Of a stretch of 56,788 nt of DNA, positions 1 through 56,788 are shown in pieces; the first letter of the stretch is position 1; the number at the start of each line of letters is the position of its first letter. The notes beneath the pieces were generated by a model. That model ran no database searches, was not told where the DNA came from, and was given only the letters and a program-made list of their open reading frames with translations. Origin of the DNA: an uncultured Bacilli bacterium (lineage in GTDB: Bacteria > Bacillota_I > Bacilli_A > RF39 > UBA660); contig CANQST010000004.1 of assembly GCA_947626595.1 (NCBI GenBank), positions 1 to 56,788 of the forward strand. The letters are read 5' to 3'. Made by a program: the position numbers and the translations under genes.

Positions 1-4
1 ACAT

Positions 5-30
5 AAAAATAAGGGTTTTGCCCTTATTTT
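5..30 (+). terminator. Terminator-like hairpin at window start
   Basis: aaaaataaggg / cccttatttt stem with a short loop, ending in a T-run. It probably ends a gene upstream of the window. Confidence 0.4.
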
Positions 31-158
31 ATAATGCTTTTAAAGAAATTAGCTCCCCACTAGATTATCTAGAGCCAGATTAGTTAATTCTAATCTTTTT
101 CTTTCTAGACATATCTATCTTTTAGTGATAAAATTATTAGTAGATAGAAGGTGGCTAT

Positions 159-473
159 ATGTATATAGATTTAATTTTATTAGTTGTGTTGATATTAGTA
201 GTAATAATGTTTTTTAAGAGGTTTGATTCTTTTGTATATAGTATGGCTATAGTAGAAATATTTTTAAGAATATTAACTTTTATTAAGGATAATATTGGCT
301 TAAAAGATGTAAGCAATTTAATAGGTAAATATTTACCAGAAAATATCTTTTCTATTATAAATAGATATAGTAGTGGTATAGTTAATACTATACTTAAATG
401 GGCTTTTGTATTTATAATGATAATATTCTTAAGTTATATTATTAAGATATTTATAAAGAAAAAGAAAATTTAA
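159..473 (+). CDS. Small hydrophobic membrane protein, function unknown
   Basis: 104-aa ORF with RBS-like aaggtgg upstream. Three predicted hydrophobic helices and a lysine-rich C-terminus. No recognisable family. Confidence 0.45.
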   Translation: MYIDLILLVVLILVVIMFFKRFDSFVYSMAIVEIFLRILTFIKDNIGLKDVSNLIGKYLPENIFSIINRYSSGIVNTILKWAFVFIMIIFLSYIIKIFIKKKKI

Positions 474-530
474 ACTTAAAACGACAAATTAGTCGTTTTT
501 TTCTTTATATACTAGTAATGGTGATAAGCA

Positions 531-1292
531 ATGAAAATATATTTAGATATAGTTTTCTTACTTAATTTTATGATAGATTTCTTTATTCTTTATGGAGTTA
601 AAAAGGTATTAAAAGAAAATATATCACTTAAAAGATTATTACTAGGAAGTATTACTGGTAGTCTTACTATATTATTACTTTTTATAAATGTAAATAATAT
701 AGTACTTTTACTAAGTAAATTTATAGTAAGTGTATTGATAATACTTATTACTTTTGGGAAAAAACTTTTTCTTAAGAACTTAGCTTATTTCTATTTAATA
801 AGTATTATACTAGGTGGAAGTTTTTACTTATTAGATATTACTTATGTAGAAGAAAATTTATTAGTATTTAGAAATAATCATTTAATTAACTTATTTATAT
901 TAGGAGGAGGAAGTATATTTATTATATATTTATTTGTAAAAGAAAGGATTAATTATAAAGAGACTTTTTCTAATAAGTATATAGTTAAAATAATTATAAA
1001 TAAAAGTGAATATATTTTAGATGGTTTTATTGATACTGGTAATAGATTATTTGATCCATATAAGAAAAGGAGTGTTATCTTAGTAAATTTAGAATTAAAG
1101 AAGAAAAGTAATTATATTTATGTTCCTTATAAAGCACTTAATACTACGGGAGTAATTCCATGTATAAAACCAGATAAAGTAATTATTGAAAATAAAGAAT
1201 TTAATAATTGTTTAATAGGTTTAAGTAAAGAGAAATTTAAAATAGATAATTTTTCATGCATATTACCAAATAAATTTAAGGAGGAATTATGA
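531..1292 (+). CDS. spoIIGA: Sigma-E processing aspartic peptidase SpoIIGA
   Basis: Multi-TM N-terminal half, then a C-terminal domain with the aspartic protease motif GFIDTGN. It overlaps the downstream pro-sigma-E gene by 4 nt, the classic spoIIGA-sigE arrangement. Confidence 0.85.
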   Translation: MKIYLDIVFLLNFMIDFFILYGVKKVLKENISLKRLLLGSITGSLTILLLFINVNNIVLLLSKFIVSVLIILITFGKKLFLKNLAYFYLISIILGGSFYLLDITYVEENLLVFRNNHLINLFILGGGSIFIIYLFVKERINYKETFSNKYIVKIIINKSEYILDGFIDTGNRLFDPYKKRSVILVNLELKKKSNYIYVPYKALNTTGVIPCIKPDKVIIENKEFNNCLIGLSKEKFKIDNFSCILPNKFKEEL

Positions 1293-1978
1293 AGATAATT
1301 TTATTTATTAAGAAGTTATTTAGAAAAGTAGGAAGTATTTTTTATGTGGGCGCTACGGATATGTTACCAGAGCCTTTATCAAGAGAGATGGAAGACTATT
1401 ATGTTAGTTTAAAAGACGATGGTGATTTGAAAGCTAAAGATATTTTAATTGAACATAATTTAAGATTAGTTGTTTTCTTGGCTAAGAAATATGAAAATAC
1501 AGGAGTAGATTTAGAAGATTTAGTTAGTATTGGTACTATTGGATTAATTAAAGGGATAAATACTTTTAGTAAGAGTAAAAATATAAAGCTTGCGACTTAT
1601 GCATCTCGTTGTATAGATAATGAAATATTAATGTTTTTAAGGAAAAATAAGAAATTAAAGAGTGAAGTAAGTATAGATGCATCTTTATCTTTTGATAGTG
1701 ATGGTAATGAACTTCATTTAGAAGATGTTTTAGGAACAGATCCTGATATTGTTACTAAGGGAATTGAAGAGGAAACAGAAAGAAGTATTATGATAAATGA
1801 AGTTCTTCATTTGAAACCTAGAGATAGAGATATAATGATATTAAGATATGGATTAATGGGTAGTGAAGAAATGACCCAAAAAGAAGTAGCAGAAAAGCTT
1901 GGTATAAGTCAGTCTTATATATCGCGAATTGAAAAAAAGGTAATTAAAAGATTAAAAACACTAGTCAATTATACATAA
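1289..1978 (+). CDS. sigE: Sporulation sigma factor SigE (pro-sigma-E)
   Basis: N-terminal pro-sequence followed by YVGATDMLPEPLS. Sigma-70 region 2 (HNLRLVVFLAKKY, ATYASRCIDNEI) and region 4 (TQKEVAEKLGISQSYISRIEKK). Located directly after spoIIGA. Confidence 0.9.
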   Translation: MKIILFIKKLFRKVGSIFYVGATDMLPEPLSREMEDYYVSLKDDGDLKAKDILIEHNLRLVVFLAKKYENTGVDLEDLVSIGTIGLIKGINTFSKSKNIKLATYASRCIDNEILMFLRKNKKLKSEVSIDASLSFDSDGNELHLEDVLGTDPDIVTKGIEEETERSIMINEVLHLKPRDRDIMILRYGLMGSEEMTQKEVAEKLGISQSYISRIEKKVIKRLKTLVNYT

Positions 1979-2007
1979 ATATTTTATAATTATAGTGGGT
2001 GGTTAAT

Positions 2008-2619
2008 ATGGCAAAGTTATATTTTAGACATGGCGCAATGAATAGTGGTAAAACTGCTTTATTGTTACAAGTTGCTCATAATTATGAAGAACAAGGACAA
2101 AAAGTTATTGTATTAAAACCAAAGATTGATACTAAAGGAGAGGAAAAAATTACTTCAAGGATAGGCTTATCTAGGAAAGTAGACCATTTAATTGAAGATG
2201 GTGAAGATATATTTCTATATGTTAAAGATAATCATAAAGATGCTGCTTGCGTTTTAGTGGATGAGGCACAATTTATTGAAAGAAAGCAAGCAGACGATTT
2301 ATTAAAAATAGTTGTTTTACTAGATATACCGGTTATTTGTTATGGATTAAGACTGGATTTTAAGGGAAATGGTTTTCCTGGGTCTACTAGGTTATTAGAA
2401 ATAGCTCAATCAATTGAAGAGTTGAAAACTATTTGTAAATGTGGTAGAAAAGCTATGTTTAATGCTAGATTTTTAGATGGAGAATTTACTTTAGATGGAG
2501 ATCAGGTTGCGATAGATGGTAAGGATAATGTTACCTATGAAGCATTATGTCACTATTGTTATTACGATAAGAAAATAGAATATGAAGGAAAGAAGTTAGT
2601 GAAGAATAGGAACTGTTAA
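2008..2619 (+). CDS. tdk: Thymidine kinase
   Basis: MAKLYFRHGAMNSGKT P-loop, VDEAQF motif and a C-terminal zinc-knuckle pattern (CKCG...CHYC). The ATG at 2008 is preferred over the GTG at 1999 given in the ORF track. Confidence 0.93.
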   Translation: MAKLYFRHGAMNSGKTALLLQVAHNYEEQGQKVIVLKPKIDTKGEEKITSRIGLSRKVDHLIEDGEDIFLYVKDNHKDAACVLVDEAQFIERKQADDLLKIVVLLDIPVICYGLRLDFKGNGFPGSTRLLEIAQSIEELKTICKCGRKAMFNARFLDGEFTLDGDQVAIDGKDNVTYEALCHYCYYDKKIEYEGKKLVKNRNC

Positions 2620-2681
2620 GATATTTCTTAATAGTTTTTTCTTTTGAAAAAAAATTAAAAAAAATTGAATTTTTACTAATT

Positions 2682-2789
2682 TGTTAAATTCAGGGTAAAA
2701 AGTACTCTGAATTTTATATTTTCCCCTAGGCGAATTTGTAAAATTCATAGTAAAAATGGCTGTGAATTTTGCAAAACCTCGGTTTGCAT
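2682..2789. repeat. Two related hairpin repeats plus a third hairpin upstream of the Rpn gene
   Basis: ttgttaaattcag-ggtaaaaagtact-ctgaatttt (2682-2716) and ttgtaaaattcatag-taaaaatgg-ctgtgaatttt (2736-2771) share arms AAATTCA/TGAATTT and a GTAAAAA loop core. tgcaaa-acctcgg-tttgca follows at 2769-2789. Confidence 0.4.
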
Positions 2790-2845
2790 TAGTCTTTTTA
2801 TTGTGTTAAACTTGCTTTTGTTCTTATGGGGAGGAGGTGTTTCTA

Positions 2846-3736
2846 TTGAAGAAAGAACAAAAGAAAAAAGAAGAAGATAAAGAAGAAAAAGAGGAGAAAG
2901 TGTATTATACTAGTAAATGTGATGGTGTCTTTAAAGCTATCTTTTGTAATGAAAATGATTTATCTTTACTAAAAGCTTTATTAGAAGATAAATTAAACAT
3001 TAAAATAGAAACTATGAAACTACTTAATAATGAATTAGTAATTGATTATGTTGGTGACAAGATTAAGCATGTTGATGCGATAGTTGAAGTTAATGATAAA
3101 ATGATAGTTAATATCGAAGTTAATGGATACTATGCAGGATGGAGAGCCTTTAGAAACTTTGTTTATTTCTGTCAAATAATAGTAAGTAGAATAGTAAATG
3201 GACAAAGTTATGATTTAAAAAATGAATTTGTCCAAATAAATTTAACATATGGCTTATCTAAGAAAAAAGAAATAGTACGTAATATAGAGTATTCAGAAAA
3301 TGTTAAAATGTTAGAATTTAATATGGACAAAATAAGAGACTTATGGTATTATAATGATGAAGAGGAAATAGAGAAGTATAAGTATCTAATAATGCAAGAT
3401 TTAGATAAGGAGCAATTAGATAAATTTTGTGAGAAATTTAAAGGAGATGATGTAATCATGACATATAGAGAGAAATTAAATAAGTTAAATGATGGAGGTT
3501 ATCATTTTTTAACTCCTGAAGAGGAAGAATTATATGAAAGAAATACATATAAAGAGATGGGAAGAGACGAAGGCTTAAAGGAAGGACTAGAACAAGGCCG
3601 TGTTGAGGGAAAAGAAGAAGGCAGAAAAGAAGAAAAAGAAGAAACAGCTAGAAATATGCTTAAAGATAAGGTTGATGTAGCTTTAATTTCTAAGTATACT
3701 AATCTACCAACATCACGTATTATGACACTATTATAA
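2846..3736 (+). CDS. Rpn-family recombination-promoting nuclease / PD-(D/E)XK putative transposase
   Basis: N-terminal CDGVFKAIF...LLKALL, then core D-x-IVEV...IVNIEVN and RNFVYFCQIIVSRIVNGQSY, which fits the PD-(D/E)XK pattern. The C-terminal tail is EG-rich (EGLKEGLEQGRVEGKEEGRKE...ARNMLKD...ISKYTNL), typical of Rpn/YhgA-like tails. TTG at 2846 sits 9 nt after GGAGG and is preferred to the GTG at 2837. Confidence 0.75.
   Translation: MKKEQKKKEEDKEEKEEKVYYTSKCDGVFKAIFCNENDLSLLKALLEDKLNIKIETMKLLNNELVIDYVGDKIKHVDAIVEVNDKMIVNIEVNGYYAGWRAFRNFVYFCQIIVSRIVNGQSYDLKNEFVQINLTYGLSKKKEIVRNIEYSENVKMLEFNMDKIRDLWYYNDEEEIEKYKYLIMQDLDKEQLDKFCEKFKGDDVIMTYREKLNKLNDGGYHFLTPEEEELYERNTYKEMGRDEGLKEGLEQGRVEGKEEGRKEEKEETARNMLKDKVDVALISKYTNLPTSRIMTLL
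3458..3736 (+). CDS. Possible internally initiated C-terminal product of the Rpn gene (92 aa)
   Basis: An in-frame ATG at 3458 is preceded by aaaggagatgatgtaatc. This is nearly the same RBS context as the free-standing duplicate gene at 3772 (aaaggaggagtgataatc). Confidence 0.35.
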   Translation: MTYREKLNKLNDGGYHFLTPEEEELYERNTYKEMGRDEGLKEGLEQGRVEGKEEGRKEEKEETARNMLKDKVDVALISKYTNLPTSRIMTLL

Positions 3737-3771
3737 ACGTAAGGGAATGGTTAAAAGGAGGAGTGATAATC

Positions 3772-4062
3772 ATGACATATAGAGAAAAATTAAATAAGTT
3801 GAATGATGGAGGTTATCATTTTTTAACTCCTGAAGAGGAAGAATTATATGAAAGAAATACATACAAAGAGATGGGAAGAGACGAAGGCTTAAAAGAAGGC
3901 TTAGAAAAAGGAATAGAACAAGGCCGTGTTGAAGGAGAGAAAAAAGGCAGAAAAGAAGAAAAAGAAGAAACAGCTAGAAATCTACTTAAGAATAATGTAG
4001 ATATAGGTATTATTTCTAAGTGTACTAACTTATCAAAAGCTCACATTATGACATTATTATAA
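3772..4062 (+). CDS. Free-standing Rpn C-terminal-tail paralogue (96 aa)
   Basis: The first 45 residues (MTYREKLNKLNDGGYHFLTPEEEELYERNTYKEMGRDEGLKEGLE) are identical to residues of the upstream Rpn ORF starting at its internal Met. Strong RBS aaaggaggag 7 nt upstream of the ATG. Confidence 0.7.
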   Translation: MTYREKLNKLNDGGYHFLTPEEEELYERNTYKEMGRDEGLKEGLEKGIEQGRVEGEKKGRKEEKEETARNLLKNNVDIGIISKCTNLSKAHIMTLL

Positions 4063-4069
4063 ATTTAAA

Positions 4070-4115
4070 AGAGCAGTTGCAGAAACAAATTACTTAATTT
4101 CTGAACTGCTCTTTT
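4070..4115. terminator. Bidirectional terminator hairpin
   Basis: agagcagttgcagaaa ... tttctgaactgctct long stem, flanked by an A-run on the left and ttttttg on the right. It lies between convergent genes and overlaps the 3' end of the XRE gene. Confidence 0.6.
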
Positions 4116-4323
4116 TTGCGTATGGTTCTTTAATATTAGTAAGTCCTAATATGTAGTCAGTACTAGTATGATAGAACTTAGCTAGAGTAATAAGGGCTTG
4201 AGTAGGTATATCAGTTTTTTCTGTTTCATAATTAGAAATAGCCTTTTGTGATATACCTGTTTTTTCATATAAATCTTTTTGTAATAAATTATTGTCTTGT
4301 CTTAAATCTCTTAATCTATTCAT
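4090..4323 (-). CDS. XRE-family HTH transcriptional regulator (cassette 1)
   Basis: LRQDNNLLQKDLYEKTGISQKAISNYETEKTDIP is a Cro/C1-type HTH. The C-terminal motif is TSTDYILGLTN. It is divergent from the fibre-like gene at 4449. Confidence 0.85.
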   Translation of the reverse strand: MNRLRDLRQDNNLLQKDLYEKTGISQKAISNYETEKTDIPTQALITLAKFYHTSTDYILGLTNIKEPYAKKSSSEIK

Positions 4324-4354
4324 ATTTACACCTCTTTCTTAAAATATTTTAATA

Positions 4355-4426
4355 TAGTCTTAATAAGTCTATTGACTTTTAGACTTAATTAGTCTATGAT
4401 ATTAGTATATAGACTTAACTAGTCTA
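4355..4426. promoter_or_regulatory. Promoter with three copies of a 17-bp palindromic operator (cassette 1)
   Basis: TAGTCTTAATAAGTCTA (4355-4371), TAGACTTAATTAGTCTA (4380-4396) and TAGACTTAACTAGTCTA (4410-4426). Promoter elements are TTGACT (4372-4377), a 17-nt spacer and TATGAT. The middle operator fills the spacer. Confidence 0.55.
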
Positions 4427-4448
4427 TAAAGTTAAGGATAGTGATAAT

Positions 4449-5243
4449 GTGAAAAGAAAAGAAATTATTATATTTATGATAATAGCAATAGTTATATCAA
4501 TTACTTTGTCCTTTTGTTTAGCAGAAACTTTAATAGAAAGTAAAAATGTTTCTTACGTAGGTAATTCTAAGTTAGGAGCGACTAATGTACAAAATGCCAT
4601 AGATGGAACTTGCACGAAGTTTAGTAATGAGTTAACTAATTTAGAAAGAACTTTGCTAGATAAGTTCTATCCCGTAGGAAGTGTTTATATATCAACAACT
4701 CTAAAGACCGCAACAGAAGTACAAAATAGTTTTGGTGGCACTTGGGTCTCATATGGAATAGGAAAAACATTATTAAGTAGTACAACAAGCGAACAAACAG
4801 GAGGTTCAAATACTGTAACTTTAACAACAGATAATCTTCCTGCTCATACTCATAATTATGATAAAGTTAATTCCAATACAGGTTCTCATACTTTGACAAT
4901 AGCAGAAATGCCAAGTCATTCTCATGGTTTTACAAGTCCTGGGGAAGAAGTGATAACTTTTGGTGGTGCTGAAAGTACAAATGGTATGAATGCAGCAGCT
5001 GGTTTTGTTGCTGTTGTGTGTCCACAAGGTGTTTGTCCTAGCAATTTTAGTTCGGCTTATAATTGGTTTAGGGGAGCTGAAAAGAGTATGGGAAAAATTG
5101 GCACAACTGGAAATGATGGAGGACATACACATACTATTTCAACTACATCAAGTAAAACAAGTTCGGCAGGTTCAACTAATCCTACTGCTATCAATGTCCA
5201 AAATCCTTATATAACTGTTTATATGTATAAACGAACTAAGTAA
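4449..5243 (+). CDS. Signal/TM-anchored tail-fibre-like HxH-motif protein, paralogue 1
   Basis: GTG start. N-terminal hydrophobic leader (IIIFMIIAIVISITLSFCLA), then YPVGSVYIS...FGGTW and three HxH motifs (LPAHTHNY, MPSHSHGF, GGHTHTI). The C-terminus (STNPTAINVQNPYITVYMYKRT) is shared with the ORFs at 25300 and 33263. Confidence 0.75.
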   Translation: MKRKEIIIFMIIAIVISITLSFCLAETLIESKNVSYVGNSKLGATNVQNAIDGTCTKFSNELTNLERTLLDKFYPVGSVYISTTLKTATEVQNSFGGTWVSYGIGKTLLSSTTSEQTGGSNTVTLTTDNLPAHTHNYDKVNSNTGSHTLTIAEMPSHSHGFTSPGEEVITFGGAESTNGMNAAAGFVAVVCPQGVCPSNFSSAYNWFRGAEKSMGKIGTTGNDGGHTHTISTTSSKTSSAGSTNPTAINVQNPYITVYMYKRTK

Positions 5244-6525
5244 GATAACTTCTTACTTTTTTTAATGAAAGATATGTTACTACTAGGACACTTACACTAA
5301 TTGATATTATTAATCCCCATAAACCTATTTTTAAAAAAGATAAAATGAATAATAAAACTGTTCTAATGATAACACCAATACTAGTTATATAGAAATTATC
5401 TTTACTTTTCCCCATAGCATCTAATGAATTAGACAATGGAGACTGAATATACTGAAATAAACAAATAGGAGAAAGTATTCTGGTATAACTAATACCTTTA
5501 TTAGTATGGTATATTACTTTTAAAAAGAAATTTGGTATTATAAGAAAAGAAATAGTTATTGGTATACCTATTAATAATGATATATAAATAGCTTGTTTAA
5601 TCTTTCTTTTAACTAAAGAAAGATTTCCTTTGGAATATTCTCTTGATACTATAGGTAATAGTGCTTGAGATATTGCTAGAGTAAAGAAAGATGGTAATAA
5701 TACTAGTGGCATAACATATCCTGATAAAATTCCATACTCATTAGTAATATAATTACTAGTATAACCACATTTTAATAAAACATTAGTTAAAATAATGGGC
5801 TCCAAGAAATAACCAATGCTACCTATTAATCTTCCTGTAGTATTAGGTATACCAATAGATAAGCTTTCTTTTATATAACTAGTACTTGGTTTTAAATCTT
5901 TTTTTCTAATAGATAAGTTTTTGGGTAAAAATAAAAGTAAAATAACGATAGAAGATATTTCACTAATAATATTAGATAGAATTATAAATAAAACAGCGTA
6001 TTTTAGTCCTAATGGCAATATTAAAGGTATACCAATAATCATAATGATAAGTCTAATTATATCTTCAATAATATTACTTATAATATGAGGTAACATTTTT
6101 TCTTTACCAAAGAAATAGCTTCTACAAATACTAGAAATACTAGTAAAAGGGATAACTAAGGCTATGGCTAAGATACTCAGGTATGTGTCTTTATTATGTA
6201 AAAGTTTAGTAGAAAGGAATGGTGCTAGGAAAAAGATTGTTATAATTAATAAGCTATTTACAAATAAGCTTATAAGGAGACAAGATATAAATAATTTAAT
6301 ATTATTTTTAGTGTCTTCGGATACTAATTTGGATAAGGCTGTAGGTAGACCAAATTGACTTAGACCAATAAATAAAGAGAAAGTAGGAAGTATTAACATA
6401 TATAGTCCTAATCCTTTAGTACCAATAAGTCTACTCATAATAATTTTTATAAGCATACCAAGTATTTTGGTTAAAAAGCCACCTATTAGAAGAATAATTG
6501 TTGATTTAATAAATTTTTCTTTCAT
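5236..6525 (-). CDS. MOP-superfamily flippase, SpoVB/MurJ-like polysaccharide biosynthesis protein
   Basis: Polytopic membrane protein of 429 aa. The N-terminus STIILLIGGFLTKILGMLIKIIMSRLIGTKGLGLYMLILPTFSLFIGLSQFGLPTALSKLVSE is typical of SpoVB-like proteins. It is shorter than I expect for SpoVB. Confidence 0.65.
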   Translation of the reverse strand: MKEKFIKSTIILLIGGFLTKILGMLIKIIMSRLIGTKGLGLYMLILPTFSLFIGLSQFGLPTALSKLVSEDTKNNIKLFISCLLISLFVNSLLIITIFFLAPFLSTKLLHNKDTYLSILAIALVIPFTSISSICRSYFFGKEKMLPHIISNIIEDIIRLIIMIIGIPLILPLGLKYAVLFIILSNIISEISSIVILLLFLPKNLSIRKKDLKPSTSYIKESLSIGIPNTTGRLIGSIGYFLEPIILTNVLLKCGYTSNYITNEYGILSGYVMPLVLLPSFFTLAISQALLPIVSREYSKGNLSLVKRKIKQAIYISLLIGIPITISFLIIPNFFLKVIYHTNKGISYTRILSPICLFQYIQSPLSNSLDAMGKSKDNFYITSIGVIIRTVLLFILSFLKIGLWGLIISISVSVLVVTYLSLKKVRSYLT

Positions 6526-6731
6526 GGTAAAGTTTATGCAAAAAAGACTATTTTTTTTCGTTAAAGTATGTTATTATTTTATTAGAGGATACTGATTTTA
6601 TTAGTGTAAAAAAATGTAAATCAAACATAAGTAAAATTATGTAAATAAATTATGTAAAGATTTATTATTTATTAAAAATCTTCTTTAAAAGATAAGAATG
6701 ATGTGATATTCTAGTATTAGAGGTGCAGTAT

Positions 6732-7799
6732 ATGAGAAATGTAATTACTTTTTTAACTAGTAAAGAAATAATCGTTGTTTATATAGTAGCGGCTATTGCG
6801 TGTTTTTTGGCGTTTCTTATTTATTTGGTTGATAAGAGTTATGATAAAAGAAAACAAAGACATAATACTAGAGAGTTAAATAAATTGGTAGAGGAAGTAT
6901 CAGAAGTTATTGCACAAGAGGAAGTGCCTGTTACGTATAGTGAACCTGTGTTAGAGGCTGTTAGTCCTAGCGTGGTAGAAGAAGAGAAAAAAGATGTTAT
7001 AATTGAAAAAGCTAAAGAAGTAAATACTACACCAGTTATAGAAGAGGTAAAGGCTCCTATTACGGCTAATAAAGAAATAGAAGTATTAGAAGAAGACAAT
7101 GTTGTTTTAGATAGTTTAAATACATTAGAAGAAACACAAGAAGTAGTTTCTAATAAAGAGGAAGAGTTACAATATACAAGTATTGAACCTAATCCAGATG
7201 AGGCTAAGGAAGAACTTAGAAAACTAGTTTTAGAATTAGAAGAAGAGGAAAGAAGAAGTAGTGAAGATAATCCAACTATTATTAGTAATTATGAAGAAGA
7301 ACAAGAAAATAGCGCTATTATTAGTTTAGAGGAATTAGTTAAGAAGAGTAAAGAAATGTATGCTGCTAATGAAGTTACTCAGTATAGAGACGAAAGTAGT
7401 GTACCAATTAGTTTAGAAGATTTAGAAAAGACTAAGAAGGTAAATACTGCTCCTATATATGACGAGCCATTTATAATTGGTAATGTTGTTTCTGATATGG
7501 AAGAAATAATTTCTAGTAATGCACCTGAACAATTACAGTTAAGTGATTTTAACAGTACTGTTGTTCCTGACAATAAAGTTGTTACTAATTCAGAGATGAA
7601 GGAAGAAAATCCTAAAGATTTATATCAAGTTAATTTTAAGAAAAGTCCTGTTATATCACCAATTTATGGAATTGAAAGAAATGACGAGGAATACTTACAG
7701 CTAGAAAATACAGCCAATTATGATAAACTGGACGAAGAAATTAGGAAGACTAATGAGTTCTTAATGACACTGAAAGAATTACAAAAAAATTTGGATTAA
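6732..7799 (+). CDS. Membrane-anchored acidic (E-rich) protein, unknown function
   Basis: The ATG at 6732 follows agaggtg. One N-terminal TM helix, then a long E/V/K-rich region. No family recognised. Confidence 0.5.
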   Translation: MRNVITFLTSKEIIVVYIVAAIACFLAFLIYLVDKSYDKRKQRHNTRELNKLVEEVSEVIAQEEVPVTYSEPVLEAVSPSVVEEEKKDVIIEKAKEVNTTPVIEEVKAPITANKEIEVLEEDNVVLDSLNTLEETQEVVSNKEEELQYTSIEPNPDEAKEELRKLVLELEEEERRSSEDNPTIISNYEEEQENSAIISLEELVKKSKEMYAANEVTQYRDESSVPISLEDLEKTKKVNTAPIYDEPFIIGNVVSDMEEIISSNAPEQLQLSDFNSTVVPDNKVVTNSEMKEENPKDLYQVNFKKSPVISPIYGIERNDEEYLQLENTANYDKLDEEIRKTNEFLMTLKELQKNLD

Positions 7800-7803
7800 T
7801 GTT

Positions 7804-7831
7804 AAAAGAGGTTTTGTTACCTCTTTTCTTT
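7804..7831 (+). terminator. Rho-independent terminator
   Basis: aaagaggt-tttgtt-acctcttt followed by tcttt, immediately after the stop codon at 7799. Confidence 0.6.
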
Positions 7832-7881
7832 CTCTATATTTGAATTTATGTTTTAAATTCTAATTTATAATAAAAAGAATG

Positions 7882-7921
7882 AAAAAACCTCTTACTTTTT
7901 TCTAATAATAAAGTAAGAGGT
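7882..7921 (-). terminator. Rho-independent terminator of the TetR gene
   Basis: acctcttactt ... aagtaagaggt forms an 11-bp stem. The A-run on the plus strand gives a T-run on the minus strand. Confidence 0.6.
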
Positions 7922-7925
7922 GTTT

Positions 7926-8477
7926 CTAATTAAATATTTTTATAAAGTATTTCTTTATATTTAGGGCTATTTCTTCTAATGTATAAGGACTTTCTTTTCT
8001 AAAGTATTTTAATATTTCTAACATGCTTCCATTCATTAGAAAGGAAACATCTAAGTTTAAGTATTTATCATTATAAATATTTTTTAATGCTTGTTCTATT
8101 TTTTTACTAGCTATATTTTTTAATTTTTCTAGGAAGCTAACAGATATATCGGCATTTAATAATAGTTGATATAATTCTTCATTTTCTTTTAAACAAATAA
8201 ATATATTATCAAAGTACTCTAAAATATCTTTTTTATTATGTAATATTAAGTCTTCATTACAAAGAAGCTCAATTGTTTGTAATTGATATTCTTCTCCAAC
8301 TTGATAAATATTATCATAATGCGTATAGAAAGTACTTCTTGTTATGTCAGCTCGTTTTACTAACTCAGTAACTGTTACTTTATCTAATTGCTTTTTTTCA
8401 CTTAAAAGTTGAGCAAAAGTTTTCTTAATAATATTTCTTGTTTTAATAGCTGAAGAATTTAGACATTGGACTTTCAT
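7926..8477 (-). CDS. TetR/AcrR-family transcriptional regulator
   Basis: The N-terminal HTH VTVTELVKRADITRSTFYTHYDNIYQV is the TetR signature. Divergent from the MMPL transporter gene. Confidence 0.85.
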   Translation of the reverse strand: MKVQCLNSSAIKTRNIIKKTFAQLLSEKKQLDKVTVTELVKRADITRSTFYTHYDNIYQVGEEYQLQTIELLCNEDLILHNKKDILEYFDNIFICLKENEELYQLLLNADISVSFLEKLKNIASKKIEQALKNIYNDKYLNLDVSFLMNGSMLEILKYFRKESPYTLEEIALNIKKYFIKIFN

Positions 8478-8649
8478 TTGGCAATACCTCCTCCTAAAAC
8501 AGGTTATATTATACTACTATTTGCTTTAAATGTAAACAGTTTGTTTAAATATGTCTAAATTTAGACATATTTAGGAATATTATTCTTTCTTAATAGTATT
8601 ATTAAGAATATAATGTAGTGTAGAGCGTTTTGAAAGGACTGATTATTTT

Positions 8650-11600
8650 ATGAAAAAAATTACTAATTTTATTATAGATAAAAGATACTTTATTTTAGTT
8701 TTGTTTATTGGTTTTACTATTATATCTTTTTTATTAATGGATAATGTTAGTATTAACTATGATATTTCTAAATATTTACCTGATAATTCAGAAACTAGAA
8801 TAGGTATGAATATTATGGAAGAAGAGTTTTCTGATACTGAGAGTAGTACTTTAAATGTTATGTTTGAAGATTTAAAAAGTAAAGATAAAAATACTATAAA
8901 AAAAGAACTTGAAGAAATTAGTGGTGTAGATAGTGTAGAGTATAATTCTACTAAAGATTATAATAAAGGTAAATATACTTTATATGTAATTACAGTAGAT
9001 GGGAAAAGTGATAGTAAGACAGCGAGTAAAGTCTTTGATAAAATAGAAGATAAGTATAAAGATTATACTTTTTATACTAGTGGTGATGTTAGTGAAGCTA
9101 ATAAGACAGTTTTATCTATTTGGATTATTGCTTTAGCAGTTTTTTGTGCTTTAATTATTTTACTTATTATGTGTGGGTCATATACTGAGCCTTTCCTTTT
9201 CTTGGCGACTATTTTGATGGCAGTTGTTTTAAATAAAGGAACTAATATTATTTTTCCTAATGTTTCTCATATTACAGATGCGATTGCTTCTATTTTACAG
9301 ATGGCTTTATCAATGGATTATTCTATAATGCTTATGAACCGTTATAATCAAGAAAAGAGAATTGAAAAAGATAAAGTAAAGGCTATGAAAAATGCTTTAC
9401 ATAAAGCTTTTCAATCTATATCAAGTAGTTCTTTAACTACTATTGTTGGTCTTTTATCTTTAGTTTTTATGAGTTTTAAGATTGGTAAAGATTTAGGATT
9501 TATATTAGCTAAAGGGGTTTTATTTAGTTTGATTTGTATTTTCTTTTGTTTGCCAGCACTTATTTTAATGTTTGATAAATTGATTACTAAAACTAAAAAG
9601 AAAAGCCCTAAATTTAATTTAACTAAGCTAGCTAAGGGTAGTTATAAGGTTAGATATTTGGCACCTTTCTTATTTTTAATAGTTTTTATTACTAGTTTCT
9701 TTTTAAAAGGTAATTTAGGGATTGATTATACTGATAAGAGTAATGACGAAATATCTAATGTTTTTAAAGAAAATAATCAGCTGGCAATTATTTATGATAA
9801 AAAGTATGAGGATGTTATTGCGAGTAAATTATCTAAATTAGAAAAAGATAGTAATATTAATGAAGTATTAGGTTATGGTAATACTATTAATCAAGAATTA
9901 ACTTATGATAAATTGAATGATAAACTTAAAGACTTAGGTTCTTCTGTTAGAGTTGAAGATTACTTATTAAGAATAATTTACTATAATTACTATAATAAAG
10001 AAAGTTCTAAAGTAACTTTTAATGAATTTATTAATTTTATTGAAAATGATGCTTATAATAATCCTAATATTAATAAAAAGATAGATAATAATATTAAGAA
10101 TGATATTAATAGACTTAAAAACTTCACTACATCATCTTCTATGAATGAAGAAAAAACTCCTAATGAGATAGCAAGCATACTACAAATAGACGAAGATAGT
10201 ATAAAAGATCTTTTCATTTACTATGCTTCTTTAAATAATAATGAAAAAATGACTTTAGAAGAATTTGCTTCTTTTATGGAAAAGGATGTTTTAACTAATA
10301 ATAAGTATTCTAAAGAAATAGATAATGATAGTAGATATAAATTATCTTTACTAAGTAAATTTAGTAATAAAGATATTATTAATAAGAAAATGACTAGTAA
10401 GGAAATTGCGAATACTTTTGGTATAGAAGAAAGTATGGTTAATGAATTATTTAAGTATTATATTTCTTTAAATGATATAGATTTAAGACTAAGTATTAAT
10501 GAGTTTTCTAGATTTGTTTTGGAAGATGTTATAACTAATCCTACTTATCTATCTAGTTTTAATGAAGAAGTAGTTAATAATATTAAGATGCTTGCTTTCT
10601 TTAGTGATAATACTTTAACAAGTAAAGAGATTTCTTATAGTGATATGGCTTCATTATTTGGAATAGATAAAGATAAAGTTAAGGATATTTACTTAATTAA
10701 GTATTTAAATAGTAAAAATAATAATGTATATAAATTAAGAGATTTTATTAATTATGTAAAAGTATTAAAAGAAAATACTACTTATTTAGATACTGTTGAT
10801 ATAAGTATGCTTTCTTCTTTAGAAAATTCTTTAATAATAGATAATAGTTTTTCAGCAGAAGAACTTGCTGGTATTCTTAATAAGAGTGAAGAAGATATAA
10901 ATAAAATATATAATTTAATAGACTGTGTAACAGATAATTGCAGTAGTTGGGTTATGGCTCCTAAAGAGTTTATTACTTTAGTTTTAACTAATAAAGATAC
11001 TTATAAGAACTTAGATAATGTAATGATAGAAAAATTAAACTTATTACAAAAAGTAACTCAATTAAGTAATCAAGAATTTACTTATACTGATTTAGCTTCT
11101 TTAATTAATTTAGATATTAATAGTACAAAGAATATTTATGTTTTATACAAAGCTAATCTTAATAATATTAGTATTAGTCCTTATGAGTTTGTTAATTTAG
11201 TTTTGAAAAATAAAGATTTATTAGGAAATATTTCTTCTAGTACAATAAATAATTTATCTTTATTAGAAGTTATTATGAATTCTACTATAAATAACTATCA
11301 ATATAATAGTAGAGATCTTGCGAATATACTTAGTATTAATAGTAGTCAAGCAGAATTACTTTATGGGTTAAAAAACTATTTATATAGTAATGATAATAGT
11401 AAGATTTCATTATATAAATTTATTAATTTTATTCTTGATAAGGTAGTTACTAATAATAAGTATAGTAGTAGTTTTGATAATGATAAAGTTACTAAACTAA
11501 ATACAGTTAAAGCTATTATGAATGATAGTTTAAATGGAGTAAAGTATTCAAATAATCAGATGTTTTATATTTTAAGTAGATTATCAAATGATGCTTCTAA

Positions 11601-12462
11601 GGATATGATAGAAGTACTTTATATTTACTATGGAAGTAATAAAGATTATGATAATACTTATAAGCTTAGTATAGAAGAATTTGTTAGGTATTTAAATAAT
11701 GATATTTTAAAAGATAAGAGATTTACTGATTATATTGATTTAGATATGAGAAAAGATATAATTAATTCTAAAAAAATGATTAGTGATGCGAAAGAGTTAC
11801 TGGTAGGTAAGAAGTATTCTAGGGTTGTTTTAAATACTTATTTATCTTCTGAGGGAAAAGATACTTTTAAGGAAATTCAAAATATTAAAGATTTATTTAA
11901 GGATGATGTTAAGGATTACTATGTTATTGGTAATTCGCCAATGGCATATGAGATAAGTAAAAGCTTTGATAATGAATTAAACTTAATTACAATAATTACC
12001 ATGGTCGCAATATTCATTGTAGTTGCCTTTACTTTTAAATCAGTAATTATTCCGATTATTTTGGTATTAATAATTCAATGTGCTGTTTATTTAACAATGG
12101 GAATATTATCTTTTACGGGAGAAAATGTTTACTTTATTTCGATATTAATTGTTCAAAGTATTTTGATGGGGGCAACTATTGATTACGCTATTTTATATAC
12201 TTCATATTACTTGGAAAATCGTAGGGAATTAAGTATTAGGGATGCTGTAATATCTTCTTATAATAAATCAATTCATACTATTTTAACATCAAGTTCTATT
12301 CTTACTATTGTAACTTTAATTATTGCTTGTTTTACATCAGCTATTGCCGCTAAAATATGTAAAACTATTTCAGCGGGCACTATTTGTTCAACTATTTTGA
12401 TATTATTCTTACTACCAGCAGTTTTAGCTTGCTTTGATAAATTAATTATTAAGAAGAAATAA
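8650..12462 (+). CDS. MMPL/RND-superfamily membrane transporter with a greatly expanded second extracytoplasmic loop
   Basis: 1,270 aa with two blocks of TM helices (about residues 155-350 and 1085-1265). MMPL-like segments are LQMALSMDYSIMLMNRY and ILMGATIDYAILYTSYY. Paired with a TetR regulator. Confidence 0.75.
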   Translation: MKKITNFIIDKRYFILVLFIGFTIISFLLMDNVSINYDISKYLPDNSETRIGMNIMEEEFSDTESSTLNVMFEDLKSKDKNTIKKELEEISGVDSVEYNSTKDYNKGKYTLYVITVDGKSDSKTASKVFDKIEDKYKDYTFYTSGDVSEANKTVLSIWIIALAVFCALIILLIMCGSYTEPFLFLATILMAVVLNKGTNIIFPNVSHITDAIASILQMALSMDYSIMLMNRYNQEKRIEKDKVKAMKNALHKAFQSISSSSLTTIVGLLSLVFMSFKIGKDLGFILAKGVLFSLICIFFCLPALILMFDKLITKTKKKSPKFNLTKLAKGSYKVRYLAPFLFLIVFITSFFLKGNLGIDYTDKSNDEISNVFKENNQLAIIYDKKYEDVIASKLSKLEKDSNINEVLGYGNTINQELTYDKLNDKLKDLGSSVRVEDYLLRIIYYNYYNKESSKVTFNEFINFIENDAYNNPNINKKIDNNIKNDINRLKNFTTSSSMNEEKTPNEIASILQIDEDSIKDLFIYYASLNNNEKMTLEEFASFMEKDVLTNNKYSKEIDNDSRYKLSLLSKFSNKDIINKKMTSKEIANTFGIEESMVNELFKYYISLNDIDLRLSINEFSRFVLEDVITNPTYLSSFNEEVVNNIKMLAFFSDNTLTSKEISYSDMASLFGIDKDKVKDIYLIKYLNSKNNNVYKLRDFINYVKVLKENTTYLDTVDISMLSSLENSLIIDNSFSAEELAGILNKSEEDINKIYNLIDCVTDNCSSWVMAPKEFITLVLTNKDTYKNLDNVMIEKLNLLQKVTQLSNQEFTYTDLASLINLDINSTKNIYVLYKANLNNISISPYEFVNLVLKNKDLLGNISSSTINNLSLLEVIMNSTINNYQYNSRDLANILSINSSQAELLYGLKNYLYSNDNSKISLYKFINFILDKVVTNNKYSSSFDNDKVTKLNTVKAIMNDSLNGVKYSNNQMFYILSRLSNDASKDMIEVLYIYYGSNKDYDNTYKLSIEEFVRYLNNDILKDKRFTDYIDLDMRKDIINSKKMISDAKELLVGKKYSRVVLNTYLSSEGKDTFKEIQNIKDLFKDDVKDYYVIGNSPMAYEISKSFDNELNLITIITMVAIFIVVAFTFKSVIIPIILVLIIQCAVYLTMGILSFTGENVYFISILIVQSILMGATIDYAILYTSYYLENRRELSIRDAVISSYNKSIHTILTSSSILTIVTLIIACFTSAIAAKICKTISAGTICSTILILFLLPAVLACFDKLIIKKK
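10009..11795 (+). repeat. About 7.5 tandem degenerate ~72-80-aa repeats encoded inside the MMPL gene
   Basis: The recurring pattern is [hydrophobic]-x-[EK]-F-[IV]-x-[FL]-[IV]...T-x-x-[ED]-[IL]-A-x-[IL]-[LF]-x-[IL]-[DN]...[IL]-[YF]. Examples: TFNEFINFIEND...EIASILQIDEDSIKDLFIYY, TLEEFASFMEKD...EIANTFGIEESMVNELFKYY, SINEFSRFVLED...DMASLFGIDKDKVKDIYLIKY. Confidence 0.6.
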
Positions 12463-12486
12463 CTCTAATTAGTAGAGTTTTTCTTT
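12461..12486 (+). terminator. Rho-independent terminator
   Basis: aactcta-attag-tagagtt followed by tttttctttt, directly at the MMPL stop codon. Confidence 0.55.
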
Positions 12487-12520
12487 TAAATTTGATAAAA
12501 TACTCTTGAGGAGATAAGGT

Positions 12521-13075
12521 ATGCAAGAGTTATTATTACAAAATATTAAAGAAAAATATAATGAATTAAAGAGGAAAAGAATAAGAATAATAAAATTACA
12601 TCAAGAATTAGAAAGGCTTAAAGAAGATAAAAATGTAAAGAGATATATTGAATTACTAAGAGAAGGAATAAATACTAAAATATTAAATGAAGATGAGTTA
12701 ATTGAGGCAACATATTTAAGTATTTTTAAAGGTTTTGATAAAGAAGATATTGTTTCTAATAAGATAATGATTTTTATAGGTTGTTATAATGATATATCTA
12801 TTACATCTGAAGAAGATAGTAATATTAAATATTATATGTATAAGGATTTAGAAACTGGTAGAGAAGTATCTATTAGTAAAGATAATATATTAAAGTATGA
12901 AGATAATAATATAACTTTATATCCTAAAGTAGATAAAATATCTAAGGAAGAATATCTTAAGTGTTATACTAAGTTACAAGAGTATTTTATGAAAAATATT
13001 ATTTATTATGATCAAGAGGAAGCAATAGAAAAGTTATTTGTAAAAATATATGGAAGGAGAAGAGTTAATGAATGA
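12521..13075 (+). CDS. Hypothetical protein (operon gene 1 of 5)
   Basis: 184-aa ORF with RBS gaggagataaggt before the ATG. The N-terminus looks like a coiled coil. No family recognised. Confidence 0.5.
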   Translation: MQELLLQNIKEKYNELKRKRIRIIKLHQELERLKEDKNVKRYIELLREGINTKILNEDELIEATYLSIFKGFDKEDIVSNKIMIFIGCYNDISITSEEDSNIKYYMYKDLETGREVSISKDNILKYEDNNITLYPKVDKISKEEYLKCYTKLQEYFMKNIIYYDQEEAIEKLFVKIYGRRRVNE

Positions 13076-13538
13076 TTTAGAATATTCTATTTTAAAGAAA
13101 TTACAAGAAAAAAGAAGTAGTAATGATATTTTAAATGATGTAGTAGTTGAAGAGTTATGTAGTGAGTTTTTTGATAAAGCTAGGATACTTAGAATTACTG
13201 ATAATATTTCTTTAACTAAAGAAGAGTTTAAAAAGATAATTATAAGTATTTATAGTGTTTTACCAATAAAGCTTAGTAAGAAGAAAGATATTAAAAAATT
13301 ATCCCAAAATTATATTATGTTACTTCTTGCGGATGCGATAGACGATTGGAATATTGATAAAGATTGGGCAATTAATCATTTATGGTATTTATCTATGGGA
13401 AGAGAAAATATTAAAAAGGATGATTTATTTCCTTTGATAGTTTATATGCAAAAGAAGTTATTGAAAGAGTTTAATATCAAGGAAAAAATTACTGATAAGA
13501 CAAAAAGAAAAGTAGCTACATGGATGCTTACTAAATAG
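13068..13538 (+). CDS. Hypothetical protein (operon gene 2 of 5)
   Basis: The ATG at 13068 is preceded by aaggag and overlaps the upstream stop codon (ATGAATGA), which suggests translational coupling. No family recognised. Confidence 0.5.
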   Translation: MNDLEYSILKKLQEKRSSNDILNDVVVEELCSEFFDKARILRITDNISLTKEEFKKIIISIYSVLPIKLSKKKDIKKLSQNYIMLLLADAIDDWNIDKDWAINHLWYLSMGRENIKKDDLFPLIVYMQKKLLKEFNIKEKITDKTKRKVATWMLTK

Positions 13539-13600
13539 TTTTTCTTTACAAATTAAGAAAAATGTGCTATAATAAGCCCTATTGAAAGGGGGATTATAGT

Positions 13601-13858
13601 ATGAATAATACTTATCAAGAGGAAGCTACTGTAAAAAGCACTGGTATTGTTAGAGATGTTGTTAAATTAAATTATGGTTCTACAGTAGTAATTATTGAAG
13701 ATACTATTAACAATTTTACTTTAAAAGATGTTATTAATTTTAAGGGTACTCTACTAAAAGTAGGAGATAGTGTTAATATCATTTATAAAGAGAATGGTAG
13801 TAGAATTGAATATGCGATAGAGCCAGTAAAAGTAGATACAATGTATAGAAATAAGTAG
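13601..13858 (+). CDS. Hypothetical small protein (operon gene 3 of 5)
   Basis: 85-aa ORF with RBS aaagggggattatagt before the ATG. Looks beta-rich by composition. Confidence 0.45.
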   Translation: MNNTYQEEATVKSTGIVRDVVKLNYGSTVVIIEDTINNFTLKDVINFKGTLLKVGDSVNIIYKENGSRIEYAIEPVKVDTMYRNK

Positions 13859-13893
13859 TTTGTAGCTACTTTTCTTTTGAAAAAGGTGATTAG

Positions 13894-14847
13894 ATGGATT
13901 TTATTAAAGCAAATTTAGAAGATGTAAGTTTAAAAGAGTTATTATTAATAATGGATAAGAATAAAGCTATTGCGAAAGAAAAAGAAGAAGAAATTACAAA
14001 AATGATTACTATTAGTTCGGAAGAAGAAATAATTCCTAGAAAAGATATAGTAAAGCAAGATAATAAAGTAGTTATAAAAGAGGGTAAGGATGGAGCTTTT
14101 GAAGAAGAAGTTATGCTTTATTTAAATGAGTTAAATAAAATAAATGAAGATAATATAAGTAATATAGAAGCTGTTTTACCTAATAGAGACGATTATAATT
14201 ATGAAAGAATTATTTATAGATTAGAGTTAGAAGTACTAAAAAATATTAAAGAGATTAGAAACTTTGTTAAAGAAGAAAGCTTATTACCAGATGAAAAAGC
14301 TATATTTGATGCGGAAATATCTTTAGAACAAGAGAAACTATTATTACTTAAAGAAGCTCTTTTACCAGTTAATGAAGAAGTTGTAGAAGAAGAGAATAAC
14401 TTAATTTTCATTCCAACTACAGGAGGTAATATTAGAGTATTAAATGAACTTGAGAAAATGCCAGTTGAATATTACCCAGCTTTTTTGGATTTACTTTTAT
14501 CTATTAAAAATTCTACTTTTAAAAATGCTAAGAGATTTTCTAATAATGATAATCTTGCGGGTATATTAGAAGTAAAAGGTTTTCAAGTAAGAATTCTTTA
14601 TGAAAGATTAGATAAGAATAATTATGCAGTTATATCTGCTTTTATTAAAAAGACTAATAATGATAATGGATATAGAGCTTTTCTTGATCAAAAGATTAGT
14701 GATTACTTTGCGATTAAAGAAAGAATTAAGTCTTTACTAGATAATGAAGAATTTTTAAAGGAAAATAAATTAGTAGAAGAAAAGATATTTAATCTTTTAA
14801 CTAAGGATAAAGCTAAAGAAAAGGTGAAGAGAAATGACCAAGAGTGA
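13894..14847 (+). CDS. Hypothetical protein with a possible RelE/HigB(Gp49)-like C-terminal region (operon gene 4 of 5)
   Basis: The C-terminal segment LAGILEVKGFQVRILYERLDKNNYAVISAFIKKTNND resembles the conserved ...RILY...(hydrophobic)5-x-F-x-KKT... core of Gp49/HigB-type toxins. The N-terminal 170 aa are acidic and coiled-coil-like. Confidence 0.45.
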   Translation: MDFIKANLEDVSLKELLLIMDKNKAIAKEKEEEITKMITISSEEEIIPRKDIVKQDNKVVIKEGKDGAFEEEVMLYLNELNKINEDNISNIEAVLPNRDDYNYERIIYRLELEVLKNIKEIRNFVKEESLLPDEKAIFDAEISLEQEKLLLLKEALLPVNEEVVEEENNLIFIPTTGGNIRVLNELEKMPVEYYPAFLDLLLSIKNSTFKNAKRFSNNDNLAGILEVKGFQVRILYERLDKNNYAVISAFIKKTNNDNGYRAFLDQKISDYFAIKERIKSLLDNEEFLKENKLVEEKIFNLLTKDKAKEKVKRNDQE

Positions 14848-16648
14848 ATTGATTGCGAAAGTAGAAGAAGAGATTGTTTCTTTAGAAAAGACGAAAAAAA
14901 TAGATAATTCTTTATTAGAGTGTTTTACTAAATTTAGAGCTAAATATCAAGGTATTAATATGAGTGATTTTGATACTATTAATTTATATGAAGTAGGAGT
15001 TTGTTATTTCTTAATGAAAAGAAATGATGTTACTTTAGAAGAAGTGTCTACTTTATTAATGCCAATAGGCGAGTTAGTTAAAATTGATTTTGTTGATATA
15101 GGTGAATTATTTGACGATATTAATAAGATTATTCATTTTAAAGAAGAAAGATTACTAGAAATAATGATTACTGATAATATGTCACTTAAAAAGAAGACGA
15201 AAGAGTTATTTGTTCGTAATAAGGGAATTAATCCTTATGTTGAAGAAGCTTTGCGGGGAATAGAAAAGATTATTGAAGAAAACTATTTAGATAGGAACAG
15301 TGTTTTAGAATTTGCTAACTTGATGAAAAAATATCCTTTTGAGATATGGGATATTAAAAATATTTGTGGTAATGTTAAGTTGATATCTACTTTTAATGAT
15401 TTAGTAAGTAAAAGTGCTTATGAAGACGATAAAGAAGAAGAGGACCGTATTAGAGCTAAAGTAATGAATAATGCTAATTATGTAAATAATCAGTTAGATG
15501 CTATATTTAGGTATACTGATAAATTAAGGAAAAAAGAAAGTGCTAGAATTGCGAAAGTTGATAAGAAGGAACTTCCTTTAAAAGAGTTTCTTAATGATTT
15601 TTTAAGTGATGAAAAAGAGATTACTAATTATCAAAGTATGATAGAAAAAATACCGGAATATTTAAGATTAGATGCTTTAAAGTTAATGTATTTACATAAT
15701 GAAGAAGTTTATAATGATATTGATAAGAGATACAATGATTTATCTAATAATAAGAGATTAAAATATCAAAGTCTTTTAAGTAATTATGATATAAAATTAT
15801 CTTCTTTATCGCTTTTACAAATACCTTATGATAAATTAGATAGGTCTTTACAATTACTTAGAAAGTTTGGTATTACTAATACTACTATGCCTTATATATT
15901 AGAAAATACTACGGTAGAGATATTAGAAGAGATAAATCTTTATTTAGAAAGAGGTATTATAAATAAAAAGTTTATTAAAAATAATTATTTAATTTTATTA
16001 CCTGGAGAAGAGTATAATAATCTATCTAATAATATTAAACTATTAGAAGGAGAAAATATTAATCCTAGTACTTTTAATGCTTCTAGTAAAGTACTACTTA
16101 CAGATAATAAGCTATTTATAGATAATATAAATACTTTAAAAGAATATAACTTATTAAATAGTATGAAGACTACTGGTAATTATAATTTCTTAGGTAAGGC
16201 TAATTTAGTTACAATAATTGATAAGTTACTAGAGTTAGGTATGGAAAAAATACTAGAAGAAAATATAGGACTTTTAAATAATAAAAATCTTGATAGATTA
16301 TATATTTTGAAACTTTTAGATATAGAAGTTAGTTCTTATGAAGAGTTAGTTGCATACTTAAATCTTAAAAATTTCTATGTAGATGATGCAGATATATTTA
16401 ATTATGTTAGTAAAAGTAATGTTTCTTTAGATAGTGAAGCAAGATTAGTAAGTTTAGATGTTTTTCCTAAAACAAGTAGAACTATTAATATTAATGGAGT
16501 TATATTTTCCAAGAATAAGGTAGAAAGAAATCTAAAATCTACTAGCTTGAGAGATACGAAAGAAGCTTTATTTAAAGATATTATTTTATCAGAAGAAGAA
16601 GTTGAATTAGTAGATAAAGCTTTAAAAGAAAAGATCTATGTTAAATAG
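14834..16648 (+). CDS. Hypothetical 604-aa protein (operon gene 5 of 5)
   Basis: Overlaps the upstream gene by 14 nt. The C-terminal half has repeated ~30-40-aa leucine-rich helical units (LRKFGITNTTMPYILENTT..., IKLLEGENINPSTF..., IDKLLELGMEKILEENIGLL...). Confidence 0.5.
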   Translation: MTKSELIAKVEEEIVSLEKTKKIDNSLLECFTKFRAKYQGINMSDFDTINLYEVGVCYFLMKRNDVTLEEVSTLLMPIGELVKIDFVDIGELFDDINKIIHFKEERLLEIMITDNMSLKKKTKELFVRNKGINPYVEEALRGIEKIIEENYLDRNSVLEFANLMKKYPFEIWDIKNICGNVKLISTFNDLVSKSAYEDDKEEEDRIRAKVMNNANYVNNQLDAIFRYTDKLRKKESARIAKVDKKELPLKEFLNDFLSDEKEITNYQSMIEKIPEYLRLDALKLMYLHNEEVYNDIDKRYNDLSNNKRLKYQSLLSNYDIKLSSLSLLQIPYDKLDRSLQLLRKFGITNTTMPYILENTTVEILEEINLYLERGIINKKFIKNNYLILLPGEEYNNLSNNIKLLEGENINPSTFNASSKVLLTDNKLFIDNINTLKEYNLLNSMKTTGNYNFLGKANLVTIIDKLLELGMEKILEENIGLLNNKNLDRLYILKLLDIEVSSYEELVAYLNLKNFYVDDADIFNYVSKSNVSLDSEARLVSLDVFPKTSRTININGVIFSKNKVERNLKSTSLRDTKEALFKDIILSEEEVELVDKALKEKIYVK

Positions 16649-16698
16649 GTCTTTTCTATTTTCTGATATTGTTATATACTTAAATAGAGGTGAATGGT

Positions 16699-17730
16699 AT
16701 GATAAAACCAGAGAAGTTAAAAAGAAATGATAAGGTGGCGATAGTTAGTTTATCAGCAGGATTACTTGGTGAAGATAGTTTAATTCATAAGTATTATATT
16801 GCGAAAGAGAGATTGGAAAAAGACTTTGGATTACAAGTAGTAGTAATGGAGAACACACTAAAAGGTATTAAGTATTTATATGAACATCCTGAAAAAAGAG
16901 CTGAAGATTTAATGAATGCTTTTAAAGATAAGAGTATAAAGGCTATTTTTACTGCTATTGGAGGAAATGATACGATTAGGCTTCTTCCTTATATAGATTT
17001 TGATGTTATTAAGGATAATCCTAAGATATTTATGGGTTATTCTGATACAACAGTAAATCATTTTATGATGCGAAAAGCTGGATTAGTGTCTTTTTATGGG
17101 CCTTCTATTATGTGTGAAATAGCTGAATATGGTAAAATGCCTGATAATGTTTATAACGCTATTAAGAATATTTTATTTAACGATAGTAAGGGTTTAGAAA
17201 TAACTTCTTCTAAGTATTGGTCTAATGACTTTGTTCCTTGGAAAGAGAAAAATATGAATGTTGAAAAGAAGTTGGTAGAAGAAGAACATGGTTATGAAAT
17301 ATTACAGGGTAGTGATGTAGTAAAAGGAGAAGTTATTGGTGGTTGTATCGATGTTTTTCCTATGATAGTTGGTACTAGTATTTGGCCTAAGGTAGAGGAA
17401 TTTAAAGGAAAAATTCTTTTAATTGAAACGAGCGAGGAAAAGTTATCTTGCGATTATTTGCTTTATTATTTGAGAAATTTAGGAGCTTTAGGAATATTGA
17501 ATGTAATAAATGGTATTATAGTTGGTAAACCTTATCAAGAAGAATACTATGAAGAATATAAAGATATTTATAAGAAAGTTATGATAGAGTATAATTGTCC
17601 TGATTTAGTTATTTTGTATAATGTTAATATTGGACATGCTTACTTTACTGGTATTATGCCTTTAGGAGTAATGGTAGAAATAGACCCTAGTAAAAGGTTA
17701 TTAACTTTACTAGAAAGTGCGACTATTTAG
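16699..17730 (+). CDS. S66-family LD-carboxypeptidase (MccF/LdcA-like)
   Basis: LKRNDKVAIVSLSAG, FTAIGGNDTIRLLPYIDF and the nucleophile motif MGYSDTT. The ATG at 16699 follows agaggtg. Confidence 0.8.
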   Translation: MIKPEKLKRNDKVAIVSLSAGLLGEDSLIHKYYIAKERLEKDFGLQVVVMENTLKGIKYLYEHPEKRAEDLMNAFKDKSIKAIFTAIGGNDTIRLLPYIDFDVIKDNPKIFMGYSDTTVNHFMMRKAGLVSFYGPSIMCEIAEYGKMPDNVYNAIKNILFNDSKGLEITSSKYWSNDFVPWKEKNMNVEKKLVEEEHGYEILQGSDVVKGEVIGGCIDVFPMIVGTSIWPKVEEFKGKILLIETSEEKLSCDYLLYYLRNLGALGILNVINGIIVGKPYQEEYYEEYKDIYKKVMIEYNCPDLVILYNVNIGHAYFTGIMPLGVMVEIDPSKRLLTLLESATI

Positions 17731-18185
17731 TTTAGAATGTAGATGCCAATAGTTAAGTAGGTTGCGAATAGTATCCATCCTAAGTAGAAGTAGTTTAGAT
17801 AGGAAGATAGTTTTACTCTGGTACTAAATAACTTTATTAGTATATAGACTAATATATCTAATAAGATAATTAAAATGATAGAAATAAAGCGCCATTTAAA
17901 GACGAAAAAGATAATTGACCATAGAAGGTTTATGAGTAACTCTAAGTAATATATTTTACTGATATAGGTAGTGTTGTAGGTAATTTTCTTTTTGAATATG
18001 TAGTAAGATAAGCCCATTAATAGATAGATAATGCTCCACGCTATTGGGAAAAAGACTTTGGGTGGAGAGAAAAGGGGTAAGGTAAGATTTTGATAATCAA
18101 TGAAATTATTTATGATTAGGCCTACGATACTACCTAGAATGATTGGTAAAAAAAGATAAAAGATATTTGTAATAATTTTCTTCAT
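17727..18185 (-). CDS. TspO/MBR-family tryptophan-rich sensory protein
   Basis: Five-TM protein of 152 aa with PPKVFFPIAWSIIYLLMGLSYY and LLINLLWSIIFF motifs. Confidence 0.75.
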   Translation of the reverse strand: MKKIITNIFYLFLPIILGSIVGLIINNFIDYQNLTLPLFSPPKVFFPIAWSIIYLLMGLSYYIFKKKITYNTTYISKIYYLELLINLLWSIIFFVFKWRFISIILIILLDILVYILIKLFSTRVKLSSYLNYFYLGWILFATYLTIGIYILN

Positions 18186-18264
18186 AATGTCTCCTTTCTA
18201 ATTTTATTTTATGTTATTTTTTTTAAATTAATTTAAAAATATAAAAATTGAGAAAATTACCTTA

Positions 18265-18294
18265 TTGACAAAGTAAAAATATTTTTCTTATAAT
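18265..18294 (+). promoter_or_regulatory. Sigma-A-type promoter for tRNA-Thr
   Basis: TTGACA (18265-18270), an 18-nt spacer and TATAAT (18289-18294), about 50 nt upstream of the tRNA. Confidence 0.6.
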
Positions 18295-18342
18295 ATAGTT
18301 GTCAGTAGGAAATATTTATAAGTTAATTTAGAAAGTAATTAT

Positions 18343-18418
18343 GCCGATTTAGCTCAGTTGGTAGAGCAACTCATTCGTAATGAGTAGGTCGAAGGTTCAA
18401 GTCCTTTAATCGGCACCA
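18343..18418 (+). tRNA. tRNA-Thr (anticodon CGT), CCA encoded
   Basis: Folds as a cloverleaf. Acceptor GCCGATT/AATCGGC, D arm GCTC/GAGC, anticodon stem ACTCA/TGAGT with loop TTCGTAA, T arm with TTCAAGT loop, 3' ACCA. Confidence 0.9.
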
Positions 18419-18457
18419 TTGACAAATCTGTTCGAACTTTTTCGGGCTTCTATATAG

Positions 18458-18481
18458 AGAACTTGCAAAAAGTTCTTTTTT
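18458..18481 (+). terminator. Rho-independent terminator after tRNA-Thr
   Basis: agaactt-gcaaa-aagttct followed by ttttt. Confidence 0.6.
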
Positions 18482-18570
18482 ATGTTATTATGAATATGTC
18501 GAGGAAACTTGCATAAAATAAAAAAGGAATACCTAATTGTGGCTAGTTAGGTACTATTCCGTATTTTGGT

Positions 18571-18602
18571 TAGTACCGACTTAGATAGTTGGTACTATTT
18601 TT
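18571..18602 (+). terminator. Plus-strand terminator-like hairpin inside the 3' end of the minus-strand small ORF (possible end of an antisense RNA)
   Basis: tagtacc-13 nt-ggtacta followed by ttttt. The loop covers the stop codon of the minus-strand peptide gene. Confidence 0.35.
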
Positions 18603-18673
18603 ATTAAAATGATTAGTATCACAATAATAAGTAATATTATGATGGTACAAAGATATTTCTCTGTTTTTCTCAT
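18581..18673 (-). CDS. 30-aa hydrophobic peptide, candidate type I toxin
   Basis: My own translation is MRKTEKYLCTIIILLIIVILIILIKIVPTI. The RBS is very strong (aaaggaggtgatatt-ATG). This ORF is below the size cutoff of the ORF track. Confidence 0.4.
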   Translation of the reverse strand: MRKTEKYLCTIIILLIIVILIILIKIVPTI

Positions 18674-18758
18674 AATATCACCTCCTTTCACTTTTTAAGT
18701 AAAGGAGAATAGTACCTAAATCAACTAGATATTCCTGTATAAAATATTATCGCATTAT

Positions 18759-18793
<35 letters not shown>

Positions 18794-18869
18794 AGAACAA
18801 ATGTATTGTTTTGATTTTTACAGGTAATTTTATGCCTGTATCAAATAATTTTATGAAAGAGGTAATAAT

Positions 18870-19064
18870 GTGGCAATACGTGTACGAGTTTTAAATGGCT
18901 TTAGGCGTTTAAAAAATGCACCTAAAAAAATTCAAAAAGAACCTGTTATTTTAACAGATGCTTATGTTAGGGAACTAAATGAAAAAATATCTTATAATAT
19001 TGTTAAAAACCAGGTTAATTCTGAGCCAGATGTTTTTACTTTAAAAAAAACTATCATGTGTTAG
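18870..19064 (+). CDS. Hypothetical basic 64-aa protein
   Basis: GTG start 7 nt after aaagagg. No family recognised. Confidence 0.3.
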   Translation: MAIRVRVLNGFRRLKNAPKKIQKEPVILTDAYVRELNEKISYNIVKNQVNSEPDVFTLKKTIMC

Positions 19065-19191
19065 TTGATATTTTATAAAATATTTCTTTGATAAAAGTGT
19101 AGCCTTTAGTTTTGAAAGTTACACTTTTATCTTGTAGATTGTAAAGTAATTATAGTATAATATATACTTAGTTAAGGGAGGTTTATTTTAA

Positions 19192-20136
19192 ATGTTAGAA
19201 ATGAAAAAGTTGGATGACGAATTATATCGTGCCATGTATGGTAAACCTAGAGTTGGTGATGTAGCTGCAATATGGGGCAAGATAAGAAACAATCCAGAAG
19301 TATTAAAAGAAGCTATTAAAATTACAAGAAATAAGTGGAACAATGGTGATACAGTAGAGGGTATGACTATTTGTGATGCCATGTTAATTGATTATCCTCA
19401 TGTTAATAAGGAAGTATATGAGGAATTAATTAAGACTATTTATACAAATACTGATATTGCAAGAACTGTTGTTGATGGCGCAAGTAATGGCGGTTATTCA
19501 TACTTATTAATGAGTTTATGGAATAAGAATATGAAATTAACAGAAGAACAGAAGGCTTTTGCCGTACGTGAAGCTATGAATAAGATTGGAACAACTACTT
19601 ATAGAAATAAGATGAATGCATATATAGAGGAACTTAAAGAGAAAAGTATTACGGACGAAAAAGTTGTATTTCTAGATATAGATGGTTCATATAATCCTAT
19701 GGGCGCTAGAACGGCTAATATGTATATAACTGAAATTTTAAATTCAATTAGTCCAACCCAAGCTCATGGTAGTGGTTGTTATGATATTAGATATTGGATA
19801 CTTAGAAATCCTAATTGGTCAATAGAAGAAAAACAACAATTGATAATGGATTTTTGGGAGGATAATGAAGACTATGACGATGCATTGGAAGAATGGGAAT
19901 GGGGTATTGTTAATGATGAAGCAAATTTTAAAAAAGATTTGTTTCCACCTTTTAATAAGTATGAATTATTAAATGAATATACTTATGATATGCTACTAAA
20001 ATTCTATGGAAATAAAGAAATAACTGATAGGATTTGGGAAGAAATAGAGTTTTGCAAACAAATGCATAAATTAAGACCACAACAATGGGAAATAGGTGCT
20101 GATACACCAAAAGTTTTAACGAAAAATAAGAATTAA
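19192..20136 (+). CDS. Hypothetical 314-aa protein
   Basis: RBS aagggagg upstream. Soluble, W/E-rich C-terminus (WEEWEWGIVNDE). Codon composition is visibly less AT-biased than its neighbours. No family recognised. Confidence 0.55.
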   Translation: MLEMKKLDDELYRAMYGKPRVGDVAAIWGKIRNNPEVLKEAIKITRNKWNNGDTVEGMTICDAMLIDYPHVNKEVYEELIKTIYTNTDIARTVVDGASNGGYSYLLMSLWNKNMKLTEEQKAFAVREAMNKIGTTTYRNKMNAYIEELKEKSITDEKVVFLDIDGSYNPMGARTANMYITEILNSISPTQAHGSGCYDIRYWILRNPNWSIEEKQQLIMDFWEDNEDYDDALEEWEWGIVNDEANFKKDLFPPFNKYELLNEYTYDMLLKFYGNKEITDRIWEEIEFCKQMHKLRPQQWEIGADTPKVLTKNKN

Positions 20137-20144
20137 GTAAAAAA

Positions 20145-20169
20145 ATTAAAGCAATTTTGTTGCTTTAAT
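20145..20169. terminator. Bidirectional terminator hairpin
   Basis: attaaagcaa-ttttg-ttgctttaat between convergent genes. Confidence 0.5.
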
Positions 20170-20686
20170 TAAAGTTGGCATTTTCTTTTTTTAGAGATGC
20201 TATTTTTTTATTTAAATTAGAATTTATCTTATTTAAAATATTATCCTTATCGGTTAGTTCTACTTCATTTTTTAGTTTTTTAAAGTAATTGTTAGCTTTC
20301 TCTTCTTTTTTGAAGTCTTTCATTAAATACTTAATATCATTTTTATTAATATTTATATATACTTCATATTTTATATAAGAAGTATCTTTACTGTTATAGT
20401 CTGATAAAGTAGTTTGCTTTTGTAGGAATTTACTTAAAATTACTTCAAATAGAATATTGTCTTTTTCCAAAGAAAATACTATTTCATTTTCGTCTATACT
20501 ATTAGCACATTTTAAAGTAGCAAAGTATAAATCGTCTTCTTTTTTCTCTTTAACTGTTCTTTTACTCATACTAGATAGCAATTTCTTTTCAATATTACGA
20601 AGTAAATTTAGAGCTTTCTTTTCTTCTAGTAAATCAACAATTTTACTTTTTTCAATTAAAGTATCTATTTTCTCTTTATGCTTCAT
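20165..20686 (-). CDS. Hypothetical coiled-coil protein downstream of an HTH gene
   Basis: K/E-rich ORF. The ATG at 20686 overlaps the upstream stop codon (ATGAAGCATAA). The ORF track gives an alternative TTG start at 20701. Confidence 0.4.
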   Translation of the reverse strand: MKHKEKIDTLIEKSKIVDLLEEKKALNLLRNIEKKLLSSMSKRTVKEKKEDDLYFATLKCANSIDENEIVFSLEKDNILFEVILSKFLQKQTTLSDYNSKDTSYIKYEVYININKNDIKYLMKDFKKEEKANNYFKKLKNEVELTDKDNILNKINSNLNKKIASLKKENANFN

Positions 20687-20930
20687 ATCTTTTGTACTCA
20701 ATTATGTCATCGACATCACAATTTAGGTAATCACATATTCTTGCGATTACATAAATGTCTATTTTAGTTAAATTACCTTTTGCTAATCTTTGAATTACCT
20801 TAAAATCTGTTTCAGTATCACGCATTATTTTGTTTTTACTAATATTTTTTTGATCTAAAAGATTATCTAATTTAAATAGAAAATCTCCTTCACCAACTTT
20901 TACACTAACAATTTTTTCCACACTAATCAT
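20676..20930 (-). CDS. Small Cro/C1-type HTH regulator (YozG-like pattern)
   Basis: KNISKNKIMRDTETDFKVIQRLAKGNLTKIDIYVIARICDYLNCDVDDIIEY matches the short HTH family that ends ...IC..L.C...DI.EY. Confidence 0.7.
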   Translation of the reverse strand: MISVEKIVSVKVGEGDFLFKLDNLLDQKNISKNKIMRDTETDFKVIQRLAKGNLTKIDIYVIARICDYLNCDVDDIIEYKRYEA

Positions 20931-21122
20931 CCTTTTCTTTATAAAAATTTTATCAATAATATAGTTGAATAACTATTGGTTTTGTAGCCAGTATCATTGA
21001 TATTTCATTAGTATTATTTGCTAAAAGTAATGGTTTTATTGCTTAAATGTTTAATTGCTTTAAATTTTATGATATTGTATAATATTAAGAAGAGATGTAT
21101 TTCTCAATATTTAATCATTTAA

Positions 21123-22533
<1,411 letters not shown>

Positions 22534-22648
22534 AAAACACCTCTTTATAATAATGTATGTAAAAGTAGGTAAAAAGTTTAATTAAAGTATTTAAAAAGAG
22601 ATAAATTTATGATAAAATTGTAGTAGTTTAAGAATAGGAGGAGTAAGT

Positions 22649-24124
22649 ATGTTATTTAAAAAGAAAAGTAAAAGTAATATGCCTGTTCAAGATAATGAAA
22701 TAACTACTAGTTCTACTTTATTAGATACTGCTCCTGTTACTAATAATGTTAGTGTTAATAATAGTAATGTAGGAAATAATTCTGTTAATGCTAATGGTTC
22801 AAAACCTTTAGTTAATATGACTAATTCAAATAATTTACAAAGTACTGATAATCAAGATAGTGATTTAATTAATAGTATGACTTCTAGTGCTAATTTAAAC
22901 AAAAAAGTAGATCGTCCTATTAAAAGATTTCATTATATAATTATTAATACTATGGGTAAGAAGGAACAAGGAAATTTTGATGCTGAGTCTGCAGATGATG
23001 TTAGAAATTTCTTGTTATCTCAAGAGTATCAAGTTTTAGAAGTAAAAGAAAGATCTAAGTATGATATTGATTTAGGTGGAAATGGACGTATAAAGACTTC
23101 TGATTTAGCTTTTTGTTTGACACAGTTATCTACTTATATTAAGTCTGGTATTCCACTAGCTGATTCTGTTAAGATACTTGCTAAACAAACAAGTAAGTCT
23201 AGTATGAAGAAAAGCTTTAATGAACTTGTTTATGAGTTATTAAGAGGTGAAAGCTTATCTTCAGCTATGGAGAAACAGAATAATACTTATCCTAAGTTAC
23301 TAATTAATATGATAAAAACGGCTGAAATGACTGGTGATTTACCTACTATTTTGGACGATATGGCTGATTATTATACGGCTATGGATCAGACTAGAAAACA
23401 AATGAAAAGTGCTATGACATATCCATTGGTTGTTTTAACGATTGCTTTTGCTGTATTGATATTTATGCTTACTTACTTAGTTCCACAGTTTGCAACGATG
23501 TTTGAAGCTAATAATGCTGAACTTCCTGCTTTAACATTAACTATCTTGGCGATAAGTGATTTTATTAAGGCATATTGGTATATATTACTTATATGTATAT
23601 TAGTAGTTACAGTGACTTTTGTTTATACATTTAAAAAAGTACAGAAGTTTAGGCTGATGGTTCAAACGATGCTCATGCATATTCCTGTAGTTAAGAATGT
23701 TATTATATATAATGAAGTTGCGAACTTTACAAAGACATTTGCTTCTTTAATAAATCATGGTGTTTTTATTACTGATAGTATGGAGATTTTATCTAAAATT
23801 ACTAATAATGAAGTATATAAAGGTATTATTGATAAATGCTTAACTAATTTAGCTAAGGGGGATTCTATTTCTACAGCTTTTAAGGGTGAGTGGGCTGTTC
23901 CTATTGTTGCTTATGAAATGATAGTTACAGGTGAGACGACTGGACAACTTGGTACTATGATGGAAAAAGTTGCGGCACATTTTCAAATGTTACATAAAAA
24001 TATTATAGATCAAATGAAGAGTTTGGTAGAGCCACTTTTAATATGTTTCTTAGCAGTAGTTGTTGGTATTATTCTTATGTCAATAATTCAACCAATGTTT
24101 GCTATATATGAACAAGTTCAATAA
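22649..24124 (+). CDS. pilC: Type II secretion/type IV pilus platform protein (GspF/PilC family) with an N/S/T-rich N-terminal extension
   Basis: Two GspF repeats (LAFCLTQLSTYIKSGIPLADSVKILA..., FTKTFASLINHGVFITDSMEILS...) and three TM segments. The first ~95 residues are low-complexity. Confidence 0.85.
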   Translation: MLFKKKSKSNMPVQDNEITTSSTLLDTAPVTNNVSVNNSNVGNNSVNANGSKPLVNMTNSNNLQSTDNQDSDLINSMTSSANLNKKVDRPIKRFHYIIINTMGKKEQGNFDAESADDVRNFLLSQEYQVLEVKERSKYDIDLGGNGRIKTSDLAFCLTQLSTYIKSGIPLADSVKILAKQTSKSSMKKSFNELVYELLRGESLSSAMEKQNNTYPKLLINMIKTAEMTGDLPTILDDMADYYTAMDQTRKQMKSAMTYPLVVLTIAFAVLIFMLTYLVPQFATMFEANNAELPALTLTILAISDFIKAYWYILLICILVVTVTFVYTFKKVQKFRLMVQTMLMHIPVVKNVIIYNEVANFTKTFASLINHGVFITDSMEILSKITNNEVYKGIIDKCLTNLAKGDSISTAFKGEWAVPIVAYEMIVTGETTGQLGTMMEKVAAHFQMLHKNIIDQMKSLVEPLLICFLAVVVGIILMSIIQPMFAIYEQVQ

Positions 24125-24135
24125 GGAGGGTAATT

Positions 24136-24900
24136 ATGATGATTTTATACTTAATTATCTTCTTTCTTTTTGGAACATGTTTTGGTTCTTTTTTTACGGT
24201 AATTGGATTAAGACTTCCAAAAAATATTTCTTTCTTAAAAGGAAAATCACACTGTGATAAGTGTAATCATGATTTAGGACTTATTGATATGGTACCAGTA
24301 TTATCATTTATCTTTCTAAAAGGAAAGTGTCGTTATTGCCATGAAAAAATAAGCTCTTTATCTACTTATATGGAATTATTTACGGGAATACTTTTTGCTT
24401 TAGCTTACTATTCTTTTGGGTTTTCTTATTCTTTATTAATAGCTTTAGGTATTATAAGTATGCTTATTATTGTAACTGTTAGTGATATGAATTACTTAAT
24501 TATACCAGATCAGGTTCTTGTCTTTTTTAGTATTTATTTTATTGCTATTAAGATGCTTGATGGAGGAATAAAAGAGGCAGTTTTATGTGTTTTATCAGGT
24601 ATTTTCTTATTTATAATAATGTATGTTATTATGCTAATAGGAAGCAAGATTTTTAAAAGAGAGGCTCTTGGTGGGGGAGACATTAAAATGATGTTTGTCT
24701 TTGGATTAGTTCTTCCCCCTTTACTAGGCGTTATATCGATATTTTTAGGTAGTTGTTTAGCTTTGCCTGTATCTTTATATATTTTGACCAGAAAGAAGGA
24801 AAGAATTGTTCCTTTTGGGCCTTTTCTTTTATTAGCGCTTACTCTTTTGTATTTTACTAAGATAACGCCTGATATTATACTTAGTATATTAAGAAGTTAG
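24136..24900 (+). CDS. pilD: Prepilin peptidase (A24 family)
   Basis: N-terminal Cys motif CDKCNH...CRYC, polytopic membrane body and the catalytic-type motif GGGDIKMM. Confidence 0.85.
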   Translation: MMILYLIIFFLFGTCFGSFFTVIGLRLPKNISFLKGKSHCDKCNHDLGLIDMVPVLSFIFLKGKCRYCHEKISSLSTYMELFTGILFALAYYSFGFSYSLLIALGIISMLIIVTVSDMNYLIIPDQVLVFFSIYFIAIKMLDGGIKEAVLCVLSGIFLFIIMYVIMLIGSKIFKREALGGGDIKMMFVFGLVLPPLLGVISIFLGSCLALPVSLYILTRKKERIVPFGPFLLLALTLLYFTKITPDIILSILRS

Positions 24901-24928
24901 ATAACTGAAGTATTCAGTTATTTTTTTT
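24901..24928 (+). terminator. Rho-independent terminator after pilD
   Basis: ataactgaa-gta-ttcagttat followed by ttttttt. Confidence 0.7.
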
Positions 24929-24930
24929 CA

Positions 24931-24956
24931 AAAGAAAAAGTGCAAGGTACTGCACT
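24931..24956 (-). terminator. Terminator of XRE gene (cassette 2)
   Basis: agtgca-aggtac-tgcact, with an A-run on the plus strand that gives a T-run on the minus strand. Confidence 0.5.
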
Positions 24957-24968
24957 AATTAATATGAA

Positions 24969-25184
24969 TTATTTTTTTCTAGGATATGGGTCTTTAACAT
25001 TAGTAAGGCCTAATATATAGTCAATACTAGTTTTATAATATATAGCTAGTTTTTTTAAGCCATCATAAGATAATTGATATATACCTTGTTCTATTCTTGA
25101 ATAATGAGCTTGGGTAATACCAAGAATATCTGCAACTTCCTTTTGTAATAAGTCATTGTCTTCTCTTAAATCTTTTATTCTCAT
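24969..25184 (-). CDS. XRE-family HTH transcriptional regulator (cassette 2)
   Basis: LREDNDLLQKEVADILGITQAHYSRIEQG is the HTH. The C-terminal motif is TSIDYILGLTN. The ATG at 25184 follows aggtgattgta; the GTG at 25193 in the ORF track lies inside that RBS. Confidence 0.85.
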   Translation of the reverse strand: MRIKDLREDNDLLQKEVADILGITQAHYSRIEQGIYQLSYDGLKKLAIYYKTSIDYILGLTNVKDPYPRKK

Positions 25185-25227
25185 TACAATCACCTAAAGA
25201 TATTTTATAATATTTGATAAAAAGATA

Positions 25228-25281
25228 TTGACTTTTATGTGCATTACGTATATATTTATATTAGTATACGTAATACGTATA
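25228..25281. promoter_or_regulatory. Promoter and TACGTA-type palindromic operator (cassette 2)
   Basis: TTGACT (25228-25233), a 17-nt spacer and TATATT. There is a perfect 17-bp palindrome TATACGTAATACGTATA (25265-25281) and a TACGTATA half-site at 25245-25252 overlapping the -10. Confidence 0.55.
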
Positions 25282-25299
25282 TATAATAGAGGTGATATC

Positions 25300-26028
25300 A
25301 TGAAGAATAGTAAGATAATAGTAGGGGTAGTAATTGGAATAGTTATATCAATTACTTTATCTTTTTGTCTAGCAGAAACTTTAATAGAAAGTAAAAATGT
25401 TTCTTATGTAGATAACAGTGCAGTAGGAGCAATTAATGTACAAAATGCCATAGATGGAACTTGTACTAAGTTTAGTAATGAATTACAAAACTTTCTCTTA
25501 AAAGTATACCCCGTAGGAAGTATTTATATATCAACAACTTTAAAAACTCCAAGTGAAGTACAAAATAGTTTTGGTGGTACTTGGGTTTCATATGGAGTAG
25601 GAAAAACATTATTAAGTAGTACAACAAGTGAACAAACTGGAGGTTCAAACACGGTAACTCTGACAACAGCTAATCTACCAGCACATACTCATAATTATGA
25701 TAAAGTAAATGCTAATACAGGTTCACATGTTTTAACTATAGCGGAGATGCCAGCACATCCAGGACATATATATGAAGCTGGAGGAAGTGGTGGCTGGTAT
25801 GTACCAGCAGCATATCAAACAACTACTTCATTTTCTAATAGAAGATGGATAGTTCATAGAGCTAACGAGCTTTATCCTGATAGCACTTCTTATGGTAATA
25901 ATGAAGGCCACACTCATTCAATCTCAACTACCTCAACCGCAACAAGTTCGGCAGGTTCTACTAATCCTACCGCTATTAATGTCCAAAATGAATATATAAC
26001 TGTCTATATGTACAAAAGAACTAATTAG
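25300..26028 (+). CDS. Signal/TM-anchored tail-fibre-like HxH-motif protein, paralogue 2
   Basis: The ATG at 25300 follows agaggtgatatc. It has the same leader, YPVGSIYIS...FGGTW, LPAHTHNY, MPAHPGH, EGHTHSI and shared C-terminus as the 4449 and 33263 ORFs. The 24-codon upstream extension in the ORF track runs through the promoter. Confidence 0.8.
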   Translation: MKNSKIIVGVVIGIVISITLSFCLAETLIESKNVSYVDNSAVGAINVQNAIDGTCTKFSNELQNFLLKVYPVGSIYISTTLKTPSEVQNSFGGTWVSYGVGKTLLSSTTSEQTGGSNTVTLTTANLPAHTHNYDKVNANTGSHVLTIAEMPAHPGHIYEAGGSGGWYVPAAYQTTTSFSNRRWIVHRANELYPDSTSYGNNEGHTHSISTTSTATSSAGSTNPTAINVQNEYITVYMYKRTN

Positions 26029-26040
26029 ATTATAAATAAA

Positions 26041-26075
26041 AATAATCGGGTATTTAACTCGATTATTTCTTTTTC
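26041..26075. terminator. Bidirectional terminator hairpin
   Basis: aataatcg ... cgattatt forms an 8-bp stem followed by tctttttc. It lies between convergent genes. Confidence 0.5.
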
Positions 26076-26290
26076 TTTGGGTAAGCTTCTTTTTCATTAG
26101 TTCTACCCAAGATATAGTCTGTACTTGTATTATAGAAAGTTGCTAAAGTATCAAGCTTGTCAATTGGTAGTAATCTTATTCCAAGTTCATATTCACTATA
26201 TTGTTGTTGAGATATCTTTAATAGTTTAGCAATATCTTTTTGATACAAGTCTTTATCTTGCCTTAAATCTTTTAACCTATTAATATTCAT
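26063..26290 (-). CDS. XRE-family HTH transcriptional regulator (cassette 3)
   Basis: LRQDKDLYQKDIAKLLKISQQQYSEYELG is the HTH. The C-terminal motif is TSTDYILGRTN. The ATG at 26290 follows gaggagaattt. Confidence 0.85.
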   Translation of the reverse strand: MNINRLKDLRQDKDLYQKDIAKLLKISQQQYSEYELGIRLLPIDKLDTLATFYNTSTDYILGRTNEKEAYPKKKK

Positions 26291-26338
26291 AAATTCTCCT
26301 CTCTTTCTACTATTTTCATACATAAAATATTATGTGCG

Positions 26339-26395
26339 TTGACAATACATGAAATTTCATGTATAATTTAATTGTATACATAATATTTCATGTAT
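26339..26395. promoter_or_regulatory. Promoter and 20-bp palindromic operator pair (cassette 3)
   Basis: TTGACA (26339-26344), a 17-nt spacer and TATAAT (26362-26367). A perfect palindrome ATACATGAAATTTCATGTAT (26345-26364) fills the spacer. A second near-copy ATACATAATATTTCATGTAT lies at 26376-26395. Confidence 0.6.
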
Positions 26396-26450
26396 ATAAA
26401 TTTAAATATTATTATTTAAATTATGCAAATGAAATGTAGAGAGGGTAATT

Positions 26451-29114
26451 ATGAAATATCTAAATAAAGTATTATTAAGCTCTGTAGTTGTCATAGTATT
26501 AGTAATGAGTGTAGGTTATTCTGTTTTAAATAAAGAGTTAAGTATAACAGGTGAAGTTAATTATAGACCACAAGGAGATATGAGAATTACTAATGTTAAA
26601 CAAGAAGATATTAGTAATGCTAATATTGAGTATTTTGATTTTTCTAGAAAAGAAATTAAATTAGCTTATAGTAGTAATGGGAATGCTTTTCTAAAGTTTA
26701 CAGTAGAAGTAACTAATTATAGTAATACTGAAATGGGTATTTTAAAAATAGATGGATTAGATGGTGGCGTAGTAGAGGGCTATACTTTTGGTGAGAAGTT
26801 AGTAGGAGAAGATAATAATAGTAAGGCTGGTATGACTAAAGAGTTTACTATTACTTATAACTCAAGTGAAGTTGAAACAAAAAGTTTATTATTAAAGTTT
26901 GACTTTGAAGAAGTCTTTACTATTAATTATGAAGGATTTGATAATACTCAAGACTTTAAGAAAGAGATATTAAACAATGATAAATTAGTTCAAAACTTAG
27001 GAGATGATCCTCCTAGGAAAATAGAAGTTACTATGAATGATAAAGTAATAACACCTAATTATAGTAATGGAACATTAACAATTAATCAAGTAACAGGTAA
27101 TATAAAAGTAAAATCTTTATTTTATGACGATAGTGGAGCAAATGAACCAGTACTTAGTGATGGAATGATACCAGTATATTATGATGAGAATGATAAAGAA
27201 TGGAAGAAAGCTGATAGATACAATAGAAATAATAATTGGTGTGATTATAATAATCAGAAGTGGTGTAATGCGGTTACAGTAAAGAATGTTGTTAGAGATT
27301 TATCTGGTAATGGAAATGATGGTGAGATACATGGAGCTGTTGTGAATGACGGTAAAGCTTATTTTGATGGAGTTGACGATTACATAGATGCTGGGTTAAA
27401 AAAATATGATTTTAAGCAAGTTACCTATGTAGCTAAATTTACTTTGCATTCTTACAGCAATACTAATCAAACTATTATGGGTAATACTGATACTGGTGGC
27501 TTATCTTTATCATTTTTGCCAAAAACAAATAAATTGCTTACATTTGGCTTATATAATTTAAATACTGGTTCTTATGTTTACTTGTCAAGTTCTTCTAGTG
27601 AAATAGAATTGGAAAAAGAATATGTTGCGGTTGGAACATATGATGGTAATAGTATTAAGCTGTATCTCAATGGTGTTTTAGTTGCGGAAAACAATACTCA
27701 AATTAATTTTAAAACTTCTAACTCTAATACTTTAATATGCTCAGAACCTCAAGGGGATACAGATTTTTCTGAAATGTCAAATGCAACAATAAATGATGCT
27801 TTAATATTTGATAAAGCCTTGAGTGAGGCTGAAATTAAGCAGCATTATAGTAATGAAGTTACTTTAGGAGAAACAAAACCATTAGTCTATTATAATTTTG
27901 AAGAAACAAGTAGAACTCCTTATGTACATGGTAGTGTTGGAACAGCAATACCAATTGAAGAAATAAATACCATGTGGGTATGGATACCAAGATATAGTTA
28001 TACTATAAAGAGTGAAGATGGAGGAGATAACTATTTTGGTAAAGCAAGTTCTGATAATTCAAATCCATCACAAGCTTTACCAGGAGAGATAGATATTAGA
28101 TTTATTTCTCAGACTTCTAAAGATACAGGTAGTGCTAGATATATAGGTAGTGATATTAATGGGTGGTTTACGCCACCAGGATTTAAATTTGGAGATAAAG
28201 ATTTATCAGGAGTATGGATAGGTAAGTTTGAAGTAGCAGGAAGTTTAGCGAAAGATAGTCAGGCTTGTAAAAATGAAAGGTGTTATGTTAGCAAAGTGAC
28301 TATAAAGCCAAATGTTGCATCAATTAGAAGTCAAACAGTTAGTAGTTTCTTCTATATGGCAAGAAGCTTTCAAAAGGCAGATAGTGGTTATAATGAAGCT
28401 GTTTTTGATTTACATATGGCTAAAAACGAGGAATGGTCACTTATTTCTTATTTAACACAAAGCAAATATGGTAAGTATGGTAATGATAATTATACAGGTG
28501 CTAATAAAGAAGTATATCAAAATAAATCAAGTGATTTTATAACAGGTAATAGTAACTGGACACCCAGTCAAGACGAAAGCACCACAGATCAGTATTCTTA
28601 TAATGATATGACGAATTTGAATGATGGTAGGGGATTTGCTGGTCCAGGTGCCTCAACAACTGGAAATATTTATGGTATTTATGATATAAGTGGTGGAGCT
28701 AATGAATATGTTATGGGAGTGCTAGAGTATGACGAACAAGGTAATGATACTCACAGTGGCATGATAGTTAGTAATACTTCTAATTTTATAGGGCTTAATA
28801 AAGAAGGTACAGAAACTGGAACACTGGCTTTACCAGCTTCTAAATATTATAAAGTATATAAAAGTATTAATCCTACTTCAGCAAATCGTGTTAGTGCTGA
28901 AACGGCTTGTGATGGTGGCATATGTTATGGACATGCATTTACTGAGACTGCTGAATGGTATGGTGATTACCCCTATTTCTTATCTCGTACTTATCCATGG
29001 CTACAGCGTGGTGGTTATAATAGTTATGGTAAAGTTGCCGGCATATTTTACTCTCATTATCAATCTGGTGGTCTTGATGCTAGGGCAACTACTAGATTAG
29101 TTCTAACTCCATAA
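26451..29114 (+). CDS. Large secreted/anchored protein with a LamG (concanavalin-like) domain and a C-terminal FGE-sulfatase/C-lectin-like region
   Basis: N-terminal hydrophobic anchor (VLLSSVVVIVLVMSVGYSVL). LamG_3-type motifs are DLSGNGNDGEIHGAVVNDGKAYFDGVDDYIDAG and LYLNGVLV...DALIFDKALSEAEIKQHY. The C-terminal GIYGIYDISGGANEYVMG resembles the G-x-YDMSGNVWEW motif of the FGE-sulfatase family. Confidence 0.7.
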   Translation: MKYLNKVLLSSVVVIVLVMSVGYSVLNKELSITGEVNYRPQGDMRITNVKQEDISNANIEYFDFSRKEIKLAYSSNGNAFLKFTVEVTNYSNTEMGILKIDGLDGGVVEGYTFGEKLVGEDNNSKAGMTKEFTITYNSSEVETKSLLLKFDFEEVFTINYEGFDNTQDFKKEILNNDKLVQNLGDDPPRKIEVTMNDKVITPNYSNGTLTINQVTGNIKVKSLFYDDSGANEPVLSDGMIPVYYDENDKEWKKADRYNRNNNWCDYNNQKWCNAVTVKNVVRDLSGNGNDGEIHGAVVNDGKAYFDGVDDYIDAGLKKYDFKQVTYVAKFTLHSYSNTNQTIMGNTDTGGLSLSFLPKTNKLLTFGLYNLNTGSYVYLSSSSSEIELEKEYVAVGTYDGNSIKLYLNGVLVAENNTQINFKTSNSNTLICSEPQGDTDFSEMSNATINDALIFDKALSEAEIKQHYSNEVTLGETKPLVYYNFEETSRTPYVHGSVGTAIPIEEINTMWVWIPRYSYTIKSEDGGDNYFGKASSDNSNPSQALPGEIDIRFISQTSKDTGSARYIGSDINGWFTPPGFKFGDKDLSGVWIGKFEVAGSLAKDSQACKNERCYVSKVTIKPNVASIRSQTVSSFFYMARSFQKADSGYNEAVFDLHMAKNEEWSLISYLTQSKYGKYGNDNYTGANKEVYQNKSSDFITGNSNWTPSQDESTTDQYSYNDMTNLNDGRGFAGPGASTTGNIYGIYDISGGANEYVMGVLEYDEQGNDTHSGMIVSNTSNFIGLNKEGTETGTLALPASKYYKVYKSINPTSANRVSAETACDGGICYGHAFTETAEWYGDYPYFLSRTYPWLQRGGYNSYGKVAGIFYSHYQSGGLDARATTRLVLTP

Positions 29115-29782
29115 TATTTGTGATAGGGTGGAGTAGTGATGGTATATCTATTAATTTAATAGTATACTCTATCATTTAGAAAATAGATATATGGTGTTTG
29201 TATTATTGCATTTAAAAACATATTATAAATATGAATATAAAAATGATTAATTATTTATTTATGTTAGAGTAATTAATTCTAATTAAAATTATTATAAGAA
29301 ATAAATCTTAATGATAGGAATTTATGGGAAGTTGTATTTACTAAAATCCTTATTTTATAAGGGTTTTCTCATTGATTATTAACTTCCTATAATTGATATT
29401 ATGTTAACTTCTATTTTGGAATATAATATAAAAGTACTCCCCTACATAAATATTTAATAAAAATTTACTTAAAATTTATAAGAAATTAATTTATTATTCT
29501 CTATTTATTTCATTGATAATAAGCTCATAATTAAATTTATAAATTTTGGCAAATTTTTAGTTTTTTAATTATATTATTATACGTATTATGTATTTTCCTG
29601 TAATATTATATTAGTTATATTTCTACTACTTTATATAATATATAAATAAATATGGTAAAAAAGAAAAATGAATTTTAAGCAATTTAGGTTAAGAACTATC
29701 CATCTAATTAAATAAAAATCGCTTAAAATGCATTTTGAATTTTTCTTTAGTTTTTGGGTATGCTATAGATAAGGAGGTTTTT

Positions 29783-29989
29783 ATGGAAGAAAAAATTATG
29801 TGTGATGTAGACAGTTGTAATTACAATAATAATGATAATGGAACTTGTTCTTTAAAATCTATTAAAGTTAGTTGTACTTGTGATAATAAAACTTGTAATA
29901 GCTCAAAGGAAACTATATGTCAAAGTTTTGAAAATACTGGTAGTCCATTAACTGACAATGTCTACGAAGTTACATCAGAAAGCGAGTAG
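29783..29989 (+). CDS. DUF1540-like cysteine-rich small protein
   Basis: The ATG at 29783 follows aaggagg. It has a repeated C-x2-C...C pattern (CDVDSCNY...GTCSLKSIKVSCTCDNKTC...TICQSF). I recognise this family as common in spore-forming Bacillota. Confidence 0.6.
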   Translation: MEEKIMCDVDSCNYNNNDNGTCSLKSIKVSCTCDNKTCNSSKETICQSFENTGSPLTDNVYEVTSESE

Positions 29990-30011
29990 AGGGGTTATAC
30001 CTCTTTTTTTC
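29988..30011. terminator. Terminator hairpin
   Basis: agagg-ggttata-cctct followed by tttttttc. It lies between convergent genes. Confidence 0.45.
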
Positions 30012-30029
30012 TTTTACTACTCTCCTACT

Positions 30030-31196
30030 CTATATTAAATCTTCTAAGATGCTAGTTCCAATTTCAGGTGGTTCTACTTCAAAATTATCAGCAATAGTTG
30101 CTCCTATATTAGCAAAAGTATCAAATGGTTTAAGTCGCTTAGGCTCTTTAAAATTACGACTATATATAATTACTGGTACATTTTCTCTAGTATGGTCATT
30201 ACCTCTAAATGTTGGATCATTACCGTGATCGGCAGTAATAATAAGTAGGTCGTCTAATTCTAATTTATTAAGAATAATAGGTATTTCTACATCTAATTCT
30301 TCTATAGCTCTAGCATATCCTTCTACGTCTCTATTATGGCCATATAAAGAGTCAAAATCTGCTAAATTGACCATGCATAATCCTGTAAACTTTTTATCCA
30401 TTATATCAGTAAGTTTATTTATAGCTTCTATATTATTAGTAGCTTTAATATTTTTATTTATACCTTGACCATCAAATATATCATTTATTTTACCAATACC
30501 AATGACATTATAATTATTTTCTACTAGACTATCTAAAACACTTCTTTTAGGAGGTTTTATAGCATAATCTTTTCTACCACTATTGATAAATTTATATTTA
30601 CCTGGAGTTCCAGTAAATGGTCTAGCAATTACTCTACCTATTCTCCAATCTTCTTCTAAAGTTAAGGCTCTAATTTTTTCGCAATACTGATAAAGAGTAC
30701 TTATAGGAATACTATCTTCATGAGCTGCTACTTGGAGGTCAGAGTCTGCTGATGTATAAATGATTAATGCTCCATAATTTACTTGTCTTTCTCCTAATTC
30801 TTGAATAATAGCGTCGTCGTTGCAACATTTATTACCAATTACTTTTCTACCTGTAACTAACTCAATTCCATTTAATATTTCATAGACAAAACCACTATTA
30901 AAAGTTTTAAAAGGAATATCATTTTTTATGCCTACCATTTCATAATGACCATTTAAAGTATCTTTACCAGCATTAATAGGTTTGGCAATTGTATAATATG
31001 CTTCAACATTATCATTATCACTCATATTAATAGTATCTAAAAAGCCAATTTTCTTTAAGTTAGGTATAAATAAATCGCAACTTTCATTGACATGTTTTAA
31101 TGTATTAGCGCCATTATCTTGAAAGTTAATTGCATCTAGTGTCTCCCCTACTCCAAGCGAGTCTAAAACCATTAAGAATATTCTTTTAAATTTCAT
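30030..31196 (-). CDS. deoB: Phosphopentomutase
   Basis: MKFKRIFLMVLDSLGVGE N-terminus and the ITADHGNDPT metal-site motif. 388 aa. Confidence 0.9.
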   Translation of the reverse strand: MKFKRIFLMVLDSLGVGETLDAINFQDNGANTLKHVNESCDLFIPNLKKIGFLDTINMSDNDNVEAYYTIAKPINAGKDTLNGHYEMVGIKNDIPFKTFNSGFVYEILNGIELVTGRKVIGNKCCNDDAIIQELGERQVNYGALIIYTSADSDLQVAAHEDSIPISTLYQYCEKIRALTLEEDWRIGRVIARPFTGTPGKYKFINSGRKDYAIKPPKRSVLDSLVENNYNVIGIGKINDIFDGQGINKNIKATNNIEAINKLTDIMDKKFTGLCMVNLADFDSLYGHNRDVEGYARAIEELDVEIPIILNKLELDDLLIITADHGNDPTFRGNDHTRENVPVIIYSRNFKEPKRLKPFDTFANIGATIADNFEVEPPEIGTSILEDLI

Positions 31197-31208
31197 ATAA
31201 ATGCTCCT

Positions 31209-32096
31209 TTACTTACTACTACGTGGATGGTATTTTTTATAATCTTCTATTACTTTTTTATCACTTACTTCTGTATATATCTTAGTTGTTGAGATATCAA
31301 CATGTCCTAACATTTCTTGGATACTTCTAAGATCAGCTCCCCTATTTATTAAATGGGTTGCGAAAGAGTGTCTCAATGTATGTGGTGATACTTCAGGATT
31401 TAAGCCTTTTTCTTTTAAAATTTTTTTTAAATTTTTAAAAAAGCCTTGTCTAGTCATAGCGTTACCATGATTATTTAAGAATAGTTTATTACAGCTTTTT
31501 CCTTTTAAAAGACTTGCCCTTACTTCTAAATATTTATTTATATATATAATAGCATATTCTCCTATAGGAACTACTCTTTCTTTATCTCCTTTACCTAAAA
31601 TATGGACAAGAGCATTTGTCATATCAATATCATTTAAAGTTAAATTAATAACTTCACTTACTCTTAAACCACATCCATACATCAATTCTAACATAGCTTT
31701 ATTACGATAGTCAAATGGTGTTTCTAATTTAATATCAAGTAGTTTATCTACTTCTTCAATACTTAAAGTTTTTGGTAGAGTTTTTCGTAATTTTGGTCTA
31801 TCAATAAATTCAGTAACATCAGCTTCAACTTTTTGTACTTTTAATAAATATTTATGAAAATTCTTAATAACTGTTAAATTATGGGCTACGGTAGTAGTTT
31901 TCTCTTTATTTCTTAATTTTATAAAGTCTATGACGTTTTCAGTACTAATTTCTTCTACAGTAAATATATTTTTTTTATTTAAATAATTTTTATATACGTT
32001 TAAATCATTAGTATAAGCTTCTTTAGTTTTATCTGATAAGCCTTTTTCAAAGACACAGTAGTTTATAAAATCTTCAATAGCGTTATTTATATTCAT
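31209..32096 (-). CDS. xerD: Site-specific tyrosine recombinase XerD/XerC type
   Basis: GLRVSEVINL, HTLRHSFATHLI and LGHVDISTTKIYTEV catalytic motifs. Adjacent to deoB, as ripX-drm are in B. subtilis. Confidence 0.8.
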   Translation of the reverse strand: MNINNAIEDFINYCVFEKGLSDKTKEAYTNDLNVYKNYLNKKNIFTVEEISTENVIDFIKLRNKEKTTTVAHNLTVIKNFHKYLLKVQKVEADVTEFIDRPKLRKTLPKTLSIEEVDKLLDIKLETPFDYRNKAMLELMYGCGLRVSEVINLTLNDIDMTNALVHILGKGDKERVVPIGEYAIIYINKYLEVRASLLKGKSCNKLFLNNHGNAMTRQGFFKNLKKILKEKGLNPEVSPHTLRHSFATHLINRGADLRSIQEMLGHVDISTTKIYTEVSDKKVIEDYKKYHPRSSK

Positions 32097-32193
32097 AAAA
32101 TCACCACTTTACTCATAATATAATTATAATGTTAAAAGTACTAATTGACAATATAGAAAAATGATTTATAATATTATTTCGAGGGGAAAATAA

Positions 32194-33228
32194 ATGAATG
32201 TAGAAGATATACGTATTAAGAGTTTAAAACAGACTTTAGATAGTAAAATTAAAGAAAGTGATAGTGTTACAATAGTGCCTCATATTAGATTAGATTTTGA
32301 TGCGATTGGATCTAGTATTGCTTTATATATAATGGCATTGAGGCAGAGAAAACGAGTAAATATATTGATAAATGATAATTACAATGAATTAGATTGTGGC
32401 ATTAAAACTGTTTTAAAGGAAATAACTACTAAAGGATTTAATATTATTAATTATAATGAGTATAAAGATAGATATGCTAATAGTAATGATTTATTAATAT
32501 TAACTGATACTTCACAACAAACTCTTATTCCTATTGAAGAAGATATTATTAAGAAGAAAGTTCTAGAAGAAAAGATAATTGAAATAGACCATCATAATTA
32601 TGGTAATTCAACGATAGATGCCAAGGATAAGTTTATCTTGCCTGAATATTCTAGTGCTTGTGAAATTATTACTAAAATGCTTTTTACTTCACGTGTTAGA
32701 TTTAGTAAAGAGATTGCGACTTATCTTTATGCTGGAATATGGTTAGATAGTAATAGATTGACTAAAAGAGGATCTAATAATGAGACACATAAATGGGCTG
32801 GTAAATTAGTTGAGAATAATGCTGATATTGATAAAGTAAATGATTTATTTATAGAAGATTATAATGATAATCAAAAAATTCAAGAATTAGTTTCTAATCA
32901 TATGAAAATGTTTAGTTATACTATTGCTTGTTTAATTGGTGAAGACGATAAGAAATATAGTTGTGAAGATCTGGCTAAGGCTGCAGATGCGTGTTTAAAG
33001 TATCGAATAGATGCATCTTTTGCGATAGGTAATGTATCTGATAGTATGGTGTCAATAAGCGCTCGTAGTAAAGGCAATATTAACGTTGGAGAAATAATGA
33101 AAGAATTTGATGGTGGTGGTAACTATTTAGCGGCCGCAACTAAAATAAAAGACGAAAAACCTAGTGAAGTAAGCAAAAAATTAATGAAAGCTTTAAGACC
33201 TAATTATTATATTGATAAAGAAAATTAA
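32194..33228 (+). CDS. DHH/DHHA1-family phosphoesterase (NrnA-like)
   Basis: HIRLDFDAIGSS, EIDHHNYG (DHH motif) and C-terminal FDGGGNYLAAA (a GGGH-type DHHA1 motif with N in place of H). Confidence 0.7.
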   Translation: MNVEDIRIKSLKQTLDSKIKESDSVTIVPHIRLDFDAIGSSIALYIMALRQRKRVNILINDNYNELDCGIKTVLKEITTKGFNIINYNEYKDRYANSNDLLILTDTSQQTLIPIEEDIIKKKVLEEKIIEIDHHNYGNSTIDAKDKFILPEYSSACEIITKMLFTSRVRFSKEIATYLYAGIWLDSNRLTKRGSNNETHKWAGKLVENNADIDKVNDLFIEDYNDNQKIQELVSNHMKMFSYTIACLIGEDDKKYSCEDLAKAADACLKYRIDASFAIGNVSDSMVSISARSKGNINVGEIMKEFDGGGNYLAAATKIKDEKPSEVSKKLMKALRPNYYIDKEN

Positions 33229-33232
33229 TTGA

Positions 33233-33263
33233 CGAGTTATGCTTTAATAACTCGCCAATTTTT
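33233..33263. terminator. Bidirectional terminator hairpin
   Basis: cgagttat-gcttta-ataactcg followed by ccaatttttt. It lies between convergent genes. Confidence 0.55.
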
Positions 33264-34018
33264 TAAGCTTTTCTTCGATACATGAAAACGGTTACATATG
33301 GATCTTGAACATTGATAGCTGTAGGATTAGTAGAACCTGCCGAACTTGTTGCGGTTGAGGTAGTTGAGATTGGGTGGGTGTGTCCTCCCCCACCTCCATA
33401 ATTTGTGCTGGCTGGGTATAGCTCATTTCCCTCATATACTACCCATCCCCTTTTTGCATAATATTGTGGTTCTGCTTGTTTGGCAATTGTTTTTGATAAA
33501 TACAAATAATTTTCTTCTCCTCCATATCTTTCTACATGTCCTGGATGTGATGGCATCTCTGCTATCGTTAAGGTATGGGAACCGGTATTAGCATTTGCTT
33601 TATCATAATTGTGAGTGTGAGCTGGTAGATTAGCTGTTGTTAGTGTTACGGTGTTTGCTCCTCCTGTTGTACCTGATTTGGATGTTGTTCCTCTTAATAC
33701 TTTATCCGTTCCATATGTCTCCCAAGTACCACCAAACTTATTTTGAACTTGTTCTACGGTAGATAATTCAGTTGATATATAAATGCTACCTACTGGATAT
33801 ATCTCATTTATTATTTGCTTCTTTAAATTAATTAAATCATTACTAAACTTAGTACAAGTTCCATCTATGGCATTTTGTACATTAGTCGCTCCTAATTTAG
33901 AATTATCTACATAAGAAACATTTTTACTTTCTATTAAAGTTTCTGCTAGACAAAAAGATAAAGTAATTGATATAACTATTCCAATTACTACCCCTACTAT
34001 TATCTTACTATTCTTCAT
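33263..34018 (-). CDS. Signal/TM-anchored tail-fibre-like HxH-motif protein, paralogue 3
   Basis: The first 40 residues are identical to paralogue 2. It has YPVGSIYIS...FGGTWE, LPAHTHNY, MPSHPGH, GGHTHPI and the shared C-terminus STNPTAINVQDPYVTVFMYRR. Confidence 0.8.
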   Translation of the reverse strand: MKNSKIIVGVVIGIVISITLSFCLAETLIESKNVSYVDNSKLGATNVQNAIDGTCTKFSNDLINLKKQIINEIYPVGSIYISTELSTVEQVQNKFGGTWETYGTDKVLRGTTSKSGTTGGANTVTLTTANLPAHTHNYDKANANTGSHTLTIAEMPSHPGHVERYGGEENYLYLSKTIAKQAEPQYYAKRGWVVYEGNELYPASTNYGGGGGHTHPISTTSTATSSAGSTNPTAINVQDPYVTVFMYRRKA

Positions 34019-34045
34019 GATATCACCTCTATATTACGACCTTTG

Positions 34046-34145
34046 TGTCATAATAAAAGTATAAACCATTATGACATATAAGTCAATATAATATTATGAC
34101 TTTTAAGACATACAATTTTTATTAAAAATATGACATTATTGTCAT
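34046..34145. promoter_or_regulatory. Divergent control region with TTATGACA-type half-sites and palindromes (cassette 4)
   Basis: TGTCATAAT (34046-34054) and ATTATGACA (34068-34076) form an inverted repeat. ATTATGAC recurs at 34093-34100. A perfect 16-bp palindrome ATGACATTATTGTCAT lies at 34130-34145, just upstream of the XRE gene RBS. Confidence 0.5.
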
Positions 34146-34156
34146 GAGGTGATAAT

Positions 34157-34348
34157 ATGTTAAAAGAATATAGACTAAAAAGAGGTTATAGTTTAGAAAA
34201 ATTAGCAGAATTAACTAATATATCATGGCGTAATTTACAAAGAATTGAAAATGGTAAAGATAAGGATGCTAAGTTTGAAACGATAAGAAAATTAATTCAA
34301 GTATTAGAAATAGAAGATAAAGATATACTTGATTATATTAAGAATTAA
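34157..34348 (+). CDS. Short XRE-family HTH regulator (cassette 4, different subfamily)
   Basis: YRLKRGYSLEKLAELTNISWRNLQRIENGK is the HTH. It lacks the TSxDYILG tail of the other three regulators. Confidence 0.8.
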   Translation: MLKEYRLKRGYSLEKLAELTNISWRNLQRIENGKDKDAKFETIRKLIQVLEIEDKDILDYIKN

Positions 34349-34358
34349 GGAGAAGTTT

Positions 34359-34877
34359 ATGATGTTGATATTTTACTTTATATCTGCAATAGGGATAATA
34401 TATCTAATTATTTCTATTTGTAGGTATGTAGTTAATTTTTTAAATTTTAAAGAAGAAAGAAGAAATGATACTGAAAAAACTAAACCGAGTACTAGTTATT
34501 ATCAGAAAAGCTTTATGAGTGCTGCTGAAAAGAATTTTTATAATATCTTAAGAGAATTAGAAACTAAATATAAGATAGTACCTCAAGTTAATTTAGCTAG
34601 TATTATTAGTAAGAATAATTATACTTTTCAAAATGAATTATTTAGAAATATTGATTTTGCGATATTTACTTATGATTATTCTAAACTATTACTTTTAATT
34701 GAGTTAAATGATAGTACTCATAATATGGCAAAGAGAAGGAAAAGAGATATGAAAGTACAAGCTATTTTAAATGATGCTGGTATACCTTTAATGAAGTTTT
34801 ATACTAATAAGCCTAATGAAAGAAATTATGTACTTAATAGAATTTTAAATAAAATTGAAAAAGATATAGGCAACTAA
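34359..34877 (+). CDS. DUF2726-like (PD-(D/E)XK-fold) protein with an N-terminal TM helix
   Basis: The ATG at 34359 lies 11 nt after the XRE stop codon and follows aaggagaag. AEKNFYNILRE...IVPQVNLASI...IDFAIF...LLLIELNDSTH...RRKRDMKVQAILNDAGIPLMKF matches the DUF2726 pattern as I recall it. Confidence 0.6.
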   Translation: MMLIFYFISAIGIIYLIISICRYVVNFLNFKEERRNDTEKTKPSTSYYQKSFMSAAEKNFYNILRELETKYKIVPQVNLASIISKNNYTFQNELFRNIDFAIFTYDYSKLLLLIELNDSTHNMAKRRKRDMKVQAILNDAGIPLMKFYTNKPNERNYVLNRILNKIEKDIGN

Positions 34878-34930
34878 TATTATGTATGAATATACATGTT
34901 AAAAGAGTAACTTTCCGTTACCCTTTTCTT

Positions 34931-35698
34931 TTAGACTTTTCTTGATTGTATCTCAGCTATTTTTTCAAATACTTCTTTAGCATTATCTTCATTTATTTCG
35001 GTATAACCTAGCTCTCTTAGAGCTTGAACTTTTACGGTATTAAGCTCTTGAGTACGAGATAGTTTTTCTTCTTTTTTCTGCTCAATATTTTGAACAAATC
35101 TTTTATGAGACTCGCTTAGTTTGTTTTTAGAAGCTCCTCCATTATTATAAAGGGTCATAGCACTAAAGATAATACTTTCAAATATAAATTGTTTATCTTT
35201 ATCAAAATTAAATTCCATTGGATCAGTAAATCCTAAAGATTTAGACATATAAGCTAAAATATACTTTAATTCGTCTGTTGTTTCCATTGACTGTAGGAAG
35301 TGATATAAGTATAAGAAAGTTGTATATGACTCTTTAGTTTTGTCGTTAGCAAGTTTTTCTTTTAAGATATTAATTATATCAGATAGTAATTCTTGTTCTT
35401 TTTTATTAAAGCCTTTTAAATCAGCCAATATTTCTTTACTAGAGATATCTTTTACACCATCATTAAGTCTATTTTCAACTTCAATTATATATTCACCGGT
35501 AATTTTAACTTTGCTTAATTCTCCTATACTTTCAATATTAAGTAAGCTAAGTAGTTTAGCAGCTTTTTCTTTAGGCCAGTCATTAATATCAGATAAAGCT
35601 AAATAATTATATAGCATTTGTCTTGATACTCCTAAGTATTTAGCTAGACGTACTTTGCTAATTCCTAATTCGGCTAATGTTTTGTTTAATTCTTTCAT
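34931..35698 (-). CDS. HTH-domain protein, unknown function
   Basis: The N-terminal LAELGISKVRLAKYLGVSRQMLYNYL is HTH-like. The rest is helical with no recognised family. Confidence 0.5.
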   Translation of the reverse strand: MKELNKTLAELGISKVRLAKYLGVSRQMLYNYLALSDINDWPKEKAAKLLSLLNIESIGELSKVKITGEYIIEVENRLNDGVKDISSKEILADLKGFNKKEQELLSDIINILKEKLANDKTKESYTTFLYLYHFLQSMETTDELKYILAYMSKSLGFTDPMEFNFDKDKQFIFESIIFSAMTLYNNGGASKNKLSESHKRFVQNIEQKKEEKLSRTQELNTVKVQALRELGYTEINEDNAKEVFEKIAEIQSRKV

Positions 35699-35766
35699 TA
35701 TTTTACCCTCCTAATATAATTATAGTTAATTAGGTGTAAATAATCAAGTGTAAATTGACATAATTA

Positions 35767-36369
35767 TTAGAAATATATTAATTTTATTACTTTAGGTACG
35801 ATAAATACTTCTAAAATACTTGATAATAAGCTTATTCCTAAAGAAATTGTAAGTAATTTTAGATATCTTTTTACGATAAGCTTTCTATTATAATCTTTTT
35901 TTCTAAAGAAATAATTAAATAGCATAATAGAAAAGCTTAGTGAATAATACGCTAAAAAGAATGTTACTATTAAGTTTATTATCATGGGAATAGCATATAT
36001 AACTCCTAGTAATAGACCTTTTAATCCCATATTATAAATTATACTAGTAAAGGTAAAGGTAGATAAGAAACATTTAAAAATAAATATTAAAATAATAAAG
36101 ATAACTCCTATTAGTGATATTCCTAATAACCATATTAAAATATTAGTTAGAATATTACTATTTATGGTCTTTATTAAGGTAGTAGTATATTTAATATTAT
36201 TATTTTTAATAGCAATATAATAGTTATTTATATTATCTTTAATTATAGTTTTATTTTCATTATTTATAATAGTAATATAGAATACACCTAATATTAAAAA
36301 AATACTTCCTAGTATTAATAGAAAAGTAAGTAGTTTATTATTTTTTAATTTTTTAATCATAGTCTTCAC
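35767..36369 (-). CDS. spoIIM: Stage II sporulation protein M-like membrane protein
   Basis: The TM pattern and core ILTNILIWLLGISLIGVIFIILIFIFKCFLSTFTF...GLLLGVIYAIPMIINL resemble SpoIIM. The gene lies near xerD-deoB, as in B. subtilis. Confidence 0.65.
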   Translation of the reverse strand: MKTMIKKLKNNKLLTFLLILGSIFLILGVFYITIINNENKTIIKDNINNYYIAIKNNNIKYTTTLIKTINSNILTNILIWLLGISLIGVIFIILIFIFKCFLSTFTFTSIIYNMGLKGLLLGVIYAIPMIINLIVTFFLAYYSLSFSIMLFNYFFRKKDYNRKLIVKRYLKLLTISLGISLLSSILEVFIVPKVIKLIYF

Positions 36370-36465
36370 CTAGTAAAGAATATTATTTTTATAGTAATAA
36401 TATACTTTAAAGTGATTTACTTTTTATGACAAATAATTTATAATTATTAATAGAGGTGATACTTT

Positions 36466-36552
36466 TTGAGTGATAAAGTTATTAAGATAGTGTCAATTAT
36501 TATGGTAATTGCTATGCTAGTTGGCTTTTTAAGCGTATTAATATTTATTTAA
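36466..36552 (+). CDS. Possible 28-aa hydrophobic peptide
   Basis: My own translation is MSDKVIKIVSIIMVIAMLVGFLSVLIFI. The TTG start lies 6 nt after agaggtgat. A hairpin aaagaaagc-atgttattt-gctttcttt follows. Confidence 0.3.
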   Translation: MSDKVIKIVSIIMVIAMLVGFLSVLIFI

Positions 36553-36564
36553 AAAGAAAGCATG

Positions 36565-36873
36565 TTATTTGCTTTCTTTATTTATATAGCCTTCTATTTC
36601 TGGAAGAATATCATTTAAATTATTATCAAAATTGTATTTATTAACTATGTCATTTACTCTTTTAGTATCTTTAGCTAGATATAACATAAGTAAGCCTGCT
36701 ATACGATTGGCTGTATATTTATTTAGCTCTAGGATATCTTTTTTATTTATTTTATATTTTCTTTCTATATCTAGTATAGGTCCATAACTATATAAATAGT
36801 TAGTTAAAGAATTACTTATTTTATCTATATCTTTGTTTTTATCTGTTATATGTATTTTAGTCCATATTTTCAT
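36565..36873 (-). CDS. Hypothetical 102-aa protein
   Basis: The ATG at 36873 follows gggaagtgataagc. No family recognised. Confidence 0.45.
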   Translation of the reverse strand: MKIWTKIHITDKNKDIDKISNSLTNYLYSYGPILDIERKYKINKKDILELNKYTANRIAGLLMLYLAKDTKRVNDIVNKYNFDNNLNDILPEIEGYINKESK

Positions 36874-36937
36874 GCTTATCACTTCCCTATGGCTTTATAT
36901 AATAACATATTTTTAAAGAAAAAGAAAGTCTACTTTC

Positions 36938-37462
36938 TTATTTTAAATAGGGATTATTTTCCTTTTCATATTTTAGAGTTGTTTCTTCATTATGACCTGG
37001 ATATAAGGTTATATCTTCATTAAGAGTTAGTATTTTCTTTATACTTTCTTGCATTTCTATATCACTACCACCTGGTAAATCAGTTCTACCAATACTTTCT
37101 TTAAAGATAAAGTCACCATCAAACATAACGTTTTCTTCTTCAAAATAGAAGCTAACAGAGTCTTTAGAATGACCTGGGGTATATAGACATTGGAAAGTAA
37201 AACTACCTATTTTATATTCTTTTTCTTCTAGATTACTTCTTTTAAATATTTTAATGCTTCTTTTAGTAAGAAAGTTTCTTAAAGCTCCGATATGGTCAAA
37301 GTGGGAGTGAGTAATTAAAACTCCTAATACTTTAGCGTCCCCTATTTGTTCTTTTATTTTAGGAAAGTTATCTCCAGGGTCAACTACTAGGCACTCGTTA
37401 TTTTTGATTAAAACGTAACAGTTTTCATCTAAATAACCAGTTAAAATCTTTTTAATATTCAT
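36938..37462 (-). CDS. MBL-fold metallo-hydrolase (glyoxalase II-like)
   Basis: LITHSHFDHIGA (HxHxDH motif), TPGHSKDS and the C-terminal YPGHNEET. Confidence 0.85.
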   Translation of the reverse strand: MNIKKILTGYLDENCYVLIKNNECLVVDPGDNFPKIKEQIGDAKVLGVLITHSHFDHIGALRNFLTKRSIKIFKRSNLEEKEYKIGSFTFQCLYTPGHSKDSVSFYFEEENVMFDGDFIFKESIGRTDLPGGSDIEMQESIKKILTLNEDITLYPGHNEETTLKYEKENNPYLK

Positions 37463-37470
37463 ATCTTCAC

Positions 37471-38511
37471 CTACTTATATTTCTCTATTTTTTCTTTACT
37501 GATATAAATATAATTATAATTAGTATCTAGTTTAAATGTATAAACATAAGTGCCACTTACTAATTCACTTGGTACTTCAGCACTTTCATTACCAATATAT
37601 TTTACTTCTTCTGTTAGGGTTATATAATTACCATAGCTTTTAGCGTCTACTAGTTTTTTATCGGCTCTAAAAATAATTGCTGATTGTTCTTCACAGTAAC
37701 CTTTAACGTATTCTCCACGTTCTTTAATGTATTCATAACCACCTATGCAACTATTTCCTAGTTGAACATTGGCATTAGGAACATTTGCGTCTTCTCCAAA
37801 TAGTTTTTTTATAGCTAATTGCATTGTTTCTTCTTTAAAAGCCATAGGCATAAACTGAACTATATCAGGGCAAGTATAGGGTTCCATTGCGGATTTACTG
37901 AATAAGTTACAGTTAGAAGAATAAATCATATCTTGACCTATTTGTCTATAAGCTAGGTATAGTTTCATAGAATTATCTAGATTAACAGATGCTAGGTCTT
38001 CTTTTATATTTGTTTTTACTTTATTGTATAGGTCTTGAACTAAAGTAGAATTTAAATCAAGAGTTGTTTCTTCTTTATAACCAACTGGACTACATTCAAA
38101 TATTAATCTTTCAATATCGGCTTTATTTTTTTGAACTAAAAAGACAACTCCACCTATTAAAAATAATATTAAAATTATTAATAAAGGTAGTAAGTTAATT
38201 TTTTTCTTAGGTTTTTCTACTACTACTTCTTTTTCTTCTTGTTGTGGTATAATACCAATTTCTTGGTCACTTACTATTTGGTTAACAGGAACATCAACGC
38301 TTTTAGTAATTACTGGTTCTGGTCCTTTAGTAGTAGCATTAATATCAAGTGTTTGTGGTAAGGTACCAGGTTGAATGTTGGTATTTACTGCTCTATTTGC
38401 GGCAGGAGCATTATTTACTTGAGTATTAGTAGTGTTTACTGCTGTGGCATTATTAACGTTAGTTGCTGTGTTAGTATTAGTAGTATTTGTATTATTAACC
38501 CCATTATTCAT
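37471..38511 (-). CDS. Membrane-anchored protein with an N/T-rich low-complexity N-terminus, unknown function
   Basis: N/T/V-rich first ~100 aa, one TM helix (LLPLLIILILFLIGGVVFLV), then a ~210-aa extracytoplasmic domain. Confidence 0.5.
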   Translation of the reverse strand: MNNGVNNTNTTNTNTATNVNNATAVNTTNTQVNNAPAANRAVNTNIQPGTLPQTLDINATTKGPEPVITKSVDVPVNQIVSDQEIGIIPQQEEKEVVVEKPKKKINLLPLLIILILFLIGGVVFLVQKNKADIERLIFECSPVGYKEETTLDLNSTLVQDLYNKVKTNIKEDLASVNLDNSMKLYLAYRQIGQDMIYSSNCNLFSKSAMEPYTCPDIVQFMPMAFKEETMQLAIKKLFGEDANVPNANVQLGNSCIGGYEYIKERGEYVKGYCEEQSAIIFRADKKLVDAKSYGNYITLTEEVKYIGNESAEVPSELVSGTYVYTFKLDTNYNYIYISKEKIEKYK

Positions 38512-38593
38512 TTTTCTTCACCTATCCTACTATATAGATTTTAATATATTTTTTGATATTTTACAATAGAAAAAAAGTAAAAAGATGAGTGTT

Positions 38594-40402
38594 TTACTCT
38601 TCTTCTACTTGAAATTGGGAATTGTATAGATTGGCATAGAAACCATTTTTTGCTAAAAGCTCTTCATGGTTACCTTGCTCGATGATATCACCATCATTTA
38701 AAACTAGTATTAAATCGGCATTTTTAATGGTAGATAGACGATGGGCAATAATGAAGCTTGTTCTTCCTTCCATAAGTTTGTCCATAGCTTCTTGAATTAA
38801 AATCTCGGTTCTAGTATCGACACTACTTGTAGCTTCGTCTAATATTAGTATTTTAGGGTCAGCTAGTATTACTCTTGCGATAGTTAGAAGCTGCTTTTGA
38901 CCACCAGAGATGTTATCGGCTTCTTCATTTATCTGCATATTATAACCATCAGGTAGAGTTTTAATGAAGTGATCAACACTAGCTGTTTTACAAGCATTTC
39001 TGATTTCTTCTAGGGAAGCATCTAGTTTACCATATTTAATATTTTCTTCAATACTACCACTAAATAGCCATGTATCTTGTAGAACCATACCAAATAGTTT
39101 TCTTACTTCATGACGGTCATAGTCATTTAAGTTTTTGCCATCTATTAGAATTTTACCGTCATTTAGTTCATAGAAATGCATAAGTAATTTAACTATAGTT
39201 GTTTTACCAGCACCAGTTGGTCCTACAATAGCGATTTTTTGTCCTGGTTTTACTTTAGCTGAGAAGTCTTTAATGATAATTTTGTCTTCATTATAACCGA
39301 ATTTTACATGAGAAAATTCAATACTTCCTTTTATTTTATCGATATCTAATATCTTGTTAGATACATTTTGTTCTTCTTCGATTGCTAAAAAGTCAAATAC
39401 TCTTTCACTAGCGGCAATAGCTGATTGAATATTGGCCATTACTTGAGATAATTGGTTAATTTGTTGAGTAAAGTTTCTTACGTATTGGGTAAATGACTGA
39501 ATATCTCCAACTTTTATTTTATCTAAGATAACCATATAACCACCAAGTATTGATATAACAACATAGCCTAAGTTACCAATAAATTGCATTATAGGATGCA
39601 TGGCTGTACCAAAGAATTGACTACGCCAAGCACTTTGATATAAAACTCTATTTAATTCTTTAAATTTTTTAGTAGCTTCTTCTTCACCATTAAAAGCTTT
39701 AACTATATCATGACCACCATATATTTCTTCAACATGACCATTCATATGACCTAAGTAATTTTGTTGCATGACAAAGTATCTTTGACTTCTTTTAATTACT
39801 TTATTTAGAATAAACATACAAAATGGTATTATTAAAAGGGCTGTTATAGTCATAGGAATATTGATAGATATCATCATGATAAGTACTCCAATTATAGTCG
39901 CAATACCAGTAACAATGGATGTTACGGATTGATTTAGACATTGGGTTAATACATCAATATCGTTAGTTACAATTGATAAGACTTCTCCATGAGTTTTACT
40001 ATCAAAATATTTGAATGGTATTTTATGAATTTTTTCACTTAGTTCATTTCTTAATTTATAAGATATATCATTAGAAATACCAGTCATAATAATACCTTGA
40101 ATAGCTGAAAATAGTGAACTAATTACATAAAGTATTATTAGAATAAGAGTAGTATCTTTAATGTATGAGAAGTTTATTCCACCTGTATTAGTTAATTTTT
40201 TCATTAAACCATTAAATATCTCAGTCGTAATATTTCCCATTATTTTAGGTCCTATTATTAGGAAAACAGTTGATGCGATAGCAAATAGAATGACGAAGAA
40301 TAGTTTTAATTTATAATTTTTTAAGTAAGATAGTAAATTTATTAATGTTCCTTTAAAATCCTTAGCTTTTTCACTAGGAATATTTCTATTTCCTCTAGGC
40401 AT
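38594..40402 (-). CDS. ABC exporter, fused permease/ATPase (heterodimer partner B)
   Basis: Six-TM domain, Walker A GPTGAGKTT, signature ISGGQKQ and Walker B ILILDEATS. Confidence 0.9.
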   Translation of the reverse strand: MPRGNRNIPSEKAKDFKGTLINLLSYLKNYKLKLFFVILFAIASTVFLIIGPKIMGNITTEIFNGLMKKLTNTGGINFSYIKDTTLILIILYVISSLFSAIQGIIMTGISNDISYKLRNELSEKIHKIPFKYFDSKTHGEVLSIVTNDIDVLTQCLNQSVTSIVTGIATIIGVLIMMISINIPMTITALLIIPFCMFILNKVIKRSQRYFVMQQNYLGHMNGHVEEIYGGHDIVKAFNGEEEATKKFKELNRVLYQSAWRSQFFGTAMHPIMQFIGNLGYVVISILGGYMVILDKIKVGDIQSFTQYVRNFTQQINQLSQVMANIQSAIAASERVFDFLAIEEEQNVSNKILDIDKIKGSIEFSHVKFGYNEDKIIIKDFSAKVKPGQKIAIVGPTGAGKTTIVKLLMHFYELNDGKILIDGKNLNDYDRHEVRKLFGMVLQDTWLFSGSIEENIKYGKLDASLEEIRNACKTASVDHFIKTLPDGYNMQINEEADNISGGQKQLLTIARVILADPKILILDEATSSVDTRTEILIQEAMDKLMEGRTSFIIAHRLSTIKNADLILVLNDGDIIEQGNHEELLAKNGFYANLYNSQFQVEEE

Positions 40403-42557
40403 TTTCTAATTCCTCCTTACTTAGTTGCGATAAAGCAATTTCTTTATATACTTGGCAATTTTTAAGTAAATCTTTATGTTTACCAATACCTACTACTTCT
40501 CCTTCATGTAGGACAACTATTTTTTCAGCATGCATTATCGTTGATATTCTTTGAGCAACTATTAAGACGGTTTTATCTTTAGTAATGGTTGCGAGTTCTT
40601 TTCTTAGTTTAGCATCAGTTTTATAGTCAAGGGCAGAAAATGAGTCGTCAAATATGTAAATGTCAGGGTTTTTCGCAATGGCTCTAGCGATAGATAGTCG
40701 TTGTTTTTGACCACCACTTACGTTAGAACCTCCTTGGGCTATTTGATAATTTTCTTTATCTGGTAATTTTGAAACAAACTCACTACTTTGAGATATTTCT
40801 AGAGCTTGTTTTATATCTTTATCAGTAATATTTTCATTACCATAACGAACATTATCTTTAATGGAACCAGTAAATAGAATACCTTTTTGAGGAACAAAGC
40901 CAATCTTATCACGTAAAGTTTTAATATCAACGTCTTTTATATTAACGCCATCTACTAGTATTTCTCCTCCAGTTGTATCATAAAATCTAGGTATTAAGTT
41001 AATTAAAGTAGATTTACCACTTCCAGTTGAACCAATGAAGGCTGTAACTTCACCAGGATTAGCGGTTAAATTTACATCAGTTATAACGTCGTAGTTAGCA
41101 TCAGGATATCTAAATGATACATTTCTAAATTCAACGGTACCTTTCTTATCAGGATTAAATTCTTGAGGTGTTTTTGTATTAATAATAGTATTTTTAGTTT
41201 CAAGAACTTCTACTACTCTTTTAGCAGAAACATTAGCTCGTGGTAACATGATAGACATCATACTAATCATTAAGAATGACATAATTATTTGCATAGTATA
41301 TTGGATGTATGCCAAAATATCTCCTACTTGCATTGAACCATTATCAACGCCTTTAGCGCCACTATAGACGATGGCTAGGCAAACAAAGTTCATAACAAGC
41401 ATCATAATTGGCATCATAAAACTCATTGTTCTATTGATAAAGATATTTATCTTAGTTAAGTCTTTATTAGCTTTTTCAAAACGTTCTTCTTCATGTTTTT
41501 CATTAGAAAAAGCTCTAATTACTGGTAGACCAGTTAGTATTTCTCTAGTTACTAGGTTTAGTTTATCAATTAGCTTTTGAACTTTAGTAAATTTAGGCAT
41601 AGCAATAGCAAATAAAGCAATAACAATACCTAGAATAGCACAGACAGCTAGACCGATAATATAAGTCATAGAAGAGTTAGTATTAAGGGCTTTAAAGACA
41701 CCACCTACTCCGATAATTGGAGCATATATTACTACTCTAAATAAGAATACTATTACCATTTGAATTTGTTGAATATCGTTAGTTGTTCTAGTTATTAGAG
41801 ATGCTGCTCCAAAAGTTTTCATTTCATTCTTAGAAAAACCTACTACTTTTTTAAATACTTTTTCACGTAAATTTTTAGCAAGTCTCGCAGCCATTCTTGA
41901 ACCTATGAAAACAGTTGCTATACCAGATACCATACAAAGTAAGGCAATTAATATCATTATTAGGCCAACTTTTAAGATATAGTTTATTTGTATTTTATCA
42001 ACGTCAACATTTATTCTTTCATATTCTTCTTTGACAAAGTTAATAGCCATTTGGTCAATAATAGTATCAGGATATTTTTTAAATTCTTTATCTATTTGTT
42101 TTAAAATATTAGCTTTTTCTTCTGATGGAGCATTTTCTAAAACCATAAAAATGTCCATATTATCAGGTAAGTTAGTCATTTGTTTTAAGTTATCCTTGTC
42201 TTCAAAGAAGCTAACTAAAGTCATTGGTTTAGCAACTATCTTGTCTAATTTTTCATAGTCAACATCTTCTTTTAATTTATAAATAGTTTCATTTTTATAA
42301 GTAGATGTCTTTCTATAACTATTTAGTAAGTAATCTTTATCTTTTTCAGGTAAAAAGATACTTATTTTTTCTAGGGATTTCTCCCCTATTTGTTCCATAG
42401 CGGCATTTTCTATACCATTTTGACCTACTCCAACATTTATTATTTTAGAAGTATATTCTGGTAGAGTTAAGTCTAAATAAGCTTGAACAATTAATAGAAG
42501 TATTATTAATATAACTGATAAAACTTCATTTTTTAAATATTTAAATATTTTTAACAT
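40395..42557 (-). CDS. ABC exporter, fused permease/ATPase (partner A) with a ~150-aa insert after TM1
   Basis: Walker A GSTGSGKST, signature VSGGQKQR and Walker B IYIFDDSFS. It overlaps partner B by 8 nt. There is a long loop between TM1 (residues ~15-30) and TM2 (~195). Confidence 0.9.
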   Translation of the reverse strand: MLKIFKYLKNEVLSVILIILLLIVQAYLDLTLPEYTSKIINVGVGQNGIENAAMEQIGEKSLEKISIFLPEKDKDYLLNSYRKTSTYKNETIYKLKEDVDYEKLDKIVAKPMTLVSFFEDKDNLKQMTNLPDNMDIFMVLENAPSEEKANILKQIDKEFKKYPDTIIDQMAINFVKEEYERINVDVDKIQINYILKVGLIMILIALLCMVSGIATVFIGSRMAARLAKNLREKVFKKVVGFSKNEMKTFGAASLITRTTNDIQQIQMVIVFLFRVVIYAPIIGVGGVFKALNTNSSMTYIIGLAVCAILGIVIALFAIAMPKFTKVQKLIDKLNLVTREILTGLPVIRAFSNEKHEEERFEKANKDLTKINIFINRTMSFMMPIMMLVMNFVCLAIVYSGAKGVDNGSMQVGDILAYIQYTMQIIMSFLMISMMSIMLPRANVSAKRVVEVLETKNTIINTKTPQEFNPDKKGTVEFRNVSFRYPDANYDVITDVNLTANPGEVTAFIGSTGSGKSTLINLIPRFYDTTGGEILVDGVNIKDVDIKTLRDKIGFVPQKGILFTGSIKDNVRYGNENITDKDIKQALEISQSSEFVSKLPDKENYQIAQGGSNVSGGQKQRLSIARAIAKNPDIYIFDDSFSALDYKTDAKLRKELATITKDKTVLIVAQRISTIMHAEKIVVLHEGEVVGIGKHKDLLKNCQVYKEIALSQLSKEELENA

Positions 42558-42603
42558 AATTCTTCCTCCTTTTAATTATATGTTTCTTAAAGATAGCGAT
42601 ATT

Positions 42604-42628
42604 AAAAACTCGAAGAATTCGAGTTTTA
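42604..42628 (-). terminator. Terminator after tRNA-Glu
   Basis: aaaactcgaa-gaa-ttcgagtttt is a perfect 10-bp stem. T-runs are present on both strands. Confidence 0.65.
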
Positions 42629-42636
42629 TTTTAAAT

Positions 42637-42713
42637 TGGTAGTCTGTACGGGGTTCGAACCCGTGAATGCCACCTTGAGAGGGTGGTGTGTTAAGCCACT
42701 TCACCAACAGACC
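42637..42713 (-). tRNA. tRNA-Glu (anticodon CTC), CCA encoded
   Basis: The reverse complement GGTCTGTTGGTGAAGTGGCTTAACACACCACCCTCTCAAGGTGGCATTCACGGGTTCGAACCCCGTACAGACTACCA folds as a cloverleaf. The anticodon stem is CCACC/GGTGG with loop CTCTCAA. Confidence 0.85.
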
Positions 42714-42780
42714 ATAAGAGGTGTCTTTGTACTAGACATTTCTTATTTTACCACAATTATTGAGTAATTTCAACTAATAA

Positions 42781-45700
42781 TTACTTTTTCATGAAGACTT
42801 TACTGTCTTCTTTAGCAGTAATTATATTAATAAATTTCTTTAGAGATAATAACTCTTCTTTAGTAAGATTAATAATATTTTTACTAAAAAGATTATCTAG
42901 TATTTCTTTAGTACTAGGCTCTAGTAAAGATAAAGTAGCATTACTAGAAGTTAGATAGATATTTCTAATATTAGTTAGTTCTTCATTAGTAAAGGCTGTT
43001 TTTTCTTTTTCTTTCATAATCTTATTAGATATAGCAATACTTATCTTTTTATATTTAACTTTCTCTTCAGGAGTTAATCTATATTTAGCAATATCGTCTA
43101 AGTTCTTACCATTTCTTTTAAAGAAAAGTTCTTGATCTTCTTTAGAAAAAGTTTCAACTATTCTTAGTAAAGTATCTTTATCAACAGCAAATTTTAAAGT
43201 AGTAGCTTTTCTATTTAGGATAGAAGATATCTTAATAGATACTTTATGATAAGCTTGTTTTTCTTCTTTAGAAAGGCTACCTATAATATTTAAAGATCTA
43301 TCATACTTTTTATAGAATAAATTTCTTTCTTCTTCATTTAAATAGTTATCTACTATTTCAAGTACTTTCTCATTAGGAGCTTTAAATCTAGCTTTAGTAT
43401 CTTTTTTCTTCTTTTGAAGATTTAATTTTATAGAGATTTTTCTAGTTATTTTCGAATATAGTTCTTTTTCAAAAGAATTTAATGGCTCGCTACCTACTCT
43501 ATCTAAAGATTTACCTAGCTTTTTATAAATAATTTGTTGTTCTTGTTCATCTAGGGAAGAGATTATTTCTAATAAAGTAGCATTATCTGTCATAAATTTA
43601 GTTTTATTTTGAGGAGAAATATTTTTAATTTTAGAAATATATTCATTACTTATATAACCATTTTTATTTAGAAAGGCTAAGGCTTCATTATATAGAGAAA
43701 TTATTTCTTGTAAATGATTAGCAGAAGTATTTAAACTAATAGTTTTATTTTTTCTAATATTTGGAATATTAAACTTATCTATTAATATATTTTTATCTTT
43801 TCTATTAAAAAGCATGGCAACTTTCTTTTTATTATTATCAATATGTTTAGAAGATAATGATTTTTGAGATATATCATTTACTTTAAGAATTAATTCTTCA
43901 TTTAAAGAGTTAATATTATTAATAATACTTTCAAATAAAGGTAGTATTTCTTGATAAAGTCTTTTCTTTTCTTCTTCTTGTAATGATTTTAATATATAAG
44001 CATTTTTAGTTATATTGTAATGGGCTCTGATAAGAGCTTTATCAGTATTATTAAAGTATCTTAGAGCTTTATTAATAGTTGGTCTATCAAAGTCTAAAGT
44101 AGTTTTAGTATCATTTATCTTTTTAATTATTTCTTCATAGAAAGTTTCTTCTTCTTTAGTTAATCTATAAGGATAAATCTTAGTTAAGTCATTATTAAAT
44201 CTTTTATAGAAAATAATTTGTTCATTGATAGGAAGTTTTTTTACTTTATAAAGAAGTTCTTCATTATTAGAAAAAGGAGCCTTTTCTCTTGTTTCTTTTC
44301 TTATTGATAATATTATTTCTTCTTTTAGATGACTTTTTTCTTTAAGAGAAGATAGGGCTTCTAGAAATAATTTAATAATTTTTTGATAATGTCTTTTATC
44401 TTCTTCATTTATATTTTCTAGATTAATATAATTATTATAGTAATCATACTTAGTATTAATAAAGATAGCATCTTCTTTAGTAAAGAATGGTAATATTTCT
44501 TTCTTTAGATTTTTATATTTTTCTTTAGATAAATCTTTTTTAGATAAGTCATTTACTTTTACTTGTAACTCATTACTAAGAGTAGAATTATCTTTTAAAT
44601 ATTTAATAATCTTTTTACATAATAAGCTAAGTTCTTCTAGTCTTTTTACTTCTTCTTCAGTTAAGTTATTTAGACGAGTAATTTTTCTTTTAACAGCAAA
44701 CTTTTCTTTTAGAAGTTCTTTATCTTCATCATTAAAATAATCTAAGGCTTTATCTAAGATAGTTCTATTTTCATAGATTACTTCAATTAAAGGATGTTTT
44801 TCTTTTAATCTTTTTTCTCTTTGAATAGACATACTTATTTTTCTTGCGAGTTTTATATATATTTCTTGTTCTTCTTCAGATAATGGTTTATTAATATAAT
44901 TACCATTAAGATTTAAATTGTAATGACGATAGAATATTTTTTGTTCTTTTTTAGTAAAGGAAGAAATTATTTCTTCTAGATGTTCTTTAGGAATATTATA
45001 TGTCTTTTTTTGTTTAAGAGATAGATTTTTTATTTTACTTAAAGTAAGAGGAGATATTTCCTTCTTTTCTTGTTTTTCTTTTAAAGCAAGTTTTAATATA
45101 GGAATAAGCTTTTCTTTTAGTAATAAGTAATCTTCTTGTTGAAGAGGAGTATTATTATACTTTCGATACTTATAAAAATTCTTTAATATTCTAGTATTTT
45201 TACTATCAAAGTATTCTAAGACTTCTTCTACTTCTTTTCTTGCTGCTGGGGGTGTATGAAAAGAAGTTATTTTTTCATTTAGATTATTAATACGATCAAG
45301 TAATCTTTTATTTATAGAATATGTTATATTATGAAGTTCTGTTTTATTTAGAAAATCTTCTCCAAAACGCATCTTTATTAGATTAATATCAGATACTCTT
45401 ACATAGTTTAACATAAACTTTAACTCTTCTTTAGAAGAAGCTGTTGTTAAGTCTTGGAAAGAGGCTTTAGTAATATCTAAATTATAATTATTAGTATTTT
45501 CTATATTAAAAGCATAAGTTATTAGTTTTTGATAAGTATTATTACTAGATACATGAAGTAGTTCAGTTAAAGAATAAATATTTTCATTTCTCTTAGGAAA
45601 ATTGCTAAGTATATACTCTTGTTCTTGTTGGGTTAAATAAGTTAAGGCTTTAGTTAGACTTTCTTTAGAAATAATATTATTTTCTTTTCTTGTTTTTACT

Positions 45701-47523
45701 TTTCTTTTAGAATTAATACTTACATTTTTTCTTAGTTTTGTTAGTATTACTTTATAAAAGTAGTATTCTACAGGAGGAGAAAGGACTTCTCCATCATTAG
45801 AATAGCCATTTTTATATTTAGTTTTTAAGATATTTAATTCAAAATCTTCTAGGTTTTCTAAGTACTTAGTTAATTCATTATTATCTATATTTAGTAAAGT
45901 AAGTAAAGATGTTTTTGTATTTACAATAATTTCTGGATGCATAAGGGCTTTACAAAAGTTTCTTAGTTCGTCTACTATTACAGTAAATTCTTTATTATTA
46001 GGAGGTACTATTTTATTAGAATAATTAGGTCCATATAAGCTTTGAAGATACTTTTGTTGGTCTTCTTGTAAGTAAGTTATGGCTTTAAGAGCATATTCTT
46101 TTTTGTAGCATGACTTTAAGCAGGTAAAAAGAGTTACTTTCTTTTGTATTTTATTATTACCATTAGGATTATCTAAGTAGTTAGTAGTATTTTTAATATC
46201 TTTATCATTATTTAATTTATTAAGAGCTTTTTCTTCTATTTGTCTAACTCTTTCTCTAGTAATATTTAGAGACTTTCCTACTTCTTCTAAGCTTTTCTGA
46301 GGTCCTTCAAGACCAAATCTTTCTTTAATAATATATAGTTCTCTTTTATCTAATCTATCTAAGCTTTTATATAGTATTTTTCTTAAGTCTTTTCTAATAT
46401 AGTCTTCTTCAATAGCGACTTTACTATCAGGAATAAAGTCTTGTAGTTCACTTTCACTATCGTCTTCACTTACTAAGGCATTATAACTAATTATTTCTTT
46501 GGCGTTTGTTAAGAGATTGGAAACTTCTTCTTTAGATAATTTTGTATATCTCTCAATCTCTTCATTAGTAGGATTTCTTCCTAATGTTAGAGATAATTCA
46601 GTTGTTGCTTTTTTTATTTTATTTAATTTATCATTAAAATGAACAGGTAGTCTAATCATGCGTCCATTATTAGCGATGGCTCTAGTTATAGCTTGTCTAA
46701 TCCACCAAGTAGCGTAAGTGGAAAATTTTTGGTTCCTTGTAATATCAAATCTATCAATAGCGGTAATTAGACCAATAATACCTTCTTGAATTAAGTCTTC
46801 TAGGGAAAGTCCACGACCAATATATTTCCTAGCAATACTAACAACTAGCTTTTGATTATGTAAAATAACATATTCTTTAGCTTTTTCGTCATTATTTTTA
46901 ATTCTAGTAAAGTAGTCTTTTTCTTCTTCTCTTGTAAGTATTCCTTTAGGGATATTTTGAAGCATATCTTTAATTATATCAGTTGAAAAATAATTATCAT
47001 TAGTATTACTACTATTACTACTTTCTTCAGGAAGAACTTCTTCTTCTATTTCAATATCATTTTCTAAGCAAAAAGGCTCTAGTAAAATGTTTAGATTACT
47101 TTCTAATAAGAGATGCAGTTTCTTAGTATTTAGTTTATCATTAGTAAAAAGTAGTTTATTAATACTTTCTTTTACATATTCATTTTCTATTAATATTAAG
47201 CATTCTTCATAAGATAAGTCTGGTATTAGATAAGTAATATTATTTATAAAATCAGTAAGGTCATTATTCTTAGAGAAGAAGTAATTAGTATAATTAATTA
47301 AAACATTTTTATTCTTTATTTCTTTTTTTAATATTTTTAGATATTCATTAGTAAGATATTTTTCTAATTTCTTAGCATCAAATGTCTTTTCTTTTTCTAA
47401 ATAAGTATTTATGGCATTATCAAATAATTTATCTTCTTCAACACTTAAAAAAGAAAAGTCTTTTCTTACTTTTTCTTTTATATCATTTATTATTTGTAAA
47501 GTTTTCCTTCTATCTAAGTCCAT
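42781..47523 (-). CDS. Giant RpoD-like sigma-70 family protein with a ~1,100-aa C-terminal repeat array
   Basis: Sigma regions 2-4: HNQKLVVSIARKY, LIQEGIIGLITAIDRF, FSTYATWWIRQAITRAI, IRLPVH, LEEVGKSLNITRERVRQIEEKALNKL. The ATG at 47523 follows ggtggtatt, and the ORF track gives an alternative ATG at 47550. The 4.7-kb ORF is uninterrupted. Confidence 0.8.
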   Translation of the reverse strand: MDLDRRKTLQIINDIKEKVRKDFSFLSVEEDKLFDNAINTYLEKEKTFDAKKLEKYLTNEYLKILKKEIKNKNVLINYTNYFFSKNNDLTDFINNITYLIPDLSYEECLILIENEYVKESINKLLFTNDKLNTKKLHLLLESNLNILLEPFCLENDIEIEEEVLPEESSNSSNTNDNYFSTDIIKDMLQNIPKGILTREEEKDYFTRIKNNDEKAKEYVILHNQKLVVSIARKYIGRGLSLEDLIQEGIIGLITAIDRFDITRNQKFSTYATWWIRQAITRAIANNGRMIRLPVHFNDKLNKIKKATTELSLTLGRNPTNEEIERYTKLSKEEVSNLLTNAKEIISYNALVSEDDSESELQDFIPDSKVAIEEDYIRKDLRKILYKSLDRLDKRELYIIKERFGLEGPQKSLEEVGKSLNITRERVRQIEEKALNKLNNDKDIKNTTNYLDNPNGNNKIQKKVTLFTCLKSCYKKEYALKAITYLQEDQQKYLQSLYGPNYSNKIVPPNNKEFTVIVDELRNFCKALMHPEIIVNTKTSLLTLLNIDNNELTKYLENLEDFELNILKTKYKNGYSNDGEVLSPPVEYYFYKVILTKLRKNVSINSKRKVKTRKENNIISKESLTKALTYLTQQEQEYILSNFPKRNENIYSLTELLHVSSNNTYQKLITYAFNIENTNNYNLDITKASFQDLTTASSKEELKFMLNYVRVSDINLIKMRFGEDFLNKTELHNITYSINKRLLDRINNLNEKITSFHTPPAARKEVEEVLEYFDSKNTRILKNFYKYRKYNNTPLQQEDYLLLKEKLIPILKLALKEKQEKKEISPLTLSKIKNLSLKQKKTYNIPKEHLEEIISSFTKKEQKIFYRHYNLNLNGNYINKPLSEEEQEIYIKLARKISMSIQREKRLKEKHPLIEVIYENRTILDKALDYFNDEDKELLKEKFAVKRKITRLNNLTEEEVKRLEELSLLCKKIIKYLKDNSTLSNELQVKVNDLSKKDLSKEKYKNLKKEILPFFTKEDAIFINTKYDYYNNYINLENINEEDKRHYQKIIKLFLEALSSLKEKSHLKEEIILSIRKETREKAPFSNNEELLYKVKKLPINEQIIFYKRFNNDLTKIYPYRLTKEEETFYEEIIKKINDTKTTLDFDRPTINKALRYFNNTDKALIRAHYNITKNAYILKSLQEEEKKRLYQEILPLFESIINNINSLNEELILKVNDISQKSLSSKHIDNNKKKVAMLFNRKDKNILIDKFNIPNIRKNKTISLNTSANHLQEIISLYNEALAFLNKNGYISNEYISKIKNISPQNKTKFMTDNATLLEIISSLDEQEQQIIYKKLGKSLDRVGSEPLNSFEKELYSKITRKISIKLNLQKKKKDTKARFKAPNEKVLEIVDNYLNEEERNLFYKKYDRSLNIIGSLSKEEKQAYHKVSIKISSILNRKATTLKFAVDKDTLLRIVETFSKEDQELFFKRNGKNLDDIAKYRLTPEEKVKYKKISIAISNKIMKEKEKTAFTNEELTNIRNIYLTSSNATLSLLEPSTKEILDNLFSKNIINLTKEELLSLKKFINIITAKEDSKVFMKK

Positions 47524-47571
47524 AATACCACCAAACCTTATATCTATCATACTATATCGAAAGATAAATTT

Positions 47572-49443
47572 CTAGTTTTTTTTCGTATATACTTTATCTT
47601 CTTTAATGATATTTAATAATTTTTTAACTATTTCTCTAGTAAAATAGTATTCTATTGGTAATTCTAGTTCTTTAGAAGTAGATGTTTCAAGGTTATTATT
47701 ATATTTCTTATAAATAATATTTCTATCAGTTTGAGGAAGTTTTTCTATTAATTCAAGTAATCTATCTTTAGATACTCCTAAAACGATGCATAGACTAAGA
47801 TTTGTTATGCGGACATTTTCTGGTTTAGCATAGGCTCTTAAGAAGACTTTTAATTTATGAATAATATGGTCATGTACTGGGTCAACTACGATAGGAATTT
47901 TCTTTTCATAGAAATTACCATATAAACTTTTTAAGTATTTTACCTCAAGAGGATCTAGAAGGTCAATTGCTTTCATTAAGTGCTTTTTACCAATATCAAA
48001 GTAAGAAATTAGTAATACTTCTTCTTGTTTATTTAAGTCGATATCATAGTCTAAGTAATTAACTAATTTACGAGCATCAGAATTATTTCTTAGTTTAATT
48101 AGACCTTTCTTTTCTATTTGACGAATACGTTCTCTTGTGACATTGTACATTGAACCTACTTCTTCTAATGTCTTAGGGATACCATCAATTAAACCAAAAC
48201 GATGTAATATTACTTGTCTTTCTTTTTCGTTTAAGTTACTTTCTAGAATAGTGCGAATTCTTTTTTGCAAATCTACTTTTAAGTAATCTTTTTCTAAATC
48301 TACTTCGTCAGGTATTAAATCAATCATTTCTGTTTCTTCTTTACTATCGTCACTACTAACATCAATATTATAACTTATAGTATTAGCAGATAGTTTTATT
48401 ATTTCTTCTACTTTTTCTACGGGAACATCCAAAGATGCCGCTATTTCTTCTTTAGTAGGTTCTCTTTTTAAATCGTTTGCGAGTTTATTTTTAATACGAT
48501 TATATTTATTTACTTCTTCATTGAAATATACTGGTAATCTGATAGTTCTACCATATTGGGCAACGGCTCTTGATAGGACTTGTCTAATCCACCAACTAGC
48601 ATAGGTTGAGAAACGATATCCTTTACTTATATCAAAATAATCAACAGCTTTCATTAGACCAAATGAACCTTCTTGAATTAAGTCATTTAAAGATATACCA
48701 CTTGATACATATTTACTAGCAATACTCGCAACTAGACGCATATTATGTTCAACAATATAATTTTTTAATTCACTATGACCCATGGAAATTTCTCTTAAGA
48801 GTCTTTCTTGTTCTTCATTAGATAAAGTAGCAGGTAAATTATACATGTAGTCTCTAACAGCATCTCCAGTTAAGACGATTTCTTCACTATCATTAGTTTT
48901 TTCTTGTATTTCTTCTTCTACTATGATATTATTCTTCTCACAATATAAATCTATTACGGGAAAGGCTGATGTTTCTAGTAAATATTCAACTTTTTTTAGA
49001 TTTAATTTACCTCTACTTGTTAGTAGTCTTTTTATTAAGCTTTCTAGATTAGAATTATCTAATAAATAAGTCCACTCATCAAAAGAAATATCTGGAAAGA
49101 TATAACTTATATCATTACAATAGCTAATTAATAGTTCTTCTAGGTTAGTCATTTTACTAAGATAATTATTAGTAAAATCAAGTAAATATCTATTAACATT
49201 ATCATTATTTATTCTTTTTTTAACTTCTTTTTTTAAAAGATAAATATAGTATCTATCAATTTCTTTTACTAAAGTATTAATATCAGTAATCTTTTTTTGT
49301 AGTAGGATATCTAGACTTTTTTCGAAAAGATGTTTTCTTTCTTCAGTAGTTAGATTTAAGAAAGAATAATTTTCATATACTGATTTTTCTTTTACTTCTA
49401 ATTTTTTTAAGAAATTATCTTTTTCTTTTAATGATAAATTCAT
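47572..49443 (-). CDS. RpoD-like sigma-70 family protein (about 623 aa) with an N-terminal domain and a ~160-aa C-terminal extension
   Basis: HNMRLVASIASKY, LIQEGSFGLMKAVDYF, FSTYASWWIRQVLSRAV, IRLPVY, LEEVGSMYNVTRERIRQIEKKGLIKL. The ATG at 49443 follows gggagttgttggt. It is colinear with the first ~615 residues of the downstream giant paralogue. Confidence 0.85.
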   Translation of the reverse strand: MNLSLKEKDNFLKKLEVKEKSVYENYSFLNLTTEERKHLFEKSLDILLQKKITDINTLVKEIDRYYIYLLKKEVKKRINNDNVNRYLLDFTNNYLSKMTNLEELLISYCNDISYIFPDISFDEWTYLLDNSNLESLIKRLLTSRGKLNLKKVEYLLETSAFPVIDLYCEKNNIIVEEEIQEKTNDSEEIVLTGDAVRDYMYNLPATLSNEEQERLLREISMGHSELKNYIVEHNMRLVASIASKYVSSGISLNDLIQEGSFGLMKAVDYFDISKGYRFSTYASWWIRQVLSRAVAQYGRTIRLPVYFNEEVNKYNRIKNKLANDLKREPTKEEIAASLDVPVEKVEEIIKLSANTISYNIDVSSDDSKEETEMIDLIPDEVDLEKDYLKVDLQKRIRTILESNLNEKERQVILHRFGLIDGIPKTLEEVGSMYNVTRERIRQIEKKGLIKLRNNSDARKLVNYLDYDIDLNKQEEVLLISYFDIGKKHLMKAIDLLDPLEVKYLKSLYGNFYEKKIPIVVDPVHDHIIHKLKVFLRAYAKPENVRITNLSLCIVLGVSKDRLLELIEKLPQTDRNIIYKKYNNNLETSTSKELELPIEYYFTREIVKKLLNIIKEDKVYTKKN

Positions 49444-49509
49444 ACCAACAACTCCCATTAACTTTTTTCGTGTTTAATATTATAATACATTTTAGAAGAA
49501 AAAAAAAGA

Positions 49510-50808
49510 CTAAAGTGTCTTTTTAAAAGCATTTAAGATACCATCGATATAGGCACAGCCCATGAAGCAGACAACATTACCGGCTTCTTTTTTCATATTA
49601 TCTATCGTATCAATACTAATTATTTCACTATTTTTAATTTCTTCAGTAATTATTCTTGAAGTAATGCCAGGATAGTCTTCTTGTTTTTCTCTATTACAAT
49701 CTATTTCCGTTAGATAGACTTTATCAGCAACTTGTAAGGCTTTGACAAAGTCGTCTTTAAAGTCTCTTGTCCTAGAATAAGTATTAGGAACAAAGACAAC
49801 GACTATTTTCTTATTAGGATATTTTTGTCTAACAGCTTCAAGTGTTACTTTTATTTCGGTTGGGTGATGGGCATAGTCGTCTATTATAATAGTGTCTTTT
49901 ACTTGATCTATTTCAAATCTTCTTTTAGCATTTTTAAAAGTTTTTAAATACTTTTTGATATCTTCAAGAGATATTCCTAGTTTAGAACAAAGAATAATTG
50001 CGGCAGCAGTATTATAAATCATATGCTTACCAAATAAGGGAACTGTAAAATTAGCTAGTAATTTATTTTGATAGAATAAATCAAAGGAAGAGTTTTCTTC
50101 TTTTAGATTAATATTTTTAATTACATAGTCATTATCGTCATTAAAGCCATAGTATATGATATTTTTACTATTTATTTTTCTTATTTCTTTATTATCACCG
50201 TTAGCGATTACTTCTTCTTTGGTTTGGTTTGCGAATATTTCAAAGGTATCTCTAATATCATTAATATCTTTATAACACTCTAGATGTTCTAGTTCAATAT
50301 TAGTAATGATAGAATAAGTTGGATGGTAAGCCGTAAAATGTCTATTGAATTCGTCACTTTCAAAGACAAAGTATTTATTTTCTTTGGATGCTTTACCATC
50401 TCCTGAACCAATAAAGTAGTTACAACCAACAGTATTTTCTAGGATGTGTTTTATTAATGAAGAGGTAGTTGTCTTACCGTGAGTACCTGATACACCAATG
50501 GAAGTAAAAGAGTTCATCAGATTACCTATTATTTCATTATATTTAACGACTTTTAAGCCTAATTTTTTTACTCTTTGTAATTCTTTGTGGTCTTCACTAA
50601 AAGCAACACTATAGGTTACAATAGTATCTTTATCAATATCATGGTCATTGTCATAATAAATTTTAATATGACGCTTATCTAGGCCTTCTTGAGTAAATTT
50701 ATAGTGTTTGGCATCGTCATAGCCACTTACTTCATTACCTAAATCATAAAGGATTTGGGCAAGGGTTGACATACCGGTTCCTTTAATTCCTATACAATAA
50801 TATTTCAT
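49510..50808 (-). CDS. murC: UDP-N-acetylmuramate--L-alanine ligase
   Basis: YYCIGIKGTGMSTLAQIL Rossmann-type N-terminus and the Mur ligase P-loop GVSGTHGKTTTSS. The ATG at 50808 follows gaggtggaac. Confidence 0.85.
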   Translation of the reverse strand: MKYYCIGIKGTGMSTLAQILYDLGNEVSGYDDAKHYKFTQEGLDKRHIKIYYDNDHDIDKDTIVTYSVAFSEDHKELQRVKKLGLKVVKYNEIIGNLMNSFTSIGVSGTHGKTTTSSLIKHILENTVGCNYFIGSGDGKASKENKYFVFESDEFNRHFTAYHPTYSIITNIELEHLECYKDINDIRDTFEIFANQTKEEVIANGDNKEIRKINSKNIIYYGFNDDNDYVIKNINLKEENSSFDLFYQNKLLANFTVPLFGKHMIYNTAAAIILCSKLGISLEDIKKYLKTFKNAKRRFEIDQVKDTIIIDDYAHHPTEIKVTLEAVRQKYPNKKIVVVFVPNTYSRTRDFKDDFVKALQVADKVYLTEIDCNREKQEDYPGITSRIITEEIKNSEIISIDTIDNMKKEAGNVVCFMGCAYIDGILNAFKKTL

Positions 50809-50891
50809 GTTCCACCTCATTTTTAGTATACTCTTTTATATATTATAAGTAAAGTTTTATGCAATTATGAAAAAGAAAAAGCACTTAGTGC

Positions 50892-51983
50892 TTAATCTAG
50901 TTTAGCGCCACAGTTACTACAGAACTTACCACCATTAGTTGGTGAGCCACAATTAGAACAGAACTTACCAGTTGAAGAAGTTTCTTTATCATTATTATTA
51001 CTATTAACTGCTCCCATTAAGTTAGCCCCAACACTATTAGCCATATTCATACCCATAAAGCCCATCATTGAGCCATTTTCATTGCTAGAAGCATTTTTTA
51101 AAGCTTCAGCAGTCGCATTAGCCATTAAGCCACTTTGTAGTTTACTATCGGCAAAGATAGTAGCATCGTCGATTTTAGATACTCTTTTCATGGACTCGTC
51201 AGTTAGATTAATATCCATAATGGCAACATCACTTATTTTAATACCATATTTACTTACTAAGTCACTATCTAAAAGCTTATTCATGGCTTCAGAAATTTCT
51301 GTTGAGTGCATGCCAACATCACCGAAAGGTACTTTGTCTTTACGCATTACTTCGGTAATAGCTTGCGTTAGTTTTTCAACGAATTTAGCTTTAAATTGGT
51401 CTTCTAGAAGATCAGAAAAAGTTATAGTATCTTTAGGATTGGCACCAATTACAGCTTGAACTAGTAAAGCAGGGTCGTCTACTTTAATAGCGTACTCTCC
51501 AAAGAAAGTTACTTCTAACATACCATATTTATCGTCAGTAATTTTCTTAGATTGAGGTGAACCAAACTTATTGCCAGTTAAAGCAAGTAAATTAACATAG
51601 TAAACTCTCTGGTCTTTGGCAGCTGCACCTCCGTAAGTGATACGACTACCTATTTTTTTGATACTATCGATTAGACCTTTACCAAAGCCTCCGGTAAAGA
51701 TACTTGGTTCACTACTGTTATCATAAGTATAAGTACCAGCTTCAGCTGAAAATTCAACTATTTTACCATTTTCAATAAGCATCATGGCACATCCTTCTGG
51801 TACTAGAATAGTACTACCATTAGTAATAACTCCTTCGGTTGGATTTTTGTTGGCTTTGCCATGATTAACTATTCCTCTTTGGATAAGGACACCACCTGAC
51901 ATATCACTACATGTTACATACTCCTTAAATTGGTCTCCTATTACTGAAGAAATAGAAGTAGTTGCGGCTTTTATTAAACCCAT
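50892..51983 (-). CDS. SPFH-domain protein (YdjI / virion-core-protein-like) with a C-terminal double zinc ribbon
   Basis: MGLIKAATTSISSVIGDQFKEY N-terminus and an SPFH-like body. The C-terminal FCSNCGSPTNGGKFCSNCGAKL gives two CxxC ribbons. Confidence 0.7.
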   Translation of the reverse strand: MGLIKAATTSISSVIGDQFKEYVTCSDMSGGVLIQRGIVNHGKANKNPTEGVITNGSTILVPEGCAMMLIENGKIVEFSAEAGTYTYDNSSEPSIFTGGFGKGLIDSIKKIGSRITYGGAAAKDQRVYYVNLLALTGNKFGSPQSKKITDDKYGMLEVTFFGEYAIKVDDPALLVQAVIGANPKDTITFSDLLEDQFKAKFVEKLTQAITEVMRKDKVPFGDVGMHSTEISEAMNKLLDSDLVSKYGIKISDVAIMDINLTDESMKRVSKIDDATIFADSKLQSGLMANATAEALKNASSNENGSMMGFMGMNMANSVGANLMGAVNSNNNDKETSSTGKFCSNCGSPTNGGKFCSNCGAKLD

Positions 51984-52003
51984 ATTAAATTCCTCCTTTA
52001 TAA

Positions 52004-52516
52004 TTATTTAACTACTTTATATTCTATTAAGACATAGTCATAGTTTTCTAAGTCAAATGTTGCGCCACAGTATTCACATTTACCACTATTGTTGACGTTA
52101 ATACTAGCGCCACATCCAGGACATCTTTTAACTAGACCATCTTCTTTAGTTATATCTTTTTTTACAAAAACTAAATCATTTTTTCTTTCTATTCTTGTTG
52201 TATCACTACCTCTTATGAGGTTAGCATTTTTATCAATAACATAATCAAAGTATTTAGATGTAAGTATCATTTCTATTTTATCATAATTTCCTTCGCTATG
52301 ACTTATTATATGGATATCTTTGACATTGATTTCGTCATATATTTGGGTATTTTCCTTTTCTTTTAAATCATTTACATAGATCGATACTTGGTCATATAAA
52401 TCTTTACCTAAAAAGTGTTTGATATCTTCTAGATCTTTTTTCATAATAGCATTATGTAATTTAACAAAAATATTTCCAGCTTTTGATTTAAGTAATTCTT
52501 CTTTTTCTAAGTCCAT
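52004..52516 (-). CDS. Tim44-like-domain protein with a C-terminal zinc ribbon
   Basis: 170 aa. A domain pattern similar to the C-terminal half of the upstream 299-aa protein, followed by CPGCGASINVNNSGKCEYCG. Confidence 0.55.
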   Translation of the reverse strand: MDLEKEELLKSKAGNIFVKLHNAIMKKDLEDIKHFLGKDLYDQVSIYVNDLKEKENTQIYDEINVKDIHIISHSEGNYDKIEMILTSKYFDYVIDKNANLIRGSDTTRIERKNDLVFVKKDITKEDGLVKRCPGCGASINVNNSGKCEYCGATFDLENYDYVLIEYKVVK

Positions 52517-52531
52517 AATGATATTATCCTC

Positions 52532-53431
52532 CTATTCATAATACTGTCCTACACAAGTTTTTTTGCTTAAGACATAACTTCCAGATAATTTTACTAAAGT
52601 ACTATCACAATAAGGACAAATTGCGGAAGAGTTTATGTCTACAGGAGCTCCACAGTTAGGACATTTTTCTTGTTTGTTGTGGTTAGTTGCGGATTTAACG
52701 AAAGTTAATTCATATTTAACGCAGGCTTTTCTATTCTTATTACCTCTTACTACTTCATTATTTTCTTCTTTTACAACATAATCATAACATTTAACAAATA
52801 AGTATACCTTTACAATAATAGCGTCTTTTTCTTTTCTTATATCATATACTTTAGCGTCATTATAAGTAAAATCACTCATAATATTCTTTTGTTTTTTAAC
52901 TTTTAGTGTTTCAAGTTGACTATTATACATATTAAATAACTCATCAGTAGTATTTTCTCTTATAGTGTCATAGTCAAAGTCCATCCAAGCAATTTGAATT
53001 TTCTTGTATATTTCAAAGACTTCTTTCTTAAATTCTTCTAGTTGAAGAGTATTATCTATTTCATTTATCTTTTCTTGTGGTAAGTCATTATAGATATTGT
53101 TGGTTGTAGAATTTATGCTTGAAGAGAGCTTTTGGAATTTTTTAGCGGTTCCGATTATGGTGAAGAAGATAACGATAAAGATAACCATACCAAAGAAGAA
53201 AACAAAGAAAACGCCATCGTCACTAGTAATGATTACGCCACCTCCACTACTTCCTCTATCATAGTCGTCATAATCCCAACTAGAACTTCCCCAATCACTT
53301 GAAGAACTAGAAGACCAGTCACTGCCGCCACTATCGTAGTCAAAATCCCAGCCAGAGTCTGCTTTAACAACGTAACTAAAAGCAAAAATAGTTGTGATAA
53401 TTGTCAAAAATAATATTAATTTCTTTTTCAT
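52532..53431 (-). CDS. Membrane protein with an acidic exodomain, a TM helix, a Tim44-like domain and a zinc ribbon
   Basis: Signal peptide, DSGWDFDYDSGGSDWSSSSSSDWGSSSWDYDDYD segment, TM (VFFVFFFGMVIFIVIFFTII), cytoplasmic domain and CPNCGAPVDINSSAICPYC. Confidence 0.55.
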   Translation of the reverse strand: MKKKLILFLTIITTIFAFSYVVKADSGWDFDYDSGGSDWSSSSSSDWGSSSWDYDDYDRGSSGGGVIITSDDGVFFVFFFGMVIFIVIFFTIIGTAKKFQKLSSSINSTTNNIYNDLPQEKINEIDNTLQLEEFKKEVFEIYKKIQIAWMDFDYDTIRENTTDELFNMYNSQLETLKVKKQKNIMSDFTYNDAKVYDIRKEKDAIIVKVYLFVKCYDYVVKEENNEVVRGNKNRKACVKYELTFVKSATNHNKQEKCPNCGAPVDINSSAICPYCDSTLVKLSGSYVLSKKTCVGQYYE

Positions 53432-53496
53432 ATAAACAACCCTATCTACTAAAAGTATATCATACTTTTTAGAAAAAAAAGCAAACTTTTTACAGT

Positions 53497-55665
53497 TTAC
53501 TTATTTTTTTTATCTTTTTTGTCTTTATTTTGGCTAAGAGCATCACGTCTTGAGAAGTTTTGACGGCCTTTTTTATCAGTACCTAGCGCTTTAACAAGTA
53601 TTTCGTCTCCTAGACTAACGACATCTTCGACATTTTTAACGTGGTCACTAGATAGTCGAGAAACATGAACTAAGCCTTCACATCCTGGCCATAATTCAAC
53701 GAAGCAACCAAAGTCTTCTATCTTAACAACTTTAGCTTCATATACTTTGCCTACTTCTACTTCACGAGTAATATCTTCAATCATTTTTCTAGTTTTAGCA
53801 ATAATATCTTTATCTGAATGGTAAATAATAACTCTTCCATCGTCTTCTAGTTCTACTTTAACGGCATTAACATTAGTAACTTCAGTAACATTAGATGCTT
53901 CACAAATAATCTTAGTAATCATTTCTCCACCTTTACCAATAACATCTTTTATCTTAGCTGGATTAATAGTAAAGGTTTCCATCTTAGGAGCATATTTAGA
54001 TACTTCTTTACGTGGTTCTTTGATTTGTTTTTCTATTACTTTTAGTATTTCAAGACGAGCTTTTTTAGCTTGCGCTAGAGCTTCTTTTAAGATATTTTCA
54101 GTTATACCTTTAATTTTAATATCCATTTGTAAAGCAGTAATACCATCTTTAGTACCAGCAACTTTAAAGTCCATATCACCTAGATGGTCTTCCATACCTT
54201 GAATATCTGTTAGGATTGTATAGTCATCTCCATCGGTAATTAAACCCATAGCAATTCCGGCAACAGGAGCTTTTATTGGAACACCAGCGGCCATTAAGGA
54301 CATACAGCCAGCACAAATACTAGCTTGTGAAGAGGAACCGTTAGACTCCAATATTTCGGAAACAACTCTAATGGTATATGGGAATTCTTCTTCACTTGGT
54401 ATTACTTGAGCAAGGGCTTTTTCACCTAAAGCGCCGTGACCAATTTCTCTTCTACCGGGAGCTCCATATCTTCCTGTTTCTCCAACAGAAAATTGTGGGA
54501 AGTTATAGTGTAACATGAAACGTTTTTGGTCTTCCATACTTAATCCATCTATAATTTGATGCTCATTTAAAGCTCCAAGGGTTGTTGTTGATAAAGCTTG
54601 AGTTTCTCCTCTAGTAAATAAAGCAGAACCATGGGTACGTGGAAGAATATCAATATCAGTAGATAATTTTCTAATCTCGTCCATCTTTCTACCATCAGAT
54701 CTAATATGTTCTTTAACAACAATACTTCTAAATAATTCATATTCAACATCTGATACAACCATTTGCGCTTTTACTAGTAATTCTTTTAACTCTTCTTCTT
54801 TTAGATTATCCTCATTTTCTTTAGTATAAAGCTCTATTATTTCTTCTTTTATTGCATCAATAGCCGCATATTTTTTTAATTTATCTTTAATACGAAGAGC
54901 TTTATCCATCTTTTTAGTAATAAGTTCTCTAATTCTAGTAGTCATTTCTTCTGATGGAACTAGGGTTTCGTATTCCATCTTTTCTTCGCCAATTTCTTTA
55001 ATAATCTTTTCTTGGAATTTAATTAATTCTTTAACAGCTTTATGACCATACATTAAAGCTTCTAGCATAATATCTTCACTAACTTGTTTAGCACTAGATT
55101 CTACCATGTTAATAGCGTCTTTAGTACCGGCAACTGTTAAGTCTAATTCTGATTGTTCTAATTCTTCAGGAGTTGGGTTAATTATAAACTTACCATTAAC
55201 ACGACCTACTTTTACTCCAGCAATAGGACCATTAAAAGGAATTTTAGATATTGATACGGCTAGAGATGAGGCAAACATGGCGCTTAATTCTGGTGAACAG
55301 TCTTGATCAACTGATAAAACAGTAGAAATAATCTGTACTTCATTCTTAAAACCCTCTGGGAATAAGGGACGCATTGGTCTATCAATCATACGAGCCGCTA
55401 AGGTTGCTGCTTCACTAGGACGCCCTTCTCTTTTAATAAATCCTCCTGGTATTTTACCTACAGAATATAATTTTTCTTGATAATTAACTGTTAATGGAAA
55501 AAAATCAGATAATAAATTAACATTTTTAGATACGACAGCGGCGGTTAAAACAACGGTATCATTATATCTAACTAATACAGCTCCATCAGCTTGTTTAGCA
55601 AGTTCTCCATGTTCTACTACTAATTTTCTTCCATGAAAATCTAATTCAAATACTTTCTTTTTCAT
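53497..55665 (-). CDS. pnp: Polyribonucleotide nucleotidyltransferase (PNPase)
   Basis: Two RNase PH-like halves, then a KH domain (IGKGGEMI) and an S1 domain ([20 protein letters not shown]). The ATG at 55665 follows atggaggaagtagt. The upstream extension in the ORF track runs through the rpsO terminator hairpin. Confidence 0.95.
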
Positions 55666-55685
55666 ACTACTTCCTCCATAAAAAA

Positions 55686-55708
55686 TAGACACAAAAAACA
55701 AGTGTCTA
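55686..55708 (-). terminator. rpsO-pnp intergenic hairpin (terminator/attenuator)
   Basis: tagacac-aaaaaacaa-gtgtcta with a T-run on the minus strand. It overlaps the rpsO stop codon and precedes the pnp RBS. Confidence 0.6.
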
Positions 55709-55975
55709 CTTTCTTAAACCTAATTTTTTAATTACTTCACGATAGCTTTGAATATCTTTCTTAGCTAAATATTGTAACATATTACGACGTTGACCAACTT
55801 TTTTAAGTAAACCTCTACGTGAATGATGGTCATGAATATGTACTTTTAAATGCTCAGTCAAATCATTAATCTCTTTAGTTAGAATAGCAATTTGTACTTC
55901 ACATGAACCAGTATCTTTTTCATTTTTGGCAAAATCTTTAATGATACTAGCCTTTTCTTCTTTTGTTAATGCCAC
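55706..55975 (-). CDS. rpsO: 30S ribosomal protein S15
   Basis: [24 protein letters not shown]...[29 protein letters not shown] is the canonical S15 sequence pattern. Confidence 0.95.
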
Positions 55976-56159
55976 ATTAACACATCCTTTCTTATAAATT
56001 CGCTACTACCAAGTAAGAAGTCGGAAATTCTTCAAACTGAGTACCAGTAAGCTAGTTGTATTATACTAAAAATTTTAATAAATGTAAACTATTTTTAAAA
56101 ACTTTATTTTTGTAATATTTCTTCTTAATTTTGTGATATATTAGTAATAGGTGATGTAA

Positions 56160-56788
56160 ATGGAGAAGAAATCTTTAATTAAAAATATTTTTAAATTAAT
56201 AGTAGTATTTATCTTATTTAATGAAAGTTATTTATTACAGTATATACCAATAATATTATTTAGAATGGATGTTAAAAAGATAACGAACGCTACTAATGTA
56301 TGGCTTAGTGCTTTTTCTAATCTTATTCTACTTATTATTTTATTTTTAATGTATAAGAAGGAATTAAAGGAAGAGTTTAAGAAGTTTAAGAGTAAGCTGT
56401 TTGATAATATTAATACTGGTTTTAATTACTGGATAATTGGTTTTATTATTATGGTAGTATCTAATCTAATAATAAATCTTATTTTAAAAGCAGGTGGTGC
56501 CGCTAATGAACAAGCTGTTCAGAAAATGATATCTTCTCTTCCATGGATTATGCTTATTAATGCTGGAATAATTGCTCCTTTTAATGAAGAAATTGTTTTT
56601 AGAAAGAGTTTAAGAGGAGTATTTAAAAATAAATATGTATTTGCGGTATTATCATTTCTTATCTTTGGTTTAGCTCATGTTTTAGGTAATGTTTCTAGTT
56701 GGATGGATTATTTGTATATTATTCCTTATGGAGCTTTAGGAGGCGTCTTTGCTTTGGCATATGATAAGACAGATACTATTTTTACACC
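56160..56788 (+). CDS. CPBP-family intramembrane glutamic endopeptidase (CAAX protease-like), 3' end outside the window
   Basis: My own translation from the ATG at 56160 gives MEKKSLIKNIF... with multiple TM helices and the CPBP motif APFNEEIVFRKSL. The ORF runs off the window end, so it is absent from the ORF track. Confidence 0.65.
   Translation, partial: MEKKSLIKNIFKLIVVFILFNESYLLQYIPIILFRMDVKKITNATNVWLSAFSNLILLIILFLMYKKELKEEFKKFKSKLFDNINTGFNYWIIGFIIMVVSNLIINLILKAGGAANEQAVQKMISSLPWIMLINAGIIAPFNEEIVFRKSLRGVFKNKYVFAVLSFLIFGLAHVLGNVSSWMDYLYIIPYGALGGVFALAYDKTDTIFT

Follow-up and report, generated by a model that had tools for sequence, protein, structure and literature searches.

The window analysed here, a 56,788-nt stretch of DNA from an uncultured Bacilli bacterium (GTDB lineage Bacteria; Bacillota_I; Bacilli_A; RF39; UBA660; assembly GCA_947626595.1, contig CANQST010000004.1, positions 1 to 56,788, forward strand), harbours three paralogues of a multicopy gene family whose products are related to phage fibre tips. 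From their sequences, and with a probability only slightly above even (roughly 0.55), we read them as members of a recombining family, switched gene by gene, of exported proteins that bind ligands as trimers and have swappable centres. Chromosomal, monocistronic and lineage-specific, this multigene family would belong to uncultured low-GC gut Bacilli, and it appears to be a variable system of recognition proteins or surface antigens, built on exported fibre tips, that has not been described before.

The three paralogous open reading frames (ORFs) proposed in the first-pass annotation were borne out exactly. Copy 1 (4449..5243, plus strand) starts with a GTG at 4449 and encodes 264 amino acids (aa), copy 2 (25300..26028, plus strand) encodes 242 aa from an ATG, and copy 3 (33263..34018, minus strand) encodes 251 aa. 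For copy 2, the ATG at 25300 is best read as the start in preference to a longer ORF beginning with a TTG at 25228, since the latter opens at the first base of the predicted -35 hexamer and thus traverses the promoter. Terminator-like hairpins follow copy 2 (26040..26068, plus strand) and copy 3 (33227..33260, minus strand). Identity to copy 1 is 72% for copy 2 and 63% for copy 3, and the paralogy of the window copies (E 5.5e-90 and 2.4e-83) is far above chance. In copy 1, a predicted signal peptide (residues 1-25, nt 4449-4523) and a neck helix (residues ~47-73) are accompanied by the collar motifs YPVGSVYIS and FGGTW, by HxH motifs at nt 4845-4853, 4917-4925 and 5124-5132, and by the C-terminal strand PYITVYMYKRTK. 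The hypervariable centre of this copy (4920..5127, plus strand) is the presumed distal ligand-binding tip, and the variable centres of copies 2 and 3 lie at nt 25753-25939 and 33353-33550. The motifs YPVGS(V/I)YIS, FGGTW, LPAHTHNY and GGHTH are found in the window copies, and the picture of conserved ends around a variable centre holds: the leader, residues 1-157 and the last ~40 residues are kept among the three, and the middle is unalignable or only patchily related. Three HxH motifs had been ascribed to the proteins, which is correct for copy 1, whereas the second motif of copies 2 and 3 is MPxHPGH, that is, HxxH.

To what the family is related is apparent from profile searches. All three copies matched PF21939 (Gp10_C) with 57-64 bits versus a cut-off of 27 (E 2.9e-17, 6.7e-15 and 2.4e-15 for copies 1, 2 and 3), and the same domain was carried by all 120 relatives among the matches listed. 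The C-terminal domain of T4 gp10 (PDB 2FKK) was found with an E of 3e-15, with neck, collar and C-terminal strand covered, and hhalign against this domain gave a probability of 98.3% (E 1.3e-14). Judged by these profiles, the family members are true homologues of the T4 gp10 C-terminal trimeric domain, and the ~220 residues of the predicted mature protein are wholly accounted for by it. When an AlphaFold2 monomer model was submitted to Foldseek, the top five matches were all gp10, with a TM-score of just 0.22; the pLDDT of such models was 62.5 with 44 sequences and 72.5 with 117, which corresponds to low to moderate confidence. In the monomer models the centre is too poor for metal sites to be seen. 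Moreover, the HxH region aligns with the long tail fibre of Anabaena phage A-1(L) (8KEC, E 7e-7), and phage tail and tail-fibre PHROGs match the C-terminal part of the family domain, the matched segments sitting at the C-terminal ends of the phage proteins. The fibre-like identity put forward initially is upheld by this gp10 and fibre-tip homology (PF21939, PHROGs), but the nearest relative is gp10 and not gp12 or gp37. The expected profile similarity to gp12 was absent: hhalign was negative against T4 gp12 (probability 0.5%) as well as T4 gp11, and the PDB profile search returned no gp12 chain at E <= 10. There was no PF07484 match at E <= 0.01. The analogy with the metal sites of gp12 and gp37 is one of motif position only.

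Elsewhere, this domain is known from the baseplates and fibres of phages, so the genes could be relics of prophage tail fibres or belong to a cryptic tailocin, an explanation that we find scarcely credible. At the ~90 loci inspected, the neighbours were housekeeping genes and no phage structural genes were present. The family genes are monocistronic, flanked by convergent housekeeping genes or terminators, and provided with their own promoters and regulators; at least 29 loci, including tandem arrays, occur in one metagenome-assembled genome (MAG); and members bear predicted signal peptides, which virion proteins do not. Close relatives are missing from 2.9 million viral contigs and 50,697 GenBank phage records, in which identity did not exceed 47% in short matches (~70 residues) or ~33% in those spanning most of the domain; most of these matches were without the leader region. 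A prophage origin was rejected on this genomic context, in agreement with the proposal that the genes are host-encoded and lie outside prophage tail modules. The best 79 of 207 matches correspond to loci in nine MAGs, eight of them labelled uncultured Bacilli. The family has no NCBIfam model, none of the 120 relatives among the matches listed is named by any source, and topic-directed literature searches found no paper describing it.

The leader had been regarded as an envelope anchor. In 116 relatives it has a median length of 29 aa, with 20 uncharged residues and a net charge of +3. Position -1 is Ala in 101 of the 116, position -3 is A, V, C, T or S in 114, and the residue after the conserved Ala (+1) is acidic. 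This fits a cleaved Sec signal peptide with the SPase I pattern. Beside the leader we found no anchor motif (lipobox, LPXTG or prepilin), the C-terminus being PYITVYMYKRTK. Envelope anchoring is doubtful, because length, charge and the -3/-1 residues match a cleaved Sec signal peptide and no other anchor motif is present. A Cys occupies position -3 in just 19 of the 116 relatives, without a lipobox context. The order typical of prepilins is absent, as the hydrophobic segment comes before the conserved Ala-Glu and not after it; pilC-like and prepilin-peptidase genes adjoin copy 2. On sequence, a lipoprotein, a sortase substrate and a type IV pilin were all ruled out. The absence of a wall-anchoring motif is unusual for a Gram-positive adhesin, and a 20-residue uncharged stretch could equally serve as a membrane anchor.

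It is possible, if somewhat unlikely, that with the same domain and regulation the leader stays uncleaved and three N-terminal helices fasten the trimer in the cytoplasmic membrane, which is the envelope-anchored protein of the first-pass annotation. In favour of such a tether, the uncharged stretch comprises 19-24 residues in most members, and in the AlphaFold2 model residues 3-28 form a single continuous helix. As there is no other retention motif, it would also account for a variable surface antigen staying on the cell. On the other hand, the Ala at -1 (87%), the small residue at -3 (98%) and the acidic residue at +1 have no obvious use in a plain anchor, and ~45 residues make a short stalk relative to a Gram-positive wall of typical thickness.

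Between the conserved ends, divergence is extreme. Among the 116 relatives, mean pairwise identity falls from 51% in the N region to 9% in the centre and rises again to 47% in the C region, and in 63 pairs the N regions are at least 85% identical yet the centres at most 25%. The centre of copy 1 cannot be aligned with those of copies 2 and 3, which are patchily related to each other (36% over 50 residues), and its cassette is common to only one relative (P0002, 76%). The HxH motifs persist: HxH1 occurs in every one of the 116 relatives, HxH3 in 112 and HxH2 in ~80%. Copies 2 and 3 share exact matches of 130 nt at the 5' end and 52 nt at the 3' end, flanking the variable centre on both sides, and such mosaic copies point to recombination between paralogues. 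Conserved flanks and a hypervariable centre, together with signs of mosaic recombination among copies, bear out the suggestion of a family with swappable middles. Within the window no second copy of any window centre was detected, so a diversity-generating retroelement (DGR) or silent-cassette mechanism was ruled out for the window; a reverse transcriptase was not found among the neighbours scanned with Pfam.

What these tips are for admits other answers. Secreted tips might act as anti-phage decoys or receptor masks that cover the cell's own phage receptors, e.g. wall glycopolymers, block adsorption and diversify in step with the phages. A hypervariable tip, a multigene repertoire and phase-variable promoters fit an arms race of this kind, and outside the family the nearest relatives are found at the distal ends of tail and tail-fibre proteins of phages. 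Nevertheless, we consider it quite unlikely: local BLAST of the three window centres recovered one to four relatives each but no matching cassette among viral loci, viral contigs and GenBank phages yielded no cognate phage whose tip cassette matched, no PADLOC defence model matched the family, and the idea is purely conceptual. Exported proteins with a variable, receptor-binding-type domain and many alleles would also suit targeting modules for inter-bacterial antagonism, which would bind competitor surfaces in a bacteriocin-like or lectin-like manner. This is very improbable, given that a toxin domain and an adjacent immunity gene are both absent, that the genes are monocistronic between convergent housekeeping genes or terminators, and that the ~220 residues are fully taken up by the gp10-like domain.

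The individual switching contained in the preferred reading, that of a recombining family of exported ligand-binding trimers, is suggested by two kinds of control region. In the window, each copy lies next to a divergent XRE gene with an HTH_3 domain: 4090..4323 (minus strand, 77 aa, E 1.1e-11) for copy 1, 24969..25193 (minus strand, 74 aa, E 4.7e-13) for copy 2, and 34157..34348 (plus strand, 63 aa, E 1.2e-10), of a different XRE subtype, for copy 3. The control region of copy 1 (4324..4448) contains a promoter-like TTGACT-17-TATGAT at 4372-4400 and three palindromes close to TAGACTTAAnTAGTCTA (4354-4372, 4380-4397 and 4409-4427), one upstream of, one inside and one downstream of the promoter spacer. 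In that of copy 2 (25194..25299), a promoter-like TTGACT-17-TATATT at 25228-25256 is found together with the palindromes TATGTGCATTACGTATA (25236-25252) and TATACGTAATACGTATA (25265-25281). That of copy 3 (34019..34156) has a promoter-like TTGACT-17-TATACT on the minus strand (34086-34058) and three to four palindromes of the TATGAC..GTCATA type between 34031 and 34146. Hence, the TTGACT-17-TATxxT promoter of each module is overlaid by two to four palindromes specific to that module and spaced at 25-60 bp (mostly 25-34 bp), an arrangement that would constitute a putative repressor-operator module of the Cro/CI type. The view of the family as repressor-controlled applies to all window copies, with their XRE genes and palindromes over the promoter, but only about one family member in three has an adjacent XRE gene (20 of the 64 whose upstream region is visible).

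The second kind of control region was found in relatives, where in sister genomes it takes the place of the XRE module at most copies. A total of 63 G/C runs of 8 nt or longer were counted in 572 kb of DNA that is poor in GC (26-30% at the loci examined for it), 52 of which lie no more than 330 nt upstream of a family ORF; the other 11 share at least the -35 hexamer and the poly-G, and in nine of these a -10-like hexamer directly follows the tract. When runs of at least 7 nt are considered, a G tract precedes 55 of the 95 family ORFs with a visible upstream region. The layout is that of a -35 element, 8-10 nt, the poly-G and a -10 element, with tracts internal to contigs being G9-12 in all but one and spacers of 17-20 nt (mode 19). 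That the assembled spacers are mostly of 19-20 nt counts against the switching model. At three of four loci with near-identical flanks the tract length differs between samples (G9 vs G11 at P0032, G10 vs G11 at P0102 and G10 vs G9 at P0057, with an invariant G9 at P0091), in assemblies of ~2-7x coverage and in homopolymers, which are error-prone. Such differences are a hallmark of slipped-strand phase variation, an assignment that is provisional owing to the low coverage of these assemblies. Since every G/C run in the window is shorter than 7 nt, the signs of phase variation come from the relatives only. A sequencing artefact was ruled out, as 48 tracts are internal to contigs and come from several independent studies, and it is also contradicted by their constant placement between the same -35 and -10 elements. 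The tracts explain the recurrent contig breaks in MAGs of this lineage. An invertible promoter, raised by the contig breaks upstream of the genes, was discarded as well: the breaks fall in poly-G tracts, and the inverted repeats of the window are short, operator-sized palindromes.

We propose that each gene gives rise to a small Sec-exported protein of ~220 mature residues, consisting essentially of a stand-alone gp10 collar/head domain after a short helical neck with NVQxAIDGTC. The variable insertion bracketed by HxH motifs would enlarge this domain, as in the tips of long phage fibres. Three chains may form an intertwined trimer, with metal sites on its threefold axis that are lined by the histidines of the HxH motifs, and the hypervariable centre would then make up the ligand-binding surface at the distal end, the most likely ligand being a glycan or surface polymer. 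Conservation of the coding sequence at its 5' and 3' ends would allow the centres to be exchanged among paralogues by homologous recombination, and each gene would be switched individually. In the window, the dedicated divergent XRE repressor probably binds the module-specific palindromes overlapping the TTGACT-17-TATxxT promoter; at sister loci, and probably also elsewhere in the genome that the window comes from, slipped-strand mispairing in a G9-G12 tract of the spacer would change its length and alter the -35/-10 spacing. The net effect would be a changeable, population-level repertoire of exported recognition or antigen proteins, with a logic resembling that of the contingency loci of mycoplasmas and Neisseria.

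Most of what is known about contingency loci and antigenic variation comes from pathogens, with Neisseria, Haemophilus, Mycoplasma and Borrelia as examples, and from the invertible promoters of Bacteroides. A homopolymer- and repressor-switched family in uncultured commensal Bacilli would extend contingency biology within the gut microbiota and, if true, exported cellular proteins would be a new fate for phage receptor-binding domains. In addition, the family may represent a natural library of compact (~220 residues) trimeric binding scaffolds with exchangeable tips. We further speculate, while regarding it as rather unlikely in this full form, that these are domesticated phage-fibre tips which are secreted as a recombining repertoire, with dozens of alleles in a genome, each of them phase-switched by poly-G or a private XRE, and which constitute the first contingency-locus system known from this lineage. 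Such a repertoire might hide the phage receptors of the cell itself or help it to escape IgA, while attaching to glycans of the host or of microbes.

Among known proteins, T4 gp10 (PF21939; 2FKK, 5IV5) is closest. It shares with the family the neck S.DV...NV.A, YP(V/I)G(S/T)IY and G(G)xW, as well as TGGS..VTL..NLPA and the C-terminal strand (I)QPYITVY..R, and by homology the family fold is predicted to be an intertwined trimer. However, gp10 is a 602-residue virion protein in which the domain makes up the last 200 residues, whereas the family domain stands alone; gp10 has neither a signal peptide nor HxH (NLPATETDEE...), in contrast to the exported family with its HxH-flanked hypervariable insertion; and its gene lies in a baseplate cluster, while the family is multicopy in a bacterial chromosome. 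In T4 gp12 and gp37, Zn or Fe is held by HxH histidines from three chains. As in these fibre tips and in 8KEC, HxH comes after a TGG..L..LP segment in the family, and gp12 TGGYVGEVQIQQMSYHKHAG parallels family TGGSNTVTLTTDNLPAHTHNY by eye, at the level of the motif only. In HxH fibre tips and, by prediction, in the family alike, the chain leaves the collar and returns to it, so the tip is encoded in the middle of the gene. By contrast, gp12 and gp11 have no profile-level similarity to the family, and the HxH fibre-tip proteins are long fibres on virions, as is the Anabaena phage A-1(L) long tail fibre gp34 (PDB 8KEC; PMC10966104).

The family also differs from the small cellular proteins known as bacterial "phage tail collar" proteins (PF07484, COG4675 MdpB type), which are derived from gp12-type collars and often occur as several paralogues. 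Neither the leader of the family nor its NVQxAIDGTC neck, HxH insertion or control elements occur in them. With respect to regulation, the likeness is to phase-variable families: M. hyorhinis vlp genes carry poly-A in the promoter spacer, Neisseria porA carries poly-G and opc poly-C. In Mycoplasma gallisepticum, the vlhA genes are full-length, with their own promoters, and each is governed by an upstream repeat (PMC4534519). Like these families, the one described here has many full-length paralogues, each with its own promoter, conserved coding ends around a variable region and signs of recombination between paralogues, and its relatives have a homopolymer between -35 and -10 whose length varies between samples. 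Unlike the lipoproteins or porins of those systems, its products have a predicted fold that is unrelated, that of a phage fibre tip, and the hosts here are uncultured gut commensal Bacilli. Finally, where the known families use repeat tracts, a subset of this family, including all window copies, appears to employ a dedicated putative XRE repressor instead.

All three paralogous ORFs reported in the first-pass annotation are present in the window: copy 1 (4449-5243, plus strand, 264 aa, GTG start), copy 2 (plus strand, 242 aa from the preferred ATG at 25300) and copy 3 (33263-34018, minus strand, 251 aa). The mechanical ORF of copy 2 starts with a TTG at 25228, which is the first base of the -35 hexamer of the predicted promoter, so that this ORF would traverse the promoter. 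Identity to copy 1 is 72% for copy 2 and 63% for copy 3. The described arrangement of conserved flanks around a variable centre was confirmed, as the leader, the residues up to ~157 and the last ~40 residues are kept across the three copies. The centre of copy 1 could not be aligned with the other two, and those of copies 2 and 3 show only patchy relatedness to each other (36% over 50 residues). Three HxH motifs per protein had also been claimed; this holds for copy 1, but in copies 2 and 3 the second motif is MPxHPGH, a strict HxH occurring there in copy 1 only.

The three copies match Pfam PF21939 (Gp10_C) with 57-64 bits (cut-off 27), and a 44-member profile of the family matches the crystal structure of the T4 gp10 C-terminal domain (2FKK; E 3e-15). 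The alignment passes through the neck (S.DV...NV.A), YPxGxIY, GxW and TGGS..VTL..NLPA, and then the C-terminal strand QPYITVY..R; against full-length T4 gp10, hhalign gave a probability of 98.3%. Since profile comparisons with T4 gp12 and gp11 revealed no similarity, the profiles place the family with gp10 rather than with gp12, one of the two T4 proteins originally used for comparison. T4 gp10 is without histidines after NLPA, whereas the family has an HxH-bracketed insertion. By eye, the first HxH occupies a position like that of the HKH following the TGG motif of T4 gp12. His445 and His447 of gp12 bind Zn, and the parallel provides a positional argument for a putative metal site in the family. 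In the long tail fibre of Anabaena phage A-1(L) (8KEC; PMC10966104), it is the HxH-rich tip that aligns with the insertion (E 7e-7). In PHROGs, the family matches long phage tail and tail-fibre proteins at their extreme C-termini. AlphaFold2 monomer models were of moderate confidence only (pLDDT 62.5 and 72.5, below 50 in the centre), and their best Foldseek matches were all gp10 with a TM-score of only 0.22, a value expected if a single chain of an intertwined trimer was modelled. The proteins are presumably trimeric.

In 115-116 relatives, the leader has a median length of 29 residues, an n-region net charge of +3 and 20 uncharged residues. It ends in S-Y-[A/V/C]-L-A, followed by E-T-L-I after the predicted cleavage point; 101 of 116 sequences have Ala at position -1, and 114 of 116 have a small residue at position -3. 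Lipobox, LPXTG and prepilin motifs were absent from the family sequences. An uncleaved leader tethering the protein to the membrane, in keeping with the initial description as cell-envelope-anchored, is the most likely of the rival explanations; however, because the residues at -1 and -3 fit the signal peptidase I pattern, export with cleavage by this enzyme appears more likely than a permanent anchor.

The window is chromosomal in character, with a G+C content of 27%, and carries spoIIGA/sigE-like genes, tgt, a pilC-like gene, a prepilin peptidase gene, a phosphopentomutase-like metalloenzyme gene, xerD-like, DHH-family and PNPase-like genes, and two tRNAs. On long contigs, family genes also have housekeeping neighbours (trpS, glmS, polC, truB, hrcA/grpE, recX, ftsK, queA) and thus do not always lie within prophage tail modules, which upholds their host-encoded status. 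That the genes are prophage debris is effectively excluded by these neighbours and by the absence of phage structural genes among those scanned in the window. In viral contigs, identity did not exceed 47% in short matches spanning ~70 residues, or ~33% where most of the domain matched; most of the matches begin at about residue 40-70, so the leader is absent. Matches in GenBank phages were weak, and only to Streptococcus prophages.

At E <= 1e-3, 548 relatives were found in a 90% cluster database. Of these, 120 were listed, with lengths of 177-304 aa (most ~220-300); all 120 carry PF21939 and none has a source-given name. The wider superfamily comprises 5055 matching proteins in a 50% representative library, only 27 of them below 1e-30. 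Relatives are encoded by 207 stretches in 185,579 species-representative genomes. The best 79 loci all fall within nine MAGs, of which eight, from rabbit and human gut, carry the label uncultured Bacilli; one rabbit MAG has at least 29 loci, another at least 17 and a Hadza MAG at least 14. Tandem arrays of two or three copies were seen. One contig labelled as a Muribaculaceae MAG (CAZEVZ010000060.1) has two family copies; given its 30.6% GC and its window-like composition (tetranucleotide correlation 0.936), it probably belongs to Bacilli and was misbinned, and it does not document the family in Bacteroidota.

Several genes adjoin the window modules, each module being a family gene, a divergent XRE regulator gene and the control region between them. 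Immediately upstream of the copy 1 module lie a PD-(D/E)XK (PDDEXK_2, Rpn-like) transposase-family gene (2837-3736) and a 99-aa ORF (3763-4062) duplicating its C-terminal third; copy 1-bearing contigs of other samples stop within this duplicated segment, ~555-610 nt upstream of copy 1. Directly upstream of the copy 2 module are T2SS-F/PilC-like and prepilin peptidase (A24) genes (22649-24900); the family leader is not prepilin-type, and no functional link to these genes was found. A gene for a DUF2726 (restriction-endonuclease-like) membrane protein, in the region 34329-35698, overlaps the 3' end of the copy 3 XRE gene by 20 nt, and convergent to it is the gene for a 255-aa HTH-like protein without Pfam match.

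Over the whole family, pairwise identity averages 51% for the N region, 47% for the C region and 9% for the centre, which is 27-93 residues long; 63 pairs combine N regions at least 85% identical with centres at most 25% identical. At the DNA level, copies 1-3 form mosaics. Copies 2 and 3 share 95-100% identity in alignment columns 61-150, with a 130-nt exact match, and have another of 52 nt 3' of the centre; copies 1 and 3 are 95% identical in columns 151-240, and copies 1 and 2 ~90% identical in columns 301-420, where copy 3 shares 58-68% identity with each of them. These common flanks are long enough for homologous exchange, and centres could be exchanged among copies by recombination through them. 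No template repeat or silent cassette for any centre was found in the window.

Each window copy is monocistronic, followed by a terminator or a convergent gene, and paired with a divergent HTH_3 (XRE) gene. Every intergenic region contains a promoter-like TTGACT-17-TATxxT at the same relative position and, on and about its spacer, 2-4 copies of a module-specific palindrome: three of TAGACTTAAnTAGTCTA for copy 1, two of the TATACGTAATACGTATA type for copy 2, and the TATGAC..GTCATA type for copy 3. This is the anatomy of private repressor-operator pairs, in which the XRE protein would bind and repress. Repressor control, as first proposed for the family, fits the three window copies, although only 20 of 64 copies with a visible upstream region have a divergent XRE gene (15 of 64 come after another copy). 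A fourth module of the same design has an unrelated cargo, an 887-aa LamG protein (26451-29114, plus strand) that has a hydrophobic leader at its N-terminus as well as a LamG/ConA-like domain (PF13385, E 1.5e-14). Its XRE gene (26063-26323, minus strand) shares its subtype with the XRE genes of copies 1 and 2, and its control region (26324-26450) holds a perfect TTGACA-17-TATAAT promoter (26339-26367) and two 21-bp palindromes ATACATGAAATTTCATGTATA (26345-26365 and 26376-26396). This module suggests that the organism employs private XRE switches for exported proteins in general.

Many MAG contigs end just upstream of a family gene, at a G run. Related loci totalling 571,830 nt contain 63 G/C homopolymers of 8 nt or longer, against an expectation from base composition that we estimate at roughly 0.2. 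Of the 63, 52 are located no more than 330 nt upstream of a family ORF, on its coding strand; the remaining 11 have at least the -35 hexamer and poly-G tract in common, nine also with a -10-like hexamer directly after the tract. The order is TTGACA or TTGATT, 8-10 nt, G9-12, and TATAAT or TATTAT, which puts the tract inside the promoter spacer (17-20 nt, mode 19); one locus has a plain 17-nt spacer without G tract. An upstream tract precedes 55 family ORFs and is absent from 40 whose upstream region is visible. When loci encoding an identical protein were compared between samples, tract length differed for relatives P0032 (G9 versus G11), P0102 (G10 versus G11) and P0057 (G10 versus G9) and was constant for P0091 (G9), in otherwise near-identical flanks. 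These differences, seen in low-coverage assemblies, are a signature of slipped-strand phase variation, and switching is putative. The window itself has no poly-G tract. A contig of the same sample (27.3% GC) bears a poly-G-type copy and, as it resembles the window in coverage (8.0x against 7.2x) and composition (tetranucleotide r = 0.985), the organism probably uses both control modes.

In the MAG CANQIM (e.g., loci L002 1-190, L039 110-360 and L047 110-320), poly-G promoters are followed by a conserved ~150-nt leader in which a short ORF with its own Shine-Dalgarno-like sequence, e.g., MNSKLCKILIFIIIFF*, precedes the ribosome-binding site of the family gene; it may represent a leader peptide or the remnant of a signal peptide that has recombined. 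In the human-gut lineage (L160 and L161 9874-10000; many Hadza-type loci, L018, L052, L056, L069), the -35 TTGATT is the 3' arm of the terminator-like hairpin of the upstream gene (aatcaagca...tgcttgatt), so that terminator and phase-variable promoter are fused.

The best-supported reading is that of lineage-specific, recombining, exported, presumably trimeric binding proteins resembling phage fibre tips, each member being switched singly by a private XRE repressor-operator pair or a poly-G spacer tract. As ligands we favour glycans or surface polymers of the host, other microbes or the cell itself. A role as a mask of phage receptors, protecting against phage, ranks second among the rivals, behind the membrane tether, and a targeting module for antagonism third. 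In agreement with the claim that such a cellular family is undescribed, topic-directed literature searching turned up no description, and no NCBIfam or PADLOC model covers it. Mycoplasma vlp and neisserial porA and opc are loci of similar logic. The logic of the family is likewise similar to that of mycoplasma vlhA (PMC4534519), while in fold it belongs with the C-terminal domain of phage gp10 and with related fibre tips.

Follow-up and report, generated by a model that had tools for sequence, protein, structure and literature searches.

To our knowledge, characterised sigma factors stop at or just past region 4, and the known extensions are single regulatory domains carried by ECF factors. 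The C-terminal extensions described in ECF groups comprise SnoaL, TPR, Cys-rich and WD40 domains as well as fused anti-sigma factors, and like the tail described here they are appended C-terminal regions conserved within their group (PMC8999054). The protein presented here, encoded in a stretch of 56,788 nucleotides (the window) from an uncultured Bacilli bacterium, differs from these factors in both of its parts. An ECF core consists of sigma-2 and sigma-4 only, whereas the large sigma factor has an RpoD-like core with region 3; ECF extensions consist of one sensory or regulatory domain (~70-400 aa), whereas here there are ~1,130 aa of repeats which, as judged from profile comparisons and models, derive from region 4. 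Pfam finds none of the SnoaL, TPR, Cys-rich, WD40 or fused anti-sigma domains in this tail, and the protein does not fall among the ECF types.

The other system to be compared is MzaA, from the MZA anti-phage system (NF041931 / PDLC02203). It is likewise a long sigma-family protein, and its model is the best NCBIfam and PADLOC match for both sigma paralogues of the locus. However, the match is confined to the generic sigma domain (model positions 434-718 of 726) and scores 250.7 bits against a cut-off of 800, while the extra region of MzaA is N-terminal and remains unmatched. Since there are also no mza partner genes (mzaB-E) among the flanking genes scanned (murC, the sigma paralogue and ABC exporters), identity with MzaA was rejected.

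An RpoD-like core followed by a long tail

All features described below are on the minus strand. The large sigma factor ORF (42781..47550) has 1,589 codons from its first ATG, with its stop codon at 42783-42781, and the sigma motifs and module starts quoted in the preliminary description are all found where it had placed them. The ATG at 47523 (M10) is the likelier start, giving a protein of 1,580 aa, and is also the one chosen by gene callers. A Shine-Dalgarno-like AAGG...GGTGG (47528..47540), read directly, lies just 5' of it, and inspection of the upstream sequence revealed no ribosome-binding site for the first ATG (47550). Along the window, a change in GC skew near 30 kb merely tracks the coding strand.

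The N-terminal region of ~175 aa (46999..47523) is common to the paralogue and the orthologues. It has no match to Pfam Sigma70_r1_1 or r1_2 (PF03979, PF00140) at E<=1, and a region-1.2-like stretch (DIIKDMLQNIP..LTREEE) is recognisable by eye only. The sigma core, regions 1.2 to 4, was delimited with Pfam, NCBIfam and alignment at aa 185-460 (46171..46998). It contains Sigma70_r2 (aa 229-297, nt 46660-46866; E=1.4e-21, 76.5 bits), Sigma70_r3 (aa 308-383, nt 46402-46629; E=6e-15, 55.5 bits) and Sigma70_r4 (aa 397-446, nt 46213-46362; E=1.9e-14, 53.3 bits), all far beyond the Pfam cut-offs of 24-25 bits, so that the regions 2-4 recognised earlier by eye are borne out at aa 229-446. No other Pfam domain in the protein rises above its own cut-off. 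With 112.1 bits for TIGR02937 (cut-off 42.9), the protein belongs to the sigma-70 family. Read in translation, the RpoD box is perfect (FSTYATWWIRQAITRAI; YATWWIRQAITRAI) and the -35-reading motif of region 4.2 is intact (ITRERVRQIE, with its TRERVRQIE core); the sigma core as a whole is ~45% identical to clostridial RpoD, and thus shares regions 1.2 to 4, the box and the motif with the RpoD/SigA proteins of groups 1-2.

By its sequence the large sigma factor is nevertheless not a canonical housekeeping RpoD. All of the RpoD equivalog cut-offs are missed (TIGR02393, 245.7 vs 354; NF006666, 244.8 vs 572; NF004208, 249.4 vs 555), and whereas nearly all of the nearest RpoD matches carry r1.2 (PF00140) and most carry r1.1 (PF03979), Pfam finds neither here. 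The primary sigma of Firmicutes is typically encoded in a dnaG-sigA operon; the upstream gene neighbours are in this case the paralogous sigma and murC, with no primase among them, so the gene is not beside dnaG. Finally, the core ends in NYLD (aa 457-460), the counterpart of the usual SigA C-terminus (DFLD/DYLE), and where RpoD stops, another 1,129 residues follow, in agreement with the ~1,130 first estimated. Two database proteins that ranked as the top "long" sigma matches, P0007 and P0013, turned out to be ordinary RpoD duplicated internally by the assembly and have no bearing on this architecture.

The repeat array and its relation to sigma region 4

The tail holds an array of 14 three-helix modules (aa 470-1515; 43006..46143), each ~72 aa long and net basic (+2 to +8). 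Their region-4.1-like motifs start at aa 494, 567, 639, 719, 781, 865, 939, 1023, 1106, 1166, 1248, 1333, 1404 and 1468, in keeping with the earlier count of at least 14. In a leave-one-out HMM, every module scores 6.8-39.9 bits against the model of the other 13, while composition-matched shuffles have a 95th percentile of 4.4 bits and a maximum of 10.6, which leaves five modules marginal (6.8-10.6 bits). Modules from two proteins outside the training set also match the module HMM, and on these profile scores the tail modules are true repeats. They are mutually only ~20% identical and are weakly similar to true region 4; BLASTP of the protein and of its tail against themselves yields no off-diagonal matches because the repeats are too diverged for pairwise comparison, hence the use of HMMs. 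A larger unit is nonetheless visible by Smith-Waterman alignment, as modules 7, 8 and 9 (aa 915-1141; 44128..44808) and modules 10, 11 and 12 (aa 1142-1380; 43411..44127) form two copies of a three-module super-repeat (score 251 vs 61 +/- 9 for shuffles). The 74 aa that follow the last module (42784..43005) carry another region-4.1-like motif (LEPSTKEILDNLF) and gave no significant sigma-4 match in the scan for extra sigma-4 domains across the family; in our own reading of the sequences, they would be the counterpart of the C-terminus of orthologue P0002.

The net charge of the tail is +52 and that of the sigma part is -9; lysine or arginine is conserved in three consensus columns (64, 66 and 67) as well as in a KKxK linker. 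With a genome of 25% GC, base composition explains part of the lysine richness. No transmembrane segment is found in the tail (maximum hydropathy 1.2) and no sensor domain is evident. Between two strains, pN/pS in the tail is 0.27, a value based on only 11 substitutions (P=0.038).

The relation of these modules to sigma region 4 appears most clearly when profiles are compared. Using hhalign, a profile of 22 modules aligns with 73 genuine sigma-4 sequences at P=4.3e-5, and 421 modules from the family do so at P=1.7e-6. The same 26 columns are matched both times, corresponding to the two region-4.1 helices, and none of 400 column shuffles attains the observed score; the proposal that the modules start like region 4.1 is therefore well founded. 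An independent sigma-core HMM repeatedly matches these columns across the family, whose consensus R[YF]G-E-D-L-D-N-P resembles the RFGLDDG of sigma-4. In the less diverged relatives P0128, P0133 and P0135, summed partial matches to Pfam Sigma70_r4 or r4_2 attain E-values of 1e-10 to 1e-16 (best r4 1.9e-16), and outside the full sigma cores the family contains 35 extra near-complete sigma-4-like domains, mostly at the C-termini of arrays. The HMMER check suggested at the outset, with PF04545 and PF08281, is negative for the window's own modules: only one of the 22 modules matches r4_2 (E=0.055), and the tail alone has no r4 match at E<=10. Against PDB sequences the module profile has no significant match, and isolated sigma-4 domains make up two of its five best.

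AlphaFold2 predicts three helices per module, the last of 19-21 residues; the pLDDT is 81.7 in the single-module model and 86.3 in the two-module model. The two-module model was built from non-overlapping module pairs, and its pTM of 0.59 means that the inter-module geometry is uncertain. When the modelled module is compared with the PDB using Foldseek, sigma-factor chains account for 40 of the 50 top matches (TM up to 0.57, rmsd 2.2 A; best E-value 0.74, none <=0.001). These align through their region 4, and sigma-4 complexes with phage G1 ORF67 are among the PDB neighbours. The two-module model against the PDB and the single module against a viral library gave nothing informative. AlphaFold may itself lean towards sigma-4 owing to the region-4.1-like sequence.

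Solved sigma region 4 (PF04545 / PF08281; 1tty, 4lk1_F, 6n60_F) thus provides the nearest folds, sharing with the modules the two region-4.1 helices, the R[FY]G loop and the order of the helices. Beyond the loop the two diverge. The models have one long helix instead of a helix-turn-helix, the alignment with sigma-4 requires the deletion of sigma-4 helix 3, and the columns equivalent to -35-contacting residues are variable, in modules that the Pfam models failed to recognise. From the alignments and models it is shown that each module retains the two region-4.1 helices and an "R[YF]G-acidic" loop and, in the models, that the helix-turn-helix is replaced by a single long lysine/arginine-rich helix. 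That the "L-[ST]-x-EE..." helix, placed at first where region 4.2 would be, is region 4.2 is not supported, with helix 3 deleted and the -35-contacting positions not conserved. What stands of a sigma factor fused to sigma-4/HTH-derived repeats is the array and its region-4.1-like starts; the region 4.2 or helix-turn-helix part lacks support.

Together, the profile comparisons, the super-repeat and the models indicate that sigma region 4 gave rise to the modules through serial and block duplication. An unrelated helical repeat, in which the "LxxxExxILxxRYG" likeness is mere convergence within a generic three-helix fold, would account for a tail devoid of Pfam sigma-4, for a PDB profile search with no significant match, for Foldseek E-values that all exceed 0.7 and for a confident alignment of only 26 columns. 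It would not account for an hhalign score above all 400 shuffles, for an independent HMM that keeps matching the same columns family-wide, for curated Pfam models down to 1e-16 in relatives or for the many arrays terminated by complete sigma-4-like domains. Sigma factors would not be expected to make up 40 of the 50 top fold neighbours either, nor would the modules be nearly always fused to, or encoded beside, sigma factors, and we regard convergence as improbable.

Paralogue, orthologues and a lineage-wide family

Immediately upstream lies a paralogous sigma of 628 aa (47572..49458), 38% identical over ~600 aa, which ends 21 nt short of the large ORF's first ATG and 48 nt short of the ATG at 47523. 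According to the module HMM and alignment, its tail consists of the first two modules only (aa 471-628; 47575..48048), and this two-module form may be the closer to the ancestral state. The closest orthologue of the large protein has 1,556 aa, with a collinear tail and a syntenic locus. Over ~1,000 tail residues, orthologue P0130 is collinear with the large protein at 35% identity, its locus is fully syntenic, and the same fused architecture recurs in P0002, P0139, P0170 and P0142.

A word-indexed homologue search with the tail found one relative only, and a scan of a genome collection with the first two modules found only the P0002 contig. An exhaustive HMMER profile search was therefore needed, and it uncovered at least 207 protein cluster representatives with modules. 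These are organised as sigma plus 2-14 modules, as module-only proteins beside sigma genes, or as arrays ending in a complete sigma-4-like domain, and some arrays are N-terminal to the sigma. Copy number ranges from 2 to 19 modules, fused proteins reach 2,081 aa and module-only proteins 1,862 aa, and paralogues cluster in one locus. All members that carry a name belong to uncultured Bacilli of the gut, relatives of Candidatus Onthousia. The survey of relatives recommended at the start has thus yielded orthologues and, across the family, arrays of 2-19 modules. No description of a sigma-plus-module-array architecture was found in the literature, as first surmised, but the protein is not a one-off, since it belongs to a family that spans the lineage and numbers at least 207 clusters.

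Possible roles of the tail

A model for the large sigma factor can be proposed by comparing it with solved holoenzyme structures, which place region 4 on the beta-flap, on the upstream side of RNA polymerase. The tail should therefore emerge next to upstream DNA. Our best guess, towards which we lean without great assurance, is that it acts as a basic arm, tethered to the polymerase, which touches upstream DNA or partner proteins. The sigma part would bind core RNA polymerase and read consensus-like -10 and -35 elements, whereas the modules, probably no longer able to read the -35 hexamer, would form an extended arm, strongly basic (+52) and carried along by the polymerase. This arm would contact AT-rich upstream DNA, in a non-specific or weakly specific manner, or partner proteins, and the module-only proteins encoded beside sigma genes in relatives may play this part in trans. 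It is the charge and position of the tail that suggest it may bind DNA. A promoter and terminator scan gave the same counts as in shuffles, with -10/-35-like hexamers no commoner than chance.

More tentatively, the sigma-4-derived arrays could represent an unrecognised class of RNA-polymerase-associated proteins within this lineage of uncultured gut Bacilli, possibly multivalent decoys or scaffolds; as scaffolds, they could bring together a number of polymerases or arrange extended segments of upstream DNA. The decoy reading taken by itself holds that modules, fused or free, mimic region 4 and soak up its binders, whether activators or anti-sigma factors, the latter from the host or from phages (AsiA or ORF67 type), thereby protecting or tuning transcription. 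The region-4.1 helices, which contribute to the surface that the beta-flap and AsiA-type proteins bind, are kept in the modules, whose PDB neighbours include the ORF67 complexes. Variable copy number, clustered paralogues and free modules are a pattern typical of conflict systems, and this family has 2-19 copies, paralogues in one locus and free module proteins. Modules so divergent from each other and so weakly like true region 4 would however be poor mimics, no defence genes lie nearby (the sole PADLOC match being to the generic sigma domain), and an array that stays collinear throughout at 35% identity in P0130 argues against rapid arms-race turnover, all of which makes a decoy doubtful.

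Intramolecular inhibition, where the tail keeps the sigma inactive until a signal or proteolysis releases the factor, is slightly less likely still. It is plausible that modules resembling sigma-4 would vie with the genuine region 4, and the C-terminal extensions of ECF41, 42, 238 and other groups do regulate via sigma-2/sigma-4 or the linker, but those are single domains of ~70-400 residues rather than 14 repeats (PMC8999054). Arrays that are N-terminal to sigma or encoded as free proteins are hard to fit to such a switch, for which one would also look for a sensor domain, a transmembrane segment or a protease gene, none of them evident here.

The objection, raised in part from the beginning, that assembly or annotation has fused separate genes into this long ORF, or that its tail is unconstrained K/E/N-rich low complexity, could draw on the biased composition (K 14.6%, N 10.2%), on one relative's gene annotated as two ORFs (447 + 1,620 aa) and on assembly duplications among database sigma matches, but it is effectively refuted by the identical 1,580-aa protein on 6 contigs from separate runs and sources, by the lack of any module-period tandem repeat in the DNA (Tandem Repeats Finder reports only short AT-rich ones), by the fused orthologues, by the confident module models and pN/pS, and by an open frame of 4.7 kb at 24% GC. 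At a GC content of ~24%, stops make up roughly 9% of random codons, and by our own arithmetic the probability that 1,129 codons stay open by chance is thus ~e^-104. The ORF is shown to be a real, conserved chromosomal gene for an RpoD-like factor of the sigma-70 family.

On this evidence, the promoter-binding domain of a primary-like sigma has been copied 14 times within the protein itself (as many as 19 in relatives), losing the DNA-reading helix-turn-helix on the way. The resulting arrays are conserved across species and gave rise to free-standing paralogues, and the module domain family, with more than 400 near-full-length members, has no current Pfam model. Two, 7 and 14 modules and free arrays together form a natural series. 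If the tail contacts DNA or partners, as the tethered-arm model has it, this would be a new way to extend the reach or valency of RNA polymerase at very AT-rich promoters. Should the arrays instead prove to be multivalent decoys or scaffolds, they would control transcription in a way for which no characterised example exists.

The large sigma factor and its repeat tail

The large sigma gene occupies the minus strand (42781-47550) and is open across 1,589 codons, uninterrupted as the preliminary description had it, and all of the sigma motifs and module starts quoted there are found at the same residues. Its true start is likely the second ATG (47523, M10), which follows an AAGG...GGTGG sequence, is also picked by gene callers, and gives a product of 1,580 aa. 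With GC at ~24% in the window, a random codon has a chance of about 9% of being a stop (our own arithmetic), so that an open tail of 1,129 codons is beyond chance. Six contigs, which derive from separate sources and sequencing runs, encode the same protein residue for residue, and at the DNA level there is no tandem repeat with the module period. This excludes the assembly artefact considered in the preliminary description as the origin of the ORF, and effectively excludes an artefact as the explanation of the large sigma and its tail. A Pfam scan places Sigma70_r2 at aa 229-297, r3 at 308-383, and r4 at 397-446, with no other domain above Pfam cut-offs.

Pairwise BLAST detects no internal repeats. 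Anchored on the region-4.1-like motif, the tail resolves into 14 modules of ~72 aa each, with motifs starting at aa 494, 567, 639, 719, 781, 865, and 939 (modules 1-7) and at aa 1023, 1106, 1166, 1248, 1333, 1404, and 1468 (modules 8-14). When each module is scored against an HMM built on the remaining 13, the 14 modules obtain 6.8-39.9 bits, and shuffled modules reach at most 10.6 bits, with 4.4 bits as their 95th percentile; nine of the 14 have more than 19 bits, and the other five are marginal. The module HMM also matches modules from two proteins outside its training set. Modules 7-9 (aa 915-1141) align collinearly with modules 10-12 (aa 1142-1380), scoring 251 against 61 +/- 9 for shuffles, and modules 6, 12, 13, and 14 group together as a close subfamily: the array evolved through block duplication. 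The tail has no hydrophobic segment. Its net charge is +52 versus -9 for the sigma part, and every module is positive (+2 to +8).

The sigma part has both an RpoD box and a canonical region 4.2 motif, and its closest ordinary relatives are clostridial RpoD proteins (~45% identity). It falls below every RpoD equivalog cut-off, Pfam regions 1.1 and 1.2 are not detectable, and dnaG does not adjoin the gene, which together argue against a housekeeping RpoD. From the window alone, we place it among the alternative sigma factors, as a primary-like (group-2-like) member. MzaA, the top NCBIfam and PADLOC match, was rejected as an identity: the likeness is restricted to the generic sigma domain, which alone accounts for the match.

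Gene order, genomic setting, and relatives

Upstream lies a small sigma paralogue of 628 aa (47572-49458, minus strand), 38% identical to the large one across ~600 aa, whose 158-aa tail corresponds to modules 1-2. Only 21 nt separate its end from the large ORF, so the two are probably co-transcribed. The minus-strand order is murC, small sigma, large sigma, tRNA-Glu, and two ABC exporters. The tRNA-Glu(CTC) (42637-42713, minus) begins 68 nt past the large sigma stop, ahead of the exporter genes; a tRNA-Thr(CGT) (18343-18418, plus) is more distant. Just upstream of murC are two adjoining Tim44-like-domain proteins of 170 and 299 aa (52004-53431, minus) and an SPFH/Band-7 protein whose C-terminus carries a zinc ribbon (50892-51983, minus).

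The window is chromosomal DNA, its genes including spoIIGA-sigE, tdk, tgt, murC, and a Xer-like recombinase. Its Tgt is ~81% identical to that of Candidatus Onthousia species, placed by NCBI in Bacilli incertae sedis. The spoIIGA-sigE operon (531-1978, plus; Peptidase_U4, then a 229-aa sigma factor) and SpoIIM (35767-36369, minus) give the organism the appearance of an endospore former, its 25% GC and this placement notwithstanding. Near 30 kb, gene orientation changes from mostly plus to mostly minus, with a Xer-type tyrosine recombinase (31209-32096) at the switch, and the GC skew sign tracks the coding strand; this could be a replication terminus or may reflect mere strand composition. Three dispersed paralogues of ~250-265 aa carry the phage baseplate Gp10 C-terminal domain (PF21939; 4449-5243 and 25228-26028, plus; 33263-34018, minus), and the family recurs beside small HTH_3 genes in syntenic relatives' loci (L003 5333-6130 and 22302-23033; L009 94-819). 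Four co-directional ORFs of 184, 162, 317, and 604 aa (12521-16648, plus) have no Pfam match at E<=1e-5; they follow a 1,270-aa MMPL/RND-type transporter (8650-12462), from which a TetR-like gene (7926-8477) diverges.

A word-indexed search returns one relative, P0002 (1,040 aa, seven modules), from a rabbit-gut "uncultured Bacilli" MAG whose locus is syntenic with the window. Exhaustive profile searching yields 207 cluster representatives at E<=1e-3, including 77 at E<=1e-10. In the nearest, P0130 (1,556 aa), the sigma part is 52% identical and the tail is collinear over ~1,000 residues at 35% identity, within a locus of the same order (murC, small sigma, large sigma, ABC, ABC, and SpoIIM farther downstream). 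The 14-module tail is thus old and maintained. Comparison of two P0002 strains gives the tail a pN/pS of 0.27 and the sigma part one of 0.14, from few substitutions (binomial P=0.038). Named members come from MAGs of Bacilli or of unclassified bacteria, and are always annotated "hypothetical protein" or "sigma-70 family RNA polymerase sigma factor."

In a local census of 151 sequences, a full sigma precedes the modules in 42, a short sigma (regions 2 and 4) precedes them in 16, modules precede the sigma in five, and 88 have modules only, some of these probably being fragments. Module-only proteins of 1,607, 1,862, and 1,568 aa each directly adjoin a sigma-plus-tail gene. One relative occurs in two forms, a 447 + 1,620 aa pair and a 2,081-aa product, the latter of which would be the fused form.

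At L003 (7697-9940), in the relative P0002/P0003, the gene upstream of the large sigma is called as 362 aa with only Pfam r3 and weak r4 matches, and we read it as a putative truncated small sigma. An IS200-type Y1 transposase gene immediately upstream suggests that an insertion disrupted it; ahead of the ABC exporters, a TetR gene is inserted as well. In one relative (L007, 447-4924), the genes for the 1,607-aa module-only protein and for a 1,090-aa sigma factor with tail lie directly 3' of a Tad/Flp-type pilus operon (TadE, CpaE-like, T2SSE, two T2SSF). In the window, T2SSF and prepilin peptidase genes (22649-24900) are ~20 kb from the sigma pair.

Modules and sigma region 4

Direct comparison of the modules with the Sigma70_r4 and Sigma70_r4_2 Pfam models is negative: scanned singly, one of 22 touches Sigma70_r4_2 (E=0.055), and the isolated large sigma tail has no Sigma70_r4 match even at E<=10. 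Profile-profile alignment with hhalign relates the 22-module profile to 73 genuine region-4 sequences (P=4.3e-5) over 26 columns, which span both region 4.1 helices as far as the R[FY]G motif; all 400 column shuffles stay below this score, and 421 wider-family modules give P=1.7e-6 on the same columns. Less diverged relatives reach curated Pfam Sigma70_r4 or r4_2 at E=1e-10 to 1e-16, values that sum partial matches to the first ~20-30 model positions. Searched against all PDB sequences, the module profile has no significant match; even then, two of its best five are sigma-4 domains in isolation, with region 4.1 as the aligned part.

AlphaFold2, with the remaining modules serving as alignment, gives a pLDDT of 81.7 for a single module and 86.3 for a pair. 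The predicted fold opens with a short helix and two further helices, from which a 12-residue loop leads to a single helix of 19-21 residues. Foldseek finds no significant PDB match (best E-value 0.74), with sigma-factor chains making up 40 of the top 50 neighbors by our count, aligned on region 4 (TM up to 0.57, rmsd 2.2 A). The "region-4-like" character proposed earlier therefore stands for region 4.1, and is unsupported for the last helix as region 4.2: a relaxed alignment requires deletion of sigma-4 helix 3, no helix-turn-helix appears in the models, and the columns matching the -35-reading residues are variable. Across the family, 35 extra near-complete sigma-4-like domains outside a full sigma core, the majority at extreme array C-termini, look like evolutionary intermediates; the C-terminal 74 aa of the large sigma are too diverged for any sigma-4 match. 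Convergence rather than descent is a rival account of the resemblance, to be weighed against the shuffles and these domains. The best description of the modules is that they derive from sigma-4 and that their helix-turn-helix has collapsed, the supported relationship being confined to region 4.1.

Possible role of the tail

The sigma core is intact, and the array is conserved, structured, basic, three-helix, and sigma-4-derived, without a helix-turn-helix, and free module arrays are genetically associated with sigma genes; we hold this structural and evolutionary description with high confidence. Solved holoenzyme structures show region 4 seated on the beta-flap, on the upstream side of polymerase, so the tail should emerge next to upstream DNA, where alpha-CTDs and activators act. 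The most economical reading is that it would be a basic arm tethered to polymerase, which might make non-specific contacts with AT-rich DNA upstream, or bind partner proteins, and so lend affinity, reach, or valency. The lysines and arginines conserved in the KKxK linker and where the last helix ends fit a basic arm; the DNA-contact mechanism in particular is put forward only tentatively, as less likely than not. Rival readings make the tail a decoy for sigma-4-binding proteins or an autoinhibitory extension in the ECF manner.

The C-terminal extensions known from sigma factors belong to ECF factors and are single domains (SnoaL-like, TPR, WD40-like, Cys-rich, or fused anti-sigma) of ~70-400 aa (PMC8999054). 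Our literature search found no paper on a sigma factor with region-4-derived repeats, or on free arrays of sigma-4-derived modules. As far as this search reached, the architecture is undescribed, as first proposed, and with at least 207 cluster representatives it is not a one-off. We rate the large sigma as a sigma-70 factor carrying a new, self-derived repeat domain family, an architecture that is surprising for transcription specialists and open to direct testing.

Follow-up and report, generated by a model that had tools for sequence, protein, structure and literature searches.

The window (the whole stretch of DNA that was analysed, 56,788 nucleotides) comes from an uncultured, small-genome genus of rabbit-gut Bacilli and carries two sigma factor genes, here called S and L, head-to-tail on the minus strand. 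The genes, their spacers and the parts of their products are as follows.

49459..49509, minus strand: Mur ligase–S spacer, with an AT-rich hairpin and a T-run at the stop of the Mur ligase gene, followed by a TATAAT box
47572..49458, minus strand: S gene, a putative RpoD-like accessory sigma factor of 628 aa (open reading frame and translation, Pfam r2/r3/r4)
48874..49458, minus strand: S N-terminal domain, aa 1-195, acidic and all-helical, in the place of sigma region 1.1
48064..48873, minus strand: S sigma core, aa 196-465, a diverged region 1.2 followed by regions 2, 3 and 4
47575..48063, minus strand: S C-terminal extension, aa 466-628, one di-module with module cores at aa 491-537 and 563-614
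47551..47571, minus strand: spacer between S and L, 21 nt long (48 nt with the L start at 47523)
42781..47550, minus strand: L gene, an RpoD-like sigma factor whose long tail consists of repeats, 1589 aa (open reading frame and translation, Pfam r2/r3/r4)
46990..47550, minus strand: L N-terminal domain, aa 1-187, a paralogue of the S domain
46186..46989, minus strand: L sigma core, aa 188-455, regions 1.2-4, with region 2.3/2.4 identical to that of the genome's RpoD
45691..46185, minus strand: first di-module of L, aa 456-620, corresponding to the S extension
42784..45690, minus strand: L tail, aa 621-1589, with about 10 more region-4-derived modules (module HMM)

For S, the ATG at 49443, about 10 nt downstream of a GGAG, is the more likely start and would give a protein of 623 aa; this form is on record as an identical protein on four contigs. 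The first ATG of L is at 47550, and a later one at 47523 is preceded by GGTGGT; the later start is the probable one and would give a protein of 1580 aa. The tandem arrangement described in a first-pass annotation of this DNA, with its 623-628 aa for S and its gap of 48-21 nt, was reproduced in full. A terminator scan of the S–L spacer returned no terminator-like site, which points to probable co-transcription of the two genes. The spacer between the Mur ligase gene and S, with its TATAAT box, is a possible promoter of the pair; a consensus promoter scan did not flag it.

By sequence comparison, S and L are true paralogues. A single colinear BLASTP alignment joins S 21-627 to L 23-622 at 38% identity (E 2e-103), so that the colinearity proposed in the first-pass annotation, over ~615 residues in three regions, stands at about 620 residues. 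The N-terminal domain and C-terminal extension said to be common to both proteins are likewise confirmed, with E 2e-18 for the N-terminal ~190 aa and E 3e-16 for the ~160 aa after region 4. Because each of these parts reaches such values standing alone, the likeness beyond the sigma core is statistically supported, and the lack of such support that the annotation had named as grounds for abandoning the idea did not materialise. In the phylogeny, the S clade has a support of 99 and the L clade a support of 94; the duplication is shown, at the level of sequence, to be older than the species of the genus.

The core of each protein is that of a complete RpoD-like sigma factor. Pfam PF04542, PF04539 and PF04545 match both S and L with E values of 1e-14 to 1e-21 (in S, r2 at 235-304, r3 at 314-385 and r4 at 408-458), region 1.2 aligns with that of RpoD by hhalign, and SigA structures are the best structural matches of S (Foldseek, E 1e-15). 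The cores are 40-45% identical to that of the genome's own RpoD. All residues for recognition of the -10 and -35 elements are kept in the window's S and L, as had been proposed in assigning them group-1-type determinants, and the motifs quoted for this purpose are present. The giant copy is also, as claimed, the nearer of the two to the canonical motif: L carries FSTYATWWIRQAITRAI, identical to the sequence in the genome's own RpoD, whereas S carries FSTYASWWIRQVLSRAV. In one S orthologue, G001_S619, the Trp-Trp pair of region 2.3 has been lost (FSTYATAFISNSI), and with it the ability of this protein to melt promoters may be lost as well.

Neither S nor L is preceded by dnaG, as the first-pass annotation had observed (the gene upstream of S encodes a Mur ligase), and it had been left unclear which of them, if either, is the housekeeping sigma. 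A canonical pair of dnaG (577 aa) and rpoD (364 aa) is found on contig C6, separate from the contig that carries S and L. The RpoD encoded on C6 passes the NCBIfam equivalog NF006666 with 594.7 bits against a cut-off of 572, whereas S and L, with 258 and 245 bits, reach less than half of its score and fall short of every RpoD cut-off tested in NCBIfam. Of the seven other genomes of the genus, six have this RpoD at 92-96% identity and one gives a truncated match; between species, S and L are 36-44% identical and the genes that flank them 72-89%. Because the dnaG-linked gene passes the cut-off and is far more conserved, the sequence evidence settles that the housekeeping role belongs to this RpoD and to neither S nor L. 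The opposite view, that S or (most plausibly) L serves as the organism's housekeeping sigma, can point to FSTYATWWIRQAITRAI and TRERVRQIE in L, both like those of RpoD, and to the RpoD type of the best NCBIfam models for both proteins, but given the scores and conservation above, and the absence of region 1.1 from S and L, it is highly improbable.

The place of region 1.1 is taken in both proteins by the acidic N-terminal domain (pI 5.1 in S and 4.7 in L). AlphaFold2 (AF2) models the domain of S as nine helices with a pLDDT of 80-93, closed by an acidic linker (aa 183-197) that is disordered (pLDDT <50). Region 1.1 itself (PF03979) has no Pfam match in S or L, and the domain matches no family in Pfam, NCBIfam, PHROGs or PADLOC. 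The possibility that the domain is a stretched region 1.1 was suggested by an hhalign probability of 88.6% (E 3e-07), but this value was due only to region 1.2; after removal of region 1.2, the comparison with region 1.1 of RpoD gave E 0.22, equal to the reversed control, and the candidate was rejected. A single-sequence search of 5.8 billion proteins returned the query alone, a similar search of GTDB genomes gave no confirmed matches, and a profile search of PDB sequences gave chance-level matches only. Neither this profile search nor Foldseek with the whole protein, which retrieved sigma cores only, gave the domain a significant structural neighbour.

Directly after the normal C-terminus of RpoD (..NYLD), both proteins continue into di-modules of about 160 aa. 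The module HMM finds exactly two modules in S, that is, one di-module, in agreement with the two extra region-4-like modules proposed earlier, and 12-13 modules in L, or about six di-modules. The AF2 model of the S di-module is confident (pLDDT 94.9, pTM 0.85). The window's own S and L tails match no family in Pfam, NCBIfam, PHROGs or PADLOC, and searches of PHROGs and of viral structures with the modules gave no match. Three comparisons bear on the origin of the modules. An HMM built from tails only has its match in unrelated RpoDs at a single, constant position within region 4.1; cleaner modules in relatives match Pfam Sigma70_r4 and r4_2 (P0247, 26.4 bits against a GA of 25.7); and the module profile aligns over its full length of about 70 residues with region 4 of FliA (165-238, PDB 6pmi chain F, E 0.0015). 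The modules also bear the region 4.1 signature L..L.e.E...L..rYG. At the sequence level, the modules are thus shown to be degenerate homologues of sigma region 4. They do not carry recognition residues of the TRERIRQIE type, and in the AF2 di-module a loop stands in for the helix that opens the helix-turn-helix. Foldseek with the di-module found nothing significant in the PDB or BFVD, chains of SigA region 4 recurring only at E ~5.

Modules of this kind reach well beyond the window. The family comprises 127 cluster representatives at E<=1e-3, of which 58 have a sigma core, and the number of modules per protein ranges from 2 to 17. The modules sit after (or before) the sigma core and are fused to several sigma types, primary-like as well as SigE/K-like, and some proteins that bear them have no detected sigma core. 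This distribution enters into the suggestion that S and L mainly regulate polymerase availability by occupying the core enzyme or the beta-flap and competing with RpoD and the sporulation sigmas, with the short and long versions differing in strength. The conserved core-binding region 2.1/2.2, kept while the melting residues are gone in the S orthologue described above, is consistent with such a role, as is the occurrence of modules on SigE/K-like sigmas and outside sigma factors, and the modules might bind the partner of the real region 4. We nevertheless regard it as unlikely, since all -10 and -35 recognition residues are kept in the window's S and L, which is hard to explain without promoter reading.

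The first-pass annotation had also suggested that the array grew by stepwise duplication, and this holds in part. L contains an old duplication of a block of about 220 aa (aa 869-1084 against 1110-1309, E 1e-18), which is seen only by block-to-block comparison, a composition-corrected self-BLAST of L having shown nothing. The idea that the short protein marks an early stage fares less well, as the nearest outgroups of S and L already have 4-10 modules, and S may instead be a copy that has become shorter.

The gene order Mur ligase-S-L-[TetR]-ABC-ABC is conserved across the genus and is syntenic in five species; the locus is chromosomal, and the neighbours of the pair are the Mur ligase and ABC exporter genes. 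One species, G003, has a single gene of 796 aa at this locus, and thus the S–L pair is not obligatory. Orthologues of L with 1556 and 1709 aa are colinear with it over their whole length (~1500-1700 alignment columns), and through the tail they are 38-51% identical with few gaps, the positions of the modules being conserved and not shuffled. At a G+C content of ~25%, three species have intact frames of 1556-1709 codons, and four have intact frames of 617-628 codons.

Within these frames the sequences change rapidly. By the NG86 method, dN of S and L is 0.37-0.68, the sigma core included. Their omega of 0.43-0.63 lies under 1, with values up to 0.88 in single regions, and the flanking genes have an omega of 0.06-0.15; the pairs compared are AT-rich and close to saturation in dS, which makes the ratios approximate. 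Non-synonymous change is about five times faster in S and L than in their neighbours, and an omega of 0.4-0.6 shows, as far as sequence comparison goes, that S and L are far less constrained than a functioning sigma factor should be. It could be argued from the high non-synonymous change in every region, from the missing Trp pair of G001_S619 and from the single gene of G003 that S and L are relaxed, decaying duplicates without a present function, whose repeats are a neutral low-complexity expansion in an AT-rich genome. Decay of this kind is improbable in our judgement. The frames have stayed long and intact in several species although, by our own estimate, ~8-9% of random codons would be stops at this G+C content; the orthologues remain colinear through the tail; the di-module folds confidently in the AF2 model; the module is retained in 127 cluster representatives and occurs in fusion with several types of sigma; and omega, taken overall, does not reach 1. 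The first-pass annotation had coupled a separate canonical rpoD with pseudogenization of the pair as what would set S and L aside: the former exists, but the two genes are not pseudogenized.

A different account of the fast evolution involves phages. Phage proteins such as AsiA of T4 and gp67 of the S. aureus phage G1 target sigma region 4, and the pseudo-region-4 array could serve as a decoy or sensor against proteins that seize transcription in this way, which would account for the fast evolution and for the lineage-specific expansion. S and L do evolve fast relative to the flanking genes, their modules retain the scaffold of region 4 and not the DNA-reading helix-turn-helix, the copy number varies from 2 to 17, and the defence-system components on record include an RpoD-like sigma, MzaA. 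Like MzaA, the sigma of the MZA anti-phage system, S and L are long RpoD-like proteins with a large N-terminal addition, and its model (NF041931 / PDLC02203) is the top-scoring one in NCBIfam/PADLOC. Unlike in MzaA, however, the match is restricted to the generic sigma core (model ~430-720), and the scores of 275 and 251 bits stay under the cut-off of 800. Assignment to the MZA system was rejected on this core-only match below the cut-off and on the absence of Mza partner genes near S and L. There are also no known defence genes beside the pair, the locus is chromosomal and syntenic with housekeeping flanks, the positions of the modules are conserved between species, and the modules gave no PHROG or viral structural match. 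A dedicated phage decoy or sensor is accordingly a doubtful explanation, with little probability in our estimate.

A broader proposal, which is tentative and on balance unlikely, is that the pseudo-region-4 copies are a portable control or decoy element for sigma factors, which would vie with the real region 4 for the tip of the beta-flap or for region-4-targeting proteins, phage takeover factors included. S, with one di-module, and L, with six, would then be a matched weak and strong pair from one operon, and an arms race, instead of decay, would lie behind their fast evolution.

Among known sigma factors, S and L resemble group 1 RpoD/SigA in having regions 1.2, 2, 3 and 4 in the same order and near-identical recognition residues in 2.3/2.4 and 4.2, but they differ in having a new domain of ~190 aa instead of region 1.1, no link to dnaG, 160-1130 aa after region 4 and far faster evolution. 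Group 2 sigmas include RpoS, the cyanobacterial SigB-E and HrdA/C/D of Streptomyces. As in that group, S and L have RpoD-like regions 1.2-4, group-1-like 2.4 and 4.2 residues and no region 1.1, and occur in a genome that also encodes a group 1 sigma. To our knowledge, no group 2 factor extends beyond region 4 or has such an N-terminal helical domain or region-4 tail, and group 2 factors are not a recognised feature of Bacillota. Sigma factors outside the ECF group are generally taken to end at region 4. ECF sigmas with C-terminal extensions have been described, such as ECF56 SigG1 with its SnoaL_2 extension (PMC7730460) and others in the ECF reclassification (PMC7826278). Their likeness to S and L lies in an added domain behind region 4, with a proposed role in regulating the sigma in cis. 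The ECF factors treated there are minimal sigma2-sigma4 proteins with extensions of unrelated folds, whereas S and L have a full-length core (1.2-4) and an extension that is region-4-derived and repeated.

S and L are best explained, and with better than even probability, as old tandem paralogues that act as accessory primary-like (group-2-like) sigma-70 factors, the role of the tail being inferred. They would bind core RNA polymerase and initiate at SigA-like promoters. Judging by charge, position and analogy, the acidic N-terminal domain may act like region 1.1 and gate DNA binding by free sigma. On the same considerations, the pseudo-region-4 tail, which is basic in L (pI 9.4, net +43), would exit the holoenzyme next to the upstream end of the -35 element. 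From there it could contact upstream DNA or partner proteins, or fold back to compete with the real region 4; in either case its effect would be to adjust activity, and not to recognise another specific site.

An accessory RpoD-like branch with a new N-terminal domain and a tail of region-4 repeats is undescribed in the literature searched, and its module has no Pfam or NCBIfam model; the full-text literature searched held no paper on sigma factors with region-4 arrays. A lineage of uncultured small-genome gut Bacilli has built a sigma branch whose tail can hold as many as 17 degenerate region-4 copies, and one genus keeps two such sigma genes side by side. If the tail controls access to the beta-flap, to upstream DNA or to proteins that bind region 4, it would represent a new way of controlling transcription initiation and, in that role, a ready-made tool for studies of region-4 interactions.

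Two RpoD-like genes, S and its long-tailed neighbor L, lie in tandem in the window and are best interpreted as accessory sigma factors of a primary-like type. The features discussed here are:

47572-49458, reverse strand: S, open reading frame and translation, 628 aa
42781-47550, reverse strand: L, open reading frame and translation, 1589 aa, adjoining S
42637-42713, reverse strand: tRNA-Glu (anticodon CTC), between the L stop codon and the first ABC exporter gene
42605-42627: palindromic hairpin after tRNA-Glu
531-1978, forward strand: pro-sigma E/K-like gene and the 253-aa open reading frame (ORF) ahead of it

An upstream GGAG suggests that S may start at its second ATG (49443; 623 aa), and an upstream GGTGGT suggests the ATG at 47523 as the likely start of L (1580 aa). 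The first-pass annotation gave a spacer of 21 or 48 nt, set by the choice of L start, in agreement with the sequence around the starts. Every detail of its claim of tandem paralogs with similarity beyond the sigma core is borne out: S and L form a single colinear BLASTP alignment (620 columns, 38% identity, E 2e-103), the N-terminal ~190 aa (E 2e-18) and the ~160 aa that follow region 4 (E 3e-16) each match alone, and Pfam Sigma70_r2, r3 and r4 are present in both. Three related species have a TetR-family gene in this interval in place of tRNA-Glu, between the L stop codon and the first ABC exporter gene.

Which of the two genes, if either, encodes the housekeeping sigma had been considered unclear, a doubt settled by the canonical dnaG-rpoD locus found elsewhere in the genome. 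The source assembly (1.35 Mb, 68 contigs, 95% complete) contains eight sigma-70 region 2 matches. On contig C6, DnaG (577 aa; TIGR01391, 419 bits) is directly followed by a 364-aa protein that scores 594.7 bits on NF006666, above the RpoD equivalog cut-off of 572, compared with 258 bits for S and 245 for L. Of the seven other genomes in the genus, six encode this RpoD at 92-96% identity; the seventh, which is incomplete, has a truncated 179-aa match (87% identical). The housekeeping factor is neither S nor L, and such a role for either, contradicted by these data, is extremely improbable. Five further sigma genes resemble the SigE/K, SigF/G and SigH types: two pro-sigma E/K-like, two SigF/G-like and one SigH-like gene (in the window and on contigs C22, C25, C9 and C13), a sporulation-type set that is notable in a genome as small as 1.35 Mb. 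The 253-aa ORF ahead of the E/K-like gene in the window could be SpoIIGA.

The closest known kinds are the group 1 and group 2 sigma-70 factors. S and L depart from group 1 in region 1.1, equivalog score, synteny and conservation, whereas their sequences would place them in group 2. ECF sigmas with C-terminal extensions resemble them only by analogy, and MzaA was rejected as a counterpart, as it matches through the generic core only and its partner genes are absent here. The literature searched yielded no account of a sigma factor bearing an array of region-4 copies.

The sigma core of S and L matches solved SigA structures (E about 1e-15), and a diverged region 1.2 is present. The recognition residues of L, FSTYATWWIRQAITRAI, are those of the genome's RpoD; the S counterpart is FSTYASWWIRQVLSRAV, and TRER(I/V)RQIE of region 4.2 is kept in both. 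Based on the core, its core-binding region and the promoter-reading residues, S and L would form holoenzyme and recognize SigA-like promoters. Next to these retained residues, a function as competitors for the core enzyme is rather unlikely. In the S ortholog of the relative G001 (G001_S619, identical to P0004; L032 1690-3549, forward strand), FSTYATAFISNSI replaces FSTYATWWIRQAI, which removes the Trp-Trp pair from region 2.3; its region 4.2 carries RGER in place of TRER, and promoter opening by this protein may be gone.

Upstream of the core, S residues ~10-175 are modeled by AF2 as nine helices (pLDDT 80-93), followed by a disordered acidic linker (residues 183-197). The N-terminal domain is acidic in S and L (pI 4.7-5.1), has no match in Pfam, NCBIfam or PDB sequences, and is not a recognizable region 1.1. 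Its assignment as region 1.1 was rejected, the hhalign E of 0.22 with region 1.2 removed being equal to that of the reversed control. From its position and charge, the domain may take over the role of region 1.1 in gating DNA binding.

The C-terminal extension begins straight after ..NYLD, the position of the normal RpoD C-terminus (..KDFLTD), and is built from modules with a core motif of ~52 residues (iterated HMM consensus SKEELLEALSYLS.EEQKLLKKKYG......L..EE..FYKKIIPKLK). S has two copies, and L and its long orthologs have 12-14; the recurrent unit is a di-module of two modules, ~160 aa. In the AF2 model of the S extension (52-sequence alignment; pLDDT 94.9, pTM 0.85), each module runs from a short helix through two more helices and a long loop to a single long helix. 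The module appears to be a degenerate sigma region 4, to which three independent tests link it: an HMM built from tails alone matches region 4.1 of unrelated RpoDs, always at the same position; the cleaner modules of relatives match Pfam Sigma70_r4_2 and r4 (P0247, 26.4 bits with a GA of 25.7; P0130, summed E 9e-13); and one whole module aligns with FliA region 4 through the di-module profile (6pmi_F 165-238, E 0.0015). The di-module has no significant Foldseek neighbor in PDB or BFVD. Because the helix-turn-helix has a loop in place of its first helix and the recognition residues have been lost, the modules would be unlikely to read the -35 element sequence-specifically. That these region-4 derivatives serve as a decoy against phage proteins binding region 4 is improbable.

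The relatives are MAGs labeled 'uncultured Bacilli bacterium' from rabbit gut. Across the genus, gene order at the locus is conserved (Mur ligase, S, L, sometimes a TetR gene, two ABC exporter genes), with S of 617-628 aa and L of 1026, 1040, 1556, 1589 or 1709 aa. One species, G003, has a single 796-aa gene with four modules, flanked by the Mur ligase and TetR genes (L031 / L025). A word-seeded search of 5.8 billion proteins returned just a single further full-length relative of S. Among 1.84 billion representatives, the di-module profile matched 127 proteins at E<=1e-3, of which 62 also reach E<=1e-10; 58 matches have a sigma core and 18 the N-terminal domain. Many have no detected sigma core and may be fragments. 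Some carry short cores with regions 2 and 4 only, and in others (P0143, P0193, P0220, P0239) the array precedes the core. Among the short-core proteins inspected, P0228 has its best scores on SigE/SigK models, though these stay under the cut-offs. Two clean modules derived from region 4 lie at its C-terminal end, and P0230 shares this architecture by inspection. Given these fusions and the arrays ahead of the core, the module is a mobile accessory element found on sigmas of several types.

Within the class, 15 of 399 sampled genomes match, the window's own included; 14 belong to its family, and the one outside is a marginal match. Among sampled genera of the family, three have only one module-bearing sigma gene each and a fourth has a pair of neighboring ORFs made of modules alone; the S-L pair is found in none of these four. 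Among 151 genomes, one per genus, two copies of the N-terminal domain occur only in the window's own. At L043 (G183:C54, 4099-7638, reverse strand), adjacent ORFs of 542 and 633 aa have five modules each and no detected sigma core; the contig ends 17 nt past the called start codon of the 542-aa ORF, and the ORFs represent a gene that has been split, an assembly that is truncated or module proteins that stand alone. P0006 (L035 3656-5745, 481 aa) is an RpoD-like protein with the same kind of N-terminal domain and no tail; its gene is followed by a TrmK-like methyltransferase gene, with a serine recombinase gene ~750 nt upstream. In many Bacillota, rpoD is followed by a TrmK-like methyltransferase gene. 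P0006 may serve its organism as the housekeeping sigma and stand at the root of the S/L family.

A tree built on the ~620 colinear residues places S orthologs in one clade (support 99) and L orthologs in another (94), and thus the S/L duplication is older than the species. The single G003 gene groups with the long metagenomic P0132 and P0133 in a third clade, and all three fall within one clade (98) well apart from RpoD. L orthologs are colinear over their full length (41% identity over 1690 columns with G004), the short forms being without roughly residues 924-1436. Stepwise growth of the array, as first proposed, holds in part: residues 869-1084 and 1110-1309 of L go back to an old duplication of a block (32% identity, E 1e-18), but the nearest outgroups already have 4-10 modules, and S may therefore be a shortened copy and not the precursor.

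Between species, identity is 92-96% for RpoD, 72-89% for the flanking Mur ligase/ABC genes and 36-44% for S and L. Their dN (NG86) is 0.49-0.58, compared with 0.07-0.14 for the flanks, at a similar dS of about 1; as dS is near saturation, the omega values (about 0.43-0.63 vs 0.06-0.15) are rough. Change is fast in every region of S and L, sigma core included, and both are far less constrained than housekeeping genes. Neutral decay is nonetheless unlikely: long open frames at ~25% G+C, conserved module positions and a confident module fold argue that S and L are real and under selection.

The tail of L is basic (pI 9.4, net +43). In an accessory sigma factor, such a tail would emerge from region 4 on the upstream side of the promoter, where it could contact partners or upstream DNA, or else bend back onto the genuine region 4. 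Positions 42300-51100 of the window are not enriched in sigma-70-type promoter-like hexamer pairs (56 found; shuffled sequence gives an expected 52.5). In DNA this AT-rich, consensus hexamers are by themselves not very informative, which may bear on the usefulness of extra sigma-DNA contacts.
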